Shown here piece by piece: positions 1-64,000 of a DNA stretch of 64,000 bases. The stretch's first letter is position 1, and each line of letters opens with the position of its first letter. The position numbers and the translations under genes are program-made. The DNA is from a virus. The notes below the pieces were generated by a model that had not been told where the DNA came from, ran no database searches, and was given only the letters and a program-made list of their open reading frames with translations. The DNA is taken from positions 1-64,000 of the IMG/VR virus record IMGVR_UViG_3300035034_000707. One strand, given 5' to 3'.

Positions 1-141
1 CCTGTCAGACTTTCGCCGGATGGCACCTATTATATCTGCTCAAGATGCTCAGTAGACTGGAAGCCGGGTATCACCCCCGCCTGCAACGACTGCTCAGAAA
101 TGTGGGAATTGATTGATGCAAACAAGGGGAGAAACCCGTGA
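1..141 (+). CDS. partial hypothetical protein (3' end), CxxC..CxxC Zn-finger-like
   Basis: Frame 1 open from the window edge (..ICSRC..ACNDC..) to TGA 139-141, overlapping the next start. Confidence 0.5.
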   Translation, partial: PVRLSPDGTYYICSRCSVDWKPGITPACNDCSEMWELIDANKGRNP

Positions 142-500
142 CCAGAATAGATAAGTTGCTAGCCGTAGCCATGCACCCTGATAGGTATGGAGACAGTATT
201 GAGATAAAGCAGCTACAGAACGGGGCCTTGACGATCTGCCCCCTCAATGACGACGAACCCGGATGCGACGAAACCCGCCGTATCGTCCTAGATGAAGGGC
301 AGGTAGTCCGGTTGAAAAGCATCTTGCACATGGACCCCTCGGAAGCCGCGACCAAGGTAGCCGCCATGCTGATGGAGCGCCGGGATATGGCTCGAAAGAG
401 GAAACCCACTCAGCAAGAGAAAGAGACGGCAGGGCGTAGGCTGACCATGGCCGTCTTCTGGTTCGCGGTAGGCAGCGGCCTTACGATGTGGTTAGGCTAG
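138..500 (+). CDS. hypothetical protein with C-terminal TM helix
   Basis: ORF with GGAG upstream; hydrophobic C-terminus. Confidence 0.7.
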   Translation: MTRIDKLLAVAMHPDRYGDSIEIKQLQNGALTICPLNDDEPGCDETRRIVLDEGQVVRLKSILHMDPSEAATKVAAMLMERRDMARKRKPTQQEKETAGRRLTMAVFWFAVGSGLTMWLG

Positions 501-523
501 ACCCTTGATCAAAGGGGATAGGC

Positions 524-1438
524 ATGACCAGCTACAAAGAGACGATGCGACTTGAAGCAGAAGCAATACTGGCCGCATCCGAAAGACTAGAAGACTACTA
601 CCCCAAAGCCTTTAACCTCCTGACGACACGGAAGCCGGTGCTATTCTCTGGCATGGGGAAGTCTGGTTTCGTGGCCCAGAAAGCCGCCAGTACGTTCAGG
701 AGCCTCGGGATACCTGCTCACTACGTTCACCCCGCTGACGCCTCACATGGCGATCTAGGGGCCTTCTGCGCGGGCGCTGTTGCAGTCCTGTTGTCCCACT
801 CGGGGGATACACCTGAACTCGGGGACACGATACTCTTCTGTGAGGCCGAAGGCATTCCGATCATAGCCGTGACGGGCAACGGTGACAGCGCTCTGGCGAA
901 AGCCGCTACTGCCCCGATCTGCTATGGCCCCGTGGTCGAAGCCTGCCCGAATGGTCTGGCACCGACGACCTCAACGACCGTGGCCATGTCGATCTGCGAT
1001 GCTCTGGCAGTAGACGCCTCGCGCGGGCGCGCGCTCACGCCTATGGACTTCCGCCGCTATCATCCCGGTGGAAGCCTTGGGAACCGCCTACGGGTGGCAC
1101 GGGACGTAATGCGGTCCCCTGTACCCACGGTGAAGACGACGACCACGATAGGGGAAGCGGCCTTGGCTATGACGGGGCCTGTCTCGGGGATAGCCCTTGT
1201 GCTGGACAGGGGGCGCGTCACGGGGGTCCTAACCGATGGCGACCTACGGCGGGCCGGGATGGGGCGTCCTGCCCTCCTAGCGGGCGCATACGCGAACAGG
1301 CTACCCATCCGAATAGAGGAAACCGCCCGCGTCCCTGACATCGTGGACCTGATGAACAAGGCGCGCGTAACCAAAGTGCTGGTAGAGGATATGCTGGGGG
1401 CAGTCCTCGGGGTAGTGAACCTGCATGACATAACCTAG
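524..1438 (+). CDS. kdsD: KpsF/GutQ-family arabinose-5-phosphate isomerase (SIS + CBS pair)
   Basis: GMGKSG, HPADASHGDLG, SHSGDT, EACPNGLAPTTSTT, HPGGSLG, GVLTDGDLRR motifs. Confidence 0.93.
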   Translation: MTSYKETMRLEAEAILAASERLEDYYPKAFNLLTTRKPVLFSGMGKSGFVAQKAASTFRSLGIPAHYVHPADASHGDLGAFCAGAVAVLLSHSGDTPELGDTILFCEAEGIPIIAVTGNGDSALAKAATAPICYGPVVEACPNGLAPTTSTTVAMSICDALAVDASRGRALTPMDFRRYHPGGSLGNRLRVARDVMRSPVPTVKTTTTIGEAALAMTGPVSGIALVLDRGRVTGVLTDGDLRRAGMGRPALLAGAYANRLPIRIEETARVPDIVDLMNKARVTKVLVEDMLGAVLGVVNLHDIT

Positions 1439-1453
1439 TGCACGTAAGATCAC
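1438..1453. repeat. 16-bp site GTGCACGTAAGATCAC
   Basis: Dispersed motif, upstream of a promoter. Confidence 0.8.
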
Positions 1454-1471
1454 CGATCCTGAAATAAGGGG

Positions 1472-1500
1472 TTGACGAACGGCTAGAGAGTTTCTAGATT
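1472..1500 (+). promoter_or_regulatory. conserved promoter TTGACG-N17-TAGATT
   Basis: Motif family; leader at 1507. Confidence 0.85.
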
Positions 1501-1534
1501 AGGGATACACTACAACCTAACTTGGAGACACCTC

Positions 1535-1738
1535 ATGAAACCTACCCAATACACCGCCCGTAAGTACGATGGCGATTGCCCGAACAGTTGGGCCGTCTTT
1601 ACCAAACTCAGTCTGCGCGGCGTCCGGGCCGGGATCGTATTTTACGGCGATGCCGAACCCGTCATGGTCGGGATGGACCGGTCTGAGGCACAAAGGGTTG
1701 CTACCCGTATGACCAGACAAGCCGCAGAAAAGGGTTGA
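1535..1738 (+). CDS. hypothetical early protein
   Basis: Own promoter, leader and TTGGAG RBS. Confidence 0.75.
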   Translation: MKPTQYTARKYDGDCPNSWAVFTKLSLRGVRAGIVFYGDAEPVMVGMDRSEAQRVATRMTRQAAEKG

Positions 1739-1763
1739 CGAACGCATAGAAGGGGGCTAACCT
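1735..1763 (+). promoter_or_regulatory. conserved promoter TTGACG-N17-TAACCT
   Basis: Motif family; leader at 1770. Confidence 0.85.
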
Positions 1764-1798
1764 ACCCTTACACCACAACCTAACCTTTGGAGACTACC

Positions 1799-2140
1799 AT
1801 GAAACAGAAGCCCTTCACCGCCGCCCAAGGCCGCAAGCTACAGGCGAACTTTGCACACGCCGAAGCCACCGGCGAAAGTGCCGCGCCAGTCGTCAAGTAT
1901 TTCTGCCCTTGGGGTGGTGCTACATGGCTAATTTCAGAATGTGGCCCGGACGGTCGCATGTTCGGCCTTTGCGACCTCGGCCACGGATGCCCAGAACTCG
2001 GCTATGTTATGCTTTCCGATCTGACCGGGCTGCGCGGCCCTGCGGGGCTAACCATCGAACGGGACCTTTATTTCACCGCCGATAAGTCCCTGAGCGAATA
2101 CGCAGAGGAAGCCCGCGCCGCAGGGAGGATCACGGCATGA
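1799..2140 (+). CDS. DUF2958-family protein
   Basis: PVVKYF.P.GGATWL..FGLCDLGHG.PELGYV..IERDLYF pattern; ATG after TTGGAG. Confidence 0.85.
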   Translation: MKQKPFTAAQGRKLQANFAHAEATGESAAPVVKYFCPWGGATWLISECGPDGRMFGLCDLGHGCPELGYVMLSDLTGLRGPAGLTIERDLYFTADKSLSEYAEEARAAGRITA

Positions 2141-2358
2141 ATACGGAAACCCGCACCCCCATCGGTTACTCGGATGCTACAGGCGAGACTGTTTACGACC
2201 CGGCAGACCTTAACTACCGCGCGACAGACTGGTGCGATGTATGTCGCACTCGGGCGGAAGGGGTTATGTACCACGCCGCTGGCGCGACCGGGCGCGTATG
2301 CGCAGTCCTCTTTATCTGCGACCCATGCGATGCCCCCCAACAGGAGGATCAAGCGTGA
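2137..2358 (+). CDS. hypothetical protein (Cys motifs)
   Basis: ATGA-coupled ORF, GGAGG RBS. Confidence 0.6.
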   Translation: MNTETRTPIGYSDATGETVYDPADLNYRATDWCDVCRTRAEGVMYHAAGATGRVCAVLFICDPCDAPQQEDQA

Positions 2359-2684
2359 CAGACACGATCAACTACTTCGAAGAACTGGAAGCCCTACGGC
2401 TGGCCTACCCTGATCTGACCCGCAACACGCACGGCTATGAGAACATCGACCCGGACGTGTTCGCCGCTAACGCAGAGGGGGTCGCCAAGATCGAAGCCCT
2501 CTTGAAGCAGGCGGTGAGCGGCTTCGTCCGGTTCCAGAATTTCAAGCCCCGCAAAGACGGCACTTTCGATATCCGGTGCCAGACGCGCTGGGCCGCTCAT
2601 TTTACCGGCGTCAGCTATTTCCCGATGGAGAACTTCACACCGGGCCACCCCTCTTGGACAGAAAACAAGGAACCTCAGCTATGA
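2355..2684 (+). CDS. hypothetical protein
   Basis: GTG start after GGAGG, overlapping the upstream stop. Confidence 0.7.
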   Translation: MTDTINYFEELEALRLAYPDLTRNTHGYENIDPDVFAANAEGVAKIEALLKQAVSGFVRFQNFKPRKDGTFDIRCQTRWAAHFTGVSYFPMENFTPGHPSWTENKEPQL

Positions 2685-2944
2685 GGACGATACACAAATA
2701 CCCGATCAAGTTGGTATTCGACGTTCAGACGATTGACATGCCTATATCGGCCAAGGTCCTACACTTTGCCGAACATATAAACGGCCTCTGGCTATGGGTT
2801 GAACTGGACGACGAAGCCCCGGTCAATCCCCGCCACTTCCAAGTGATAGGGACGGGGGGGAAAGTCCCCGGCAAGTCTAGGCATGTTGCCACGATCCTAG
2901 ACGGCTCATTAGTCTGGCATCTGTATGAGAAGGAGAACCACTGA
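2681..2944 (+). CDS. small phage protein (DUF7352-like)
   Basis: TIHKYP..LWVELD..VIGTG..HVAT..LVWHLY pattern. Confidence 0.65.
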   Translation: MRTIHKYPIKLVFDVQTIDMPISAKVLHFAEHINGLWLWVELDDEAPVNPRHFQVIGTGGKVPGKSRHVATILDGSLVWHLYEKENH

Positions 2945-3246
2945 TGACAAAGCGAAACCCTGAAATCAACCGCTCCGATCTGGTGCTAAATACCCGGATC
3001 AGCAACCGGCTTCAACGCATAGCCCGCATGATCGAAAAGGAACTGGAAAAGGCCGGGGCTGACAAAGACCGTGTTTCGTTTTCCCTCCTGATCTGGGGGC
3101 CGGGCCGGATGCAGTATTGTTCCAACGCCGAACGCTCGGACGTGCGGAACGCCATGCAGGAAATGGTGACTAAGTGGGACAAGGACGGGGAAGACCTCGG
3201 GCCTGTCCGCCTGCCCCTCGGTGGCTTCGGGCGGGGGGATCACTGA
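2944..3246 (+). CDS. hypothetical protein
   Basis: TGATG coupling, AAGGAG RBS. Confidence 0.7.
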   Translation: MTKRNPEINRSDLVLNTRISNRLQRIARMIEKELEKAGADKDRVSFSLLIWGPGRMQYCSNAERSDVRNAMQEMVTKWDKDGEDLGPVRLPLGGFGRGDH

Positions 3247-3554
3247 TGCTTAATCCAGATAAGCCAAAGGTTATGATGGACGAAATCACCTATGAGGACG
3301 GCGTGACGTTCAAGAAGGGGGATAAGGTCAGGCACAGGTATCGGGGCTACCACGGCCACGTCATAGGTATCCTAGTCAGGAAGTCCTACACCCCGAGTAT
3401 CTGCGTGAAACCCATCGCGGAAGAGTACGCCATAAGCGGCAGTCACGGGAACATGAACCCCCTTCCCGTTGAGTCAGAGGGGAAGACCAGAAGCCGTTGG
3501 GTAAAGGTGGAGGATACCAGCCTGCAAAGCCCCACATCGAAGGATGAATTCTGA
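3246..3554 (+). CDS. hypothetical protein
   Basis: TGATG coupling. Confidence 0.6.
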   Translation: MLNPDKPKVMMDEITYEDGVTFKKGDKVRHRYRGYHGHVIGILVRKSYTPSICVKPIAEEYAISGSHGNMNPLPVESEGKTRSRWVKVEDTSLQSPTSKDEF

Positions 3555-3751
3555 TGCCGATATCAGTCAAACCCGGGGGCTGTGAAGAGTATGCCCATAT
3601 CCCCTGCAACAAGCCCGCCACAACCCTGATAGGCTGGCCCGACAGGGGGGAAGGCCCTTACCGAATGTGTGATGCCTGCGCGTGGCATAATATAAAAAAC
3701 CGCAACGCCGAAGACCTAGGCCCCTATACCCGGACAAAGGAAAAACCATGA
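3554..3751 (+). CDS. hypothetical Cys-rich protein
   Basis: TGATG coupling; C..C and CDAC motifs. Confidence 0.6.
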   Translation: MPISVKPGGCEEYAHIPCNKPATTLIGWPDRGEGPYRMCDACAWHNIKNRNAEDLGPYTRTKEKP

Positions 3752-4389
3752 GCAATACCAGCCTCTACACAATCAGAGCCATCCAGATAAAGGACCGTCT
3801 GGCGGACCTCATACCGGGCGTGAACATCCCCGCCGGGAAACGTGAGACGGCCTATATTGACCAGATTGTAATCACCGAAAACGAAGTGCACTTCGCCAAT
3901 ATCCACCTCATTATAAACAATCAGGGCTATCGCGCGGTCGCGCCCGGGACCTATACCCGGCTGGTAGCAGACGGCAAACTCCAAATGACCGATACGCCAG
4001 CAGAGAAAATGGATCACGCCTATGTCGTCAAGCAGGCTACCGGCTCCTGCCTACTCATGGGGCTGGGTATCGGGATGGTCGCCTCGGCTATGGCACGGAA
4101 GCCGGAAGTCACCGATATCACCGTGATCGAACGGAACCCGGACGTGATTGACCTCGTGGCCCCACACCTTGATCCTAAGATCACCGTGATCGAAGCGGAC
4201 GCCATGACATGGGAACCGCCGAAGGGAAAGAAGTGGGAAATCATCTGGCATGACATCTGGCCTTCGATCTGCTTGGACGACTGCGAAGCCAGAACCAAGC
4301 TATCCCGCAGATACGCGCGCCGCTGGACGGTCTACCATGGCGCATGGGCCAAGGACGAAATCCGACGCCAGCAGAGTAGAAGCTATTAG
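3748..4389 (+). CDS. class I SAM-dependent methyltransferase/spermidine-synthase-like protein
   Basis: LLMGLGIG motif I, ITVIE, EADA, HDIW. Confidence 0.75.
   Translation: MSNTSLYTIRAIQIKDRLADLIPGVNIPAGKRETAYIDQIVITENEVHFANIHLIINNQGYRAVAPGTYTRLVADGKLQMTDTPAEKMDHAYVVKQATGSCLLMGLGIGMVASAMARKPEVTDITVIERNPDVIDLVAPHLDPKITVIEADAMTWEPPKGKKWEIIWHDIWPSICLDDCEARTKLSRRYARRWTVYHGAWAKDEIRRQQSRSY
4169..4184. repeat. 16-bp site TTGATCCTAAGATCAC
   Basis: Dispersed motif, intragenic. Confidence 0.65.
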
Positions 4390-4393
4390 CCTC

Positions 4394-4409
4394 GTGATCT
4401 TACGTTCAC
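4394..4409. repeat. 16-bp site GTGATCTTACGTTCAC
   Basis: 7 nt before a -35 box. Confidence 0.8.
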
Positions 4410-4416
4410 TAGAGGG

Positions 4417-4445
4417 TTGACGAACGGTTCTTTAGGGGGTAGATT
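4417..4445 (+). promoter_or_regulatory. conserved promoter TTGACG-N17-TAGATT
   Basis: Motif family; leader at 4452. Confidence 0.85.
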
Positions 4446-4481
4446 GATAGCACACCACAACATCAACCCTTGGAGATTAAG

Positions 4482-4703
4482 ATGAAAACCGAAACAACGC
4501 TCCGCTTCAAAGACCCTAACGCCAACGTCGATGCAGCTATGAAGGCCCTTACAGAAAGCTATGGCATCGACTTGAAAGGCCGTTTGCTCGGGGGCTTCTA
4601 CTTCGAAACCGACATGCAACCCGCCGATATACTTGATGCGCTGGCCACAGAGGGTTTCAACTTCACCGACTTGGACAACATCGAATTCAAGCCGGTTACC
4701 TAA
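4482..4703 (+). CDS. hypothetical early protein
   Basis: Own promoter and leader. Confidence 0.75.
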   Translation: MKTETTLRFKDPNANVDAAMKALTESYGIDLKGRLLGGFYFETDMQPADILDALATEGFNFTDLDNIEFKPVT

Positions 4704-4728
4704 TTCACCACAAACCTTGGAGACAATT

Positions 4729-5076
4729 ATGGAATACTTCCGCAAATCACACTTCACCTACTCGGGTGGCTACCTCGGCTATATCAGGCAGGACGGCTCC
4801 CACGTTTTCATCGCGCGCTTCAAGCGGGTGGCAGACTCGAAAGGTCCGTGGATCACGGCGCTGGTCAAGAGTTGGACAGTCGATGAATACCTTGAGGCGG
4901 TCAAAGCCTCTAGCCCCCTCCGGGCGATGGAAACAAAGGGCTTCATGCTTACTCACATCAAACGACGCTTGCGGGAACGGGGATATCCGGTCACCCGCTC
5001 GGGGTTCGAACAGATGCTCACCGATCAAATCGAAAGGTCCTATGCGGCCCTGAAATCACAGGGGGTAATCGGGTAA
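4729..5076 (+). CDS. hypothetical early protein
   Basis: Leader CACCACAAACCTTGGAGA then ATG. Confidence 0.75.
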   Translation: MEYFRKSHFTYSGGYLGYIRQDGSHVFIARFKRVADSKGPWITALVKSWTVDEYLEAVKASSPLRAMETKGFMLTHIKRRLRERGYPVTRSGFEQMLTDQIERSYAALKSQGVIG

Positions 5077-5387
5077 TGGCGGTCACGATCCGAACGCGGG
5101 AACAGGCTACCCCGGATGAACCAGAGAAGGCCCCCCGACAGATGGGGGTCCACCTACTCGCCACCCCGGCAGAACTGGCTATCGTTTCCAGTCAGACGCA
5201 CAGTATCAGCGCCGCCCTCTGCGGCCCTAAAGGCCAAGGCAACGAAACCAACTTTAGGAACGCTGCCATTACCTGCCCAAGATGCCTGCACTATATGAGC
5301 CACGCCCTGCGGATAGACCTAACAGACCCGCAGAGAGCGATCTTAGATGCAGAAGGGTTCCCCGCGCGGGATACCCCTACCCCATAG
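5076..5387 (+). CDS. hypothetical protein
   Basis: TAATG coupling; CPRC motif. Confidence 0.6.
   Translation: MAVTIRTREQATPDEPEKAPRQMGVHLLATPAELAIVSSQTHSISAALCGPKGQGNETNFRNAAITCPRCLHYMSHALRIDLTDPQRAILDAEGFPARDTPTP
5337..5352. repeat. 16-bp site (degenerate) GCGATCTTAGATGCAG
   Basis: Intragenic, outer mismatches. Confidence 0.5.
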
Positions 5388-5475
5388 TCAGAGTGGTGTC
5401 TGACTGGTCCGCTGCGGCGGGCAACGCGCTCTCGGGGTCCAAGGCCCGGGGGCGCACTTTATTTAGGAGAACGGT

Positions 5476-5667
5476 ATGAACCACGAACGCATCCCCTTCC
5501 GACTTCTTGCAATGGAGTGCTGCGGTACAATACTATGTCATGTGAACCACCGCTTCCCGTCCTACTGCTCCAACTGCGGGGTTTCGGTCTACCCTCAGGT
5601 CAAGGGGTGGTCCTTGGTCAACGACCCGGAAGCCTTCCTGACCTATGATGAAACCAAACTCACATGA
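5476..5667 (+). CDS. hypothetical Zn-ribbon protein
   Basis: AGGAG RBS; CCG..CSNCG. Confidence 0.6.
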   Translation: MNHERIPFRLLAMECCGTILCHVNHRFPSYCSNCGVSVYPQVKGWSLVNDPEAFLTYDETKLT

Positions 5668-5691
5668 CAGCCGAACGAATGAGGTAGCGAA

Positions 5692-5707
5692 GTGAACGTA
5701 AGATCAC
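5692..5707. repeat. 16-bp site GTGAACGTAAGATCAC
   Basis: Starts at a GTG start codon. Confidence 0.8.
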
Positions 5708-6387
5708 CAGACTTCTACCGGATCAACATTAAGGCGGCTTGGCAACTGGTCTCCACTTCCGACAAGGAAATGGGTATGACCGCCTACCCCACCTATAATG
5801 CCACCCTGCGGGGGCTATCCGACTTTTACGAAACGGGCTTTATACCGACCGTTGAAGCCTTTGTAGCCCTCTCACCTAACAACGATTATCATGGCAACCT
5901 AAGGTCCCTTGTATCGCTCCTGCGGGCCTATCAGCAGGGGCATAACTTTGACGACTGTGTAATCAGCACCTATCGCGCCTGCGGCACCCGCGCGTGGGGC
6001 TACCTCTCGGGGGAAGTCTCATTCTTGGATAAGGTCAAGGGGCGCAAGATAACCAGCTTCCGTGACAATATCCTGTACCTCGACCAGAGCCGCCGGGTTA
6101 CAGTAGACGGCCACATGATTGCTATCGCTCTGGGGTCCTCAAACATGACGATGTCCGAAGCCAATCTGGCCCTCCGGTCCACGACGATATACGACGATGT
6201 AGAGAACGCCGTTATGGCCCTTGCGCGGCAAGAGGGGACATCCCCCTGCGCGGTGCAGGCTATTCTCTGGACATGGCGGAAGAGGACCCTTGGGATCAAG
6301 ATGGACACGCAGATGGACCTCTTCACTGGGAAGACCAGATGGGACGGTGTTATCCCCCCCGAAGAAATAATGCCATATAAGGGTTGA
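5692..6387 (+). CDS. DUF7178-like protein (DNA glycosylase-like fold, tentative)
   Basis: ALSPNN..N, K...F..NI, VTVDGH, QAILW pattern. Confidence 0.55.
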   Translation: MNVRSPDFYRINIKAAWQLVSTSDKEMGMTAYPTYNATLRGLSDFYETGFIPTVEAFVALSPNNDYHGNLRSLVSLLRAYQQGHNFDDCVISTYRACGTRAWGYLSGEVSFLDKVKGRKITSFRDNILYLDQSRRVTVDGHMIAIALGSSNMTMSEANLALRSTTIYDDVENAVMALARQEGTSPCAVQAILWTWRKRTLGIKMDTQMDLFTGKTRWDGVIPPEEIMPYKG

Positions 6388-6412
6388 CGAACGGTTCTTT
6401 AGGGGGTAGGTT
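6384..6412 (+). promoter_or_regulatory. conserved promoter TTGACG-N17-TAGGTT
   Basis: Motif family; leader at 6419. Confidence 0.85.
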
Positions 6413-6448
6413 ATGACTACACCACGACCTAAACCTTGGAGACACCTC

Positions 6449-6658
6449 ATGGACCGCATCACAGAACTTCAAACCCTCTACGCCTCATACGCCCCAGACC
6501 TGCTGACGGAAATGTATCAAATCGCTCAAGCCGATCTGGCGGAAGTAAAACAGCGTAGCCGCTCGGGCCTCGCGTCCTCCGGCGAACTCCGGGACGCGCG
6601 GAACGATTTTCAAGCGATGCGCGGCCTGATGGCCCGCCTAGAGCGCGGCGCAATCTAA
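6449..6658 (+). CDS. hypothetical early protein
   Basis: Own promoter and leader; ATG after TTGGAG. Confidence 0.75.
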   Translation: MDRITELQTLYASYAPDLLTEMYQIAQADLAEVKQRSRSGLASSGELRDARNDFQAMRGLMARLERGAI

Positions 6659-6681
6659 GCCCACAATTCAGGAGACAGAGT

Positions 6682-6837
6682 ATGGAAACCCTCGTAAACA
6701 TGACCACCGCAAAGACCGAACACGTCAACACCCTTATGAACTTTATGGAACAGAACCAGATATTGGTTCCGGCCCTCGCCATCGCAGCGGTTCTTGTCGC
6801 GGTCAACTTTTTCCTCAAAGTCTGCTTTCCCGAGTAA
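6682..6837 (+). CDS. small membrane protein (51 aa)
   Basis: AGGAG RBS; one hydrophobic helix; below the ORF-track cutoff. Confidence 0.55.
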   Translation: METLVNMTTAKTEHVNTLMNFMEQNQILVPALAIAAVLVAVNFFLKVCFPE

Positions 6838-6870
6838 CAGGTAGAGCCGTCACCCGTCCTTGGCAGAAAA

Positions 6871-6886
6871 GTGATCTTACGATCAT
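6871..6886. repeat. 16-bp site GTGATCTTACGATCAT
   Basis: 7 nt before a -35 box. Confidence 0.8.
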
Positions 6887-6893
6887 TTAGGTG

Positions 6894-6922
6894 TTGACGA
6901 ACGGCTAGAAGGGGACTAACCT
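6894..6922 (+). promoter_or_regulatory. conserved promoter TTGACG-N17-TAACCT
   Basis: Motif family; leader at 6929. Confidence 0.85.
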
Positions 6923-6955
6923 ACTCTTACACCACAACCAGCCTTGGAGGCTCAG

Positions 6956-7264
6956 ATGTCCTACGCACCTCACACAAACGACCGCAGGAACCCAGAAGTC
7001 GATCCCATTATTCAGGGCGCTTTCAGGGAAGTCGATCACGGCGGGCTTTTCGAATTCGCAATTCGGATGCCCCAGCACTTCGGGACTTGGGCAGGGGGTT
7101 TCAACCAGATCGTCTATGTTGGAACCGGCGGCTATCGCCTAGCGCGCGTCCTCAAGACGGTGGCCTATATCGTCGTGGACGAAGACGTGGATGGCCAGCC
7201 GGTCACCGAGAAATGGTTTATCAAGGACCACCGCGCCTACGATATCTCGGGCTTTACCGTATGA
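6956..7264 (+). CDS. hypothetical early protein
   Basis: Own promoter and leader. Confidence 0.75.
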   Translation: MSYAPHTNDRRNPEVDPIIQGAFREVDHGGLFEFAIRMPQHFGTWAGGFNQIVYVGTGGYRLARVLKTVAYIVVDEDVDGQPVTEKWFIKDHRAYDISGFTV

Positions 7265-7497
7265 ATTTCAAAGCCACCCCCAAGGCCCTTGCCCTCAACG
7301 AAGAGGATATCAGGCCAGTCACCAACTGGACCCTCCGGCGGAACCGCTATCGGTTGCCCACGCCGGAAGAGGCCCAGAAGATAGGGGTTGGCACGGACTA
7401 TCCATCGACCGTTTCAGTCGTCAACGATGAAGGGCTTTTCTTTATCAATGACGGCGCAACGATCCACGTTTTCACCACAGCCGAACTCGGCATTTAA
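7261..7497 (+). CDS. hypothetical protein
   Basis: ATGA coupling. Confidence 0.6.
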   Translation: MNFKATPKALALNEEDIRPVTNWTLRRNRYRLPTPEEAQKIGVGTDYPSTVSVVNDEGLFFINDGATIHVFTTAELGI

Positions 7498-7509
7498 ACA
7501 GGAGGCGTT

Positions 7510-8046
7510 ATGCCCCAGACCTTGGAATTTCTCGTTTCACCCGAAGCTGCTGCCCTTCGAATGTTAGAGCGCAAGCCCGCGTATGTTGCTCATGTGGAAC
7601 TGGCGGCAGGCGGCTATGTGGAAATGGACGCAGCTAGCCGTGATGCCGCCTACAACCTCGCTCAGACGATCATCAACTCATGGGACGGTGCGGTATGCGT
7701 TTCAGTCCGCAAGGTCAAAGGGGATGGCTCTCTGAGCCACGGAGGGCGGCTCTATATGGAGAACACGGGGCATAGCAGTTTTACACGCCCACGCCCCGAC
7801 CAGATTGGCACCTACCATCACCTGCGCCCTGATGGCACAACGTCCCCAAAGGTCAGGAAGCGGTTTCGGATCAAGAGCGTTGGGTTCTCCATTGCCACGG
7901 CTTACTACACGAAAGACGGTGACCCCGATGGTCCCTTCGAAACCGAAGCATCCAGTTTCATATGGTTGTTTAGAGACGGCCCGAACAAGTGCCACATATG
8001 GCTGGGCCACCCCCTCCGCCCTCGCCAAGACCCTCAGGAAGGCTGA
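7510..8046 (+). CDS. hypothetical protein
   Basis: AGGAGG RBS. Confidence 0.7.
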   Translation: MPQTLEFLVSPEAAALRMLERKPAYVAHVELAAGGYVEMDAASRDAAYNLAQTIINSWDGAVCVSVRKVKGDGSLSHGGRLYMENTGHSSFTRPRPDQIGTYHHLRPDGTTSPKVRKRFRIKSVGFSIATAYYTKDGDPDGPFETEASSFIWLFRDGPNKCHIWLGHPLRPRQDPQEG

Positions 8047-8152
8047 TAGCCCAGACTTCCCACGCACTGGTTTAACTTGCCCATTGCCTGATACCAGCCC
8101 CTGTCTTATGGTGACGCCAAACAATGTCATACCCATAAGTTAGGGGACCCTC

Positions 8153-8608
8153 ATGTCCAGCAGGTTGATAGAGCGTATCGAAAGGCTTCAAGTCTTGGCC
8201 GCAACGCTAGCGGAAGAACTCCACAAAAATGAAGACCTGAGCGACCGGGAACAGTTCCGCAAATTCGATCAGGATAAGCGGCTGGTATATGCGGAAGTCT
8301 ATCTGCCTGACGTAGAAGACGCGCACGGCCACTCCATGACGGCGGTGGAAATCGAAAAGATGGCCCACGGTTTTCTCAAGAGCCGCCGCACAACCTCTAT
8401 CGACGTAAACCACGACAATGATATTGGCTATGGCTGCTACATGGTCGAAAGTTTTATCGCCTCCGAAACTGATCCAGTATATGCACCCGGCGCTTGGGTC
8501 GGTGTCGTCAAGATAGAAAACGATGAAGTGTGGGCCAAGATCAAAAATGGTGAGATTACGGGCTTCTCATTCGAAGGCATGGGCTACCTTGTGGAAACAG
8601 AAGACTAA
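8153..8608 (+). CDS. XkdF-like prohead protease core
   Basis: LVYAEVY.PD..DAHG..EIEKMAHGF..IDVNH..VESF..GAWV..IKNGEITGFS. Confidence 0.85.
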   Translation: MSSRLIERIERLQVLAATLAEELHKNEDLSDREQFRKFDQDKRLVYAEVYLPDVEDAHGHSMTAVEIEKMAHGFLKSRRTTSIDVNHDNDIGYGCYMVESFIASETDPVYAPGAWVGVVKIENDEVWAKIKNGEITGFSFEGMGYLVETED

Positions 8609-8623
8609 GATTATTTATGTCCC

Positions 8624-8652
8624 TTGACCCGTGATCTTACGTGCACTAATGT
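8624..8652 (+). promoter_or_regulatory. promoter TTGACC-N17-TAATGT with the 16-bp site filling the spacer
   Basis: Spacer is C + GTGATCTTACGTGCAC (8631-8646). Confidence 0.7.
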
Positions 8653-8727
8653 CACGGACACAACTTCGACGCAGGAAGGATGCCTTCGTCTCGCAGCAGA
8701 TTATAGTGGCGAAACTGGAAGGCGCAC

Positions 8728-9969
8728 ATGCCCCCCACAGATAAAGACAAGAAGCGTAAACACCAACGTCTCGTTGACGTGGAAGTGACGCATGTGTCAC
8801 TGGTTGACCGACCGGCCAACCGGACCCCCTTCAAATTCGTCAAGCGTGACGAAGACAACACAACCAAAGGAGCGTTCCCAATGCACATCGGCCTGAAAAA
8901 TATGTTCGGTTCGCGCGGCGCAGCAGTCTCGGCAGTCATGGCCGATACCGAAGCTAAAGCCCGCGAAGTCGCCAAGACTATCATGGTTGACGGCACCATT
9001 GAAATCTCTGAGCAGGATGGCGTCTTCGTCGCCCGCAAGCAGGGGGTCGAACCCGCAAAAGATGAGCAGATCATCCACCTTGGCAAGACGATGAACGTCG
9101 CCTATGCCGTGACCAACCTCAAGAAAGAGTTGGTCCTTTACGGTATGGAGAGTGAAGACTTTTCTGAAACTGTTCAGAAGGAGGGCTTCGTCCCGGGCCT
9201 CTATACTGCGACCGAAGCCCTGCACACGACCATCCGCAATATCGCCATGAGCGAAGATACCAATTCGCCGGAAGCCTTCAAGACAAAGGTGGACAAGGCT
9301 CTGTCTGACTTCGCCGGGTATGTGGACAGCCTCGTGTCAGCGCTGCCTACCCAAGCCTTCAAGTTTGAAAAGGCCCTCGTGGTCGTGTCACCCAATGATG
9401 CTGGCGGACCCCGCCCCGCGTTGCCCGATGGCTTCTCGGATGCGCTCTATGACTCCATCTTTGGCGAACCCGCCGCCGATGCCGCAGCGCCTAAGGCTGC
9501 GGACGAACCCGAAACAGGCAAGGAAGCCCCGGAAGCGCCCGCAGAGGCCGCACCGAAGGTAGAAGACCCTCCCAAGGAGGACGATACCCCCAAGGCTGCT
9601 GACGCTACTCCTGCGCCAGCAGAGGACGCGCCGAAGGTTGACGCCGCGCCCGCCAATCTGGAAGAACTGCCGAAGAACACGGACACGGCCCCAATGGCCG
9701 ATCCTGCCGCCGTAATGCAGGCGGCTATGGACGCACTGACTAAGAGCCTCGGAACACAACTTTCTGACGCTCTCAAGCCGCTGTCCGAACGACTGGACGC
9801 GAATGACGCCAACATGGCGAAACTCTCGAAAGCCATCGGTTCATCCGTGGCATCGACGCCGGAAGCGGATGAAGACAGCGGAAACGTAGTTGAACTCGCC
9901 AAAAGTAACCCCAGCACTGGCGAACCACCGCTGCTGGATACCGCCTATCGGGCATCTAAGCGGGGCTGA
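8728..9969 (+). CDS. scaffold-like protein with N-terminal protease peptide (THVSLVDRPAN); probable internal start at 8881
   Basis: Lies just before the capsid gene; Pro/Ala/Asp-rich linker and coiled coil; AAGGAG RBS before ATG 8881. Confidence 0.7.
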   Translation: MPPTDKDKKRKHQRLVDVEVTHVSLVDRPANRTPFKFVKRDEDNTTKGAFPMHIGLKNMFGSRGAAVSAVMADTEAKAREVAKTIMVDGTIEISEQDGVFVARKQGVEPAKDEQIIHLGKTMNVAYAVTNLKKELVLYGMESEDFSETVQKEGFVPGLYTATEALHTTIRNIAMSEDTNSPEAFKTKVDKALSDFAGYVDSLVSALPTQAFKFEKALVVVSPNDAGGPRPALPDGFSDALYDSIFGEPAADAAAPKAADEPETGKEAPEAPAEAAPKVEDPPKEDDTPKAADATPAPAEDAPKVDAAPANLEELPKNTDTAPMADPAAVMQAAMDALTKSLGTQLSDALKPLSERLDANDANMAKLSKAIGSSVASTPEADEDSGNVVELAKSNPSTGEPPLLDTAYRASKRG

Positions 9970-10012
9970 GGCCCAGACCTAAAGGCCGCAAACACAGGAA
10001 AGGGCCAAGACC

Positions 10013-10987
10013 ATGAATAATCGTGAACTTCTCCGCAAGGCTGATATTGCACTTTCAGACCTGACATCGAACGGGGGCGCGCTGACCGCCGAACAGGGCA
10101 ATGCCTTTATCCGAAAGCTGATCCTCCAGCCGACGATGATGGCCGTGATCCGCATTGTTGAAATGAATGCGCCCCAGCGCAACATTAACAAAATCCAGTT
10201 TGGGACACGCATCCTGCGCGCCGGGACCTCGGCCACAGCCCTCACTCAGGCTGAGCGCTCCAAGCCGACGACCAGCCAAGTCCAGTTGAACACCGATGAG
10301 GTCGTGGCCGAAGTCCGCCTGCCCTATGACGTGATCGAAGACAACATTGAGCGCGGCAATATCGGTCTGAACTCCGATGGCTCGGGCGGCGCTGGTCAAC
10401 CGGCCTCCGGTGGTCTGGTCGATACGATCCAGACGTTGATGGTCGAAGCCGCTTCTCGTGACTTGGAGGAACTCTCTCTCCAAGGTGACACGGCCTCAAC
10501 TGATGATTACCTTGCCTTGCAGGACGGCTACGTCGCTGACCTGACGGCAAACGGCAACGTGGTGAACAACCTCGGTGGCACCGTGGGCCGCGCCATGTTC
10601 AAGTCTGGTCTGCAATCGCTGCCCCCGCAGTATCATCGTGACCGTGCGTCCATGATGACTTTCCTCTCGGTGGACAACGAAATTGAATACCGGGACACTC
10701 TGGCCTCGCGCGCTACCGGCCTCGGTGACAACACGATCACGGGCTTCAATCCCGTCTTCGGTTTCGGGGTTCCTTTGCAGCCGGTTCACTTGATGCCGAA
10801 TGACCATGGTATCCTGACCAACCCGCTGAACCTGATCATGGGTATTCAGCGCCAGATCACTCTGGAATACGACAAGGATATTTCGGCCCGCGTTTACAAG
10901 ATGGTTCTGACCGCCCGTGTCTCGGTGGTCGTTGAAGAGCCTGACGCAGCCGTGGTCTTCAACAATATCGGCGGTATCAACACCTGA
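10013..10987 (+). CDS. major capsid protein (HK97 fold, XkdG-like)
   Basis: GGALT.EQ..FI, IEDNIE, LTNP.NLI.GIQR.I motifs; size, position and downstream terminator. Confidence 0.9.
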   Translation: MNNRELLRKADIALSDLTSNGGALTAEQGNAFIRKLILQPTMMAVIRIVEMNAPQRNINKIQFGTRILRAGTSATALTQAERSKPTTSQVQLNTDEVVAEVRLPYDVIEDNIERGNIGLNSDGSGGAGQPASGGLVDTIQTLMVEAASRDLEELSLQGDTASTDDYLALQDGYVADLTANGNVVNNLGGTVGRAMFKSGLQSLPPQYHRDRASMMTFLSVDNEIEYRDTLASRATGLGDNTITGFNPVFGFGVPLQPVHLMPNDHGILTNPLNLIMGIQRQITLEYDKDISARVYKMVLTARVSVVVEEPDAAVVFNNIGGINT

Positions 10988-11027
10988 CCCGTTCCCCCCC
11001 AGAGGGGTGTCGATAACCACTATTCAG

Positions 11028-11061
11028 GGGCCATCCTTTACGGGGTGGCCCTTTTGTTTTT
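11028..11061 (+). terminator. intrinsic terminator after the capsid gene
   Basis: GGGCCATCC/GGGTGGCCC stem followed by a T tract. Confidence 0.8.
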
Positions 11062-11075
11062 CAGGAGGAAATCAG

Positions 11076-11198
11076 GTGACCTATCTTATCGTATTCGCTG
11101 CTGGCCTCATGGTAGGCTGGAACGTCATACCCCAGCCGGAGTGGGCTAAGGTTCTCTATGGCAAGGGTATGGCTTACTTTCGGGGACCTCCAGAATGA
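11076..11198 (+). CDS. small membrane protein (40 aa)
   Basis: AGGAGG RBS, GTG start, hydrophobic N-terminus. Confidence 0.6.
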   Translation: MTYLIVFAAGLMVGWNVIPQPEWAKVLYGKGMAYFRGPPE

Positions 11199-11428
11199 CC
11201 GAAGACCAGATGCAGGCCCGGTTCAAACATCGCCGCCGGATCGCACTGATCAGCTTCTACCTTATGTCACTCATGCTGATAGCCCTGACGGCCATAGGGT
11301 TGGCCTCACCTACGGCCCGGGGTGCTATGGACGATCTTCGATGGCTGATCACGACCGCCACAGGCCTATGGTCTACCCTGATCCTCGGCTACTACGTTGT
11401 CGCGTCCTATGAGCAGGGAAGGGGCTGA
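11195..11428 (+). CDS. two-TM membrane protein, holin candidate
   Basis: Basic N-terminus and 2 TM helices. Confidence 0.55.
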   Translation: MTEDQMQARFKHRRRIALISFYLMSLMLIALTAIGLASPTARGAMDDLRWLITTATGLWSTLILGYYVVASYEQGRG

Positions 11429-11436
11429 GACGTTTC

Positions 11437-11452
11437 GTGCATCTAAGATCAT
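11437..11452. repeat. 16-bp site GTGCATCTAAGATCAT
   Basis: 8 nt before a -35 box. Confidence 0.8.
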
Positions 11453-11460
11453 TTAGGGGG

Positions 11461-11489
11461 TTGACGAACGGTTCTCTAGGGGATAGATT
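11461..11489 (+). promoter_or_regulatory. conserved promoter TTGACG-N17-TAGATT
   Basis: Motif family; leader at 11496. Confidence 0.85.
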
Positions 11490-11524
11490 ACTCTTACACC
11501 ACAACCGGCCTTGGAGCGACGATC

Positions 11525-11953
11525 ATGGAAAACCTCAACGAAGCACTCAAAGACCTCCGCACCACAATCGCGGAAGACGGCTTTACCGCTACCCTAGTAG
11601 AAGAAATCGCCAACGATTGGGATATCAAGCCCATCCTGCTGGCCCGGAAATTCGAAGAAAAGCACGGCAAGCCCGCCTCGGAATTCTCAGCGGCCAGCCA
11701 GACAACGCTTCGGAATAACGCTATCGAAACCGCAATGAAGGCAGTGGTCGCCAACCGCGCCCGCTTTTCAGATACCCCCGGCGTCCCCGAAGTTACAGGG
11801 ATGGCTTTCACAGCAGACGGCGAAGAGTATATCGCGGTCGCTATCGCAACTGGTGGCCTTCGCGCCGTTAAGGTTTCGAACGGCAAATGGTGGAAATTCG
11901 GGAATTCAGCCCGGGAAGCTATCGCAGCCGCCCACCGTTACAACCTTATTTAA
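11525..11953 (+). CDS. hypothetical early-type protein inserted in the head module
   Basis: Own promoter and leader. Confidence 0.8.
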   Translation: MENLNEALKDLRTTIAEDGFTATLVEEIANDWDIKPILLARKFEEKHGKPASEFSAASQTTLRNNAIETAMKAVVANRARFSDTPGVPEVTGMAFTADGEEYIAVAIATGGLRAVKVSNGKWWKFGNSAREAIAAAHRYNLI

Positions 11954-11956
11954 GTC

Positions 11957-11972
11957 GTGCACCTAAGATCAT
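11957..11972. repeat. 16-bp site GTGCACCTAAGATCAT
   Basis: 7 nt before a -35 box. Confidence 0.8.
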
Positions 11973-11979
11973 TTAGGAG

Positions 11980-12008
11980 TTGACGAACGGTTCTTTAGGT
12001 GGTAGAGT
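11980..12008 (+). promoter_or_regulatory. conserved promoter TTGACG-N17-TAGAGT
   Basis: Motif family; leader at 12015. Confidence 0.85.
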
Positions 12009-12043
12009 GCTATCACACCACGACCTAAACCTTGGAGAACGAA

Positions 12044-12304
12044 ATGACCTATAACAGCGCAGCCACCATCGCCAAAGCAACCAAAGCCGCCGAAGCCGTC
12101 AGGGCGCTTACCAACACCTCGGTTACGCTCAAGGACGATGGATACCGCCTCACAATCTGCATCGGCTACACAGACGACGAATTGGGGAACGCCGCATACC
12201 GCGCAGCCCAAGCGATCATGGGTTCCGATATGGGATGGGGTGGCCGGGTAGAAATGGCGGCAGATATCTCAGGCGGCGGCATTACAGTCGTAGGGCGCAT
12301 CTAA
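12044..12304 (+). CDS. hypothetical early-type protein inserted in the head module
   Basis: Own promoter and leader. Confidence 0.8.
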   Translation: MTYNSAATIAKATKAAEAVRALTNTSVTLKDDGYRLTICIGYTDDELGNAAYRAAQAIMGSDMGWGGRVEMAADISGGGITVVGRI

Positions 12305-12310
12305 GATCAT
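12295..12310. repeat. 16-bp site GCGCATCTAAGATCAT
   Basis: Overlaps a stop codon. Confidence 0.75.
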
Positions 12311-12441
12311 CTAATAGACCCGCCCGCTCGCGCGCGCCCACTTGCGCTGAAACCCCACATAAGGCAGTATCTCGTGCAGGCGGGCCGGATTGGTCCCGCT
12401 GTTTCTCCCCCGACCCGGGGGATTGATCAGGAGACTATCTA

Positions 12442-13035
12442 ATGTTTGAAGTAAACACCCCGGACGGCCCACGCTTCCTTGTGCAGCTTGTTGGCCCCCG
12501 GTCCTACCGCATGGGTGCGCAGATCACTCATCGTGGTCAAACCCTGCCAGTATCCAAGCGAACGCGGGACTATCTGGTTCGGAAGACGGCAGGCGCATGG
12601 GTTGACTTTGACCCGACCCCGGCTGAACCCATAGAGGAAGTCATGCCGCCGCAGTTTGGTGAAGCCAGCGGCAGCGCGATTGATCTGGATGATATCGACC
12701 CCAAGAAAAACCCGGCCATTTCGATGGAACACGCTGCACAGCTTGCAGCACGCGGGCGGGAAGTACCCACCAACCGGGCAGAGACGCGGCCTGCCGGGCC
12801 TCAGAGCGACGAAACGCCCCACCGGGACCCTACCCTCCCCCAATCCACCATTGATACCTCAGAGCGGGGCGATATGACCTCGGCTGACCTCAAGGGTGGC
12901 AAGACGCCCGCGCCCGGGGGTAAGACGGCAGAAGCCAAGACCGGGGGTGTGACAGTCAAACAGGCTCCGACTAAGGCTAAGGCCAAACCACAGGAAGAGG
13001 CCGGAAAAGATACCGGCCCCGTGGATGTAGCCTAA
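12442..13035 (+). CDS. hypothetical protein (possibly virion-associated)
   Basis: AGGAG RBS; low-complexity C-terminal half. Confidence 0.7.
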   Translation: MFEVNTPDGPRFLVQLVGPRSYRMGAQITHRGQTLPVSKRTRDYLVRKTAGAWVDFDPTPAEPIEEVMPPQFGEASGSAIDLDDIDPKKNPAISMEHAAQLAARGREVPTNRAETRPAGPQSDETPHRDPTLPQSTIDTSERGDMTSADLKGGKTPAPGGKTAEAKTGGVTVKQAPTKAKAKPQEEAGKDTGPVDVA

Positions 13036-13055
13036 TAGACCAATGGGAGGCGATT

Positions 13056-13718
13056 ATGCACTTGTTCAACCTAAACAACTTTGCGACACGGTTCGGCATC
13101 GACATGACAGTGCTGGACTTCAATAATGGGGTAACCCAAGCATCGCAAGCGGCCACAAGGGCAGTCGCCTCTCGTTTCAGGTTCAAGGACTTCGAACCAT
13201 TTACGAACCGCAAAGACGTGTTCTACGTGGATCGTATGCTGGGGCAGGGGAACCTTCAACATCGTCAACTCATGCTGTCCCGGGGCTTCATCAACCCAAC
13301 CTCCGGTTTCAGCGCGCTCTATACCGGCAATCCGGTTCACGCCCGAAATGCGGAAACCAGCCTGACGACTGACCTACAGCGGGTATCCTCAGACGGTCGA
13401 AGTGACTACCTCTACATTGACAGCGAGCAAGGACTGCTGACGACCTATGTGGTAGACCTGACTGATCAGTGGGTCGTGGTTACCTATAGCGGTGGGCTAT
13501 CAGTCGCCTCGGATGGCGTCTATGAGGGGGTGCCGGGCTGGATGGCCGAAGCGGCTGAGTCTCAAACCGCGCTCTTCCTGAAACAGAGCAACCTGTTTCA
13601 AACGGAAGAACAGGAGGACCTGACCTCACTACGGCAAAACCTCTTCGACCTACAGGCGGCTCACGCTCGGCTACACCTAGCCGCCGTCCCGGCCACTATG
13701 TCTGAAATGGGAACCTGA
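13056..13718 (+). CDS. putative head-tail adaptor
   Basis: Position; VVTYSGG..VPGW pattern of gp6/gp15-like adaptors. Confidence 0.6.
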   Translation: MHLFNLNNFATRFGIDMTVLDFNNGVTQASQAATRAVASRFRFKDFEPFTNRKDVFYVDRMLGQGNLQHRQLMLSRGFINPTSGFSALYTGNPVHARNAETSLTTDLQRVSSDGRSDYLYIDSEQGLLTTYVVDLTDQWVVVTYSGGLSVASDGVYEGVPGWMAEAAESQTALFLKQSNLFQTEEQEDLTSLRQNLFDLQAAHARLHLAAVPATMSEMGT

Positions 13719-13719
13719 C

Positions 13720-14388
13720 ATGCTACCCGAAATAGCCATAGAACTGGATTGGCGGGGGCAGCGATACAATAACGTGCAGCGCGGCCTAAAGGCGGTCGCC
13801 TCCGATGTCGAACGTAGTTTCGAAGAGGCTGGCCCCATCGTGCGAAAGACGCTCAACGATTACATGGAAGGCGTGGTAAAGTCGGTTGCGGCTCGGGCAG
13901 ATGGGGCCTACCCCGGCGGAACCTCACCGGCAGGCGCGTTCCCGGGGACCCTCTCAAAGCGGTCTGGTGGCCTACTGGCCAGCCTAAACCCGGATAGGAT
14001 CACGGTCACCGGGGATGGCCTATCAGAGATTGCCGTCAGCTTTACTCTAACCGGGATTGCCAATGTCCATGAACGCGGCGCGACGATCCGACCAAAGCGG
14101 GCCAAGTACCTGACCATCCCCCTGCCTGCTGCCCTGACGAAACGGGGCACCCCGATAAAGCCCAACGCCCGGGCATGGAAGAATACCTTTGTCCTGAAAT
14201 CCAAAAAGGGAAATCTTCTGATTATGCAGAAGAAAGGGAAGGGGGACATGGTGCCCCTCTATGTCCTTAAGAAACAGGTCGTGATACCGAAGCGCCTAGC
14301 CTTTGAGGAAGCATTTCTTGCAGGTCGGGACTTTCTTGCAGATAAGATTGCGCAAGATGTAATCAGGGAGTTTACCAATGCCAGATAG
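13720..14388 (+). CDS. virion morphogenesis/neck protein
   Basis: RSG.L..S, VHE.GATIRPK.AKYLTIP, V.IP.R motifs. Confidence 0.7.
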   Translation: MLPEIAIELDWRGQRYNNVQRGLKAVASDVERSFEEAGPIVRKTLNDYMEGVVKSVAARADGAYPGGTSPAGAFPGTLSKRSGGLLASLNPDRITVTGDGLSEIAVSFTLTGIANVHERGATIRPKRAKYLTIPLPAALTKRGTPIKPNARAWKNTFVLKSKKGNLLIMQKKGKGDMVPLYVLKKQVVIPKRLAFEEAFLAGRDFLADKIAQDVIREFTNAR

Positions 14389-14839
14389 TGTCCGCGAACA
14401 GCTTCTAATGAGGATGGAGGCAGTCTTCGAAGCCGTCACCGTAGCTGACTCTGGGGGCGGAACCATATGGGGCCGGGTGCTGTCTAGCCCCTACTCTGGG
14501 CGTGAAAAGTCGGGCCAGAACATTCTGTCAATCGTTGAAGGGAACGAAAGCTACATCGACGTGGTATCCCCGGACAAACGTGACCGCTCTCTGGAAGTGG
14601 ACCTTCAAACCCGTGTTTATGTGCCCCTGAACACGAAACCCCGCGCTCATGCGAATTCGGTTCTGGCTGACATCGAAGAAATAGTTGAACGAAACTGCCA
14701 CTGGAACGGACTGGCTTACGCAACCTTCCTGCTGGCGAACTCGGTGGAACGGGAAGACACGGCAGACCGGAACATAGAAATCTCGGTGTTCCTCTCTATC
14801 CGCTATCGCACGAAAAGGACTGATCCCCGCGCGCGCTAA
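14378..14839 (+). CDS. tail terminator/completion protein
   Basis: Position before the tube; SVREQ.. start and I.YRT...DP end. Confidence 0.65.
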   Translation: MPDSVREQLLMRMEAVFEAVTVADSGGGTIWGRVLSSPYSGREKSGQNILSIVEGNESYIDVVSPDKRDRSLEVDLQTRVYVPLNTKPRAHANSVLADIEEIVERNCHWNGLAYATFLLANSVEREDTADRNIEISVFLSIRYRTKRTDPRAR

Positions 14840-14857
14840 CGGCACCCGATTGTTCTC

Positions 14858-14886
14858 TTGTCAAGACCAGATACCGCCTTTATCAT
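14858..14886 (+). promoter_or_regulatory. promoter TTGTCA-N17-TATCAT before the tail tube gene
   Basis: Near-consensus sigma70 boxes in an intergenic gap. Confidence 0.6.
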
Positions 14887-14955
14887 ACACACCAACCAAC
14901 TCGCGGCAGGAGGCTTCGAGACTTACCCAAATCGGTGCAGTATGGAGGCTCCTAA

Positions 14956-16275
14956 ATGACTATCCAATTCAATCGTGGTCTGGTTCTTGCCAAGACCGAA
15001 GCCGTGTTCAACATGGCTGAAACGCTCGATGCAGCGACAGACGCTTTCGAAATCATCAATCCAGAATTCGCCCCGGATATCACGTCGCAGCGCCGTGAAG
15101 TCGTTGCCAACGATATCTCCCCGTTTGAAAGCCTCGTGACCCGCAAAGTCGGTGGCATGACCTTTTCTCTGGAAGTCAAGAGCAACGGCAATACGGGGGC
15201 CACAGTCGCACCCCGCGTTGGTCGCCTGCTGGAAGCCTGCGGGTTCTCCGAAACTCAGATCGACACCGCCGTTGAAAACGTCTATCGCACGGTCCCTGCC
15301 GTGGCGAACACCGGGCGGATGAACTTTATCGGAACCACTACCCCCTATACCGGCGGCGTTTATCTCAAGGTTAAATGCACGATCACGACTGGTGGTGCCA
15401 CCGGGGTAGCCGTCGCATCCTTCGAAGCCCCAAGTGAGGCCACGGTCTCGACCGGGGGTCTGGGCGCGGTCTCTCTGACCGATACGGATGAGGTTATTCT
15501 GACCGATAGCACGGAAATCACACTGACTGACAACGCGGGCAACACCATCGCCGCGATTACACCCGACTTCCAAGGGGACAATCCTGCGACGGGCGATGTG
15601 TACTGGATACACCTGCGCCCCATCGGCTACCTCTATAAGCCGAAGTCAGACAATATCGACAGCGTGACCATCGACATGCAGTACCCTGACGACTCAGGCC
15701 AATCTATCCAGCACCGTCTTATCGGCGCGCGTGGGACGGTTGTGGTCAATGCTCAGGTGGGCCAGTTCCCGACCTTCGACTTCACCTTTACAGGGACCTA
15801 TGTGGATCAGGTGGACGCTGCGACCCTGACGGGCACCTATGAGGACACCGACCCCGTTCAGGTTCAATATGCCGCGCTGGCCGTCGCCCAACGCTACGGG
15901 GCCAAGCAAAGCAACCTGTGCGCCTCTACGTGGTCTGTGGACATGGCGAACGAAATCAGCATCCGAGACTGCATCAATGCGCAGAGCGCGACCGAAGGGG
16001 CCTTCCTTACGGCTCGTGCACCTACGATCAGTTATGACCCGGAAGCCATTCTGGCAGCGGTCGAACCCATCTGGTCCTACCTCGAAAACGGGACCTCGGT
16101 GGAGTGGTGGGTGCGCCATGGGACGGTCAACGGTAACATCGTCTTGTTTCATGCGCCCAACCAGCAAATCACGGGCATGTCGTATGCTGACCGGAACAGC
16201 ATCCGAGTGTTCAACATCGACGGTTCGCTTGCTCGTCTGAACGGCAATGACGAACTTGAAATCTTGTTCACTTAA
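14956..16275 (+). CDS. major tail tube protein
   Basis: LLEACGF, GARGT, F.FTG motifs; position before the chaperones and tape measure. Confidence 0.8.
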   Translation: MTIQFNRGLVLAKTEAVFNMAETLDAATDAFEIINPEFAPDITSQRREVVANDISPFESLVTRKVGGMTFSLEVKSNGNTGATVAPRVGRLLEACGFSETQIDTAVENVYRTVPAVANTGRMNFIGTTTPYTGGVYLKVKCTITTGGATGVAVASFEAPSEATVSTGGLGAVSLTDTDEVILTDSTEITLTDNAGNTIAAITPDFQGDNPATGDVYWIHLRPIGYLYKPKSDNIDSVTIDMQYPDDSGQSIQHRLIGARGTVVVNAQVGQFPTFDFTFTGTYVDQVDAATLTGTYEDTDPVQVQYAALAVAQRYGAKQSNLCASTWSVDMANEISIRDCINAQSATEGAFLTARAPTISYDPEAILAAVEPIWSYLENGTSVEWWVRHGTVNGNIVLFHAPNQQITGMSYADRNSIRVFNIDGSLARLNGNDELEILFT

Positions 16276-16295
16276 TTCTTGGACGCCTAGACATA

Positions 16296-16322
16296 AGGGG
16301 TGAGGGGCAAGACCTCACCCCT
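16296..16322 (+). terminator. hairpin after the tail tube gene
   Basis: AGGGGTGAGG/CCTCACCCCT stem; no clear U tract. Confidence 0.45.
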
Positions 16323-16342
16323 AGCTACGCAGAAAGAGCATC

Positions 16343-16945
16343 ATGCCGCCCGAAGAACGCCACCACTTCGACGCATATCAGTTTTGGTCAATAGTAGGCT
16401 CGACGGCTCGTAACGTAGCTGGGGTCCTGATCGCCTTTGCCGTCCTATGGGCTGGGCTATGGACGTATGTCATACAGCCACAGGCTGATGTCTATTTTGA
16501 AACCAAGCTGAAAGATTTAAAGACTGGCATGGACGGCATAAACACCCGCCTTGACCTCCTACAGTCTTCGCTACCAGAACCCCGGCCCTTCCTTGAGATA
16601 CGGGGCAATGGAAAGGTAGTCGGGGACGGTGTGTTCCGGCCCGGGGACTTTATGACGGCTCTGTATATGGTCCGCCGAAATTCTGACTGCCCCACGGACG
16701 TTAACGTCCAGTTCTGGGACTCAGCAAGCAACAGCTTAGCCACGGAATATGGTTACACTACGCGGGCCAGCCAAACGCCACCTTCCTTCGGGTTTCAGAT
16801 AGTGAGCGTTCGGGTTGGTCTTCCTAGGGGTATGCGGCCCGGGTTTTATTCCTATGTCCCCACGATGGTCCCCGACCGGTCCTACTGCCCCGGGGAAACC
16901 AATGTGCAGGTGGAACCATCAGACTTCTTTGAGGTAATTGAATGA
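16343..16945 (+). CDS. membrane-anchored hypothetical protein
   Basis: N-terminal TM helix and coiled coil. Confidence 0.7.
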   Translation: MPPEERHHFDAYQFWSIVGSTARNVAGVLIAFAVLWAGLWTYVIQPQADVYFETKLKDLKTGMDGINTRLDLLQSSLPEPRPFLEIRGNGKVVGDGVFRPGDFMTALYMVRRNSDCPTDVNVQFWDSASNSLATEYGYTTRASQTPPSFGFQIVSVRVGLPRGMRPGFYSYVPTMVPDRSYCPGETNVQVEPSDFFEVIE

Positions 16946-17322
16946 CCCCCTTGGACCTAAGCCTAGGTATAAACGGACTGGGCCTTGTATGGCTCCTGTC
17001 CAACGGAATTATAACCCTCGTGTGCTTTCATCTGTCTTATGAAATATACCGGTGGTATCGCGGCGTAGTGAAGGCCACCGGGTTTACTCCGCTAGCAAAG
17101 CTATTTCAGGTATGTTTTATCGCAGGCGGGCTGCATCACCTTGGGCTGGTGGTCCTACTCCCCATAGAGCATACGACGATAGCCATGGCCGCGCTGGACG
17201 CGCTAGTTATGTTCGTGGCGGTGGTATCCTCTATCGCTGTTTTCAGAAGCAGACGGATTATACGCGCCGCCTTCCTGCATATGGTCAACGAATACCATGA
17301 GCGGGGCAGCTACTATTCGTGA
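16942..17322 (+). CDS. multi-TM membrane protein
   Basis: About 3 hydrophobic helices; ATGA coupling. Confidence 0.65.
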   Translation: MTPLDLSLGINGLGLVWLLSNGIITLVCFHLSYEIYRWYRGVVKATGFTPLAKLFQVCFIAGGLHHLGLVVLLPIEHTTIAMAALDALVMFVAVVSSIAVFRSRRIIRAAFLHMVNEYHERGSYYS

Positions 17323-17334
17323 TCGTAAGATCAC
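17319..17334. repeat. 16-bp site GTGATCGTAAGATCAC
   Basis: Overlaps a stop codon and abuts TTGACC. Confidence 0.8.
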
Positions 17335-17392
17335 TTGACCAACTCTCCTGACGGTGGCACAACTACGCCGTCCGAATACAGGAGACATGACT

Positions 17393-17947
17393 ATGGCTAT
17401 CAAAGCCCTCGACATCGGGAAAACCCGACCTTTTACTTCAAAGCATGATACCGATGGCGACCCTACCATCTGGCAGATCGGCATTTTGTCCTCGCGTGAT
17501 AAAGGCGCTATCCGGGACAGTTCCACTTCATTCAGCTTCAACAAGGAAACGCTTGATACAGGTGATGCTGACGGCGAAGCCTCGGATGAAACAAATATCG
17601 ACACCCGGATCGAACGCTCCAAGATGAACTTCGAAGCGGTGCGCAGGGGCCTCAAGGGGTGGTCAAACTTCATCGGCCCGGACGGCAATGATGTATGTTT
17701 CAAATTCCGCATGATGGACGTAGGCGGCGGGCGCAAACAGAACGTGGTTCCGAACGATCTGCTGGACCTGATACCCATCGACGTGATTGACGAAATCGCG
17801 GATCAGGTGATGTCTGACGCGACAGTTCCGGCAGGTGAGGGAAAAAACTCTCAAGAGCAGTCTTTGGTCGCATCATCTACCCCGACCGAAACTGCTCAAC
17901 CTGTACCCGAGACGACCGAAGCCAGTGGGGATGCAACAAGCCTGTAA
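17393..17947 (+). CDS. tail assembly chaperone (gpG-like)
   Basis: Position; slippery site at EGKN. Confidence 0.8.
   Translation: MAIKALDIGKTRPFTSKHDTDGDPTIWQIGILSSRDKGAIRDSSTSFSFNKETLDTGDADGEASDETNIDTRIERSKMNFEAVRRGLKGWSNFIGPDGNDVCFKFRMMDVGGGRKQNVVPNDLLDLIPIDVIDEIADQVMSDATVPAGEGKNSQEQSLVASSTPTETAQPVPETTEASGDATSL
17839..17848 (+). other. programmed -1 frameshift site GGGAAAAAAC
   Basis: The -1 frame is open from 17848 and in frame with ORF 17947-18243. Confidence 0.85.
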
Positions 17948-18243
17948 TGCAACCCCATCCCTTCCCCGGGGACCCGCCCCTATTTACCTGCCCTCTCAGG
18001 TATTTTAGGGACAACCCTGAGATAGAGGGTCTTGGCTTTTCATTGCATTTGCACTGGTCGCATGGCATCTTGCCTGAAACTGGTGGCTTGCTAGATCAAG
18101 CCGTTGGTTTCCCGGTTCTTATGTCCTCAGTCGAACACGGAATTCAAGAAGGCCGCGCACGCTTACAGGAAGTTGAGCAAAGAAAGGCAGAACGCAGCAG
18201 ATCAACTTCCGGCTCGAATACAGGCCGGGGCAAAAGGCGGTAG
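17848..18243 (+). CDS. tail assembly chaperone gpGT-like extension (-1 frame)
   Basis: Reads LSRAVFGRIIYPDRNCSTC..WGC..MQPHP..TCP..GGLLDQ. Confidence 0.8.
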   Translation, partial: LSRAVFGRIIYPDRNCSTCTRDDRSQWGCNKPVMQPHPFPGDPPLFTCPLRYFRDNPEIEGLGFSLHLHWSHGILPETGGLLDQAVGFPVLMSSVEHGIQEGRARLQEVEQRKAERSRSTSGSNTGRGKRR

Positions 18244-18248
18244 AAATT

Positions 18249-21200
18249 ATGTCTCAAGACATTACGTTTATCCTGAAAGCGAAAAACGAAGCTGCCCGCG
18301 CCACGAAGCAATTTCGCGACGATATGGGTAAGGCCGGGAAGAACACGAAACAGCTTGCCGCCGAAGCGAAGAAAGCCAAGGCTGAAACCAATAAGCTGGG
18401 GGGTATGGCTAAACGCCTGCCCGCCTCTTTCAACAAGACCACCCTAGCAGCTAAGGCCCTCAAGGTTACGATGAAGGGCATCGCTGGCCTTATAGGGGGC
18501 CTAGCCCTTGGCATGTTGTTCCAGAAAGGCATTACCAGCGCCCGGGAATTCAAGGCTTCGCTGGCGGAAGTTGGGACCCTTCTGAAAGGGACGCCCACCC
18601 AGATCAAAGCCCTGACCTCTGCATCTAACGATCTGGTCAAGGTCTTTGGAGGATCACGCGCAGACCAGCTAACGGCGTTCTATCAGGCTATCTCTGCGGG
18701 CGCTTCTGATGTTGGGGCGGCTACTGAGATTGTTGAACAGGCCAACAAGCTGGCTATCGGTGGTGTCACCGAAGTCTCCACAGGGGTCGATATCCTGACC
18801 ACCGTGGTCAATGCCTATGGGAAGGACGTGATTACTGTTCAAGAGGCCTCAGACGCGCTCTTCGTGGGTATGAAGGCCGGTAAGACGACCGTTGGGGAAC
18901 TGTCGGCCCAGCTTGGATCGGTTATCCCCATTGCCAAGGCGGCGGGTGTAGGGTTCGATGAACTTGTAGGCGCTGTCTCCGCACTGACGACACAAGGTCT
19001 TACGACTGCCACCGCAGCCCGTGGTATCAGGGCTGTCCTCTCGGAAGTGATCAAGGCCGGTTCGGATGAAGGATCACGCGCGGCCAAGACCGCCAAGGCC
19101 CTCGGACTGGAATTTAACGCGGCAGCAATCCAAGCAAAAGGTTTGTCTGGGTTCCTAGCCGATGTAGTGGACAAGACAGGTGGCAGCGCCGATGCTATTA
19201 CAGCCCTCTTTGGTTCTGTCGAAGCGGCCACCGTAGCTTTCTCGTTCGCGGGCGGGGCCGGTAGCAAGTTTGCCGACGTTCTGAAAGACCTCGCAGAAAA
19301 GGCCGGGGCCACCGACGAAGCCTATCAGAAGGTCGCAGACAATCTGGATGCCCGGCTCGGGGTAGCGGTGTCCCGTCTGTTGGCCGTGCTGGAAAGGTTT
19401 GGCGCTGTCCTCCTGACCGTGCTGGTCCCGGCAGTCGAAAAATTCGCCAGTGCTCTGGAATTCCTTGAAGACAATATCGACATGATAATCATTATTATCA
19501 GCGTCCTTGCAATCAAGACGATCCCCCTTCTCTTCCGAATTATGGTCAACCTTCTGGGGGTCATTGGTCAGTTTACCGGCGCGGCGGCGCTATTTACTGG
19601 GTTCGGTGCCTCAGTCGCAGCGGCTATGGCCGTAGCCCGCACGGCTTTCTTGGTATTCTATAGCACGTTGGCCTCAGGTCAGGGGATCATGGCTGCGTCT
19701 CGGGCTGGGATACTCACACTCACGGCCTCCTATGCCGGGGCCGGGGTGGCGGTAAAAGCGTTTAGCCTTGCTCTCCGGGCCATCCCGGTTGTCGCAGCGG
19801 TAGCGGCTATCGCCAGCCTGTTGACGATTATGAAGGACGTAAAGGGGTCCTTGGGTGCCGCTCAGGACGCGCTATCGGACTATGTGAACTCATCGAAGGA
19901 AAGCGATATTGCGCTGAACCTCTTCAATGAGCAGAAGACACAAGCTAATCTGGACGCCTTTAAGGCCACGCTGGAAACAAACAAGAACGATATCATCAAT
20001 CTGATCGAAACGACCCGCGCCGTGCTTGAGGCTCAACAGGTTATGGGTATCAACATCGGAAGCGCGAAGGCCGTCGCAAGTCTTGAGGCAAGCCTAGCTA
20101 CGCTGGAAGGTCAGCTTGGGGCTAATGCCGCAGCTTTCGAGCGGGCGGCGGTGGCTCAGGCCGCACTTACGGAACAGGATAAGATAGGCCTGACGACCAC
20201 GCGGGAACAGGTTCAGGCCCAGCGGGAAGTCTTCGAAGGTATCAGTCAGCAGGGAGTGCCCTCTCTTGCCACGCTCCGGGAAACCTACGGGGACTTGGCC
20301 GAAGGCATCCGAGACAACATCACCCTGTCCAACGAATTTGCGGCGGTTCAGGCTCAACTCAGCTTCGCCAATAGGATTGCAGAGATATCGACCCTGCTCG
20401 ATACCCTTAATCTTTCAAACCTTGAACTGCTCGAATACAACGACCGCCTTCTTGCCATACAGCAGAATGGGTCGATGGCTGAACAGGCGGTTGCGGCGGG
20501 CGAACTTGCGCGGGAAATTATCGAAGCCAACGGGGGTATGGACAAACTCAACGATGAGACGCTCAAGGTCGTTGGTCAACTGCTGGCTGCTGCAAACGAA
20601 GCGGCCTCAGTGGCAGCGAACTCTTCCAGCGCCTCGGGGGCTATCGCGGGCGCGGCGAACAATGCGGCCAGCCTAGCCAACAACATGGCAGCGGCGGCAA
20701 ACGCTGCGATAGCTTTTGTGTCCAATCTGGGCGCGGGGGTGGCGGCGGCGAATAGCCAACTGGCCGGGGCTAAAGCTGCAATAAGCGCGGCGCAGAGTGG
20801 GGGGACCAAGGGGGATGTGGCCATTGCCCGCAGGGAGGCTGAGGTACGATCCTCCCCCGACTTTCAGAAGAGCCTCACAGGACCTCAGGGCTTACAGGAC
20901 CTCGCCAAAAACAATCTGGCAAAGGAATTGGAAGCCGTTGGAATTGCCGCCGAAGCTGCGGAACTGAACGCCAAAGCCCTCAAGGTTACAACCGATGCTC
21001 TCCTTTCGGGTGGAAGTAGTGGTAGCAGCGGTGCCAGCGGGGGGGCTAGCGGGGGTTCCTCGGGCGGTACACAAACCGCGTCCGAAGACGGGGCCTCTGG
21101 CGGCGATAGCGCCTTGGGCAAGGCCATATCCAGCATCACGGGGAAATACCGTGAAATGGCTGAGACGGCGGGTATGACGGCCAAGGAGATTGAAAACTAC

Positions 21201-21878
21201 CGCATCCAGCAGGAACTCCTACAAGCGGCGCAACAGGATGGTGTGGCCCTATCCCCCGAAATCGTGGCCTCTGTGCTGGCCCAGAAGGATGCGTTCGAAC
21301 AAGCGGCGCTATCCGCTCAGACATTTGCGGCTGGGGCGAAGCAGGGTTTCCAAGACTTTGCAGATAGCGTTCAGACGAACATGGAGTTTGCGCGGGACTT
21401 TACCCAAAGCGCCTTCCAAGGGCTGTCCGGTGTAATCTCCGACTTTGTAATGACTGGCAAGGCGGACTTTGTTGGCTTGTTCAAAGACCTCCTTGGGCAG
21501 ATATCAAAATTCCTCGCCAACCAATTGGTTATGCAACTCTTCGGCGGCGGCAAGGGTGGCGGTGGCCTCTTTGGCGGCGGTGGTGGTGGTGGCGGCTTCC
21601 TGAGCGGCCTCTTTGGGGGCTTCCTTGCAGAGGGCGGACCCGCGCAAGCAGGCAAACCTTACATCGTAGGGGAAGAGGGGCCAGAGTGGTTCGTGCCTAA
21701 ACAGTCGGGGACGGTTGTACCCAATGGGCAGCAACCTGACTTCGCTGGCAACCGTGAGCCGATAAATGTAAACTTCAACATCACGACCCCGGATGCGGAC
21801 AGTTTCCGCCGCTCTCAAGGTCAGATCAAAGCGAACATGAGCCGGGTGCTGTCTGACGCTGATCGCCGCAATAACTAA
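18249..21878 (+). CDS. tail tape measure protein
   Basis: 1209 aa, Ala-rich; TP901-type core; C-terminal AEGGP..YIVGEEGPE. Confidence 0.95.
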   Translation: MSQDITFILKAKNEAARATKQFRDDMGKAGKNTKQLAAEAKKAKAETNKLGGMAKRLPASFNKTTLAAKALKVTMKGIAGLIGGLALGMLFQKGITSAREFKASLAEVGTLLKGTPTQIKALTSASNDLVKVFGGSRADQLTAFYQAISAGASDVGAATEIVEQANKLAIGGVTEVSTGVDILTTVVNAYGKDVITVQEASDALFVGMKAGKTTVGELSAQLGSVIPIAKAAGVGFDELVGAVSALTTQGLTTATAARGIRAVLSEVIKAGSDEGSRAAKTAKALGLEFNAAAIQAKGLSGFLADVVDKTGGSADAITALFGSVEAATVAFSFAGGAGSKFADVLKDLAEKAGATDEAYQKVADNLDARLGVAVSRLLAVLERFGAVLLTVLVPAVEKFASALEFLEDNIDMIIIIISVLAIKTIPLLFRIMVNLLGVIGQFTGAAALFTGFGASVAAAMAVARTAFLVFYSTLASGQGIMAASRAGILTLTASYAGAGVAVKAFSLALRAIPVVAAVAAIASLLTIMKDVKGSLGAAQDALSDYVNSSKESDIALNLFNEQKTQANLDAFKATLETNKNDIINLIETTRAVLEAQQVMGINIGSAKAVASLEASLATLEGQLGANAAAFERAAVAQAALTEQDKIGLTTTREQVQAQREVFEGISQQGVPSLATLRETYGDLAEGIRDNITLSNEFAAVQAQLSFANRIAEISTLLDTLNLSNLELLEYNDRLLAIQQNGSMAEQAVAAGELAREIIEANGGMDKLNDETLKVVGQLLAAANEAASVAANSSSASGAIAGAANNAASLANNMAAAANAAIAFVSNLGAGVAAANSQLAGAKAAISAAQSGGTKGDVAIARREAEVRSSPDFQKSLTGPQGLQDLAKNNLAKELEAVGIAAEAAELNAKALKVTTDALLSGGSSGSSGASGGASGGSSGGTQTASEDGASGGDSALGKAISSITGKYREMAETAGMTAKEIENYRIQQELLQAAQQDGVALSPEIVASVLAQKDAFEQAALSAQTFAAGAKQGFQDFADSVQTNMEFARDFTQSAFQGLSGVISDFVMTGKADFVGLFKDLLGQISKFLANQLVMQLFGGGKGGGGLFGGGGGGGGFLSGLFGGFLAEGGPAQAGKPYIVGEEGPEWFVPKQSGTVVPNGQQPDFAGNREPINVNFNITTPDADSFRRSQGQIKANMSRVLSDADRRNN

Positions 21879-21888
21879 GGGACTTCCA

Positions 21889-22533
21889 ATGGCTTTCCAT
21901 GAAGTGAGACTTCCAACTGATGTAGAGCGCAACGCCTCTGGTGGGCCGGGCTTTCTGACCAGCGTAAGCGTTCTTCAATCGGGCAAGGAACAGCGTAATT
22001 CTCTCTGGGAAGTGGACCGTGGGAATTGGGATATTGGCTACGGTATTCAAACCCGGGACCAAGCCCTGATCGTCAGGGACTTTTTCTATGCTCGACGCGG
22101 GCGGCTTTATGGGTTCCGGTTTCGGGACTGGTCGAACTACCGCACCGAAGGCACGGCCAAGGCCCCGGCAGGTCTTGCGTCAGAGACCACGGGAGAACCC
22201 GCCGAAGCAGACGGCATCGGCACCGTCTTTCAGCTTTACTACCGCTACACAGACAGCGGGGCCTATGGCTACACGAAGAAAATCTTCAAGCCGGTGGCAG
22301 GGACGATCAACGTCTATATCGAAGGCGCTCTCGTGGACCCCGGGGATTACTCTCTGAATACGACGAATGGGCAGATCACCTTTGACGTTGCGCCAGAGTA
22401 TAACTCAGACGTTGAATGGTCTGGTCAATTCGATCTACCTGTCCGGTTCGACACTGACCGCTTGGACATGGTAGTCACGACCGTAGAAGTCATATCTCAA
22501 CCCTCTATCCAACTCGTGGAACTCAAACTCTAG
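21889..22533 (+). CDS. distal tail protein (DUF2460, GTA g12-like)
   Basis: MAFHEVRLP, SGKEQRN..W, FF.ARRG...GFRFRDW, FD.PVRFDTD. Confidence 0.92.
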   Translation: MAFHEVRLPTDVERNASGGPGFLTSVSVLQSGKEQRNSLWEVDRGNWDIGYGIQTRDQALIVRDFFYARRGRLYGFRFRDWSNYRTEGTAKAPAGLASETTGEPAEADGIGTVFQLYYRYTDSGAYGYTKKIFKPVAGTINVYIEGALVDPGDYSLNTTNGQITFDVAPEYNSDVEWSGQFDLPVRFDTDRLDMVVTTVEVISQPSIQLVELKL

Positions 22534-22542
22534 GATTGCCCC

Positions 22543-23637
22543 ATGCCGTTGACGCTGCCCCCTTCCCTTGTGGCTCACTTGCAAGACGACTCACTGACCC
22601 TCGCTACTTTGTGGCAGATCATTCGTGTGGACGGGTTAGAGTATTTCTATACCGATCACGATATGGATATCACCTTTGACGGGCAGATTTACAAAGCCGG
22701 AGTGGGCTATGACCGTTCCGCCATTGAGGACAAGGGCGACCTCTCCCCTGACAACCTTGATATTCAGGGTATCCTGTCCAGCACTGAAATTAGCCGTGAG
22801 GATATCCGGGCCGGTATGTTCGACGGCGCAGAAGTCTGGATCAGGATTGTGAACTGGAACAACCCGGACGGGGGCGCGGTTATCCGGCGACGCGGTTGGC
22901 TTGGGGAAGTCAAGCAGAACAATCTCGGGCAGTTTGATACCGAACTCCGGGGACTGTCAGAAGCCCTCTCTGAGCGGCTATCCCGCGTCTACACGCCCGG
23001 GTGCGTGGCGGACCTAGGTTCCATGCCCGGGGACCGTGCGACGGCAATCTGCGGGCGCTCTATGACCCCGGGTATTCGCGTAGAAGCCCAATACTATGAG
23101 GCCGGTCAAGAAATGACAATTCCGGGGATAAACGATCTGGTGTTCCGGGCCAGCCTAAATGCCCCCACCGGGACCAATCCCTATGATGATGATTTTGATT
23201 ATGCCAATATCGGGGACGTAATTGAGGACGGGGATCAACGATGGGTGGCCTATGAGCCGTGGCGGTTAGAGGCTACCGTGCAGCTTTTCCCAACACCGGA
23301 CCGTCGCGTCTTTGCGATTGATCTTGTTAGCACCCGGCTGGACGCAGACCCCCGGCACTTTGACGGCGGCTTGATTACCTTCCTTACGGGGGACAACGCG
23401 GGCTATAGCCGAGAACTGAAATACGTTGATCAAGATAGTGTCCTTGTATCAGAATGTTTCCTCTATCTCAGGATGCCGTTCGACGTGAACCCCGGTGATC
23501 GGGTTGCAGTCTACCCGGGGTGCAATAAGACTATCACTGCCTGCCATACCAAATTCGACAATAGCATAAACTTCAAAGGCTTCCCCCATGTGCCGGGTGA
23601 TAGCTACCTTTCAAATTACCCGGATGCCAAACGATGA
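22543..23637 (+). CDS. baseplate hub (DUF2163/BR0599, GTA g13-like)
   Basis: TDHD.DI.FDG, G.FDGAEV, C.ADLG, GCNK...C..KF.N..NF.GFPHVPG. Confidence 0.92.
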   Translation: MPLTLPPSLVAHLQDDSLTLATLWQIIRVDGLEYFYTDHDMDITFDGQIYKAGVGYDRSAIEDKGDLSPDNLDIQGILSSTEISREDIRAGMFDGAEVWIRIVNWNNPDGGAVIRRRGWLGEVKQNNLGQFDTELRGLSEALSERLSRVYTPGCVADLGSMPGDRATAICGRSMTPGIRVEAQYYEAGQEMTIPGINDLVFRASLNAPTGTNPYDDDFDYANIGDVIEDGDQRWVAYEPWRLEATVQLFPTPDRRVFAIDLVSTRLDADPRHFDGGLITFLTGDNAGYSRELKYVDQDSVLVSECFLYLRMPFDVNPGDRVAVYPGCNKTITACHTKFDNSINFKGFPHVPGDSYLSNYPDAKR

Positions 23638-24113
23638 TGAGCAAGAAGCCGTACACGGGGCCTAGGAAGGGCGAACCGCCCATAGGGGGTGTTACGCGCT
23701 CAGATATCGTTGCCTGCGCTCAGGGCTACGTAGGGACGCCGTGGCGGCATATGGGGAACGATGGGCGCGGGGTAGACTGCGTGGGCCTTCTGGTTGCTAT
23801 TTGGCGTGATCTTAGGTTCACTCCTAAACCGGTAATACCCCCTTATCGCCGTGAGCCTGATGGGTCCCTGCTGGAATACTTTCACGAATACATGATCCCT
23901 ATTCCTGTCCATAAACTCAAAGTCGGAAGCGCTCTTATCTTTGCTTATCAGGGGTCGCCCTATCATGTAGGCGTTGTGGTAGACCCGGACCGGCGCAGCA
24001 TGATACATGCCTATGCCCGGACCCGGAAAGTGGTGTTTGATATCATCGACCACGGACAGGAAACGCGCAGGCTCATTTGCGCATGGGATTACCCGGGGGT
24101 GACAGATGGCTGA
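23634..24113 (+). CDS. NlpC/P60 tail-associated peptidase (GTA g14-like)
   Basis: GTPWRH.G..GVDCVGL, HVGV, IHAY. Confidence 0.9.
   Translation: MMSKKPYTGPRKGEPPIGGVTRSDIVACAQGYVGTPWRHMGNDGRGVDCVGLLVAIWRDLRFTPKPVIPPYRREPDGSLLEYFHEYMIPIPVHKLKVGSALIFAYQGSPYHVGVVVDPDRRSMIHAYARTRKVVFDIIDHGQETRRLICAWDYPGVTDG
23806..23821. repeat. 16-bp site GTGATCTTAGGTTCAC
   Basis: Intragenic (NlpC/P60). Confidence 0.75.
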
Positions 24114-27100
24114 TCCAGTAAGCATTGCTATCAATATTGCGCTTCAAGCCGCTATCGGTCTGATTATGGCGGTACTCACTCCCAAGATACGGGAAGAGGG
24201 GCCACGACTGGACGACCGGCAGGTAACAACGTCTACCTATGGCGAAGAGATATCGCTGGGGTATGGCACCGTTCTGGTCGCGGGCAACATTATCTGGGGC
24301 AAGGATATCGAAGAGGCTACTCTGGTCGAAGACATAGGCAAGGGTGGCCTTATGTCTAAAGGCTCGGTGACCAGCTATGAGTACTTCGCCACTTTCGCCC
24401 TCGCATTTTCCCGGCGTGAAATCAAGGACGTGTTGCGCATCTACGCAGACGGAAAGCTGATCTACGACAAGACGGATGATGATACCCCCCGCGCCGATGT
24501 TATGAGTGGTCTGGACTTCACGCTCTACAAAGGGACCATGACCCAAGAGCGTGACCCCTTGATCGAAGCGGACGTGGGGACGGGTAACTGCCCAGCCTTC
24601 CGAGGCATCGCGTACATAGTGTTCAACCGCCTCCCCCTTCAAAACTTCGGGCGGCGCATTCCCTCTATTCGCGTGGTCATGGCCTTTACAAGTGGCGAAT
24701 TAGGCCAGCCCTCTTATGCGTTTGAAGACCTTTTGCGGGGGCAGACCTTTTCCAGCAACGACTTGGACCCGGTTAGGCGCGTGATGATCAGTCACGCCCG
24801 AGATATAGCGTCTGATGATTACCACCACATGCTCCATGAGTACGACACGGGGAAGCTACTCTATAAGCGCCGCTTCTCTGATCTGAACGATGATATCGTG
24901 GCTATGGGGGGTCCCGCCGGATTTTTCAGTAATACTGGCGGCAGCGCTCAGTTTTCTGAGGGTCTAAAGGCCGGGGGTGCCTGCCCCTACTATATCTGCA
25001 AAAACAGGCAAGGCAGCTCTGCGCGGTTCGCTCTGATTGAAAAGGATACGCTGCGCGTTATTGATTGGACATCTAGGGCCGCGAACATATTTGACAGGTA
25101 TGCCAACACCGAAGCCCACCCGACTACCGGAGTGGACACGGGACACCCCTATGTGGACGGCACCGCCAACTTCGAAATCGTAGAAGTCGTTGGCCTATTC
25201 GGTCTCGAATACTTTGCTGTATTTTTGGGGAGTGGTATCTCCGGAGCCTATGAGGCGGGTGGCCTAGCCATATGCCAAATTACCAGTTCAGGGTTTTCAT
25301 GGATATGGGGTTCTGGAACGGGGCGAAACCAGCTTGGTAGCTTGGTAGCCTCGGGTGCCTACCGAGGCTCTATTGCAGCGGGAACTCAGCGCGGTGAATT
25401 CCGGGATATCTATGTGTCTTGCATAGAGGGGCAGGTTAATTCCGGCCTAGCGCGGGGACCTTACCATATATTCAATATACGTCTGAGCGCAGCGGGGGAC
25501 TATATCTTGCCGCAAGGTAATAACGCGCCCCTGAGTGGCTATGCCTTTGAACCGTTCATTACTATCCCAGAACAGACGGAAGCCGGGGGTGGGACTCATC
25601 AGCTATGGTTTAACATCAGGACTGGGGTACTGGTATGGTCTATCTCGGACGCTGACGAATTTAGAACCCGGGGCTATAATACACTGGCCTTGGTGGGGGA
25701 CCCGGCTACCCCGGCACAGCTATGGGAACGGGATGTCTCTATCTTTTCTCCGGGGTCTACTCAGCACTATCCGTACACCCGCAATCAGATCACCGACTTT
25801 GAACGGGCTACCCGCACAATAACGACCTATGACATGGACACTGGGGAAACCGTTGATCAGTTCTCTACGAGGTCCGAAGACTACCCTGCGGGGGATGGTA
25901 TCACGTGGCCTGCTACGGTTGATAACAGCGTGTATTACTTCCCGGAAGGCAGGCATCAGGTAGACCCCCGCTACGGTGTCTTCTATGCCACCCCTCCTAC
26001 CACTCGTGGCGCAGAAAGGCTTGACCGGGTAGTCTTGGACATCGTGACCCGGGGTAGACTGCTAGCCGATGATATAGACGTTACCGGCCTCGAAACTAAA
26101 GAGGTGCGGGGCTACCTTATCGCGCGGGGTATAGACTACCGAACGATCCTTGAGCCACTTATGTCAGGCTATAACTTCTATGGGGTAGAGAAAAACGGCA
26201 AGCTGGTATTTGACTTCCATACAAATGTTCCGGATGTGACTATCCCGGAAGATGATCTTCTACGATCCGGTTATGAAAACGTGCTTGAAGAGGCCCGGGG
26301 GCAAGAACTCGAAACACCCCGGGCGCTCTATCTGGCGCACCGCGACCCGAACCAAGATGATAACAAAATGGTGCAGGGTGCTCGGCGGACCTCTTTTCCA
26401 GATGAAACGATGAACTCTGTGGGGGAACAGACGGTTGAACTCCCACTCTACCTTACCGTGGAAGAGGGCGCGCGGGTCGTTGAGCGCATTTTGTTTGAGT
26501 CTTGGATACAGCGTGAGACGTTGAAATTCCGCCTGCCCCCGCGCTATCTGGGTATCTTGCCCAATGATATCCTGACTGTTACAGCGGAAGGCCGCACGGA
26601 AGCTATTCGGGCAAATAGAGTGAGTATCGGTTCCAACCTAGAATTGGAAATTGAAGGCAACCTTGTCGAAAACCACATCTATACCCAGAGGGTTCAGGGC
26701 GTTCTTGCTTCGGGTTCTCCCAATTTTATACATGGTGGGAACACGGCCAATACTGCCGACAGGGTTACGGGCTGGTTGATGGATATGCCCCTTCTGCGTG
26801 ACTATGACCTCCCTGACCGCACCCGGGGTCTGGTCTACTTCTCCGCAGGAGTAGGGGCTACTGACCGGGGGCTATTCCCGGGCGCGGCGCTCTACACCAG
26901 CTATGATGGTTCCAGCTTTGACGGCAGGTCCGCCGCTTCTGTGGGTTCTCCTTGGGGTCTGACGCGGGGACAAGTACCTAACTCCCCCGGGATAGACTGG
27001 AACGGGGTTCAGGAGGTTTCCATTGAAGTATCCATCTTTGCCGGGGAAGACCGTATGGCCTCGGTGCTAACGGCGGACATGATAGGGAACGATGCCAATA

Positions 27101-27774
27101 CCGCCGTCCTGCTTAAACCCAATGGGGAAGCTGAAATCATTGGCTTCCGAGACGTGACCTATCTGACTGGGAATACCTACCGTCTGACGGGCCTAATGAG
27201 GGGCAAGAGGGGGACAAACAGCGCAGCGGTAGGTTACCCCCTATCAGGCTTGGTTTCCTTTATCCTGATGGACCCTCTATGGGTTACCGGCTTCTATGAA
27301 AGTCTCGCCCGGGATGAACAGACGATGGGTTACAGGGTTATAGCGGCAAACGCGGGGCAGACCTTCTCTCAAGAAAAAAGCCAGCTTATCAAACTGAAAA
27401 CGCTTATGCCCTACGAACCGGCTCATGTTAGAGTGGAGGCTATTGCGGGCGCGCATAGGATTAGCTGGACCCGGCGGACCCGACAGGCAGGCGCGCTTCG
27501 ATCCGGGGTAGCCACGGTTGCTATCAGCGAAGATGCCGAACTCTACGAACTGGAAATCTATGGGTTCTTTGACGCTTCGGCTGAAGAAGAATTCGGGGTA
27601 GTCCGCACGGTTACCGGTCTGACGACGCCTACCTTTGACTATACCGATGCCATGCTGCTGGACGACTTCTTTTCTTCATCGCTACCTGAACCTCTTTTTG
27701 TTAAGGTGTACCAGATATCAGCCCAAGTAGGGCGCGGGTTCAGCACCCGGCGTGCCCTTTATGTAGAGGACTAA
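24106..27774 (+). CDS. central tail tip/host-specificity protein (GTA g15-like)
   Basis: STYG..YGT...AGNIIW, PAFRG.AY.VF..LPL..FG.RIP, RG.RGT, W.RRTR, YQISA.VGRG. Confidence 0.9.
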   Translation: MADPVSIAINIALQAAIGLIMAVLTPKIREEGPRLDDRQVTTSTYGEEISLGYGTVLVAGNIIWGKDIEEATLVEDIGKGGLMSKGSVTSYEYFATFALAFSRREIKDVLRIYADGKLIYDKTDDDTPRADVMSGLDFTLYKGTMTQERDPLIEADVGTGNCPAFRGIAYIVFNRLPLQNFGRRIPSIRVVMAFTSGELGQPSYAFEDLLRGQTFSSNDLDPVRRVMISHARDIASDDYHHMLHEYDTGKLLYKRRFSDLNDDIVAMGGPAGFFSNTGGSAQFSEGLKAGGACPYYICKNRQGSSARFALIEKDTLRVIDWTSRAANIFDRYANTEAHPTTGVDTGHPYVDGTANFEIVEVVGLFGLEYFAVFLGSGISGAYEAGGLAICQITSSGFSWIWGSGTGRNQLGSLVASGAYRGSIAAGTQRGEFRDIYVSCIEGQVNSGLARGPYHIFNIRLSAAGDYILPQGNNAPLSGYAFEPFITIPEQTEAGGGTHQLWFNIRTGVLVWSISDADEFRTRGYNTLALVGDPATPAQLWERDVSIFSPGSTQHYPYTRNQITDFERATRTITTYDMDTGETVDQFSTRSEDYPAGDGITWPATVDNSVYYFPEGRHQVDPRYGVFYATPPTTRGAERLDRVVLDIVTRGRLLADDIDVTGLETKEVRGYLIARGIDYRTILEPLMSGYNFYGVEKNGKLVFDFHTNVPDVTIPEDDLLRSGYENVLEEARGQELETPRALYLAHRDPNQDDNKMVQGARRTSFPDETMNSVGEQTVELPLYLTVEEGARVVERILFESWIQRETLKFRLPPRYLGILPNDILTVTAEGRTEAIRANRVSIGSNLELEIEGNLVENHIYTQRVQGVLASGSPNFIHGGNTANTADRVTGWLMDMPLLRDYDLPDRTRGLVYFSAGVGATDRGLFPGAALYTSYDGSSFDGRSAASVGSPWGLTRGQVPNSPGIDWNGVQEVSIEVSIFAGEDRMASVLTADMIGNDANTAVLLKPNGEAEIIGFRDVTYLTGNTYRLTGLMRGKRGTNSAAVGYPLSGLVSFILMDPLWVTGFYESLARDEQTMGYRVIAANAGQTFSQEKSQLIKLKTLMPYEPAHVRVEAIAGAHRISWTRRTRQAGALRSGVATVAISEDAELYELEIYGFFDASAEEEFGVVRTVTGLTTPTFDYTDAMLLDDFFSSSLPEPLFVKVYQISAQVGRGFSTRRALYVED

Positions 27775-27778
27775 CCCA

Positions 27779-28600
27779 ATGGCAACAGGCCAACTCAATA
27801 TAGCACACGTTGTCGGTTCCCAGAACAATAAGGAAACGACGATCAACGCCGGGCTTGATGCTCTTGATAACGCCATGAACAAGGTGAGTGTCCTTACGAT
27901 CACCGGAAACCGTACCTTGACGGCCTCGGAACTCCGGGGCGCGGGGATATTTGAATTGACCGGGACGCCTAGCGAATTCACTCTGACAATCCCACCCAGC
28001 ATTGACCGTACCTTTATCATAGCCAACCTGACCGGCGCGTCGTGTTTGATTAAAACCAGCGGGTCCGCCGAACCGGCTATTGTACTGGCTACTTCGACGA
28101 TAGGCAGTCTCTACTCGGATGGAACTGATACCAAGACGGTCGCCAGCGGTGGGGGTGGCGGCGCGGTTTCTGTATCTGTCGATGGCTCGCTTCTTCTGGC
28201 TGAAACCACCGGATTTAATTTCTTGGGCGGAACTGTTTTTGAGAATAGCGATGGCAGTGTCGCTATCGACCTGAGCGGTACCGGTGGGACCTCAACCACA
28301 CAATCGGTTGAAGCGGCCTCGCGTGATATAGACAACTCCGATCTGATTGGGGGCGTCATTCTTAAAGCATCCTCCGGCGGGGCTGTAGTCTTCACGGTCC
28401 CTTCTGGGCTGACAGGTATTGAACCTGTGACAGTAATCCGTATTGGGGCCGGTGCGGTTTCTTTCGCTGCGGAAAGCGGTGTAGCTATCCTGTCAGCTAA
28501 TGGTGACCTTACGCTGTCTGCTCGGTATTCGGCGGTAACCCTCATACCCGATCTAAACACCGATGATACCTTCTATCTGATAGGGGATATAACGACATGA
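27779..28600 (+). CDS. tail fibre/adaptor protein (DUF2793-like N-terminus)
   Basis: SQNNKETTINAGLDALD; Gly/Thr-rich beta repeats. Confidence 0.7.
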   Translation: MATGQLNIAHVVGSQNNKETTINAGLDALDNAMNKVSVLTITGNRTLTASELRGAGIFELTGTPSEFTLTIPPSIDRTFIIANLTGASCLIKTSGSAEPAIVLATSTIGSLYSDGTDTKTVASGGGGGAVSVSVDGSLLLAETTGFNFLGGTVFENSDGSVAIDLSGTGGTSTTQSVEAASRDIDNSDLIGGVILKASSGGAVVFTVPSGLTGIEPVTVIRIGAGAVSFAAESGVAILSANGDLTLSARYSAVTLIPDLNTDDTFYLIGDITT

Positions 28601-29349
28601 TAACCCCAAGCCTGATAGGCGTCATTGCTTCCGCCACGTCTATAGTAGAAGCACCCCCGGAACTCTTCATTGAAGACTATGAAGAAGACTTCAACTTTGA
28701 CCCGGATTATACCTCGGCTGGGCATACATTGACGAACGCTAATAAAACCCTTGAAAATACTTCGGGTGGAACGGACTACCGCCGCTTTGTGCCTTCGGAA
28801 CAAGAGATACCAAAGGACACCGGTCGCTATTTTGAAATCGAATGTCTGACCACTGCGACTGCTGATTATAATGGGTATATGGGGGTTATGACCGATAACT
28901 TACGGGACAGTGTGTCTGTTGGTCCGACCTCTGGTAACAACCCGATTGATCTGGGTTCTTTAGCTTACCGTGGAACAGGGGATATTTGGGGGGATGACTC
29001 ACAACAACTTGTTACGGGGGTAGGCACCTTTGGGACGGGCGATATCTTGATGTTCTTCGTGGATATGGAAGCCCGCGAATTCTATGTCGGTAAAAACGGA
29101 ACATGGCACCGGGACCCTGATAGTGCGCGGCCCAGCCGATTGTTTCAGTATGGTTATGAGGGCGGGGCCTATTATGTTACCGGCCAAGGTCGGGATCAGA
29201 CAGAAGGCGGAACTTTGATCAGTAAAGAGGCGGACTTCAACTACACGCCTCCTGCCCGGGCGCTTCCCCTCGGGCGCATATACGCCCCGGCTCAAAGGGT
29301 GGAAAGCCATACCGCTTACGTTATTACTCAGGATGGGTCATTCCTATGA
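28597..29349 (+). CDS. SPRY/ConA-like domain tail protein
   Basis: RYFEIE, MGV, GD..MF.VD....FY.GKNG.W, FNYTPP. Confidence 0.65.
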   Translation: MITPSLIGVIASATSIVEAPPELFIEDYEEDFNFDPDYTSAGHTLTNANKTLENTSGGTDYRRFVPSEQEIPKDTGRYFEIECLTTATADYNGYMGVMTDNLRDSVSVGPTSGNNPIDLGSLAYRGTGDIWGDDSQQLVTGVGTFGTGDILMFFVDMEAREFYVGKNGTWHRDPDSARPSRLFQYGYEGGAYYVTGQGRDQTEGGTLISKEADFNYTPPARALPLGRIYAPAQRVESHTAYVITQDGSFL

Positions 29350-31784
29350 AGGTTCTTTTCGCCAGCAACCGCGTAGACGACTTTAGGGGTTACACTCCCT
29401 TAGCTTCGAACACTTTGTTCTTTGACGAAACTCGGGTTCCTTACGCTATCGGGTGTATTTACGGTGGGCGGGTAACCTTGGCCGGACGGCTTCATAAGGC
29501 TCCGGTCGGGAACGTGGTTTGGTATCATATGAACATAGGGTGCAACCGCACTTGTAGCCCAAACTACGGTGGGGACCTTTTAGTAATTCGGGATGCAGGA
29601 ATCAATACGCTATGTGTTCTTCGTATTAAGGCTTCTAATGATGATCTGGAAGTGTCGACCGCTGGCGATACGACTGAAGTTGGAAGCCCCGGAACTCAAA
29701 CTCTACAGCCAACCCCTTTTCGAATAGATATTCGAGTAGAAGTCACAGCGTCCAATATTATCGTGGGCTACTATGAAAATGAAAACCTTGTCAGTAATAC
29801 TACGGTAGCCAATACCTCCGGTGGAAAGGGTGTAGCCCGCAGCATCGACTTTCTATCGACAGTGAAACAAACGGGCTTCAACCTATTTGGGGACGTGTAT
29901 TTTTCTGAACTGATTATATCCGAAGAGGAAACGCTTGGCGCGCGATTGAGACGTGTCAACCTCGGGACAGGTGACCTAGTTTCTGATTACGAAGGAAGTC
30001 CAAGTGCCCTAGGTCTTGAAAGTTTCAAAGAGGATATCCGGACCATAACCGAAGACACCCAGACAACGGGCATCCTCCGGACCTACTCTTCCACCGAGAA
30101 CGTGGTTGGGCTGGTCCTTTCGACCTCGGCTGGGGTAGGCACAGTAGATGGACCTCAGACCCTAACTCAATCGGTTGAAATTGGTGGAGAAGTCTTCGGG
30201 GGCGATGTTCACAGTCTGGAACGTGGGTCAAAGCCCTTTCTGACAACGTGGGAAACCAATCCTTATACAGGGGTCGATTGGACGCCCGGTGATATCGACC
30301 GCCTAAAAGTCGGGTTTAAGGCTGGGGCGATTGCTACGCCCTCCCCCGCCGCGCGGTACTGGCGTCTGTTTATGACCGACAGCATTGACCCGACGCAAAC
30401 TTTTGTGGGCTTGACTGAAATCGAATTCAGAACTGCCGTAGGTGGCACCGACCTTACGGACCCGGCGGACGCCTTAGCCGGGGCTGCTACATCCAGTAGT
30501 GAACTTTCAGCTTCTTTCGCGGCTCAAAACGCTTTCGATGATGTGGTATCGGCGGGGGCTGATAATGTCTGGACTACTGCTAGCGGGGATCAACTCAACG
30601 CTTGGATCACCTATGATTTTGTTACGCCCGCCACTATTTCAGAAGTGCTGGTAACCGGCCTGAATGACCCGCTTCAATCCCCGAAGGATTTGAAACTTCA
30701 AAAGTCTAGCGACGGTACCACATGGGTAGACGTTATTGACTTCGGCCTTCTCTCGTGGACTGCCTTAGAGCAGAAGGCCCTAGCCGTTACCGACGCCACG
30801 GTCACCATACTACCCATAGACCCTTATGACTTCCCCATCCTCTCTACGGATGCGACCGGTACGGCCAGCGATTGGTCGCGCTTTGGGGGAAGCGTTCTTA
30901 CCGCTTGGGGTTCCGAACCAACTTTCTGGGTCCCCTCTTTGACGAATGACCGGGTTATCCACTATCAGGAATTCGCGGTCCCGGATGGCTTCATCCCCTT
31001 CATCGACGCTGGCAACGCACTGGTCGATCTGTCTCATGTGATAAAATCTTTGGGGGGGGATGATGGCTGCTTTGCCATAGTGGAATTCCTCGACGGATCG
31101 ACCGGATCAGACTTCCTTGGCCGGGGCTTTACTGAGGATCAACTACCGACTGTCGAAACGGCTACCAGCCAGAATGATATCAGGGTCCCTCCGGGTACGC
31201 GCGTATGCCGCATTGGCTGGCAAGGCTTCCGTAAAGCGGGGACGCAACTGAACGGTAACGTGAAAGATATTGCCTGCACTCTGAAACAAGGTAATGGTGA
31301 GGCTACTGAGGCAGTCATGCTCTTCTCCGAAGAGGAAGCCAGCCTTACTGGTTGGTCGGGGGATACGGGGGTCGTTGTAATCCTTACCTCGGATGGGGAC
31401 TGGCAGCGCGGCGGGGATCGACCACACTACGCTGGTGGCCCGACTAACGCTAACAGCCGGATATTCAGGACGCTACCTATTCCTTCCGGATGGGCTGATA
31501 AGGTTGCCACGGGCGCGGCCCGTATCCAGATTACCGCGTCCCTGTTCAATGCAAATGACGACGACGATGCGGGCATCGGCATTGAATTTAATCGGCCCGG
31601 GACCAATACTTTCCTTGAAACTGGCCGCGTGGCCATAACGAATGAAGTCATACCCATTACGCTAGACGCAGTGGTTCCCTCGGACACTATCGACTTTATT
31701 CTGGACTTGGAATTCTGGCGGGATGATGGGACCTATAACGATGGCGCGATCAGCCAGATTGGTATATTCCTCTACCTCACTTAA
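29346..31784 (+). CDS. receptor-binding/tail fibre protein with carbohydrate-binding (discoidin-like) modules
   Basis: ARYWRL, A.NAFD, WI.YDF, P.D..LQ.S.DG..W. Confidence 0.7.
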   Translation: MKVLFASNRVDDFRGYTPLASNTLFFDETRVPYAIGCIYGGRVTLAGRLHKAPVGNVVWYHMNIGCNRTCSPNYGGDLLVIRDAGINTLCVLRIKASNDDLEVSTAGDTTEVGSPGTQTLQPTPFRIDIRVEVTASNIIVGYYENENLVSNTTVANTSGGKGVARSIDFLSTVKQTGFNLFGDVYFSELIISEEETLGARLRRVNLGTGDLVSDYEGSPSALGLESFKEDIRTITEDTQTTGILRTYSSTENVVGLVLSTSAGVGTVDGPQTLTQSVEIGGEVFGGDVHSLERGSKPFLTTWETNPYTGVDWTPGDIDRLKVGFKAGAIATPSPAARYWRLFMTDSIDPTQTFVGLTEIEFRTAVGGTDLTDPADALAGAATSSSELSASFAAQNAFDDVVSAGADNVWTTASGDQLNAWITYDFVTPATISEVLVTGLNDPLQSPKDLKLQKSSDGTTWVDVIDFGLLSWTALEQKALAVTDATVTILPIDPYDFPILSTDATGTASDWSRFGGSVLTAWGSEPTFWVPSLTNDRVIHYQEFAVPDGFIPFIDAGNALVDLSHVIKSLGGDDGCFAIVEFLDGSTGSDFLGRGFTEDQLPTVETATSQNDIRVPPGTRVCRIGWQGFRKAGTQLNGNVKDIACTLKQGNGEATEAVMLFSEEEASLTGWSGDTGVVVILTSDGDWQRGGDRPHYAGGPTNANSRIFRTLPIPSGWADKVATGAARIQITASLFNANDDDDAGIGIEFNRPGTNTFLETGRVAITNEVIPITLDAVVPSDTIDFILDLEFWRDDGTYNDGAISQIGIFLYLT

Positions 31785-31791
31785 AAGAACA

Positions 31792-31820
31792 GTGACGAAC
31801 GGGCCAGCCTCGTGTAGTGT
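31792..31820 (+). promoter_or_regulatory. variant promoter GTGACG(AACGG)-N17-TAGTGT before the endolysin
   Basis: One mismatch to the motif family; intergenic. Confidence 0.55.
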
Positions 31821-31847
31821 CTCCGAAAACACATTGGAGTATGCCTC

Positions 31848-32900
31848 ATGGCTGGCCCTTACGTTTACGCGGGGATCGACCGGACCCCTACCCCTTCGAT
31901 GATCAAGAACGCGGCGGACTCCATAGGGGTATCGCCCGCCGTCATGCAGGCGGTGATCCGGGTAGAAGCCGGGGGCAAATGGTACAACGGCGACGGCAGT
32001 ATGGTCCGCCGGTTCGAACCGCACCACGGCACACCCCGCATTAAGCAGGAACTAGGCTTCCGGGGGAACTGGCGGGATAGCCTCAAGATCAAGACTTCCT
32101 CGCGCCGCAAGATGTTCGACCGTGCTTACGCCGTGGACCCGGAAGGCGCTTGCCGCGCGTCCTCGTGGGGCGCATTTCAGATCATGGGTTTCAACGCCGA
32201 ACGCTCGGGCTTCAAATCCGCCCGGGATATGGTCAAAGCCTTCGCTGGTTCCATCGAAGCCCAGCTTCGGGCCTTCATCAACTTCGTGAAATTCATCAAA
32301 GCGGATGGGGACCTGCGCGCGCAGAACTGGACCGGCTTCGCCCGGAAATACAATGGCTCCGGACAGCCAGCCGTCTATGGCAAGAAACTCGCCTCAGCCT
32401 ACGCCAGCATCACCGGCTCCGGATCGCCCAAGGTGCTGCGCCTCGGATCGAAAGGCGCGACCGTCACGGAACTTCAAAAGGCGCTGGCTACTCGTGGGTA
32501 CCCTGTCGGGGTCGATGGCTACTTCGGGGCCGAAACATATGAGTCTGTCCTTGAATTTCAGAAGGCCGAAAGCCTCACGGCGGACGGTATGGTCGGGGCT
32601 ATGACGTGGCAGCAACTCCGCCAGACTTCGGCCTACTCCCCCAAGCCGGAACTCACGCAGACCGTATCCGAAAACCTGTCCGAAAAGGTGGCCGTTGCCT
32701 CGGCTGCGCTTACGACAGGTACGGGCGCGGTGACCACCGTTCTAGGGGACGCCCCCTCGGACGCGGTACGCATAAGCCTGATCGCCGCTATTGTGGTGCT
32801 GGCCGGGGTCGGTGGTTTCGCCTATCTCTGGATGAAGAAATCCAAGAAGGACCGCCTCGTTGAATACCGGTTTGATCCGCAACAGGGGGAATTTGGATGA
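31848..32900 (+). CDS. endolysin: N-acetylmuramidase (DUF3380) + PG-binding domain + C-terminal TM
   Basis: VE..G, FEPH, SWGAFQIMGFN, W..FAR.YNG; LRLGS.G..V..LQ..L..DG.FG. Confidence 0.9.
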   Translation: MAGPYVYAGIDRTPTPSMIKNAADSIGVSPAVMQAVIRVEAGGKWYNGDGSMVRRFEPHHGTPRIKQELGFRGNWRDSLKIKTSSRRKMFDRAYAVDPEGACRASSWGAFQIMGFNAERSGFKSARDMVKAFAGSIEAQLRAFINFVKFIKADGDLRAQNWTGFARKYNGSGQPAVYGKKLASAYASITGSGSPKVLRLGSKGATVTELQKALATRGYPVGVDGYFGAETYESVLEFQKAESLTADGMVGAMTWQQLRQTSAYSPKPELTQTVSENLSEKVAVASAALTTGTGAVTTVLGDAPSDAVRISLIAAIVVLAGVGGFAYLWMKKSKKDRLVEYRFDPQQGEFG

Positions 32901-33244
32901 TACCTTTTCTGCTCAGATACGGCCATTGGATCGCCATTGCCGCAGCTATCGCCACCGCGCTTTGGTACGCAAACCGCCTAGGGGTTCAAAGCGAACGTCA
33001 GGTATGGAAGGATCGACAAGATGAAATCACCGCGAAACTCCGGGCTGACCTTCGGGTGGCCGACGAACAAAGCCGCAAGGACGAAGCGGCTATCCGGGAA
33101 CTCAGCCGCGAACGGGAAGAGGTTGTCGCAGAGTTTGAAAAGACCCTCGACTTCAATTCTAACTTTGAGTGCATTTCTGCTGATGGGATGCGAACCCTTA
33201 ACGACACCCTCGAAAGACTTCGACCTCAAACGCCCCAGCCCTGA
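32897..33244 (+). CDS. i-spanin (Rz-like)
   Basis: N-terminal TM helix and coiled coil, directly after the endolysin. Confidence 0.75.
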   Translation: MIPFLLRYGHWIAIAAAIATALWYANRLGVQSERQVWKDRQDEITAKLRADLRVADEQSRKDEAAIRELSREREEVVAEFEKTLDFNSNFECISADGMRTLNDTLERLRPQTPQP

Positions 33245-33413
33245 ATTAGAAGCTGTCTGCACATGGCCCGGCAATCCGGAAGGGGTTCAGTCGGTGGGCC
33301 TGCGCCGGGCAGTCGTGGCCTACGCCGCGTCCCTCGCTGACTGCGCCGAACGGAAGGCGGCGGTTCAGGCCCACTACGAACGCCAACGCAAGATCATGTC
33401 ACAGGCTTTCTAG
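33135..33413 (+). CDS. o-spanin lipoprotein (Rz1-like); start uncertain (TTG 33123 or 33135)
   Basis: Overlapping frame; lipobox LLMGC. Confidence 0.7.
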   Translation: MKRPSTSILTLSAFLLMGCEPLTTPSKDFDLKRPSPELEAVCTWPGNPEGVQSVGLRRAVVAYAASLADCAERKAAVQAHYERQRKIMSQAF

Positions 33414-33415
33414 GC

Positions 33416-34087
33416 GTGGGGGCTGAATGGTTCGATAAAATAGAGTGGGAACCCCGGGGGGCCTTCCATACTACGCGCTCAGAGCCTCTACGCGGCCTCC
33501 CTGTGGTCATACTAGGTGGGGGGCCGGGGCTACTACCCGGACATACCCAAGCCCTCCATGCGGCCCCCAGAGCCATCCTGACAAACAACGCCTATACCCT
33601 ATGGCCCCGACCCGCCCCGGTCCTCGCACTTGACCGGCGCTGGTGGGAATGGCACGGAACCAATGTAGCAGAACTAGGGCACCTGCCCATCACCGCGCTG
33701 CGACCCGGACAGACGATACCCAAGCCGCGTACCCATTACGCTTTCGAAAAGGGGATAGCAGAAGCGCTGACTACCGACCGAAACTTCCTGACCGGAAAGA
33801 ATACGGGACACGCAGCTATTCAGCTTGCGGTGCACCTAGGATCACCGACGATCTATCTGGCTGGGTTTGATATGGGTTTCCCGGGGGGCCGAACGCACTG
33901 GCATGAAGGCCACCTTGTTCCGTCCTCCGAGTCCAACTATACGCGACGGTTCAAACCGCAGCTTGAAGAACTCGTGCGCGCACTGCATGATCGTGGCATT
34001 TCTGTTTCAGCCATAACCCCCACGGCGGCGGACATACCCTCTACCCCTTTCGATATGGCCCTAAAGGATTTGAAGACCTCCGTATGA
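33416..34087 (+). CDS. MptE/Maf/sialyltransferase-like nucleotide-sugar enzyme
   Basis: VILGGGPGL, NTG.AAIQLA..LG...IYL.GFDM. Confidence 0.7.
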   Translation: MGAEWFDKIEWEPRGAFHTTRSEPLRGLPVVILGGGPGLLPGHTQALHAAPRAILTNNAYTLWPRPAPVLALDRRWWEWHGTNVAELGHLPITALRPGQTIPKPRTHYAFEKGIAEALTTDRNFLTGKNTGHAAIQLAVHLGSPTIYLAGFDMGFPGGRTHWHEGHLVPSSESNYTRRFKPQLEELVRALHDRGISVSAITPTAADIPSTPFDMALKDLKTSV

Positions 34088-34902
34088 CACGAACGCACCC
34101 CATAGCTTGGCTCACACTCAGACATCAACCGCCCTACCGGGCTGACGCCTTTGCGGACGGGTTCGAACGGTTGGGGTTCCGTGTAAAAATGGCTTTCCCG
34201 GCGGGCAATGAAGTGCGCCCACAAGATGTGGTAGTCACTTGGAACCTCAACCCACGGTATCAACCGGCGGCGGCAGAGGCGCACAAGGTAGGTGCGGCCC
34301 TGATCGTTGCAGAGAATGGCTATATCACCCCCCGGTACGGCCCCCCTCAAACCTATGCCATTGCCCGGGACGGACATAATGGGTCTGGGTCTTGGATCGT
34401 GGGGACAGAAGACCGGTGGGCCAAGCTGGGTCAGATTATTGAACCTTGGGTAACCCGGCCCGGTGGTTACATACTGGTTACGGATCAGCGCGGTATTGGC
34501 TCAGACCTCATGCGATGTCCGAAGCTATTCTATGAGTCAGTCAGACCTAAAATCCTCCGGGTGTTTTCCAAGACGGGGTATCAACCAGAAATTCGGCTAA
34601 GGGTTCATCCCGGGCGGCACGAGTCACTCACGCCGTTGGAGACTGATCTGGCTGGCGCACGGGCCGTGGTAACATGGGCTTCGAATGTGGCGAACATTGC
34701 ACTCCTGAAAGGCATCCCGACCTTCCGGTGCGCACCCTATCATGTGAACGAAGCGGCCATGTCTGATTTAAGCACCTTGCCTGCCCCTCTTGAGCCGGAT
34801 AGGCTGACAGCCTTCAAGAAACTCGCATGGGCGCAATGGTCCCTCTCAGAGATTGAGGCAGGGACAGCCTTTCGGCATTTGCTTAGAGACAGGCTAGAAT
34901 GA
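34084..34902 (+). CDS. KpsS/KpsC-like (Capsule_synth-type) glycosyltransferase
   Basis: ENGY, R.HP, L..A.AVVT..S.....ALL.GIP. Confidence 0.6.
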   Translation: MTRTHPIAWLTLRHQPPYRADAFADGFERLGFRVKMAFPAGNEVRPQDVVVTWNLNPRYQPAAAEAHKVGAALIVAENGYITPRYGPPQTYAIARDGHNGSGSWIVGTEDRWAKLGQIIEPWVTRPGGYILVTDQRGIGSDLMRCPKLFYESVRPKILRVFSKTGYQPEIRLRVHPGRHESLTPLETDLAGARAVVTWASNVANIALLKGIPTFRCAPYHVNEAAMSDLSTLPAPLEPDRLTAFKKLAWAQWSLSEIEAGTAFRHLLRDRLE

Positions 34903-35741
34903 CCAATAGGATATCCATAGAACGGTTCGTCTTTCATACTCATAAGCCGAAAGCCGAAGCCATAGCGCAGTTCTTCAAAGAGGGATGCACCGCCCTAGGG
35001 TATGACTGCATTGTTACCGATAGCAATCAGCCCGTCAAAGACCGCGTGGGGGTATTCTATGGGGTAATTCCGTCAACCTATGCGGCCTTCCAATTCTATA
35101 AAGCGGAACGGCGCGCGGTCTATCTGGACAACGGGTGGCTATCGACCAGAGAACTCCCAACCCTGCGCTATACATGGAACGGCGTTCAGTCCTTCCTTCG
35201 GGATATGGAACCTGTCAGGGGGAAACTCTACTTCCCGGACCTGCCTGAAATAGACCGGAAACCCCAGAACGATCTGGCGCTGCTTATCCTCCAATCCCGG
35301 GCCTATTTTGACAACCTGTCACTGGGCTATTCACGAGACGTTTGGGAACGGGCTACGACGCGCCTGCTGACGATGAAGGGCTACCGGGTAGAGACACGCG
35401 AAAAACCCCAGAAGCGCGGGCCGCAGACGGAAGACTTCTTTGAGCAGATCGCACGCGCTGGTATCGTGGTCAGCCTGAATTCGGCTTCCTGCATAAAGGC
35501 CCTCCGCTATGGCATCCCGGCCTACTGCACACTTGACTGCACGCTCTCCCCCTACGCCCCCGTTAAACTCCCAAACGTGGGCATGGCGGCTCCCCCTCCG
35601 CCGGAAGACGTTATGGACCTGATGAGGCGCGTGGCTCAGTACGAAAAGACCAAGAAAGACTTCACGAGCGGTCGCATAATTGAAAGCCTGCTGGCCGTCC
35701 CGCAAGAGAAACGCAGAGGAATGTGGTATGGTACTCGATGA
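34899..35741 (+). CDS. second KpsS/KpsC-like glycosyltransferase
   Basis: LDNGW, REKP, A..VVSLNS...KAL..GIP. Confidence 0.55.
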   Translation: MTNRISIERFVFHTHKPKAEAIAQFFKEGCTALGYDCIVTDSNQPVKDRVGVFYGVIPSTYAAFQFYKAERRAVYLDNGWLSTRELPTLRYTWNGVQSFLRDMEPVRGKLYFPDLPEIDRKPQNDLALLILQSRAYFDNLSLGYSRDVWERATTRLLTMKGYRVETREKPQKRGPQTEDFFEQIARAGIVVSLNSASCIKALRYGIPAYCTLDCTLSPYAPVKLPNVGMAAPPPPEDVMDLMRRVAQYEKTKKDFTSGRIIESLLAVPQEKRRGMWYGTR

Positions 35742-36456
35742 TATCGGGAAGAAAGTTGGCGGCGTCTGGTTACCAAAGGATGAACAGCACCTGACAGAGT
35801 GGATGGTCAAGAGCAAAGGCCGTTTTGAAAAGGATGGTGTTTTGACCTATCAATGGGCCAAGCAGTCCTTTGCTCAGGACGCCATGATAAAATATATCCC
35901 TGACTATGGCACCCGATCCTTCATAGACGTGGGCGCGCATGTTGGGCTTTGGTCAATGTGGTGGTCCTGCCTGATGGCCGGGACCATAGCCTTTGAGCCT
36001 ATCCCGGAAATGCGGGAACTCTACCGGGCCAACATGCAAGGCCGGGGCAGATATCTCCTGCTATCTGAGGCCCTAGGCCACCAGCCGGGCTGTTTGGAAT
36101 TGTCTTTTAACAAGGAAAACACGGGCAACACTCACGCTACCAGACAGAAAAATAAGGGCCTGCCTATCATTCAGGTGGCCATGACCACTCTGGACCTAAA
36201 AATGAGCGTCATGCCCAACTCCCCCGCGCCCGGTGTGATCAAGATCGACTGCGAAGGTTTTGAGGAATTGGTGGTAAGGGGGGCAGAGGCTACCATCCGT
36301 GAGCACCGCCCCCTCCTGATAGTGGAGCAGAAAAAGGGATCAGACTACTATGGGATGTCCCCACTTGGGGCAGTAGAGGTCCTGACCAAATGGGGCTTCA
36401 AGGTAGTCAAAACCATGTCAGGCGATCACATTATGGTCCATGAGGTATACCTATGA
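35728..36456 (+). CDS. FkbM-family methyltransferase
   Basis: IDVGAHVG, AFEP, IKIDCEGFE..V..GA. Confidence 0.9.
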   Translation: MVLDDIGKKVGGVWLPKDEQHLTEWMVKSKGRFEKDGVLTYQWAKQSFAQDAMIKYIPDYGTRSFIDVGAHVGLWSMWWSCLMAGTIAFEPIPEMRELYRANMQGRGRYLLLSEALGHQPGCLELSFNKENTGNTHATRQKNKGLPIIQVAMTTLDLKMSVMPNSPAPGVIKIDCEGFEELVVRGAEATIREHRPLLIVEQKKGSDYYGMSPLGAVEVLTKWGFKVVKTMSGDHIMVHEVYL

Positions 36457-37028
36457 AGACGATCACGGCGAAGTACCTGCGCACACAAGAAGCGCTTCAC
36501 GAGGGGGCCTATGGTTCCTCCGGGCATTACTGGCTCGGCCACGTCGCGGAAATCTGTGACGTCCTCAACTGCCGGTCAGTGCTGGACTACGGCGCTGGCA
36601 AGGGGACGCTTGGACCCTACCTCAAACGGCTGGGTATTGAATACGCCGCGTATGATCCGGTGACGTTCCCCAAGAAGCCCTCAGGCCGCTTCGATCTGGT
36701 GGTATGCCTAGACGTTATGGAACATATCGAAGAGGCGTTCGTCCCCGCAGTTATGGCAGAGATATGGGGCTATACCAACATCGCCATGTTCTGCGTTGTG
36801 AATACCCGGGCTTCCTCCAAGACCTTGAGCGACGGGCGGAACGCACATATCACGGAACGCCCCTATGAATGGTGGCGCGATAATTACCTTTCGGAAGGGT
36901 GGAAGCCCGCGCGGGTTCGACAGACAGCGGACGGCTTTGATATGGTATCCACGCGGACCCCACCCCCAACGGGGGTCAGCCCTATCAGCCGGGCGCAGCT
37001 ACACACTTTGAGAGGGATCAGGAAATGA
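36453..37028 (+). CDS. class I SAM methyltransferase
   Basis: VLDYGAGKG, YDP, FDLVVC.DVMEH. Confidence 0.88.
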   Translation: MKTITAKYLRTQEALHEGAYGSSGHYWLGHVAEICDVLNCRSVLDYGAGKGTLGPYLKRLGIEYAAYDPVTFPKKPSGRFDLVVCLDVMEHIEEAFVPAVMAEIWGYTNIAMFCVVNTRASSKTLSDGRNAHITERPYEWWRDNYLSEGWKPARVRQTADGFDMVSTRTPPPTGVSPISRAQLHTLRGIRK

Positions 37029-37837
37029 CCAGACGGGACACCTATTTTCTAGGTTATGATGCGCGCGAACACGAAGCCGCCTGCATAGCGGGGTACTCAA
37101 TCCTGCGCCGGGCGAACCGCAGATCGCAGATATTCCTGATCGAACATCAGATGCTCCGGGCGCTCAAGAAGTTTGACAGGGAATGGCTCACGACTGCCAC
37201 AGGGCAGACCTATGACACACTGGATCATAAGCCCTTCTCTACGGCCTTCTCTCATTCCCGCTTCCTCGCGTTCACGCTGGCTCGTGATCTTAGGTGCACC
37301 GGCCCCTGTATGTTTATCGACTGTGACTGGTTGTTCCTCAATGACCCGGGCGAACTCATGGCACAGCAAGAGAAGAACCCTGACAAGATTGGGGTCGTGT
37401 CCCGTCACCGTGAAATCGAAGAAGGCTCGACCAAGATGGATGGTATGGTTCAAGAGGCGTATCACCGGAAACTGTGGTCAGCCCTCTTTACCTTCATGCC
37501 TACTCAGGAGTGGGCCGCGCTCTTCGACGTTCAAGCGGTTAACAACCGGACGGGCCGCGCCCTTCACGGCTTCCTTGGATTGGATAAAAATCGCTTCTGG
37601 GAAGTGGACCCGCGCTGGCACTATATCCCCTCGCTGGACCCGGCACAGGAGGCCCCCGGGGGTATTCACTACTCCGAATTCAGCCCTTGGTTAAACCCTG
37701 AGCGGTATGCCGAATTCCCGAAAGCCTTTGACGCATGGACTGATGAGAAATCTGCTTGGCTGGAATACGCGGCCAAGCGCGGCGCTCTGGAAACTTGGGA
37801 TGATCTGAACACGGCCCTCTTGGCGGCGGCGGCTTGA
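37025..37837 (+). CDS. GT-A fold glycosyltransferase
   Basis: GYD.RE, ST.FS.SRF, FIDCD (DxD), K.WS, IHY. Confidence 0.8.
   Translation: MTRRDTYFLGYDAREHEAACIAGYSILRRANRRSQIFLIEHQMLRALKKFDREWLTTATGQTYDTLDHKPFSTAFSHSRFLAFTLARDLRCTGPCMFIDCDWLFLNDPGELMAQQEKNPDKIGVVSRHREIEEGSTKMDGMVQEAYHRKLWSALFTFMPTQEWAALFDVQAVNNRTGRALHGFLGLDKNRFWEVDPRWHYIPSLDPAQEAPGGIHYSEFSPWLNPERYAEFPKAFDAWTDEKSAWLEYAAKRGALETWDDLNTALLAAAA
37284..37299. repeat. 16-bp site GTGATCTTAGGTGCAC
   Basis: Intragenic (glycosyltransferase). Confidence 0.75.
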
Positions 37838-37862
37838 CGAACAAGGTAAACGCCTATATATA
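37834..37862 (+). promoter_or_regulatory. sRNA promoter TTGACG-N17-TATATA
   Basis: Motif family. Confidence 0.75.
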
Positions 37863-37864
37863 CT

Positions 37865-37951
37865 CACACCTAGCGCTGTTTCTCCAAGGCAGTCGCTTGG
37901 TGGTGAAACTGGACGGGCGCAGGTTGTGGTGAGCTAGCGCCCGTCCTTTTT
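37865..37951 (+). ncRNA. putative small antisense RNA targeting the conserved early-gene leaders
   Basis: Own promoter (37834); two hairpins with loops CTCCA and GTGGTG; terminator T run; no ORF; complementary to CCTTGGAGA and CACCACAACCT. Confidence 0.75.
37911..37951 (+). terminator. intrinsic terminator of the sRNA
   Basis: Perfect 10-bp stem GGACGGGCGC/GCGCCCGTCC followed by TTTTT. Confidence 0.85.
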
Positions 37952-37961
37952 AGTTTTGGGG

Positions 37962-37990
37962 TTGACAAACGGTCCTAAAGATTATATACC
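37962..37990 (+). promoter_or_regulatory. conserved promoter TTGACA-N17-TATACC
   Basis: Motif family; ACCACAACC at 37997. Confidence 0.8.
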
Positions 37991-38020
37991 TTCGGGACCA
38001 CAACCGAAAGGAAATCCCAA

Positions 38021-38764
38021 ATGCTTGTGCAGTCTGGCGGCAATAATGTATACGCCGTCCTCGCCAATACTGACGAATTCGAACTGTCGATTACGCCGAC
38101 GCTGACTATCCAATCCACTACCGTAATCCTCGCGCTGCGGTGCCGGTTCAAATCCCTTCAAACAGATTACTTTGACCCCATGATGGTCCCCAAGTCTGTT
38201 CTGGTGTCGGGTATTGAGCGGTCGAAGAATACTCTGCGCGGCACCCTGATGCTGAATACTGGCTTCACCGTGGAAAAGGTTGGCTCCGGCTTCCCAGATA
38301 TCGTTGCCAAGAAGCTGGTCAGCGAGGTCTCGGGCATACTCCTGCCCATTTCGGAAGAGCAAGAGAAGGCGGTGCTCTATATCAATCACCTGAGGGACGA
38401 CTTTGTTACAGACTTTGCGAAGCTGGTTACCTCAGTCATTGCTCCGATATCCCCAGCCAAAAACTTCTCAAAGGTGCCCGCCCTCCTGAGCCTCTTCGAT
38501 ATGAATATCTATATGGCAGCGGCGGCGGAACACGGCCCAGAGGTGCCCTTCAAGGTGGTCCCGGAACCGGAACCGGCAGGCACCGGGGCCTCAGTAAAGA
38601 AACTGGACGTGAGTGGGGATTACGAACCTGACCCAGAGAAAATACCTGTGGATAACTCTGAAAAGCCGGTTGACAAACCCGCTACAGGTACGGAAGGGTC
38701 TAAGGTTCATCTACTCGGACAGGCCCCCGCCCTCACACCGGCGGAACCTGAAACCACCGACTAG
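38021..38764 (+). CDS. hypothetical protein
   Basis: Own promoter, ACCACAACC leader, AAGGA RBS. Confidence 0.8.
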   Translation: MLVQSGGNNVYAVLANTDEFELSITPTLTIQSTTVILALRCRFKSLQTDYFDPMMVPKSVLVSGIERSKNTLRGTLMLNTGFTVEKVGSGFPDIVAKKLVSEVSGILLPISEEQEKAVLYINHLRDDFVTDFAKLVTSVIAPISPAKNFSKVPALLSLFDMNIYMAAAAEHGPEVPFKVVPEPEPAGTGASVKKLDVSGDYEPDPEKIPVDNSEKPVDKPATGTEGSKVHLLGQAPALTPAEPETTD

Positions 38765-38790
38765 CCGGGGCGGTTTTACCACCGCAGTTA

Positions 38791-38820
38791 GCACGCCCCT
38801 TGAACCGGGCGTGCTTTTTT
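38791..38820 (+). terminator. intrinsic terminator directly before the initiator RBS
   Basis: GCACGCCC/GGGCGTGC stem followed by TTTTTT. Confidence 0.8.
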
Positions 38821-38834
38821 ATTGGAGTTACCCC

Positions 38835-39794
38835 ATGATAGACACGCGCGTTCTGACCCATACGCCTACTCAGGCGAACCTACTCAGGTTAATTCTAAAC
38901 CTTCACAAGACCTCAACGATACTCCGGGATGGGAAGCCTTACCTCGCCATTCAGCTAGATAAGATGGCCAGTATGGTGGGTCTAAAGGCCCGTTCATCTG
39001 TAAGTCGGGCATTAAATTGGCTAGAGGCTCAGGGTATAATTCAGATTATACGCGACCGATGGAACCGCTCCCCCCGGCTTTATATCCGCCCGCTTATCAA
39101 GACCCGCGCAACGTCAAACGAACGTCAAACGAACGTCACACGTTGCGCGGACGCAACGTCCTGTCTTAAACCTTCTGAAAAACTTAAAACCTCAAACACG
39201 GCAGCACCCTCCGGGACTGCCGGGATCACGGTGGATACAAGTATCCCTGAAAATTCAGGAAGGTTGCGCGGAAATCTGGCCGGGGCGGCTGACAGGATCA
39301 AAGAAAAGAAAGACACCGCGCGCGCGCACGTCCGGGATCAACAGCCTAAACCCAAGATCGTCGCTCACGCTTGGGTCCGCATCCTCGGGGAATATGGGTA
39401 TCTTGGGTTCGACCCGAATGATGGAAAGCACCTGAAACATATCAGCAAAACGCTATCTCTCTTCGACAGCCCTAACGTAGGGGCCTTTGAAGTCGAACTG
39501 GAACGCCGCATAAGCGCATGGCAGGAACATCGCCCGAAGGCTCTGGGTAAGGCCGCGCCGCATCCTTGGGCAATCAATCGCACCGACCCCCTATTCCAGA
39601 AACTCGCCACCGTTCAAGACGACGAAGACTATACCATCCCCGGTATGGCTCCGCTGATACCAGATGCGATAATTCAGTCACCCCCAGCAGTTGACGAATT
39701 AAAAACGGGTTCCCAGAATGGGCCTGACGTGGTAACCCCGCCAAAGAAGGGTGGCATGATGCACCTCTTCAAAAAAGGCAAGGACGCCAAGTGA
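38835..39794 (+). CDS. putative replication initiator (N-terminal wHTH, lambda O-like layout)
   Basis: MASMVGL..RSSVSRAL.WLE..GII; internal iterons; upstream of loader and helicase. Confidence 0.7.
   Translation: MIDTRVLTHTPTQANLLRLILNLHKTSTILRDGKPYLAIQLDKMASMVGLKARSSVSRALNWLEAQGIIQIIRDRWNRSPRLYIRPLIKTRATSNERQTNVTRCADATSCLKPSEKLKTSNTAAPSGTAGITVDTSIPENSGRLRGNLAGAADRIKEKKDTARAHVRDQQPKPKIVAHAWVRILGEYGYLGFDPNDGKHLKHISKTLSLFDSPNVGAFEVELERRISAWQEHRPKALGKAAPHPWAINRTDPLFQKLATVQDDEDYTIPGMAPLIPDAIIQSPPAVDELKTGSQNGPDVVTPPKKGGMMHLFKKGKDAK
39104..39199. repeat. iteron array plus AT-rich tract (putative origin)
   Basis: AACGTCA(A/C)ACG x3 (39110-39142) inside an 11-bp inverted repeat, then an A-rich stretch. 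Confidence 0.7.
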
Positions 39795-39800
39795 GGCACC

Positions 39801-40391
39801 ATGAACACAGAAGCACACAGCCTTGCTCCCCCGGGGGCCTATAACGCCTTTGCCCCCGGCAAGCTGCGGCAGGGTATCCACGACACATTGATCAAAGAAA
39901 TAGATCGTATCGCGCACGATGCCGGGATCACTCCGGGCGACGTAACCGGGGCCACCTATCACATGACCGATACTGAACTGGATTATCTCAAGGGCTTTCG
40001 TCGCACGGAAGAGACGGGAAAACTCGGGATCATCTACGTTGGACAGCACGACCCTGCGGTAGCCCTCCGATGCCGAACGGTATGCGGCGCGCTCCTGCGT
40101 AACTTCATCACGGCGCGGCTTATCGTCCGTGAAGAACTCGTGTCCGAATTGTTCGACAACCGGCGTCAGCCTAATGCAGACCTCGTGGCCGTCCCAGACT
40201 TCGCATACAGGGATGCTCCCCCGGCCACGCGCCGGGCGCTATCCTCGTGGCTGATGGGCCGTATCTCACGGGGCAGGCAGACGGTGCTCGGGCTTCCCGA
40301 CAAGACAGCGATCAGTGATATCTTTGGGGCGGAAGCGCCCCTTTACACGAAACACTTCGCCGTCAAACACGGTGCGCAATCCCCAAAGTAG
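39801..40391 (+). CDS. DnaC/IstB-like helicase loader (degenerate P-loop)
   Basis: Position; AGI, G.IY.G, DLVAV.D, R...G..T pattern. Confidence 0.55.
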   Translation: MNTEAHSLAPPGAYNAFAPGKLRQGIHDTLIKEIDRIAHDAGITPGDVTGATYHMTDTELDYLKGFRRTEETGKLGIIYVGQHDPAVALRCRTVCGALLRNFITARLIVREELVSELFDNRRQPNADLVAVPDFAYRDAPPATRRALSSWLMGRISRGRQTVLGLPDKTAISDIFGAEAPLYTKHFAVKHGAQSPK

Positions 40392-40406
40392 GGGAAAGGA
40401 AATCAC

Positions 40407-41696
40407 ATGGCCTCTATGAACGCCAGTACGGCGGGCCTTCGCGTCCTGCGGGGCATACTCGATCTGCCAACTAAACATGCCGGGGCTGAACTCATGCGGG
40501 TTCAGCCCTACCTCACCTATGACGAAGACCAGAAGGTGTTCGACTTCGTGCGGTCTCACTTCGCCAGCACTGGAAAGATGCCGCACCCCGATACTATTCT
40601 GGACAAGGTATCAGTGTTCCTACCTCCGGCTCAGGAGACTTTCGATTTTGAAGTTGGTCAGCTAAAGAACCGCTTCATAGAAGACTCAATGCGCGCCGCC
40701 TCGGACAAGGCTTCCTCTCTCCTACTGGAAGGCAATGCGAAGGCGGCGCTGGCGTCCCTCATAAGCGACCTCCTACCGGTCACACAGGGGCAAGGGGGCT
40801 ATTCCCTTACCGACCTACGCCATACGCAGGTCGTGGCCCTCTATGAGCAGGCTCTGGCAGGGCTGGGGCCTCCCATCGAAGAGTTGGGATACCCTAGCCT
40901 TGACGCGCAGGGCGGGATCGAAAACGGGGACATGATGGCGATTGTCGGAAGACCGGCTTCTGGCAAGACATGGCTTATGCTGAAAACGGCGCTCAACCAT
41001 TGGTCCAAGCAGGCAGAACCCCATATGTTCGTTACTCAGGAAATGAGCGCGGAACAGATCGAACGCCGGGCCTTACCCATGATAGCCGGTGTCAACCCCA
41101 CCCCACTCTACAAGGGGTCAGCCCATACCTACGAAGTTGGGGGCCTGACGCATGAAGCCTATTTGTCAAAGCTGGAAGAGGCCCGGGTAATGTTGAACCA
41201 TGCTCAGTCCCCTTTCCTTATCTACGATAGCAAGATGGCCGGGACCGTGGCGGACATAGAAACCATCGCGGCGATGCACGGGGTAAAACGTATCTGGATA
41301 GACGGGGCTTATATGCTCCGACACCCTGACCCGCGCCTAGGCAGGTACGCCCGCGTCCCTGAAAACCTAGACTTGATGAAACAATGGTGTCAGCGGACGG
41401 GGTGCGCTACCATATCCTCATGGCAGTTTAAGCGCGGGGCCGGGAAGGACGAACAAGGGGGCACACCTGATCTGGATGATATCGGCTACTCTCACGCTAT
41501 CGGGGAATATATGACGCTCATCCTCGGCCTGCTGGAAAATCCGAAGTCCGTGGCGCAGATGAACAAGAAACACATTACGATTATGAAAGGCCGCAACGGG
41601 GAAGTTGGGGGGTTCGACATAAACTGGTTGTTCTCCGATATGAACTTCGATGAAATTACCCCGCAGGAAATGACATCAGACCTGACCTACCTATGA
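40407..41696 (+). CDS. DnaB-like replicative helicase
   Basis: GRPASGKT, EM, IDG.Y, Q..R, KGRNG. Confidence 0.9.
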   Translation: MASMNASTAGLRVLRGILDLPTKHAGAELMRVQPYLTYDEDQKVFDFVRSHFASTGKMPHPDTILDKVSVFLPPAQETFDFEVGQLKNRFIEDSMRAASDKASSLLLEGNAKAALASLISDLLPVTQGQGGYSLTDLRHTQVVALYEQALAGLGPPIEELGYPSLDAQGGIENGDMMAIVGRPASGKTWLMLKTALNHWSKQAEPHMFVTQEMSAEQIERRALPMIAGVNPTPLYKGSAHTYEVGGLTHEAYLSKLEEARVMLNHAQSPFLIYDSKMAGTVADIETIAAMHGVKRIWIDGAYMLRHPDPRLGRYARVPENLDLMKQWCQRTGCATISSWQFKRGAGKDEQGGTPDLDDIGYSHAIGEYMTLILGLLENPKSVAQMNKKHITIMKGRNGEVGGFDINWLFSDMNFDEITPQEMTSDLTYL

Positions 41697-41705
41697 TCAA
41701 ACTGG

Positions 41706-41734
41706 TTGACTAACGCTACAAGGGGGCTTAGTAT
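41706..41734 (+). promoter_or_regulatory. conserved promoter TTGACT-N17-TAGTAT
   Basis: Motif family. Confidence 0.8.
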
Positions 41735-41770
41735 GGCCTCATAACCACCACACTCGAAAAGGATCACCAA

Positions 41771-42259
41771 ATGCCTAAGATTGGAAATATCACGCTGCCT
41801 ACCGTGACGTTGAGCGGACAGGACCCGGCAGACGTTGCCGCACTTCTCAAGGATAAGAACATGCCCTTGGAGGCGATGGTAGAAGTTGCCATCTATTGCA
41901 AGCGCGAACGCGAAAAGGCAGAGGCCCTAGCGCCTATCGAAGACCTGATGCGCGCCCGCCTCAAGAAAGCCTATGCTGCCATGCCGCCGGAAAAGCGGGT
42001 AACCACGCGCACCGAAGTTGGGATGCTGACCTACACGGCGGAAGCTGAAACGATCACGCTCAAGGACCGGGACAAGACGGTCGAAATGCTGACTGATGAA
42101 CAAATTCGGATTACATACAAGCCTGATCTAAAGGCGCTCAAAACGATTATGAAACCGGCAGAATTCAATCGGCACGTCACGCGCGGCAAAAGTGATCCTA
42201 AGATCACCTTACGGGATAACCGGGCCAGTGATGAATACTCCGAACTGGACGACTTCTAA
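41771..42259 (+). CDS. hypothetical protein (Gam-like, tentative)
   Basis: Own promoter; helical N-half; KPD.KALK motif. Confidence 0.7.
   Translation: MPKIGNITLPTVTLSGQDPADVAALLKDKNMPLEAMVEVAIYCKREREKAEALAPIEDLMRARLKKAYAAMPPEKRVTTRTEVGMLTYTAEAETITLKDRDKTVEMLTDEQIRITYKPDLKALKTIMKPAEFNRHVTRGKSDPKITLRDNRASDEYSELDDF
42192..42207. repeat. 16-bp site GTGATCCTAAGATCAC
   Basis: Intragenic, just before the primase gene. Confidence 0.8.
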
Positions 42260-42262
42260 ACG

Positions 42263-43231
42263 ATGGAAACAGACATCGGAAATGAAGAGGCTATTCGTGC
42301 AGTCCTTGAACAAATGGGCGTCACGATAGGCGATACGAAGCGGGGGTGGGTCCATTCATCCTGCCCCCTAGCGGCCTATAACCACACAGGCGGCGTTGAT
42401 AACAACCCCTCCTTCGGCGTCGTTTACAACTCAGCAGAGGCTCATAAGGAGGAAGGCCACGCTCACTGTTTCTCATGTGGCTATTCTGGTGACGTGCGGG
42501 AAATCGCTTCTTTGCTCTATGCCTACAAGGACCTAACCGTCGCAGACCTCGGGGCTGTTATGACAACGATGGAAACGGTCAAGACGGGCAACCTTCCGCT
42601 ATCCCTATCGACCCACAACCTTGACGACCCGTTCCCGGACGAAGACTGGCTAATCAGCTTTCCTCCGGTAGACCCCTCGCACACACGCGCCTGCGAGTAC
42701 CTGAACGCCCGGGGGATCAGCCCCCGCGTTGCCATGCACTTCGATGTTCGGTTTGACCCCCAGAGATACCGCGTCTGCTTTCCCCTACGCGACCGCGCGC
42801 AGCGGTTTCGAGGCCTTATTGGACGCACCCTAATCCCGAACCCAGAGGGGCCACGCTATTTCTACTACCCCTATAAGGGCAATGCCCCTCGGGGATTTAC
42901 TTGGTGGAACGAAAACGAACTGGACCTTTCAAAACCTATCGTCGTGGTCGAAGGCATCTTTGATGCGCTCAAGGTATGGCAGACCTACAGGAACGTCACG
43001 GCGGCGCTGTCTATCGGGTTCCGGCACCCCGGCCTCGGATGGAATACAGGGGTGTCTCGCTGGATTAGCATGTTCGATGTAGGGCAGGGAGGGCAGCTTG
43101 CTCGGGGCCGTTTGGATAAACTCGCCAGCAAAGGCTCACGAGTATGGCACCTGCCCCCGCCTCCGGGCCGGGATGATCCGGGTGAAGCCACTCCAGCAGA
43201 GATTAAGGCGCAGCTAGAGACCCTGAAATAA
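42263..43231 (+). CDS. DNA primase (Zn finger + TOPRIM)
   Basis: CP..H..D.NPSF..HCFSCG, GR, VEGIFD, DPG. Confidence 0.9.
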   Translation: METDIGNEEAIRAVLEQMGVTIGDTKRGWVHSSCPLAAYNHTGGVDNNPSFGVVYNSAEAHKEEGHAHCFSCGYSGDVREIASLLYAYKDLTVADLGAVMTTMETVKTGNLPLSLSTHNLDDPFPDEDWLISFPPVDPSHTRACEYLNARGISPRVAMHFDVRFDPQRYRVCFPLRDRAQRFRGLIGRTLIPNPEGPRYFYYPYKGNAPRGFTWWNENELDLSKPIVVVEGIFDALKVWQTYRNVTAALSIGFRHPGLGWNTGVSRWISMFDVGQGGQLARGRLDKLASKGSRVWHLPPPPGRDDPGEATPAEIKAQLETLK

Positions 43232-43235
43232 AGGG

Positions 43236-43264
43236 TAGGCAAACGCTTCGGAAGAGACTAGACT
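43236..43264 (+). promoter_or_regulatory. variant promoter TAGGCA(AACG)-N17-TAGACT before the SSB gene
   Basis: Keeps the GGG..AACG context. Confidence 0.5.
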
Positions 43265-43317
43265 GACTAAGCCGCCTATGGCGCGCACTACTTTACACCC
43301 CCGAAAGGAACAGCCAG

Positions 43318-44337
43318 ATGGCTATCAAAATTCACGGCTCTAAACCAGCTACGGCTACCAAGCAGGCTCCGGCCTCTGACACTCAGACAGACCTAGGGAC
43401 CATAGGCGGCACGACGACCGCCACGCCCTCAGAGACGCCTCAGGAAAGCACTAATGCTACCCCCTCGGCGGATACCTCCCCAACAACACAAAGCGCCCCA
43501 GCGACCAATATAGAGGCCCCCGGCACTCAAACGGGCGCAGCCTTCCTTATGACGGGGACACAACAGAGAACCCAAGTTGATCAGGTCAAAGCGGTTCAGG
43601 ACCTTCGCTCCAAACTCAGGGGAGGCGCGCGGGAATTCTGGTTGAACCCCGGGGAATTCGCCAAACTGTATTTTCTTGATGGTAAGCTGCTTTCGGATAA
43701 CGTCTTTGACACGCCGATGATCAGCGTACACTTCCTGCAAATCGGCGGAAACTGGGCCAAGTTTGTGTGCAACCGACACACCGAGGGAAACTGCGTAGTT
43801 TGCGATAGCAACGCGGATGGGACCCAGCCTATGACGTTTCAGCTTTTCACCGTGATCAACGCGATGCCCTACACCATTCAGGGTGGACCGAACAAAGGCA
43901 AGGTGTTGCCCGCGCGGCTCCAACTATTCCCTGCCACACTCAAGGTTCGGGAAAAGTTGATGAAGCGCGCCCAGAACCATGACAACAAGCTGGCGGGGTC
44001 CTTCTATCAATTCAGTCGTGAGTCCAAACAAGCGGCCCGCACTGGCGACGATATAGAATACATGCAGGATGTTCCCATGCAGGGTGTGTTGAACAAGTAT
44101 CCAATGCTTGGGACGCAGTACAGCGCCACGAAGAAAGCATGGGAAGACGCGCCCACAACAGTCTACGACTATGCCAAAGTCTACCCGATCCTGACCAACG
44201 CGGAAATTGCCAGCCTCCGGCCCGATATTGCCAGCATGGCGGGCTTTACCGCCTATCAACCCCTTGATAACAACTCTACGGTATCGGGCTTTGGCAACGA
44301 TCCTACTAAGGACATGGACTCAGAAATTCCATTTTGA
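43318..44337 (+). CDS. single-stranded DNA-binding protein (gp32-like, Zn-binding)
   Basis: H..C..CxxC; acidic tail ending DSEIPF. Confidence 0.7.
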   Translation: MAIKIHGSKPATATKQAPASDTQTDLGTIGGTTTATPSETPQESTNATPSADTSPTTQSAPATNIEAPGTQTGAAFLMTGTQQRTQVDQVKAVQDLRSKLRGGAREFWLNPGEFAKLYFLDGKLLSDNVFDTPMISVHFLQIGGNWAKFVCNRHTEGNCVVCDSNADGTQPMTFQLFTVINAMPYTIQGGPNKGKVLPARLQLFPATLKVREKLMKRAQNHDNKLAGSFYQFSRESKQAARTGDDIEYMQDVPMQGVLNKYPMLGTQYSATKKAWEDAPTTVYDYAKVYPILTNAEIASLRPDIASMAGFTAYQPLDNNSTVSGFGNDPTKDMDSEIPF

Positions 44338-44378
44338 GAATTATTGGCAGGTAGGAATACCCCCTTAACCGGGGGTTA

Positions 44379-44424
44379 GAGGCGCGGTTCCGCATGGAAG
44401 CTGAGGGGACCGCGCTTCACTTTT
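44379..44424 (+). terminator. long hairpin/terminator after the SSB gene
   Basis: 13-bp stem GAGGCGCGGTTCC/GGGACCGCGCTTC followed by ACTTTT. Confidence 0.6.
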
Positions 44425-44436
44425 AAGGATCACCAC

Positions 44437-45795
44437 ATGAGCACAGTCCCCTCCGACTTCCCCAAGATGCTCGCACCGCCGGAAGAGGTAGACGCCCTCG
44501 CTTGGTATGACGAACATGATCACGCCTATGAACTGTCCAAGATGCAGTATCAGGCGCGGGATGAAGTGGTCCCCCTCCGGCGCTACCACCCGAACAAACA
44601 CCACTTGGTAGGGGTCCCCCGGACACTGGCCCCCTCGGGCGTCACAGCGAACGATAACCGGGCCGTGGGGGCCTTTGACTTCGATGCCTCGTTTCAGTCA
44701 GACCTCCGGGAAGAACAAGTCCCCTTCGTGGAACAGGTGTTTCACACGCTGGAAACCGAACAGGGCTGTATAGGGGAAGCCCCTACCGGCTTCGGTAAGA
44801 CGACTACCGGGTGCGCCCTGACGTGCCGCATAGGACGCCCCGTATGTATCGTGGTTCCCAAGGGCGATCTGGATTGGGACAAGGAAATGCTCCACCACAC
44901 CAGCATCCCGAAAGAAAAGATCGACTTCTGGTCAGGGCAACACCTACCGGACCCGGGCGCTTGGGTCGTGATAGCCTCGCTGCAATCAGTCTACCGCGAC
45001 GGCATCTACCCGCAGGCAGTCTATAACCGCTTCGCCTGCCTGATAGTCGATGAAGTCCACAGAATAGCTTCCGCTGAATTCAGCGCGGTCATGCGGAAAT
45101 TCCCGGCGATGTTTCGCCTCGGGCTATCGGCCACCCCGGAACGCCGCGACGGCAAGATGGACCTTATCCACGCACACATGGGATGGCGTCACATCATCGG
45201 CCAGTCAGACGCGGAACAGCCCAACTATTATGTGATCAATTCAACGTGGATAGAACCGCTCGATGGTAAGGGCAAGATGATCCAGTATGACCCGTCCCGG
45301 ACCAATCAGGCGAAGCGCAGCATGATGGCTGATCCGATCAGGAATTCACAAATCGCCGGTGCCGTCTACCGCGCCCACAAAGGCGGACGCCGCACCATAG
45401 TCTTCGTGGAACAGACGAAGCACGGGGAAAAGATCAAGGCCGCGCTCCGGTCGATGAACGTCCCGGCCAGTAGCATTGTGGAATACAATGGGGGGATAAA
45501 CGCGGCGGACAAGAAACGCGCCAAGGACTGCTTGGCAGGTATTGTTCTGATCGCCACCTATAAGTATACGGCGGAAGGGACGAACATACCCCCACTTGAT
45601 ACCGCCGTCTTCGCTCACCCGATATATGATCCACGACAGGCGGCAGGCCGTATCCTGAGAAAACTACCCGGGAAGCCCACCCCCATTGTGATTGACATAT
45701 GGGATCGAAACTCTCAATCCCTGTCTCGGATAGCAAAAGCCCGCTGGGAATACCTGAGAAAACAGGGGGCCACTTGGAAGGGTCTTTTCGGTTGA
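44437..45795 (+). CDS. SF2 DExH helicase
   Basis: APTGFGKT, DEVH, SAT, EG.N.P.LD, QAAGRILR. Confidence 0.92.
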   Translation: MSTVPSDFPKMLAPPEEVDALAWYDEHDHAYELSKMQYQARDEVVPLRRYHPNKHHLVGVPRTLAPSGVTANDNRAVGAFDFDASFQSDLREEQVPFVEQVFHTLETEQGCIGEAPTGFGKTTTGCALTCRIGRPVCIVVPKGDLDWDKEMLHHTSIPKEKIDFWSGQHLPDPGAWVVIASLQSVYRDGIYPQAVYNRFACLIVDEVHRIASAEFSAVMRKFPAMFRLGLSATPERRDGKMDLIHAHMGWRHIIGQSDAEQPNYYVINSTWIEPLDGKGKMIQYDPSRTNQAKRSMMADPIRNSQIAGAVYRAHKGGRRTIVFVEQTKHGEKIKAALRSMNVPASSIVEYNGGINAADKKRAKDCLAGIVLIATYKYTAEGTNIPPLDTAVFAHPIYDPRQAAGRILRKLPGKPTPIVIDIWDRNSQSLSRIAKARWEYLRKQGATWKGLFG

Positions 45796-45820
45796 CTAAC
45801 GTAGCAGGGGGGTTTATCCT
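45792..45820 (+). promoter_or_regulatory. conserved promoter TTGACT-N17-TATCCT
   Basis: Motif family. Confidence 0.8.
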
Positions 45821-45849
45821 CAGTGAGCCTAGACCGGAAAGGTATGGAT

Positions 45850-46314
45850 ATGGGTTATACCCCCGAATGGTGGCAGCGCGAAGGCAAGAAGGTCGCTGCA
45901 AAACGCCGCAAGAAGTACGCCAATGACAAAGACTACCGTGAAGCCGCCAAGGCCCGGTCACGGGAATACCGTGAGCAGAAGAAACTCGAACGCGAGGCCT
46001 TCTATGCCAGTCCTTATCTGGAATTGAATGGGGAGAAGGTAGCCGCGCTGACGGTAGACACCCTTTGCTCCGACCTTGGTATTGACAAGTCCCGTCTCAA
46101 ATACATGCAGAAGGCTGGGTATATCCCTACTGCTATCGTTAGCCGCCCGGTGCGCCTCTACACCGAGGCCCAGCGTGATAGGCTCCGGGAACTCGAAGCC
46201 TTCCTGCAAAAGAATTCGGCACACCTGCGGGTTCCGAATAGCGAAGCTGGCGTTATGGCGACTGCCAACTTAGAAACGCTTATTGCCACCATCAAAGCAA
46301 ACTGGAAAAACTGA
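45850..46314 (+). CDS. putative DNA-binding protein (MerR-like HTH)
   Basis: Basic N-terminal helix; LC..LGI....LKY....GYIP..RLYT. Confidence 0.6.
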   Translation: MGYTPEWWQREGKKVAAKRRKKYANDKDYREAAKARSREYREQKKLEREAFYASPYLELNGEKVAALTVDTLCSDLGIDKSRLKYMQKAGYIPTAIVSRPVRLYTEAQRDRLRELEAFLQKNSAHLRVPNSEAGVMATANLETLIATIKANWKN

Positions 46315-46315
46315 A

Positions 46316-46696
46316 ATGGCTATTAAAATTCACGAAAAGGCTCCGGCCCCTGAGCAAGCCCCAGATCAAGCCTCTGCACACGACGAAGCGGCTGCGGAAA
46401 TTCAAACGGAAATCGGGAAGACCATGACCGAAGCTGGGACAGAGAAGGAACCGCTCAGTCAGACCATCCAGACAGAAAGCATACCGGTGAACCTCGCCTT
46501 CCCATTCGAGCGCATCGAAGTTGGCATGTCCTTCAAGATGCCGGTGGCCTCCTATACGATGCTGGAATTCTCGGTGCGCCGCTCTGTCCCGTTTAACCCG
46601 GTTGAGACCAACGCCGATACAGTCTTCGACAGCACCCACAAATGGGTCGAAGAGAAGCTGAACCAGCTTATTGAAGAACAACAAAACGAAACATAA
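46316..46696 (+). CDS. hypothetical protein
   Basis: ATG 46316, starts MAIKIH. Confidence 0.7.
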   Translation: MAIKIHEKAPAPEQAPDQASAHDEAAAEIQTEIGKTMTEAGTEKEPLSQTIQTESIPVNLAFPFERIEVGMSFKMPVASYTMLEFSVRRSVPFNPVETNADTVFDSTHKWVEEKLNQLIEEQQNET

Positions 46697-46698
46697 AG

Positions 46699-46714
46699 GT
46701 GATCTTACGTGCAC
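46699..46714. repeat. 16-bp site GTGATCTTACGTGCAC
   Basis: Overlaps the recA GTG start. Confidence 0.8.
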
Positions 46715-47824
46715 AAGCTAACTGATGCAGTGTCCACGATCACCAAAGCATACGGCAAGACCGCAGGGGGACTGGGCTTCCGGTTCCCCTCCTTCGCCAG
46801 ACTGCCCACAGGTATCTTGACGCTTGACCTAGCACTTGCTGGGGGAATACCGATGGGGGCCGTGTCCCTCATTTATGGAAATGAAAGTAGTGGGAAGACC
46901 TCCCTTGCGCTCCGCCTAGCCGCGCAGTTTCAGAAGAGGCACGGGAAGGGTAAGAACGCTCGGAAGGTTGTCTGGCTGGACGTGGAAAACGCATGGGATG
47001 AGGAGTGGGTACGACTTCACGGGGTTGACCCGGATCAAGTCTACCTGTTTCGACCAACCACGGCGGAAGAGGCGGCGGACGTAGCCGACGAAGTGGCGAT
47101 GGCACAGGACGCGGGCCTGATCATCGTGGACTCCATTGCGGCCATGTCCTCTATCGACCAGCTAGAGAAGTCCGCAGAGAAGGTTGTGGTGGCCGGTGCG
47201 GCGAAGCCATCGACTACCCTACTGCGCAAGATAGGCGCGGGCATTACCGAACACGCAAAGGCTGGTCAGACCCTAACCGTCATTTATATCAATCAGCCTC
47301 GTATGAAAATCGGGTTTCATATGGGTAACCCGGAATTCCTGCCCGGCCCCGTTATGCAGAACTTTCAAGCGTTTTTGAAACTACGCCTGACGGGCAAGGC
47401 TATCCTCAAGGAAAAGATATCCCCCATCCCGATCTACTCAGACAACACGGCTAAGATCGTCAAAAAGAAATTCCCATGTATCAGGCAGTCCTGTGAATGG
47501 CAGACGATGCTTTACCCGTGGGAACATGCCGGGAAGAAACACTGGCCGCTGGAAGTCAACAACCGGACACATGCCGAAGCCCTCTTGGAAGACCTCGACT
47601 ACCTCAGCAAGAGCGCGACCGTGAAAGGGAAGTGGGACCTGTTCGACATCGAACACCCAGACGCCGGGGAACTGCTGCAATTCCCGACGAAGACGGCGGC
47701 GGTAGACTGGGCCGTGGAACGGTATGATGCTCTCACTAAATTCCTGATTGACGACCTCCTTCTGCTCTACAAAGACGATATCAAGAAGCAGCTAGAGGAA
47801 GCCGAGAAAGCAGGCCACAAGTGA
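46709..47824 (+). CDS. recA: RecA-family recombinase
   Basis: TG...LDLAL.GGIP, YGNESSGKT, D.E, IIVDSIAA, INQ.R.KIG. Confidence 0.9.
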   Translation: MHKLTDAVSTITKAYGKTAGGLGFRFPSFARLPTGILTLDLALAGGIPMGAVSLIYGNESSGKTSLALRLAAQFQKRHGKGKNARKVVWLDVENAWDEEWVRLHGVDPDQVYLFRPTTAEEAADVADEVAMAQDAGLIIVDSIAAMSSIDQLEKSAEKVVVAGAAKPSTTLLRKIGAGITEHAKAGQTLTVIYINQPRMKIGFHMGNPEFLPGPVMQNFQAFLKLRLTGKAILKEKISPIPIYSDNTAKIVKKKFPCIRQSCEWQTMLYPWEHAGKKHWPLEVNNRTHAEALLEDLDYLSKSATVKGKWDLFDIEHPDAGELLQFPTKTAAVDWAVERYDALTKFLIDDLLLLYKDDIKKQLEEAEKAGHK

Positions 47825-48153
47825 GCATCCGGCGAAACTTCCCCGCAGATAACCCCCGCGAATATGGCAACCGCAAAGAGGCTGGTATCGTCAAGCGTGG
47901 TGGCTATAAGACCACCCCGAACTCCGGGGCGTCCAGCGTCAAGGGGGACCTCCGGCGGGGAAAATGGATGGTCGAAGTTAAGGCGACGAAGCACGCCAGC
48001 TTCCCGGTCACCGCTGAGATAATGGGAAAACTGCGCAACGATGGGTTGACGAACGGTAAACCGGGGGTTCTAATAGTGGAAATCGGGACAGGCGAGAAAT
48101 TTGCCGTGATGCCCCTCTCACAATTCGAAAGGCTCGTGCCAGACGATGATTAA
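47821..48153 (+). CDS. PD-(D/E)XK nuclease, Hjc-like
   Basis: E...SGA..KGD...VEVK. Confidence 0.65.
   Translation: MSIRRNFPADNPREYGNRKEAGIVKRGGYKTTPNSGASSVKGDLRRGKWMVEVKATKHASFPVTAEIMGKLRNDGLTNGKPGVLIVEIGTGEKFAVMPLSQFERLVPDDD
48046..48074 (+). promoter_or_regulatory. intragenic promoter TTGACG-N17-TCTAAT before the exonuclease gene
   Basis: GGGTTGACGAACGGT with a G run, inside a CDS. Confidence 0.6.
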
Positions 48154-49120
48154 ATTCAAATCGAAGACCCCTGCCCCGGAACCACCCAAAAAAGGGAAGG
48201 CCGCGCCCGCCGAAAGCGCAGACCATGAACCCTTGTTCCAGATAAAAGACTTCCCCGAGAACCACGTTCTTTACCATATCCACAAGAATACCCCTGCGCC
48301 CCGCTCCGCACGGCCACATGACGTGGTGCACGCCTCCGATCTTGACCCGGTGCGCAACTGGTGTCCGAAAGAACCGGCGCTCCTGACGCTCCATAAGAAA
48401 AAACGGAAGTCAGACTTTGTATCGACTGCACAGCGTATGACATGGGGTATGGGCTACAAGGGGGCCGATCTTCTCATGGACCTTATCCCTAGGCAAAAGG
48501 TATGGGGTAACTGGAAGTGCCGATCATGCAGCCACGAAATGAAATTCAGCTACTCCCCTACAAAGTGCGGCGGTTGCGGCGGAAACTGGAAAGCTATCAG
48601 GTATGTGGAAGTCTTCCTGCGTGATCCGGTCAGTAAGATCGTGGGGTCAGTCGATTGTTTTGTGGATATCCTCGGGAACGGTATCAAGACGCCGATGGAA
48701 TTCAAGACGGAAGGCAACAGTAGTTTCAAGCCGCGAACGAAGCCCGAGTTTGATCACGAGTGGCGCACGATGCTTTATCTCTGGCTGATCGCCCAAACGC
48801 CCGGGATGGTAGACAAGGGCCTAAACCCGAATGAAGGCCGGGTGCTCTACTTTACGAAGGAAGGCTGGGCCGACTGCCCTAAGATCAAGGAATGGAAACT
48901 GTCTGACTGGCCGAAGTCCTCAGTCAAGGAATACTGGGTCAACCGAAATGACAGCATGGTGGCGAACAAGATAGACGCCGCGATGTCCTATAGGCTCTGG
49001 CGTGAGAAGCATGATCTTGGGGTAAGCCCGAACGATAACCCGATGCCCGAACGGGTATGTCAAACCGCGCAAGACACGAAGGCGAAAAACTGTGTCGTGT
49101 GCAAGGAGTGTTTCAAATGA
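48146..49120 (+). CDS. Cas4/RecB-like exonuclease with Fe-S/Zn cysteines
   Basis: ASD...CP, E...G.VD...EFKT, LY, C-terminal C..CxxCxxC. Confidence 0.75.
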   Translation: MIKFKSKTPAPEPPKKGKAAPAESADHEPLFQIKDFPENHVLYHIHKNTPAPRSARPHDVVHASDLDPVRNWCPKEPALLTLHKKKRKSDFVSTAQRMTWGMGYKGADLLMDLIPRQKVWGNWKCRSCSHEMKFSYSPTKCGGCGGNWKAIRYVEVFLRDPVSKIVGSVDCFVDILGNGIKTPMEFKTEGNSSFKPRTKPEFDHEWRTMLYLWLIAQTPGMVDKGLNPNEGRVLYFTKEGWADCPKIKEWKLSDWPKSSVKEYWVNRNDSMVANKIDAAMSYRLWREKHDLGVSPNDNPMPERVCQTAQDTKAKNCVVCKECFK

Positions 49121-49641
49121 GGGTATGTGGCTGCGACCCGGACCTGAACGGCGGCTTTGCCGTGATTGACACGCAGACCCTAGAAATAGTCTCTCTGCGC
49201 CTCATGCCGCTCTTTGTCCCCCCGGTAAAGGGCAAGAGACGCATCGACGCACAGGGGGCCTTTGAACTTCTCAAGGAAGCGCGCCGCGTTGGGGCTGAAT
49301 ATGTCGCGCTGGAACAGGCCGTGGTCAAGCCTCAGATATCTTCCAAAGGCCCGGCGATGATGGGCAGCGTTCATACCGTTCATCAGAACTATGGGATGCT
49401 GCGCGCGCTATGTGAAATCATGTTTAGCAGAAGTCGCGTGATTGACGCTTGGCCCTCTACATGGAAAAAGGATATGGGTCTAACCTCGGACAAAAACCTG
49501 TCACTGGAAAAAGCGATAGCCCTCTACCCCTCTCATACCTCACTCTTTGCCAAGAAAAAGAACGTAGGTCTGGCTGAGTCCCTGTTACTGGCTCGGTGGG
49601 GCGCAGAAAAAGTGATCTTAAGATCATCGGGGGTTGACTAA
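49117..49641 (+). CDS. RuvC-like Holliday junction resolvase
   Basis: GCDP...GG.A, LE, YG, P.TWKK, AESLL.A. Confidence 0.8.
   Translation: MRVCGCDPDLNGGFAVIDTQTLEIVSLRLMPLFVPPVKGKRRIDAQGAFELLKEARRVGAEYVALEQAVVKPQISSKGPAMMGSVHTVHQNYGMLRALCEIMFSRSRVIDAWPSTWKKDMGLTSDKNLSLEKAIALYPSHTSLFAKKKNVGLAESLLLARWGAEKVILRSSGVD
49612..49627. repeat. 16-bp site GTGATCTTAAGATCAT
   Basis: Near-perfect palindrome 6 nt before a -35 box. Confidence 0.8.
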
Positions 49642-49662
49642 CGCCACGAAGGGGCTTAGGTT
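49634..49662 (+). promoter_or_regulatory. conserved promoter TTGACT-N17-TAGGTT
   Basis: Motif family; ACCAC at 49669. Confidence 0.8.
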
Positions 49663-49695
49663 ACGAATACCACTAAGCAACAAAGGACAATCAAA

Positions 49696-50862
49696 ATGAA
49701 CCCTATCATCTACAAAGAGGCGGTCGAAGCACTCGCCATCCCGAAACTCACCGCGTTCCTGAAACTCGTTACAGATACCGTCGAAATCGAAGGCTGGTCG
49801 AAGCTGCGTGCCCCGGAAAAGCGGGCTAACATGCTCGAAGCCCTTGAACAGTCCTCGGAACTCCGCAAGGAATTTGTCGTGTTCTACGGGGAAGAAAAAG
49901 GCACGGACACCGACTATTCCGAATGGGAAACATCGGACCTCCCCGAAGTATCAGAGACGCCTCAGGAACCGGCCCCTGAGCCACCGACCGGCACAGATGT
50001 CAGCAAAGCCACCGCCTACACTCCGACACAGGACACACCCACCGCGTTCGTTGAAGGCGCTTTTGAAGTGATCGTATCAGAGGTCGCTGGGCTGGACGCC
50101 GTACAGTCCAAGGCGAACCTTCACGAAGCCGAAGACCGGATGCAATTCGAACATATCCGCATCGGCGCGCTGCTGGCGCATATCCAGAAAGCAGACCTTT
50201 ACATCCAACTCGGGTATGACAACCTCCGGGAATTCCTTCACGCGGAAACCACGATGGACTACCGCAAGGGCGTTCAGTTGATCAAGAATTTCAACACGGT
50301 CAAGGAACTTGGCATCCCGGCGAAAGACCTGACCGGCGTGACATGGGCGGCGCTCCGCCATATCGTCCCTATTCTCACGGCAACGAATTACAAGAAGTGG
50401 CTCGACGCCGCACGGTCCAGCACCCACATCACGCTGATCGAACAGGTCTACAAAGAAAAGACCAAGCAGGCTGGGGCACTCCCCGCTCCGGGTGATACCG
50501 CCACGGGCGAAGCTATCCCGGAACAGGAGAAACTCACATCGAAGGTGTTCAACGTCTACGCAGAACAGAACGCCAATATCACAGCGGCTATCGACAAGGC
50601 CAAGAACGCGGCCAACGTCAACAGCATGGGCGCGGCCTTGGATATCATCGCATCGGCCTATATAGGGTCCCCGGCCTCGGATGCCACGATAGGCGCGATT
50701 ATGCCCGATACCTCAGTGGAGGGCCTTACCAACGTCTTCTCAAAGATGGCGAACGATGATCCGGCCAACGCAATTATGGTGGTCTTCTCCGCACTCGAAG
50801 CGGTATGGCCCACCGTAGAAGTCGCAGTCACGTTCCCACCCAACTATAATGGGACCACCTAA
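49696..50862 (+). CDS. hypothetical protein
   Basis: Own promoter, AAGGA RBS. Confidence 0.8.
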   Translation: MNPIIYKEAVEALAIPKLTAFLKLVTDTVEIEGWSKLRAPEKRANMLEALEQSSELRKEFVVFYGEEKGTDTDYSEWETSDLPEVSETPQEPAPEPPTGTDVSKATAYTPTQDTPTAFVEGAFEVIVSEVAGLDAVQSKANLHEAEDRMQFEHIRIGALLAHIQKADLYIQLGYDNLREFLHAETTMDYRKGVQLIKNFNTVKELGIPAKDLTGVTWAALRHIVPILTATNYKKWLDAARSSTHITLIEQVYKEKTKQAGALPAPGDTATGEAIPEQEKLTSKVFNVYAEQNANITAAIDKAKNAANVNSMGAALDIIASAYIGSPASDATIGAIMPDTSVEGLTNVFSKMANDDPANAIMVVFSALEAVWPTVEVAVTFPPNYNGTT

Positions 50863-50891
50863 CCGATACATCTAACTAAAGACTGTAACAG

Positions 50892-50917
50892 GGCCGGGGG
50901 TAACACTCCGGCCTTTT
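50892..50917 (+). terminator. intrinsic terminator
   Basis: GGCCGGGG/CTCCGGCC stem followed by TTTT. Confidence 0.7.
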
Positions 50918-50920
50918 CGG

Positions 50921-50949
50921 TTGACAAACGGGGCAAGAGACCGGATGCT
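50921..50949 (+). promoter_or_regulatory. conserved promoter TTGACA-N17-GATGCT
   Basis: Motif family; CACCACAAC leader. Confidence 0.75.
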
Positions 50950-50982
50950 GGGCCGATCACCACAACGCAAAAGGCTAACCCC

Positions 50983-51603
50983 ATGAACCTCTTCGTGCTA
51001 GATACAAACCCGCTTACCGCCGCCACAGCGCTCAATGATAAACACGTCCTAAAAATGATCCTAGAGACAGCGCAACTCTTGGACGGCGGGACCCGCCCGA
51101 TTATGCAAGCGATACAGCCCAACCAGACGCATGAGATAGTTGGTATCCCAGCCAGCCAGAAGAACAATCCCTGCATCCTATCCGCTTCCTCTGAGATAGT
51201 CTGGGACTATGCCCATCGTCATTTTATCGGGCTACTCGGGGAATACCGCTACCGCTATGGCAAGAGGCACTCCTACGATACTGAGGATATGCGCCGCAAA
51301 CTCACAGAGCGGGGCAACAGCGCACGAAACGGCATGAGCGGGGCGGGGTTCTACCTAGCGATGCCAGATGCCCATAAGGGGCGCGATAAACGGGGTCTCG
51401 CCTCACTGGCACAAGCAGTCGTCAGCTACCGCAGCTACTACTCCCGTGAAAAGACTTCCTTTGGAACGGTCCCCAAACCTGCTACATGGAAACGCCGCGC
51501 TCCACCGGTATGGCTCACCCGGACGATGAATGACTTGGACTATCAACGTAACCTGTCCAGCGATGGGCACTATCATTTTTATCAAAAGAAGGTAACGGCA
51601 TGA
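50983..51603 (+). CDS. pyrimidine-dimer glycosylase (DenV)-superfamily protein
   Basis: MNLF.LD.NP...A....DKHV.KM.LE.AQLL, EY..RYGK.H, AMPD, YR.YY...K, W..R..P.W. Confidence 0.8.
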   Translation: MNLFVLDTNPLTAATALNDKHVLKMILETAQLLDGGTRPIMQAIQPNQTHEIVGIPASQKNNPCILSASSEIVWDYAHRHFIGLLGEYRYRYGKRHSYDTEDMRRKLTERGNSARNGMSGAGFYLAMPDAHKGRDKRGLASLAQAVVSYRSYYSREKTSFGTVPKPATWKRRAPPVWLTRTMNDLDYQRNLSSDGHYHFYQKKVTA

Positions 51604-51923
51604 CCGAAGCAGAAACCGATAAGTTCCTGAATAATGCCACAGACGGCCAAACGATCAGGGTCACCGTGGCGTCAGGCCGCGTCTTTGATGGCGTCTACGA
51701 TGGTGCACACACAACGCCAGACGACGCCCTCTATTTTGAAACTATGGAGGGCACGGCCTGCCGGGCAGAGTGGCCAAACATTGTTGAAATAAGCTATCGC
51801 TCCGCCCGGACGATGGGGCGCAGTATGATGGTTCCTCCTGAACACCCGCTGTCCGGGGTATCACGGCAGCAGACTGGCCCGAATGGAGGGCCTATGCGCC
51901 CGTATACGACGCGGAACCGGTGA
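51600..51923 (+). CDS. hypothetical protein
   Basis: ATGA coupling. Confidence 0.6.
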   Translation: MTEAETDKFLNNATDGQTIRVTVASGRVFDGVYDGAHTTPDDALYFETMEGTACRAEWPNIVEISYRSARTMGRSMMVPPEHPLSGVSRQQTGPNGGPMRPYTTRNR

Positions 51924-52519
51924 TGGTTACAAAGATCAAACAACTGGCCAAAGGTCTACTGAAAGACGAAGGGGCGTTCATGGGGGGCGATCACGAGTTT
52001 GACCAGATACCTATCCCCGTGAAGGTCATTAAGCCCCTTATAGGCCCCCTACCACCACTGGACCCGGACGATCTATCAGGGTTCGATGTGGCCTCACCCG
52101 ATAGCCCTGAGGTTCAGGACTACATCACTGAGGAAGACCTAAAGGAAGCCGTGTTTAAGCTAGCGGCTACTCCAAACCCTAAGGGGCTGGTCCCAGTCAC
52201 GCCATTGGATACGCCGAAAGGCTATACGAATATGACGTTCGATCATGGTGAGGGTTCTTCAAAGGTAAAAAATAATGTTGGCATAACGGTTTTATTTTAC
52301 AAGGATACGGTGACGCATAGCTACGTAGCAAAGCTAAAAATAACAGACATTACTATGAACGTGGCAATCCCCTCTCACGCAATAGCTGAGAAAGGGGAAA
52401 GCTACTTTGATGAACACCTATACCCTGTCCTTGCCAGTATGCTAACTCAGGCGCTAATGGACGGAATAGGGGGCCAACTTAAGACGGCAGTTTCCAACGC
52501 GGTCAAGGTCGTGGATTGA
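51920..52519 (+). CDS. hypothetical protein
   Basis: Coupled ORF. Confidence 0.65.
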   Translation: MMVTKIKQLAKGLLKDEGAFMGGDHEFDQIPIPVKVIKPLIGPLPPLDPDDLSGFDVASPDSPEVQDYITEEDLKEAVFKLAATPNPKGLVPVTPLDTPKGYTNMTFDHGEGSSKVKNNVGITVLFYKDTVTHSYVAKLKITDITMNVAIPSHAIAEKGESYFDEHLYPVLASMLTQALMDGIGGQLKTAVSNAVKVVD

Positions 52520-52544
52520 CGAACGCAATGATAGGGGCCATAGT
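52516..52544 (+). promoter_or_regulatory. conserved promoter TTGACG-N17-CATAGT
   Basis: Motif family. Confidence 0.7.
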
Positions 52545-52574
52545 TACGGCTTCCTGCGTAGCCCAGAGGACCTC

Positions 52575-53138
52575 ATGGACAAAATAGAACAACGCGCGCT
52601 ATCCGATCTTAAAGCAGCGCCCCAGAACTCGCGTAAGCATGGGGCCTATCAGATCAAACAGATCATGGCCTCCATCCAAAAATTCGGCTGGACAATCCCG
52701 GTTCTTATTGACGAAGAAAACATGATAATCGCGGGCCACGCCCGGGTTACCGCCGCGAAGAGACTTGGCATAAAGGAAGGCCCTTGTATCGTGGCAACGG
52801 GCTGGACGGCGGAAGCCAAGGAAGCCTATCAGATCACTGACAATCGGCTGGCCGAACAGTCAGAATGGGATGAGGAAATCCTGAACAACCAGATCAAACG
52901 GCTCAACGCCGCAAACTTTGATCTGGGCTTCCTCGACATGACGGCGTTCAACACGGAATTGTTTAACCCATCTGTGAACCCAAACTTCGATACCAGCAAC
53001 GTAACAGAGGCTCAGGCTCAGGCCGCATCTGATAAGCTGACTGGTCAGTTTGACCCGGCCAACGCCACCGCACCAGCAAAGGCGGACTATACCGTGGCTT
53101 GCCCGCACTGTGGCGAAGACTTCGAAATCACAATCTAA
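52575..53138 (+). CDS. ParB/Srx N-terminal domain protein with C-terminal CPHCG
   Basis: N.R.H...QI..I..SI..FGW..P.LID...IIAGHAR, DNRLAE..WD. Confidence 0.88.
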   Translation: MDKIEQRALSDLKAAPQNSRKHGAYQIKQIMASIQKFGWTIPVLIDEENMIIAGHARVTAAKRLGIKEGPCIVATGWTAEAKEAYQITDNRLAEQSEWDEEILNNQIKRLNAANFDLGFLDMTAFNTELFNPSVNPNFDTSNVTEAQAQAASDKLTGQFDPANATAPAKADYTVACPHCGEDFEITI

Positions 53139-53152
53139 CACAGGAGGCCCCC

Positions 53153-53806
53153 ATGGCCGTGAAGACAAAAGGGGCTGCGGCCTCAAACGAACTGGCTATC
53201 GTTTACAAGGCCGTGGCTGACCTCGAACCCTACGCGAACAACCCGCGCAAGAACGATGATCAGGTCCCGCGCATGGTAGACCTGATCAAGAAGTTTGGGT
53301 TTAAGGTCCCTCTGCTGGTCCGGGGCAACCAGATCGTGGACGGGCACCTGCGTATCAAGGCCGCAACCAAGATGGGTATGGCAACGGTCCCGACTATCGA
53401 CGTTGGTGCAATGCCGGAAGCCGAAGAACGGGCGCTCCGCATCGCCCTGAACAAATCGGTCGAATGGGCTGAGTGGGACAACGACCTGCTTGGCACCGAA
53501 ATGAAAGCGATTATGGCGGGCGGGCTAGACCTGAACCTGACAGGGTTTGACAGTTCCGAATTTGACAAGCTGATCAAGGAAGTCGCTGAACCAAAGCCGA
53601 CCGCGCCCTCCGTGAACAAGACGAAGTTGGCCGATGCCGGGACCCCAGCAGACCCAGATTATGTCAGTCTGTCCTTCCATATGACGGCGGCGAACCGGGA
53701 TACCCTGATGGCGGCGCTTGAGAAATACCGCACCCAGCATGAACTGGTAAACCAGTCGCAGGCGCTCCTATCAATGGCGAAGGCATGGGTAGGGGCGTCC
53801 AAATGA
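53153..53806 (+). CDS. second ParB/Srx N-terminal domain protein
   Basis: PY.NNPR.N, FGF..P, IVDGHLR, N...E...WD. Confidence 0.88.
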   Translation: MAVKTKGAAASNELAIVYKAVADLEPYANNPRKNDDQVPRMVDLIKKFGFKVPLLVRGNQIVDGHLRIKAATKMGMATVPTIDVGAMPEAEERALRIALNKSVEWAEWDNDLLGTEMKAIMAGGLDLNLTGFDSSEFDKLIKEVAEPKPTAPSVNKTKLADAGTPADPDYVSLSFHMTAANRDTLMAALEKYRTQHELVNQSQALLSMAKAWVGASK

Positions 53807-54450
53807 CTATTCAACAGTTTGGGCCTCATCGCGTTCGCCACGGTAACGTCATGGACCGGGCCGGTATTGATGCCCTCATGGATGGGGACGCTGCCGACAT
53901 CTTTTATTCAGACCCGCCGTGGGGTCAGGGCAATCTGAAATACTGGTCAACGATAAACAAGAAAATGACCGGACAGGTCATGGAACAGCCCCCGCTGGAC
54001 GACTTCCTCAACGCTATCTTTGACCTCGCGGCTCACTACACTCAGGATTATCTGTGTATCGAATACGGATGCCGGTGGCTGGACGCTATTCAGAAACACG
54101 CGACTGACCGGGGTTTTACGCCCCTCGTGGTCGTGGATATCCAGTATCGCAGCGGGGCCAAGATGCTCCCACTTCATCTGCATGTCTTCTCTAAAGGCGG
54201 GATGCCCCTCCCCCCGGGCTACGTCGCCTCGGTGGCCGGAACGCATGGCTATGACTGTATAGCCAAGGCGGTTAAGCCCCTTGCGGAAATGGTCAAGAAA
54301 AAGAGCAGCGACCCGATCATCATGGACCCATGTTGTGGCATGGGGTACACGGCAAGATGCGCTCTCGAATTCGGGTTAGACTTCCGGGGCAACGAACTCA
54401 ACGAAAAGCGTCTGGCCAAGACCATTGCCCGGTTTGGCAAGATCAAGTAG
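53803..54450 (+). CDS. amino-DNA-methyltransferase-like protein (beta order)
   Basis: SDPPW motif IV then DPCCGMG motif I. Confidence 0.75.
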   Translation: MTIQQFGPHRVRHGNVMDRAGIDALMDGDAADIFYSDPPWGQGNLKYWSTINKKMTGQVMEQPPLDDFLNAIFDLAAHYTQDYLCIEYGCRWLDAIQKHATDRGFTPLVVVDIQYRSGAKMLPLHLHVFSKGGMPLPPGYVASVAGTHGYDCIAKAVKPLAEMVKKKSSDPIIMDPCCGMGYTARCALEFGLDFRGNELNEKRLAKTIARFGKIK

Positions 54451-54459
54451 GGGGTCCCC

Positions 54460-55047
54460 TTGGACAAAATCCCATATCACAGTGCCCTTAAACAGGGAAA
54501 AGGCGAAGAGGCCGAACCCCTTCAAGGGGTCCATACCGACGCGCAGGGGAACACTTGTTTCGTTTGGGACGTAACCACCCCCGACATCCCAGAAGCCTAC
54601 CTGACGTGTGACCTGATCTACGCAGAGCCGTCTTGGCCCGGGGGGCTAGAGCGGTTCGATGCTCGGGCCGGGGTCAAGACTGACTCTTATGCTGCATATG
54701 CCGGGGCTATCGCATCCTTTATTGAAAGGCTGAATAAGCCGACTGTCATGTTTGTGGGGGCCAATGCGCTTAGGCACACTCCCCCGCCTGACTTTACGGT
54801 CAGCGCGATCCTGAATGGCAACAAGGTTCAGGCGGCTTTCTGGAACGGGGCCTTTGCTACGGGGAACAGCAATCAGGAAATCATCCGAAACCTAGCAAAA
54901 CGCTATGATAGGGTAGGCGACTTCTGCTGCGGGTATGGGACAACTGGGCGGCTGTTTATGGAAGCTGGAAAGACCTGCGTTCTGACGGATTACAACGCGA
55001 ACTGTTGTGGCTATATCGCGCAGGAAATGAAGGGCTGGGGCGCATGA
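54460..55047 (+). CDS. degenerate DNA-methyltransferase-like protein
   Basis: DLIYAEPSW and DFCCGYG; TTG start. Confidence 0.6.
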   Translation: MDKIPYHSALKQGKGEEAEPLQGVHTDAQGNTCFVWDVTTPDIPEAYLTCDLIYAEPSWPGGLERFDARAGVKTDSYAAYAGAIASFIERLNKPTVMFVGANALRHTPPPDFTVSAILNGNKVQAAFWNGAFATGNSNQEIIRNLAKRYDRVGDFCCGYGTTGRLFMEAGKTCVLTDYNANCCGYIAQEMKGWGA

Positions 55048-56234
55048 AAATCAACATGAAAGAGAACGTATATGAGGCGGCGTTACAGCGCATCGAATAC
55101 CTCTTCGAACAATTCGATACGGTCTATGTTTCATTCTCTGGGGGGAAGGACAGCACGGTAGTTTTGAACCTCGCCTTGGAAGTGGCCGAACGCCTTGGGC
55201 GACTACCCCTCCGGGTATTCTTTCTGGATCAGGAGGCCGAATGGCAGGCCGTGATTAACTATGTCGAAACGGTTATGTATGATCCTCGCATCGACCCCTA
55301 CTGGCTACAAGTCCCTTTCAAACTGACCAACTCTACCTCCGAAACGGAAAATTACCTGAATTGCTGGGACCCCGAAAAAGAGGCGGTCTGGATGCGTGAG
55401 AAAGACCCGGTGTCAATCAAAGAAAATACTTTTGACGAAACCCGGTTTCACATGATGTTTCACGCGATCATGGCGAAGTGGCACCCTGACGAAAAGGCCT
55501 GCATGATTGGCGGCGTCCGGGCGGAAGAAAGCCCGGCCCGATATCAAGCCCTGACCACGAACCCGAAGTATCAGCACGTCACATGGGGGAAGCGCCTGAA
55601 CAAGGACAAGCACCCGCACTGGACGTTCTATCCGATTTATGACTGGTCCTACAAAGACGTTTGGAAATACATCCACGACAAGGCCCTGCCCTACTGCCTG
55701 ATCTATGATTATTTCTATCAGCATGGCGTCAATGTCCGGGACATGCGGGTGTCTAGCCTGCACCACCAAACTGCCGTCCGGTCCCTCTACTACCTCCAAG
55801 AGATTGAGCAAGAAACGTGGGACAAGATGGTGCGCCGCATCGGGGGTATCCACGTTACTCGGAACATGGAAATGGGTGAAATGTTCAAGACGATAAAGAC
55901 ACTTCCTTGGATGTTTCGAAGCTGGTCTGAATACCGGGATCACCTTCTGGACAAGCTGATTACGAACGAAGAGACAAAGGCAAACTTCAAGGCCCGCTTC
56001 GACAGGGACGATGCCTTCTATGACCTCATGCTCAACCCCGACCGATATGTGAAGGTGCATATCACAACGGTCCTCGCCAACGATACTGACTTTACCAAAC
56101 TGAATGACTTCTACGTTCAGCCTCGCGTCCGGGAATACACGAAGTGGCGCAAGGGTGGCGAAGTGAAACGGGAATTTGCTCAGTGGATCAGAGAAGAATA
56201 CCATGCCGACATCAAGTTCGTGAAAGGACGCTGA
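55044..56234 (+). CDS. IbrA-like PAPS-reductase/PP-loop protein
   Basis: SFSGGKDS, DQEA, GVRAEES..R, YPIYDW...DVW, MRVS. Confidence 0.88.
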   Translation: MKINMKENVYEAALQRIEYLFEQFDTVYVSFSGGKDSTVVLNLALEVAERLGRLPLRVFFLDQEAEWQAVINYVETVMYDPRIDPYWLQVPFKLTNSTSETENYLNCWDPEKEAVWMREKDPVSIKENTFDETRFHMMFHAIMAKWHPDEKACMIGGVRAEESPARYQALTTNPKYQHVTWGKRLNKDKHPHWTFYPIYDWSYKDVWKYIHDKALPYCLIYDYFYQHGVNVRDMRVSSLHHQTAVRSLYYLQEIEQETWDKMVRRIGGIHVTRNMEMGEMFKTIKTLPWMFRSWSEYRDHLLDKLITNEETKANFKARFDRDDAFYDLMLNPDRYVKVHITTVLANDTDFTKLNDFYVQPRVREYTKWRKGGEVKREFAQWIREEYHADIKFVKGR

Positions 56235-56235
56235 T

Positions 56236-56907
56236 ATGAACTCCGCCTTGGACCAAAGCCTAGACGAACTCCTGACCGGGTTAGACGCGGTAAGCGACGA
56301 TGAGCGGTTGGACGCCATCGAAGCCATCCGGGAAAAGCTGCATCTGGTCAGCCCGCTAAAAAGCCAACCAGTTGATCGTATCAGGTGGGTCCCTATCGAA
56401 ATGGTGTCCCCGAATGACTACAACCCCAACGCCGTAGCCGAAGTCGAAATGAAGCTGCTGTATCACTCCATTAAGAATGATGGCTATACTCAGCCTATTG
56501 TTACGATATGGGATGAAGAGGCCGGGGTCTTTGTAATTGTGGACGGCTTCCACCGCTATTATGTCTGCAAGATGAATGAAGATATTCGAACCCGGAACAA
56601 CGGGCGGCTACCCATTGTTGTAATTGACAAAGGGATCAATGACCGGATGGCCTCTACCGTCCGACACAACCGCGCCCGGGGGAAGCACTCAATAGCTGGT
56701 ATGTCCAACATGGTGTTTTCGATGCTGGATGAAGGATGGGGCGATGCGGATATCTGCAACGAACTTGGCATGGAAGCCGGGGAACTAGCCCGCCTAAAAC
56801 ATATCAGCGGCTTTTCAAAGCTGTTCGAAAAGGCTGAATACAGCAAGGCTTGGAAGTCCCGCACTATGATCCGGGCGGAAAAGAAATTACGGGACGCCAA
56901 AGGTTGA
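56236..56907 (+). CDS. IbrB-like ParB-domain protein
   Basis: PNDYNPN, SI..DGYTQPIV, VDGFHR, STVRHNRARGKH. Confidence 0.9.
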   Translation: MNSALDQSLDELLTGLDAVSDDERLDAIEAIREKLHLVSPLKSQPVDRIRWVPIEMVSPNDYNPNAVAEVEMKLLYHSIKNDGYTQPIVTIWDEEAGVFVIVDGFHRYYVCKMNEDIRTRNNGRLPIVVIDKGINDRMASTVRHNRARGKHSIAGMSNMVFSMLDEGWGDADICNELGMEAGELARLKHISGFSKLFEKAEYSKAWKSRTMIRAEKKLRDAKG

Positions 56908-56943
56908 CGCTTGCAACTAGGGGGTGGGCCGTTCTATGATGCG

Positions 56944-56959
56944 GTGCACCTAAGATCAC
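56944..56959. repeat. 16-bp site GTGCACCTAAGATCAC
   Basis: Between TATGAT (56935) and the TerS RBS. Confidence 0.8.
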
Positions 56960-56971
56960 GGAGACGCTAGG

Positions 56972-57409
56972 ATGGCTGTCAAAATTGTTGGGTCGGATAA
57001 GGCTACGGCCTCTTCCACTGGGTCCATGTTAAAGAAATACCCACAGATCAAGCTGGAGCAGCTAGAAGTCTTTGGACGGCTACGCATGACTCACCTCCAG
57101 ATAGCAGAGTACTACGGCGTGCCCACAAGGTCCGTGACCCGCCTCATGGGCTATTCGGAAGCTAAGCAAGCCTATAGCCGGGGCCGTGCTGAAACCGTTG
57201 TAGCGGTCAGGCAGAAACAGCTTCAACTCGCACTCGGGGGGAACATCACTCTCCTGCTCCACGCGGGGTTTCACTTTGCGGATCAAGAGAAGGATGCGAC
57301 ACTTATCCCTCAGACGGATTTGGAACCGTCACGTTTCTCGTGGGATGCTGAAATGAAGAAGCGCCTAGCAGCCGCCCGTGAAGAGATAGGGCAGGCGGAT
57401 ACGGGGTGA
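56972..57409 (+). CDS. putative terminase small subunit
   Basis: HTH (T..QIA.YYGV), A..RGRA, A..GN; directly before TerL. Confidence 0.7.
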   Translation: MAVKIVGSDKATASSTGSMLKKYPQIKLEQLEVFGRLRMTHLQIAEYYGVPTRSVTRLMGYSEAKQAYSRGRAETVVAVRQKQLQLALGGNITLLLHAGFHFADQEKDATLIPQTDLEPSRFSWDAEMKKRLAAAREEIGQADTG

Positions 57410-59262
57410 ACGCCCTTCTGTCTCATTTGAAATCTATCGAACAAGGCCTGATCCAAGGGTACAACCTTGATCTGGTAGTAGAAGAGGGGCAGGGGATCGA
57501 AGACCTGTCCAAGCGGCTTCTGTTCTATGATAAGATGTTGGCGACGGCAGAGGCCCTGTATAAAGCCCAGCAGTACGAATTTGAAGTCCCGGTAGACCCA
57601 GCGACTTTCCTTGACGACCCTTACTTTATGGGGGCCAAGGAGACGCTATGGCCTGCCCTCCGGGAAGAAATCCTCGAAGCCTGTTCTGGGCGATACATCG
57701 AAGCTGTATTTACCGGGGCTATCGGGACCGGGAAGACCACCGCCGCCCTCTACATACTGGCCTACTTCCTCTACCGCCTTATGAACCTACGGAACCCGCA
57801 CAAGGTTTATGGGCTGGACCCTGCCTCGGAAATCGCTTTCGTCATGCAGTCGGTAACCGGCGGCACGGCCTTCACGGTTGACTACATGCGCTTCCGCCGG
57901 ATGCTGGAAGGGTCTCCTTGGTTCAGGGAAAATGCACCCCATGAGAAAGACCGCAAGGCCACGATCCAGTTCGTTGGCCGTCCTATCTTTATTCAACCCC
58001 TACCCGGCACCGAGACAGCCGCCATTGGTGAGAACGTGTTCGGGGGCCTGATTGACGAAGTAAATCACATGAAGGTGACTCAGCAGTCCTCAAAGAAAAA
58101 GGACGGGGAAACTCACGACCAGATGCTTGAAAACTACCGGGCTATCGCGCGCCGCCGGGAAAGCCGGTTTCAGCGGACAGGCGAAGTGCCGGGTATGCTA
58201 TGCCTTGTCGGCTCGGCCAACTATGCGGGCCAGTTTACTGACCGGAAGAAAAAAGAACGAGACATGCAGCTTGAGCGCGACAACGAGACCAGTATCTATA
58301 TCTTTGACAAGCGCCCTTGGGACATGCAGCCACCTGATCGGTTTTCCCCTAAGCGGTTCAAAGTCTTCCTAGGGGACGGAACGCGAAAGCCGCGCGTATT
58401 GGCCCCAAGCGATATAGTAGGGGACGGGGACAAACCTTTTATCATGGACGTGCCGGAAGACTACCGGAACACCTTTGAAAGCGACCTATCCGGCGCGGTA
58501 AAAGACGTGGCCGGTATTGCGCTACATGGCTTCTCAAGTTTCATCAGCAACTATGCTGCAATCAAAGCTGCCTTCGGACCCCGCAAGAATATCTTTCAAC
58601 CAGACTGGTGCGACTTCAATAAGCAACCGGCCTCCATCCGACCCCACAACATCATCAACCCGAACGCCAAGCGGTATGTCCATGTGGACCTCGCACTATC
58701 AATGGATTACGCCGCTTTGACGATGGGCCATTGTCCGGGCTTCGGAACCGTGGACCGGGGCGGCGGCATGGCGGATACCCTCCCTTACATCAATGTGGAT
58801 GGATGCCTGACGATACGGCCTTCTAGTGGGTCCCAGATACCCATATGGAAAATCAAGAAACTGGTATTGGCGTTGATCCAAATGGGCTACCCGATCAGGT
58901 GGGTATCTTTGGACGGGTTCCAATCGGCAGACTTCATACAAACGATGCGACGAAACAATCTTATATCAGGCATTGTTTCGATGGATCGAACCCCGGACCC
59001 CTACATGGTGACCCGAACCTTGATCCTTGACGGGATGGTCAGCGGACCGGCCAGCGACCTTGCCTGCGCCGAACTCCGGGACCTTGTATGGGTATCCCAG
59101 AACACGAAGGTAGATCACCTGCCGGATGGGTCGAAAGACGTGGCTGACACAATAGCGGGGGTTTGCTATGGGCTGGCCTCTAAACGTCAAATATGGGTGG
59201 ACTATGGGATAGACCCATCAAAGTCCTCCATGACCATAAAGAAAAAGGAACAAGAGGCATGA
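57406..59262 (+). CDS. terL: terminase large subunit
   Basis: GAIGTGKT, LIDE, HVDLA...D, DGFQS, KVDH..GSKDVAD. Confidence 0.92.
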   Translation: MNALLSHLKSIEQGLIQGYNLDLVVEEGQGIEDLSKRLLFYDKMLATAEALYKAQQYEFEVPVDPATFLDDPYFMGAKETLWPALREEILEACSGRYIEAVFTGAIGTGKTTAALYILAYFLYRLMNLRNPHKVYGLDPASEIAFVMQSVTGGTAFTVDYMRFRRMLEGSPWFRENAPHEKDRKATIQFVGRPIFIQPLPGTETAAIGENVFGGLIDEVNHMKVTQQSSKKKDGETHDQMLENYRAIARRRESRFQRTGEVPGMLCLVGSANYAGQFTDRKKKERDMQLERDNETSIYIFDKRPWDMQPPDRFSPKRFKVFLGDGTRKPRVLAPSDIVGDGDKPFIMDVPEDYRNTFESDLSGAVKDVAGIALHGFSSFISNYAAIKAAFGPRKNIFQPDWCDFNKQPASIRPHNIINPNAKRYVHVDLALSMDYAALTMGHCPGFGTVDRGGGMADTLPYINVDGCLTIRPSSGSQIPIWKIKKLVLALIQMGYPIRWVSLDGFQSADFIQTMRRNNLISGIVSMDRTPDPYMVTRTLILDGMVSGPASDLACAELRDLVWVSQNTKVDHLPDGSKDVADTIAGVCYGLASKRQIWVDYGIDPSKSSMTIKKKEQEA

Positions 59263-60125
59263 CCCGGCTCAGAAAAACCGCAGTCGTCACGACCTTCTCA
59301 CGCGCAGGCTGGGACCTCTACGCCGAACGAATGGTTTCAGCTTGGGTAAAGCACTGGCCGCAGGGTGTAGACCTCTACCTCTACCCTGACGAAAAGGTCC
59401 CCCTGTCCACCGATCCGAGGGTTCGGGGGGTCTACGACCGGATGGAAGAGAAGGACACCTTCCTGAGCCTCTACGCGAGCACTGACGCCTATACAGGGGC
59501 TATGGCCTCGGGCTATGACTACCGGTTCGATGCCGTAAAGTTTTGCCACAAGCCCTTCTGTATTCAAAACCTCATGCGGAAATCTGAGGATGGTCTGACC
59601 CCTTACGAAGCCTTGATATGGTTGGATGCCGATACCCTCACTCACAACCCTGTCAGCCCAGATGCCTTATCTGAAATGACACCGGCAGAGTATGACGTGA
59701 TGTTTCTGGGCAGATGCTATAAATACACGGAATGTGGCTTCCTATATTTCAACCTCACGCGGAAGCCCGCGCGCGATCTTATCGACAACTGGACTAGCTA
59801 CTACACCGAAGGGACCTTCCGAAAAGAACGAGAATACCATGACAGCTACTTGTTTGATCGGGCCAAGGAAAAGATGGGGGACGAACTGCAAGGCAAGGAC
59901 CTGACCGGGCATTTACCCAAGCGAAGCGGTGCGGGCCATCCCATGATAAACAGCTTCCTTGGGGAATACCTTGACCACCTCAAAGGGGATGCACGTAAGA
60001 TCACAGGGAAGCCCCGCAAAAACGACCTGTTTATTGATCACAAAAGCGACTACTGGAAGGCGAATTCACATGCAAAAGACAAACGCAGGCTCATCAATTC
60101 TAACTGGAAATCAACCCCGTCCTAA
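59259..60125 (+). CDS. GT-A fold glycosyltransferase
   Basis: DAVKF.HK, WLDAD, E.GF, HDSY.FD, DHLKG. Confidence 0.75.
   Translation: MTRLRKTAVVTTFSRAGWDLYAERMVSAWVKHWPQGVDLYLYPDEKVPLSTDPRVRGVYDRMEEKDTFLSLYASTDAYTGAMASGYDYRFDAVKFCHKPFCIQNLMRKSEDGLTPYEALIWLDADTLTHNPVSPDALSEMTPAEYDVMFLGRCYKYTECGFLYFNLTRKPARDLIDNWTSYYTEGTFRKEREYHDSYLFDRAKEKMGDELQGKDLTGHLPKRSGAGHPMINSFLGEYLDHLKGDARKITGKPRKNDLFIDHKSDYWKANSHAKDKRRLINSNWKSTPS
59989..60004. repeat. 16-bp site ATGCACGTAAGATCAC
   Basis: Intragenic. Confidence 0.75.
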
Positions 60126-60693
60126 GAAAATCCCGCGCTGGCGGGACAAGACGGATGAAGAACAGTGGGCGGAAATCTATAGAGGCCGTGCGGCCAAGGA
60201 AAAGGCACGCCCCCGCTCAGTTCAGCAGGCGGTCGCCCTTGCGTTGCCGCCCTACCTTATGCACCAAGCCATTGCAGACTGCCACGCGACGTTCCAAGCA
60301 GTCGTGCGCCATGACGTACACACGGCCATCGTAGCTGGTATTGCCAAGGTATCCTCTCTCTTGCTCAAAGAGCAGGACCGGAAGCGTATGGCGAACCAAC
60401 TGGACAGGTATTATGACACGATCCGAAAGCAGGGGTTTTACCTGAACAACCGAGAATTCCTCTATGCGGTCGCACACGCTACGGTGACGCTGGCTGACGA
60501 TTGGCGCTACCCCCCGGACGCCCCGGCCTGTATGGCGGCGCTCATGCTGAAAGAAGACGCTGAGACGGATGAAGTCGGGGATTGGTCCCTGTCTCGCGTT
60601 CACGCTATTCAACAGGCTGGACTGGCCTATAATGCAATCACCGAGACGGGCCTTTATGCCTTCGCAGAAGATGTCATAAAGAGGGTTGACTAA
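60070..60693 (+). CDS. hypothetical protein
   Basis: ATG 60070; ends in the next promoter. Confidence 0.65.
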   Translation: MQKTNAGSSILTGNQPRPKKIPRWRDKTDEEQWAEIYRGRAAKEKARPRSVQQAVALALPPYLMHQAIADCHATFQAVVRHDVHTAIVAGIAKVSSLLLKEQDRKRMANQLDRYYDTIRKQGFYLNNREFLYAVAHATVTLADDWRYPPDAPACMAALMLKEDAETDEVGDWSLSRVHAIQQAGLAYNAITETGLYAFAEDVIKRVD

Positions 60694-60714
60694 CTACCCT
60701 ATGGGGGTTAGGTT
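60686..60714 (+). promoter_or_regulatory. conserved promoter TTGACT-N17-TAGGTT
   Basis: Motif family; leader at 60721. Confidence 0.85.
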
Positions 60715-60747
60715 GTTCTAACACCACAACCACTCTTGGAGATAGCA

Positions 60748-62619
60748 ATGTCACAGTATTGGGCCGCAACTACAGGCTTCCCGCACACCGCCCCGCCACC
60801 GGATAAAGCCATCTATGGTGGTAAGGGTGCGGGGCTTATCGAAATGGCGCAGGCACAGTTACCCGTTCCCCGCGCGCTGGTCATTACGACCCTCGCATGG
60901 CAGTATTACAAAACCCATAACAAGCTGCCAGACGAACTCATTGATCGAGTTGCATGGTTCGTCAGTGACGACAAAGACTGCATGTTTAGTGTTCGCTCCG
61001 GCGCTCCAGTATCCATGCCGGGGATGATGGACACGGTTCTGAATGTTGGAGTAACAGTAGAACTGGATGATATGTATCCCGGCGCGTTTCACCGCTTTGC
61101 TACATCGTGGCTAGAGATCGTCAAGGGAGTGCCAAAGGCACGGGTAAAGACCCTCTCCGAAATGATAGAGGCCCGCGCAGACAGCAGCGAACGGCGGTTT
61201 TCTCTGATGGCAGGGGTAATCAAAAGCGCAGAGGGCCTCGACATTCCCTTAGCGCGCACCGAACAGGTGCTGGCCTGCATCGAAGCCGTATTCCGCTCAT
61301 GGGATACCCCACGCGCTCGGGCTTATCGCAAGATGCACGATATCCCGGAAGATATGGGCACAGCCTGCGTGGTACAAAAAATGGTAATGGGGACAGCCAA
61401 GGGCCTCTCGGGGTCAGGCGTCATGTTTACCCGGAACCCGGCCACGGGTGAGAACGAAATGAAAGGTGAGATAGCCTTCAACGCTCAAGGTGAGGAAGTT
61501 GTATCAGGTGAAATAACGCCCATGTCCCTAGACGATCTGGCACATTCCGGCAACCCATATTGGGAAAACCTGCACTCACAGCTAGGCAGTCTCTGCTCCA
61601 CACTGGAAGCCCATTTCGGGGACGTTCAGGACATTGAATTCACGGTAGAGGATGGGACCCTCTACGTCCTTCAAACCCGCACGGCTAAGATGTCAGCCCG
61701 CGCCCGTATAGAAACGGCGGTGGCCCTTTGCGCCTCCATGCCCTCCCCCCAGCGCTACAGCTACCTCAAGGCCCGTCTCACGCGCCGCATGGTAGAGCAA
61801 ACGCGCATCGCGGTAGTCGATACCGACATGAAACCGACTATGACCGGTTTGCCCGCAGCCCCGGGCGCTATCTCAGGCAGGATTGTCTTTCGCACGACGC
61901 CGATAGCCAAGATTGGTAAGGACTGTATTTTGGTCGCAGAGGATACATCGCCAGACGATTTCCCTATCATGGCGAAGTGCGGCGGCATCCTAACCAAGAC
62001 CGGGGGCTTTACCTGCCACTCGGCGGTGGTCGCTCGGGGCATCGGGGTTCCGGCAGTAGTTGGGGCCGGTGATCTTACGTTCACTAAGCAGGGCTGGGTC
62101 ACTATAGGTAGCACCCAGATACAAGAGGAAAGCTATATCACGCTAGATGGGACCTTAGGTCAGGTATTTACTGGAGAACACCCGGTCAAGAAACAGCAGC
62201 CCCCACGCTCCATTTATGAGGCGCTTCACTATATTGTAAAAAGCAAGGGTATTGAGGTCGCGTCAGAGGTATACTACTACGATTGCGGGATTGGCTACGA
62301 TGTAGTGCTACCCCTCAACCCAGCCGATCTGGATCAGGTAGAAACCCAGCTAAAACGCATGGAAAAGATGAAAGAGAAGGGCAAGAATGTCGTCCTCGCC
62401 TTCGAAATGCAGGGCATGGGGGAAGACCTTTTCAGCGATACGGCAGAGACGCTCTTTCAAGGTATCGCAGACAACTTTGCTGGTGACATCGCCGGGACCA
62501 CTATAGCCTACGGTGTCAGTCACGCTATGGCTCCTAAAGTCACCGAAATGCTAGGGGTATCGGTCAATCTCAAAAATGAGATAAGCATCCTTGACCTCCT
62601 TGACCTGCTAGGGGGTTAA
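60748..62619 (+). CDS. PPDK-like protein: ATP-grasp + phospho-His domain, lacking the pyruvate-binding barrel
   Basis: GGKGA, SVRSGA..SMPGMMDTVLN, TRNP.TGE, DIEFT, LQTR, GGFTCHSAVVARG; only 623 aa. Confidence 0.88.
   Translation: MSQYWAATTGFPHTAPPPDKAIYGGKGAGLIEMAQAQLPVPRALVITTLAWQYYKTHNKLPDELIDRVAWFVSDDKDCMFSVRSGAPVSMPGMMDTVLNVGVTVELDDMYPGAFHRFATSWLEIVKGVPKARVKTLSEMIEARADSSERRFSLMAGVIKSAEGLDIPLARTEQVLACIEAVFRSWDTPRARAYRKMHDIPEDMGTACVVQKMVMGTAKGLSGSGVMFTRNPATGENEMKGEIAFNAQGEEVVSGEITPMSLDDLAHSGNPYWENLHSQLGSLCSTLEAHFGDVQDIEFTVEDGTLYVLQTRTAKMSARARIETAVALCASMPSPQRYSYLKARLTRRMVEQTRIAVVDTDMKPTMTGLPAAPGAISGRIVFRTTPIAKIGKDCILVAEDTSPDDFPIMAKCGGILTKTGGFTCHSAVVARGIGVPAVVGAGDLTFTKQGWVTIGSTQIQEESYITLDGTLGQVFTGEHPVKKQQPPRSIYEALHYIVKSKGIEVASEVYYYDCGIGYDVVLPLNPADLDQVETQLKRMEKMKEKGKNVVLAFEMQGMGEDLFSDTAETLFQGIADNFAGDIAGTTIAYGVSHAMAPKVTEMLGVSVNLKNEISILDLLDLLGG
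62069..62084. repeat. 16-bp site GTGATCTTACGTTCAC
   Basis: Intragenic (PPDK-like); identical to the 4394 copy. Confidence 0.75.
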
Positions 62620-62634
62620 AAGCCATGGTGTCAG

Positions 62635-62907
62635 ATGTTCATAGTAAACGCACAAGAGGGTCAGTCCATTCTGGTTGGGGACCGTATCATCCGCCCGGTG
62701 TCCGTGCTACGTCCGGGCGTTGTCTCATTAGAAATAGAAGGGGAACCCGGAACCATCCTAATTGGATGGGACCGAAAGCTGGCGATATTCCCAGAGGTTC
62801 TGGTAACAGTCAGCCGCACGGCGGGCTTTTCTCAACGGATCAAGTTTCTGTTCGATGCGCCGAAGTCTATCCGCATCCGGGAACTGCCCTATGACCCACC
62901 CGAATGA
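62635..62907 (+). CDS. CsrA/RsmA-like protein (apparent tandem repeat of the fold)
   Basis: G.SI.VGD at the N-terminus; EV.VTV......RI...DAPKSI.I.E at the C-terminus. Confidence 0.5.
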   Translation: MFIVNAQEGQSILVGDRIIRPVSVLRPGVVSLEIEGEPGTILIGWDRKLAIFPEVLVTVSRTAGFSQRIKFLFDAPKSIRIRELPYDPPE

Positions 62908-63265
62908 ATTCACGGTATCAGAGGCGGCGGTAAGGCAAGCCCGCAGTTATGGCTTCTGGGTCGATACAGCGGCCCGGGTAAGGGGTCTAGCCTCACAAGC
63001 GGCCCCGACTACCCATATGGCCGGAAACGCCACCTACGGGCCATTTGTGCTACTCATACAGGATAGGCATATCGCTTCGGTTACGATGATAGGACCGCAG
63101 CAGATTGATCATCGCCCGGTTTCAGAGTGCAAACTATGCCGGGGTCTGATGGCCTACCCATTCGTTACGATCATAGACGGCAAGGAAGGGGTCGCCCAAC
63201 GGCCCTGCCCCCGCGCGTTTGATAACGCCCAACCACTCTGCGATATGAAAGGCAATAAACCATGA
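62891..63265 (+). CDS. hypothetical protein (CxxC..CP)
   Basis: Overlap-coupled ORF. Confidence 0.65.
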   Translation: MTHPNEFTVSEAAVRQARSYGFWVDTAARVRGLASQAAPTTHMAGNATYGPFVLLIQDRHIASVTMIGPQQIDHRPVSECKLCRGLMAYPFVTIIDGKEGVAQRPCPRAFDNAQPLCDMKGNKP

Positions 63266-63798
63266 TAAAAGCTGTCCCCATCCCTCTCGAAAATGGTCTG
63301 ACAGGCTGGCTACATGCTGGCCCCACGAAAGACCTCCCACCCGGATACATGCTCATTCGGTGTGCGGAAGAAATCCCGGTCGCGGAAGAGTACATCGCCT
63401 ATGACCTAGGTGTCAGAGACTTCGCCACCTTCGAAGAGGAAAATCTGGATGCCGCCCTGCCGGGAATTATTGAGGACCTTGAAGTTGGACGCCCGCTCTA
63501 TGTTGGCTGTATGGGCGGAACCGGACGAACAGGGACGCTGCTGGCCTTGCTGGTCGCACAGCACCCGGCCTTCACCGGGGGCCGGGCAATCGACTATATC
63601 CGGCAGGTTTACAAGCCCGGCGCGATTGAGACAAAAGATCAGGAAAAGCAAGTCAGGACCTATGTGCGGATCGACTCACGCTATGGGGCTGGTCTGAACA
63701 AATCCCCCTATCCTGAAATTACAGAGGGTAATGCCACGCGGCCTCACACTGAACAGGGCTGGGTGCGCCGCCTCTTTTCACGCATATGGGCTGAGTAA
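63262..63798 (+). CDS. dual-specificity/tyrosine phosphatase
   Basis: DF loop, CMGGTGRT (CX5R), AI..IR....GAIET..Q. Confidence 0.88.
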   Translation: MIKAVPIPLENGLTGWLHAGPTKDLPPGYMLIRCAEEIPVAEEYIAYDLGVRDFATFEEENLDAALPGIIEDLEVGRPLYVGCMGGTGRTGTLLALLVAQHPAFTGGRAIDYIRQVYKPGAIETKDQEKQVRTYVRIDSRYGAGLNKSPYPEITEGNATRPHTEQGWVRRLFSRIWAE

Positions 63799-63803
63799 CC
63801 GGG

Positions 63804-63832
63804 TTGACAAACGGGGTAGACGCCCTTAGAAT
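63804..63832 (+). promoter_or_regulatory. conserved promoter TTGACA-N17-TAGAAT
   Basis: Motif family; leader at 63839. Confidence 0.85.
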
Positions 63833-63864
63833 GGGAGAACACCATAAGCCCCTTGGAGGATACA

Positions 63865-64000
63865 ATGATTACCCTAGATTATTTCAAGACCCACCCGCTC
63901 AGGGTCGCCAAATCGCAGGCTGATGTTACTATTGGAAGTCTTCTGACTGCTGAAAAAGCCACTATCCTAGAGCCTGCCATGCACCCGTCTATGGGGGCCT
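63865..64000 (+). CDS. partial hypothetical early protein
   Basis: Promoter, leader and TTGGAGG RBS; runs off the window. Confidence 0.7.
   Translation, partial: MITLDYFKTHPLRVAKSQADVTIGSLLTAEKATILEPAMHPSMGA

Follow-up and report, generated by a model that had tools for sequence, protein, structure and literature searches.

The window analysed here, 64,000 nt of the IMG/VR record IMGVR_UViG_3300035034_000707, belongs to an uncultured lake siphophage with an 85-kb genome and probably an alphaproteobacterial host. Next to the replication module lies a short ORF-free unit with a promoter and an intrinsic terminator of its own, which raises the question of what this unit produces and on which messages the product acts. 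A sequence-only reading had proposed a small RNA (sRNA) with two loops that are antisense to the 5' leader shared by about 10 dispersed early genes. The unit comprises the following features.

37834-37956, + strand: ORF-free unit with consensus promoter, two hairpins and U-tailed terminator
37833..37839, + strand: -35 element CTTGACG of the sRNA promoter, read from the sequence (TTGACG from 37834)
37857..37862, + strand: -10 element (C)TATATA, after a 17-nt spacer from the -35 element
37866..37953, + strand: predicted sRNA of ~85-88 nt, its 5' end placed from promoter spacing and its 3' end from the U tract
37867..37902, + strand: hairpin 1, with apical loop CUCCA at 37882-37886
37881..37889, + strand: anti-RBS element UCUCCAAGG (DNA TCTCCAAGG) in loop 1, the exact complement of leader CCUUGGAGA
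37899..37905, + strand: GGUGGUG, spanning the 3' arm of hairpin 1 and the linker, antisense to CACCAC at the start of the leaders
37911..37946, + strand: hairpin 2, the stem of the intrinsic terminator: 10 G-C-rich pairs plus a weak inner helix
37921..37931, + strand: anti-5'-end element AGGUUGUGGUG (DNA AGGTTGTGGTG) in the loop of the terminator, antisense to the leader start CACCACAACCU
37947..37951, + strand: terminator U tract (TTTTT), read from the sequence

All positions given in the sequence-only reading were correct, and the proposed layout of promoter and terminator around a stretch without a conserved ORF was borne out. The upstream glycosyltransferase-like gene (37025-37837) ends within the -35 element of the sRNA promoter, which contains its TGA stop codon. 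The predicted structure agreed with the two hairpins that had been described: the unit showed a minimum free energy (MFE) of -45.2 kcal/mol (z = -4.5), none of 200 shuffled sequences folded equally well, and the reverse complement folded 8.9 kcal/mol worse than the + strand. The apical loop of hairpin 2 contains GUGGUG in this fold. Opening an 8-nt window cost 1.9 kcal/mol at loop 1 and 2.0-4.8 kcal/mol across the loop 2 element. The loop windows (~1.9-2.0 kcal/mol) were among those with the lowest opening energies in the RNA, and only the linker GUGAAACU was lower (1.4 kcal/mol). As expected of a trans-encoded sRNA, the unit has its own promoter, a Rho-independent terminator and no conserved ORF in all homologs, as well as an accessible seed that is predicted to pair with several unlinked mRNAs at the ribosome-binding site (RBS). 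The Rfam search envisaged as a check matched no family, with 0 matches at gathering score in the whole window. The plasmid antisense family ctRNA_pGA1 (RF00236) reached 26.5 bits compared to a gathering score of 45, and this score reflects the generic shape of an antisense RNA followed by a terminator.

A small peptide was rejected as the product of the unit (ATG and Shine-Dalgarno [SD] sequence absent, short frames not conserved), as were a leader for a minus-strand gene (that strand has neither a promoter nor a conserved ORF, and the fold is on the + strand) and operator sites at the DNA level (both motifs are inverted only here, their spacing is different and they are sited in RNA loops). 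For the neighbouring gene (38021-38764), no Pfam or PHROG family was found and ESM Atlas matches were uninformative; the AlphaFold model of its product (pLDDT 78.7) gave a best VIA Z of 4.8 and 0 Foldseek matches at E <= 0.001. These results give no grounds for regarding the product as a partner of the RNA.

The putative targets share a leader with the 5' end ACACCACAACC and the SD region CCUUGGAGA, which is common to ~15 dispersed two-element units in the 85-kb genome; at least five further units carry the 5' element only. Leader starts sit 6-7 nt after a TTGACNAAC-type promoter, with the exception of the one at 4706. The leaders within the window are listed below.

1507..1537, + strand: two-element leader, from +1 to the ATG of a 67-aa ORF
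1770..1801, + strand: two-element leader preceding a DUF2958 protein
4452..4484, + strand: two-element leader
4706..4731, + strand: leader-like element with both motifs, within an operon, own promoter absent
6419..6451, + strand: two-element leader
6929..6958, + strand: two-element leader
11496..11527, + strand: two-element leader in the structural module, right after the major capsid gene
12015..12046, + strand: two-element leader in the structural module
60721..60750, + strand: two-element leader preceding a dikinase-like gene; the ortholog in relative G002 has the leader too
63839..63867, + strand: two-element leader; the G002 ortholog has the leader too
37997..38023, + strand: 5'-element-only leader (ACCACAACC, SD AAAGGA) preceding the gene that adjoins the sRNA
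41741..41773, + strand: 5'-element-only leader, replication module
49669..49698, + strand: 5'-element-only leader, replication module
50956..50985, + strand: 5'-element-only leader, replication module

All 10 two-element and four ACCAC-only leaders named in the sequence-only reading exist, except that the element at 4706 is without a promoter. The regulon of about 10 members turned out to be larger, as five more leader-bearing units lie past the window (genome positions 65433, ~74750, 76975, ~81595 and 85032). The description of the targets as early genes found no support: the leader-bearing genes are mostly small unknown ORFs in variable regions, two of them (at 11525 and 12044) lie in the structural module and three others head the conserved dikinase region. 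The leaders themselves are weakly folded, with an MFE of -1 to -6 kcal/mol for the first 50 nt.

The complementarity between the sRNA and these leaders exceeded chance. With at most one mismatch, the 11-mer occurred 10 times (0.88 expected), and the 9-mer was found 6 times (0.66 expected). The reverse complements of both leader elements lie together only at the sRNA unit. When the RNA was scanned in unbiased 7-mers against all 127 predicted 5' UTRs, the two loops gave the only peaks (11-13 UTRs each); most positions away from the loops matched 0-2 UTRs, while 8-13 of the 127 were matched across the loop 2 element. Plain RNAduplex on whole sequences placed all UTRs between -30 and -50 kcal/mol and did not discriminate among them. 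Therefore, we used accessibility-corrected site energies. Fourteen UTRs reached -12 kcal/mol or lower and 10 reached -14 or lower, compared to 0-3 and 0-1 for shuffled UTRs and 2 and 0 for internal coding windows. The best-ranked UTRs by this measure were those of the leader genes, with hybrid energies of -12 to -16 kcal/mol for loop 1 and -13 to -20 kcal/mol for loop 2. Part of the UTR enrichment stems from any GGAG Shine-Dalgarno sequence, because loop 1 holds the general anti-SD core CUCC.

To place the unit among other phages, we examined its homologs. Five sequence-distinct relatives carry a syntenic unit (G002, G004/L054, L068, L069 and L070/71), which gives six homologs including the phage studied here (G000). 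The unit lies between a glycosyltransferase-like gene and the 'MLVQSGG' gene in the relatives, with flanking proteins that share only 30-60% identity. TTGAC overlaps the stop codon in 6/6 homologs. The -10 elements of the homologs read TATATA, TATATA, TATAGG, TATACC and TATAGA, at spacings of 15-19 nt, and only on the + strand is hairpin 2 followed by a T-rich tail. The + strand folded 8.4-19.4 kcal/mol better than its complement in each of the six homologs, with z-scores of -2.2 to -4.5; those of the complement were ~0 in three of six. Each homolog has two hairpins (three in G002), and hairpin 1 shows CUCC(A) at or in the apical loop in every homolog, on a stem that differs in sequence. UCUCCA is invariant (6/6), the linker GUGGUG is invariant in five homologs and GGUUGUGG is kept in 4/6; G002 has GUAGUG at the linker and GGUGGUG in the terminator loop. 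MAFFT failed to put the hairpin-1 stems in register, and formal pair counts were therefore restricted to hairpin 2. Across five homologs, 87% of its cells were paired and 6 of 14 pairs showed compensatory changes, a result reached by 0-3 of 500 shuffles; slid controls were lower.

The covariation expected of a functional RNA was found in part. In addition to the compensatory changes in hairpin 2, the loops in the complete relative G002 appeared to track the leaders of their own genome. The leaders of G000 read CCUUGGAGA and ACCACAACC and its sRNA UCUCCAAGG and GGUUGUGGU, while G002 combines leaders (U)UUUGGAGAA and ACCAC(C/A) with the sRNA element UUCUCCAAAGG and the terminator loop GGGUGGUG. 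Judged from these sequences, the G002 loops agree with the G002 leader consensus, although this co-variation rests on very few independent events because only two complete genomes were compared. On the other hand, loop 2 of L070 has diverged, and the GGUUGUAGUG element of G002 matches 0 of its own leaders. Loop 1 of G002 was matched by 9-14 of 159 UTRs in the 7-mer profile, and single-site energies in this genome were no better than those of shuffled UTRs (1 versus 0-1 at -12 kcal/mol or lower). The G000 loop could still pair with the G002 leaders via G-U wobble. Further support for co-variation comes from G003 and G004, which share a sample: the G003 leaders read CACCACAACCC, and the sRNA of G004 reads GGGUUGUGGUG.

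In the 1.86 Mb of DNA compared, the composite pattern occurred only at these syntenic sites. Megablast of 36000-40000 against isolate phages gave 0 matches. Scanning IMG/VR for the exact two-element pattern returned 28 matches, all of them chance, and a three-element pattern returned 51, among which G004 was the only genuine one. A protein-guided scan with a single query protein found no relatives; alignment-guided protein scans of IMG/VR found G002 and G004 only. Among Logan/ENA data, at least 35 additional relatives were listed by their glycosyltransferase homologs (clusters P0002-P0038), six of them on contigs of 81-92 kb that are probably whole genomes. In bacterial genomes, the scan found only distant glycosyltransferases (~30% identity) and no prophage relatives. 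A search of sequencing runs turned up no RNA dataset containing the locus. A short DNA contig from a salt-lake run keeps 37879-37907; its preceding sequence is unlike that of the window, and 148 other letters replace the following 146.

The reading that explains these data best, and one that we consider likely, is an antisense sRNA that acts in trans and blocks the ribosome-binding sites of phage mRNAs encoded throughout the genome. The unit would be transcribed by the RNA polymerase of the host from the near-consensus CTTGAC-N17-CTATAT promoter, and transcription would stop at the intrinsic terminator, whose hairpin would form the 3' half of the sRNA. Since the unit is not preceded by a strong terminator, it probably also serves as the 3' UTR that ends the long upstream tail/lysis/glycan operon. 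At the tip of each of its two hairpins, the RNA would display an accessible single-stranded element. Loop 1 UCUCCAAGG is predicted to pair with the Shine-Dalgarno region CCUUGGAGA, and loop 2 AGGUUGUGGUG with the first leader nucleotides ACACCACAACCU, where the linker GUGGUG would assist it or take its place. As had been noted from the sequence, the two elements, antisense to the RBS element and the leader 5' end, stand in antiparallel order, which would let both loops dock on one leader in the manner of c4-type or OxyS-type double loop contacts; this geometry alone is not evidence of function, because simple inversion of a leader yields the identical element order. The predicted docking sites of the two loops lie 0-6 nt apart on the leader. 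During infection, docking would occlude the ribosome-binding site and probably accelerate mRNA decay. Through the shared leaders, a single RNA would therefore determine how strongly an entire class of phage messages is translated. That the RNA is made in infected cells, pairs with its targets there and represses them is our inference, as is the time at which it would act during infection.

The unit might instead be a structured RNA or terminator-insulator whose motifs bind a protein (Hfq, S1 or a weak CsrA-like protein) or form a CUCCA/UGGUG pseudoknot, with the complementarity to the leaders being the relic of an inverted leader that has no regulatory use. We regard this possibility as unlikely. 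RNAalifold did propose a CUCCA:UGGUG pairing of the invariant motifs, which may explain part of their invariance, but the pairing contains a U-U mismatch and is broken in G002 (GUAGUG), and the conserved stretches are the most accessible ones and extend 9-11 nt beyond the need of the 4-bp internal pairing. The phage has a weak CsrA-like match (E = 0.001, 19.4 bits, below the cut-off), as the protein-binding variant would have it; a protein sponge, however, would be expected to carry the leader sequence itself and not its complement. For a relic speak the element order, which is that of an inverted leader, and the G002 site energies, which do not rise above background. Yet at 30-60% protein identity a relic would have eroded in the way the stems and spacers did, and the loop differences between G000 and G002 point toward each genome's own leaders. 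An sRNA that acts mainly on non-self RNAs, either host mRNAs via the anti-SD core (shut-off) or the leaders of superinfecting phages that share them (exclusion), appears quite unlikely. Since the ACACCAC...UUGGAG leader is also present in the related phages G001, G002 and G003, cross-targeting is possible. Any GGAG SD sequence can pair with the CUCC core, and immediate expression would suit a promoter that is presumably close to the perfect host consensus, as judged partly from alphaproteobacterial promoters. Against such a role, ~15 of the phage's own leaders are predicted to be hit equally well, the flanks past GGAG match the phage-specific leader, and neither an integrase nor a lysogeny module was found. 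RNA-based immunity, which had been offered as an alternative function, is likewise improbable, as no tyrosine integrase was found in the record, which is 97% complete.

Control in cis is very unlikely in our view. As a leader or attenuator, the unit would stop or release transcription at hairpin 2 and thereby control read-through into the replication module; release would occur by nut/put-like antitermination or by leader RNAs that pair with nascent loop 2 and block the terminator. In every homolog the unit immediately precedes the replication module, which would fit this, as would the location of the anti-5'-end element inside the terminator hairpin, where pairing could disturb folding. Nevertheless, a separate strong promoter lies between the sRNA terminator and the next gene in all six phages, that gene has its own terminator at 38790-38815, and opening the stem of 10 G-C-rich pairs would cost ~20 kcal/mol. 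Positive regulation, with pairing at the 5' end protecting leader mRNAs from 5'-end-dependent decay or recruiting them for translation, is the least probable of the readings, and we consider it extremely doubtful. Loop 2 is predicted to pair with mRNA nucleotides +2 to +12, and 5'-terminal duplexes protect against RNase E and RppH in other bacteria. However, loop 1 covers the SD sequence itself, which would block 30S binding, and the unstructured leaders offer no inhibitory fold that pairing could open.

Building on the antisense sRNA, we tentatively propose a wider scheme, for which the case is close to balanced but falls somewhat short of even. A virulent phage would control a genome-wide post-transcriptional regulon by means of one RNA: ~15-20 dispersed units would be tagged by a private promoter-plus-leader cassette, and the two-loop sRNA would read the 5' end and the SD sequence of each. 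As the sRNA would also form the 3' end of the late operon, the tagged class would be silenced as late transcription rises. Tag and reader would co-evolve, and a gene that acquires the cassette would join the regulon. Such a scheme would explain why phages keep stereotyped leaders, and it would yield a sequence rule by which the temporal gene classes of uncultured phages could be predicted, namely by looking for the leader and then for its mirror. For synthetic biology in Alphaproteobacteria, it would supply a compact, portable pair of tag and reader with which sets of genes could be controlled.

Known phage riboregulators, among them c4, CI, sar and OOP, each act on a single operon next to them. 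In satellite phage P4, the CI RNA pairs through its loops with a bipartite target at the RBS. The same scheme is found in c4 RNA, where loop-exposed complementary sequences pair with a bipartite target around the RBS and block expression (PMC12197685). Like these, the RNA described here is a small, structured, phage-encoded RNA with loops predicted to be complementary to a bipartite RBS target. In contrast, c4 and CI provide prophage immunity by acting on a single operon, ant/icd for c4 and the left operon of P4 for CI, from which they are themselves processed, whereas our sRNA has its own promoter and ~15-20 dispersed targets, and lysogeny genes were not found. At least 14 complementary leaders lie scattered between 1.5 and 64 kb in the window and others lie past its end, and the C4 family (RF01695) was absent even among sub-threshold Rfam matches (E up to 10) in 37800-38000. 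A literature search that included the review cited above (PMC12197685) found no phage sRNA governing dispersed mRNAs of its own phage via a shared leader.

The bacterial Cuckoo / alpha-r14 / CcsR RNAs consist of two to four hairpins side by side, in which the stems are highly variable while the loops conserve an anti-SD-like motif, and are thought to repress many mRNAs at the RBS (PMC4615179); the alphaproteobacterial sRNA NfeR1 belongs to the same comparison group (PMC10746234). Adjacent hairpins with variable stems and conserved loops were seen in our six homologs as well, and the probable host class is the same. The Cuckoo RNAs are chromosomal and stress regulated, and their motif CCUCCUCCC is identical in each loop. 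Unlike them, the phage unit lacks CCUCCUCCC, has no Rfam match and carries two different loop motifs, UCUCCAAGG and GGUUGUGGUG, which would jointly read one composite, phage-specific leader including its 5' end. The hairpin loops of OxyS make short kissing contacts with the RBS region of fhlA. Staphylococcus RNAIII uses UCCC loops for loop-mediated pairing at the RBS (cited in PMC4615179). Both are bacterial rather than viral, and their targets are without a stereotyped promoter-plus-leader module. The closest parallel in proposed function comes from phage T4, in which one factor shuts down many phage mRNAs: RegA is a translational repressor, and RegB is an endoribonuclease that cuts GGAG in early SD regions (PMC3014915). 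Here too, a single factor would recognize a shared feature of the initiation region and shut the messages down jointly. RegA and RegB are proteins, whereas the recognition module of the lake phage would be an RNA and the tag a longer, private leader. If this reading is correct, the sRNA would constitute an RNA-only equivalent of T4 RegA/RegB that operates by a c4-like two-loop mechanism.

An ORF-free unit at 37834-37956 is predicted to yield a small RNA (sRNA) of ~85-88 nt and comprises the following elements:

37833-37839, + strand: -35 element CTTGACG, with the TGA stop codon of the upstream gene inside
within 37833-37862, + strand: 17-nt spacer, then -10 element TATATA
37867-37902, + strand: hairpin 1 with apical loop CUCCA (loop 1), then a short linker
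37911-37946, + strand: hairpin 2 (terminator), a stem of 10 G-C-rich pairs plus a weak inner helix, with GUGGUG as its apical loop (loop 2)
3' end of the unit, + strand: UUUUU tract

The positions that the sequence-only reading had assigned to this unit, and to the short 5' leaders shared by dispersed transcription units of the phage, were all correct. The predicted fold of the unit had a minimum free energy of -45.2 kcal/mol (z -4.5). A search of Rfam returned no family at gathering score for the sRNA, with ctRNA_pGA1 as the top sub-threshold hit (26.5 bits versus 45). Every 7-mer of the sRNA was then compared with complements in the 127 predicted 5' UTRs of the phage. Matches peaked at just two places, RNA positions 16-18 (complementary to 11-13 UTRs) and 57-60 (to 8-13 UTRs); the bulk of the remaining 7-mers matched 0-2 UTRs, and a small shoulder (up to 6 UTRs) at the U-tail was complementary to AAAGGA-type SD sequences. 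The opening energy of 8-nt windows at both peaks (~1.9-2.0 kcal/mol) was among the lowest of the sRNA, and the linker window GUGAAACU alone was lower (1.4 kcal/mol). Site scores, calculated as hybrid energy plus the opening cost of the sRNA, were -12 kcal/mol or lower for 14 UTRs (shuffled UTRs, 0-3; internal coding windows, 2) and -14 kcal/mol or lower for 10 UTRs (0-1 and 0, respectively), and the best-ranked UTRs were the leader set. The complementarity between sRNA and leaders is real and far beyond chance.

Scanning the genome for TTGACNAAC yielded 27 + strand sites. At most of them, a G-run and a TAnnnT-type -10 element lie downstream, and 6-7 nt further on an A opens ACACCACAACC...(C)CUUGGAGA...AUG. 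With lengths of 26-37 nt, the leaders have essentially no structure (-1 to -6 kcal/mol for 50 nt). The 5' consensus of the ACCAC-type leaders (n=16) is ACCACAACC, with 12-16 of 16 agreeing per position, and the SD context of the UGGAG-type leaders (n=14) is CCUUGGAGA; C occupies -2 in 12 of them. A second class, heading replication genes, retains only ACCACAACC and has AAAGGA as its SD. Extra exact + strand copies of AGGTTGTGGTG and TCTCCAAGG lie within coding regions (47181-47191 and 10477-10485), the first encoding Val-Val-Val before a Gly-rich stretch; they probably arose by coincidence within the coding sequence.

The majority of the tagged genes are small ORFs without assigned function in regions not conserved in the related phage G002; a DUF2958 protein (1799-2140; PF11171, E = 3.6e-36) is also tagged. 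In the dikinase region, three orthologous units carry the leader in both phages. Early expression is plausible for many tagged genes; the early timing proposed for the regulon was not supported. Two leader-tagged units belong to the structural module. A 90-aa protein (62635-62907) gave a weak, sub-threshold match to CsrA (PF02599, E = 0.001, 19.4 bits versus a cutoff of 27); were it a genuine CsrA-like protein, the GGA within UUGGAGA leaders would be a possible binding site, and the protein could aid or oppose the sRNA.

Two promoter flavors were distinguished. The sRNA promoter (37833-37862) and its homologs in five relatives read CTTGAC-N17-(C)TATAxx, whereas promoters of leader mRNAs (e.g., 6384-6412 and 11461-11489) consist of GGTTGACNAAC, a G-run and TAnnnT. 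The sRNA promoter of our phage fits the alphaproteobacterial sigma-70 consensus CTTGAC-N17-CTATAT. The two classes may differ in strength or, because of their differing -10 context, in timing. A 16-bp pseudo-palindrome (ideal form, GTGATCTTAAGATCAC) lies ~8 nt upstream of the -35 element at many leader-type promoters and also within some genes (4394-4409, 6871-6886, 11437-11452, 11957-11972 and 49612-49627; also 17319, 37284 [minus strand] and 56944). Such a sequence could serve as an operator bound by a phage regulator or could form a weak hairpin, and it may represent a transcriptional layer above that of the sRNA.

The source record in IMG/VR (85,129 bp, 97% complete; the window is its first 64 kb) represents a siphovirus with all genes on the + strand, including those for a tape-measure protein (18249-21878, +), a GTA-like tail host-specificity protein, a DnaB-like helicase and a terminase. 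Since the closest isolate proteins (identity of at most ~39%) come from phages of Caulobacter, Rhodobacter, Roseobacter/Ruegeria and Brevundimonas and from Alphaproteobacteria phage PhiJL001, the host is likely an alphaproteobacterium. No close relative was found among isolate phages. Searching IMG/VR for promoter plus leader (TTGACNAAC-N24-28-ACACCACAAC) identified three phage contigs carrying this module. Among them is G002, a complete 87-kb genome collinear with this phage (62 reciprocal best hits, protein identity 24-87%), whose unit lies downstream of the ortholog (51-57% identity) of the 37025-37837 gene. There, TTGACA overlaps the stop codon and is separated from TATAGA by 19 nt. A hairpin with apical CUCCA within UUCUCCAAAGG comes next, then a middle hairpin with GGUUGUAGUG and a terminator hairpin whose loop contains GGGUGGUG; farther downstream are the next promoter and, after it, the 38021-38764 ortholog (30-32% identity). 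Protein-guided scans added four more homologs, in G004/L054 (55%), L068 (60%), L069 (53%) and L070/L071 (52%).

In all six units, the -35 element lies over a stop codon, the -10 element is (C)TATAxx, and UCUCCA occupies the tip of hairpin 1, followed by GUGGUG, a G-C-rich hairpin 2 and a T-rich tail. Stem sequences are almost wholly different among the homologs; hairpin 2 shows compensatory changes in 6/14 pairs with 87% of cells paired, which was reached by 0-3 of 500 shuffles, and slid registers scored lower. In every homolog, folding of the + strand is favored over that of its complement by 8.4-19.4 kcal/mol, and therefore the strand of the functional RNA is fixed as +. The composite pattern was confined to these syntenic sites in the 1.86 Mb of DNA examined. 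Conservation and structure thus strengthen the original observation of an anti-leader unit, which is confirmed.

DNA runs containing the sRNA locus derive from lake-water and salt-lake metagenomes. The 29-nt core 37879-37907 (loop 1 and GGUGGUG) is retained, with 3 differences, in a short salt-lake contig whose preceding sequence is dissimilar and in which the 146 nt that follow are exchanged for 148 different ones; this points to a further diverged relative. The 38021-38764 gene, linked to the sRNA in 6/6 phages, is flanked by a promoter and a strong terminator (38790-38815) of its own. It matched no Pfam or PHROG family, and the AlphaFold model of its product (pLDDT 78.7, confident over residues 1-170) found no convincing match among solved folds (best Z, 4.8; weak Whirly-like rows, Z 3.6-3.8).

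G002 leaders start with ACCAC(C/A), lack the conserved AACC and carry (U)UUUGGAGA(A/U); U occupies -2 in 11/17. Loop 1 of G002 has an A facing this U, where our phage has G facing C(-2), and its terminator loop is the complement of CACCACCC. Among the 7-mers of the G002 sRNA, just those of loop 1 (9-14/159) and GGGUGGU/GGUGGUG (3-4) matched several UTRs of that phage. G003, from the same sample as G004 and with near-identical promoter spacers, has leaders CACCACAACCC versus GGGUUGUGGUG in the G004 sRNA; in our phage, ...AACCU is paired with AGGUU.... The loop differences among relatives run in the direction predicted by base pairing. They are few in number, G002 leaders could still accept the loop of our phage through wobble pairs, site energies in G002 did not exceed background, and L070 has lost the loop-2 motif; covariation of loops with leaders is suggestive. 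No partner for the GGUUGUAGUG of the third, middle hairpin in G002 (contig L044, minus strand, ~1412-1380) was found among the leaders of G002 itself; this element may be a decaying loop-2 copy whose role passed to the terminator loop.

The mRNA elements run 5'-ACACCACAACCU(0-6 nt)CCUUGGAGA-3' and those of the sRNA 5'-...UCUCCAAGG...GGUGGUG...AGGUUGUGGUG...-3', an order that allows both loops to pair with one mRNA. Docking would be antiparallel, with loop 2 on the 5' end and loop 1 on the SD of a single mRNA molecule. Because loop 1 would cover GGAG and block ribosome binding, repression is the likely effect on the leader mRNAs; activation is unlikely, with the SD covered and the leaders already open. 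No strong terminator was found between position 28 kb and the unit, so that it should also form the 3' end of a long tail/lysis/glycan operon, which would couple accumulation of anti-leader sequence to late transcription.

A cis-attenuator is unlikely as well, given the separate promoter 3' of the terminator in 6/6 phages. The unit might instead be the relic of an inverted leader, conserved because it binds a protein or makes an internal CUCCA:UGGUG contact. We consider this improbable, since it leaves unexplained why only accessible 9-11-nt complements outlasted this divergence and why these shift along with the leaders. The sRNA could also target host mRNAs or competing phages besides its own leaders. 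The interpretation given in the sequence-only reading is supported in part. A regulon-wide antisense repressor, as that reading had suggested, is in our judgment the best and a reasonably probable explanation; the RNA-based immunity also put forward there was not supported, with no tyrosine integrase found in the 97%-complete record.

In the literature consulted, no phage sRNA was found to regulate scattered mRNAs of its own phage via a common leader. Nearest in mechanism are c4 of P1/P7 and CI of P4 (PMC12197685). The sRNA does not belong to this family: it does not match the family model, and its predicted targets are not confined to a single operon. A functional parallel is provided by RegA and RegB of T4 (PMC3014915). 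In its architecture, the sRNA resembles the alphaproteobacterial cuckoo sRNAs, which combine variable stems with conserved anti-SD loops (PMC4615179), but it lacks the cuckoo CCUCCUCCC motif and uses two different loops.
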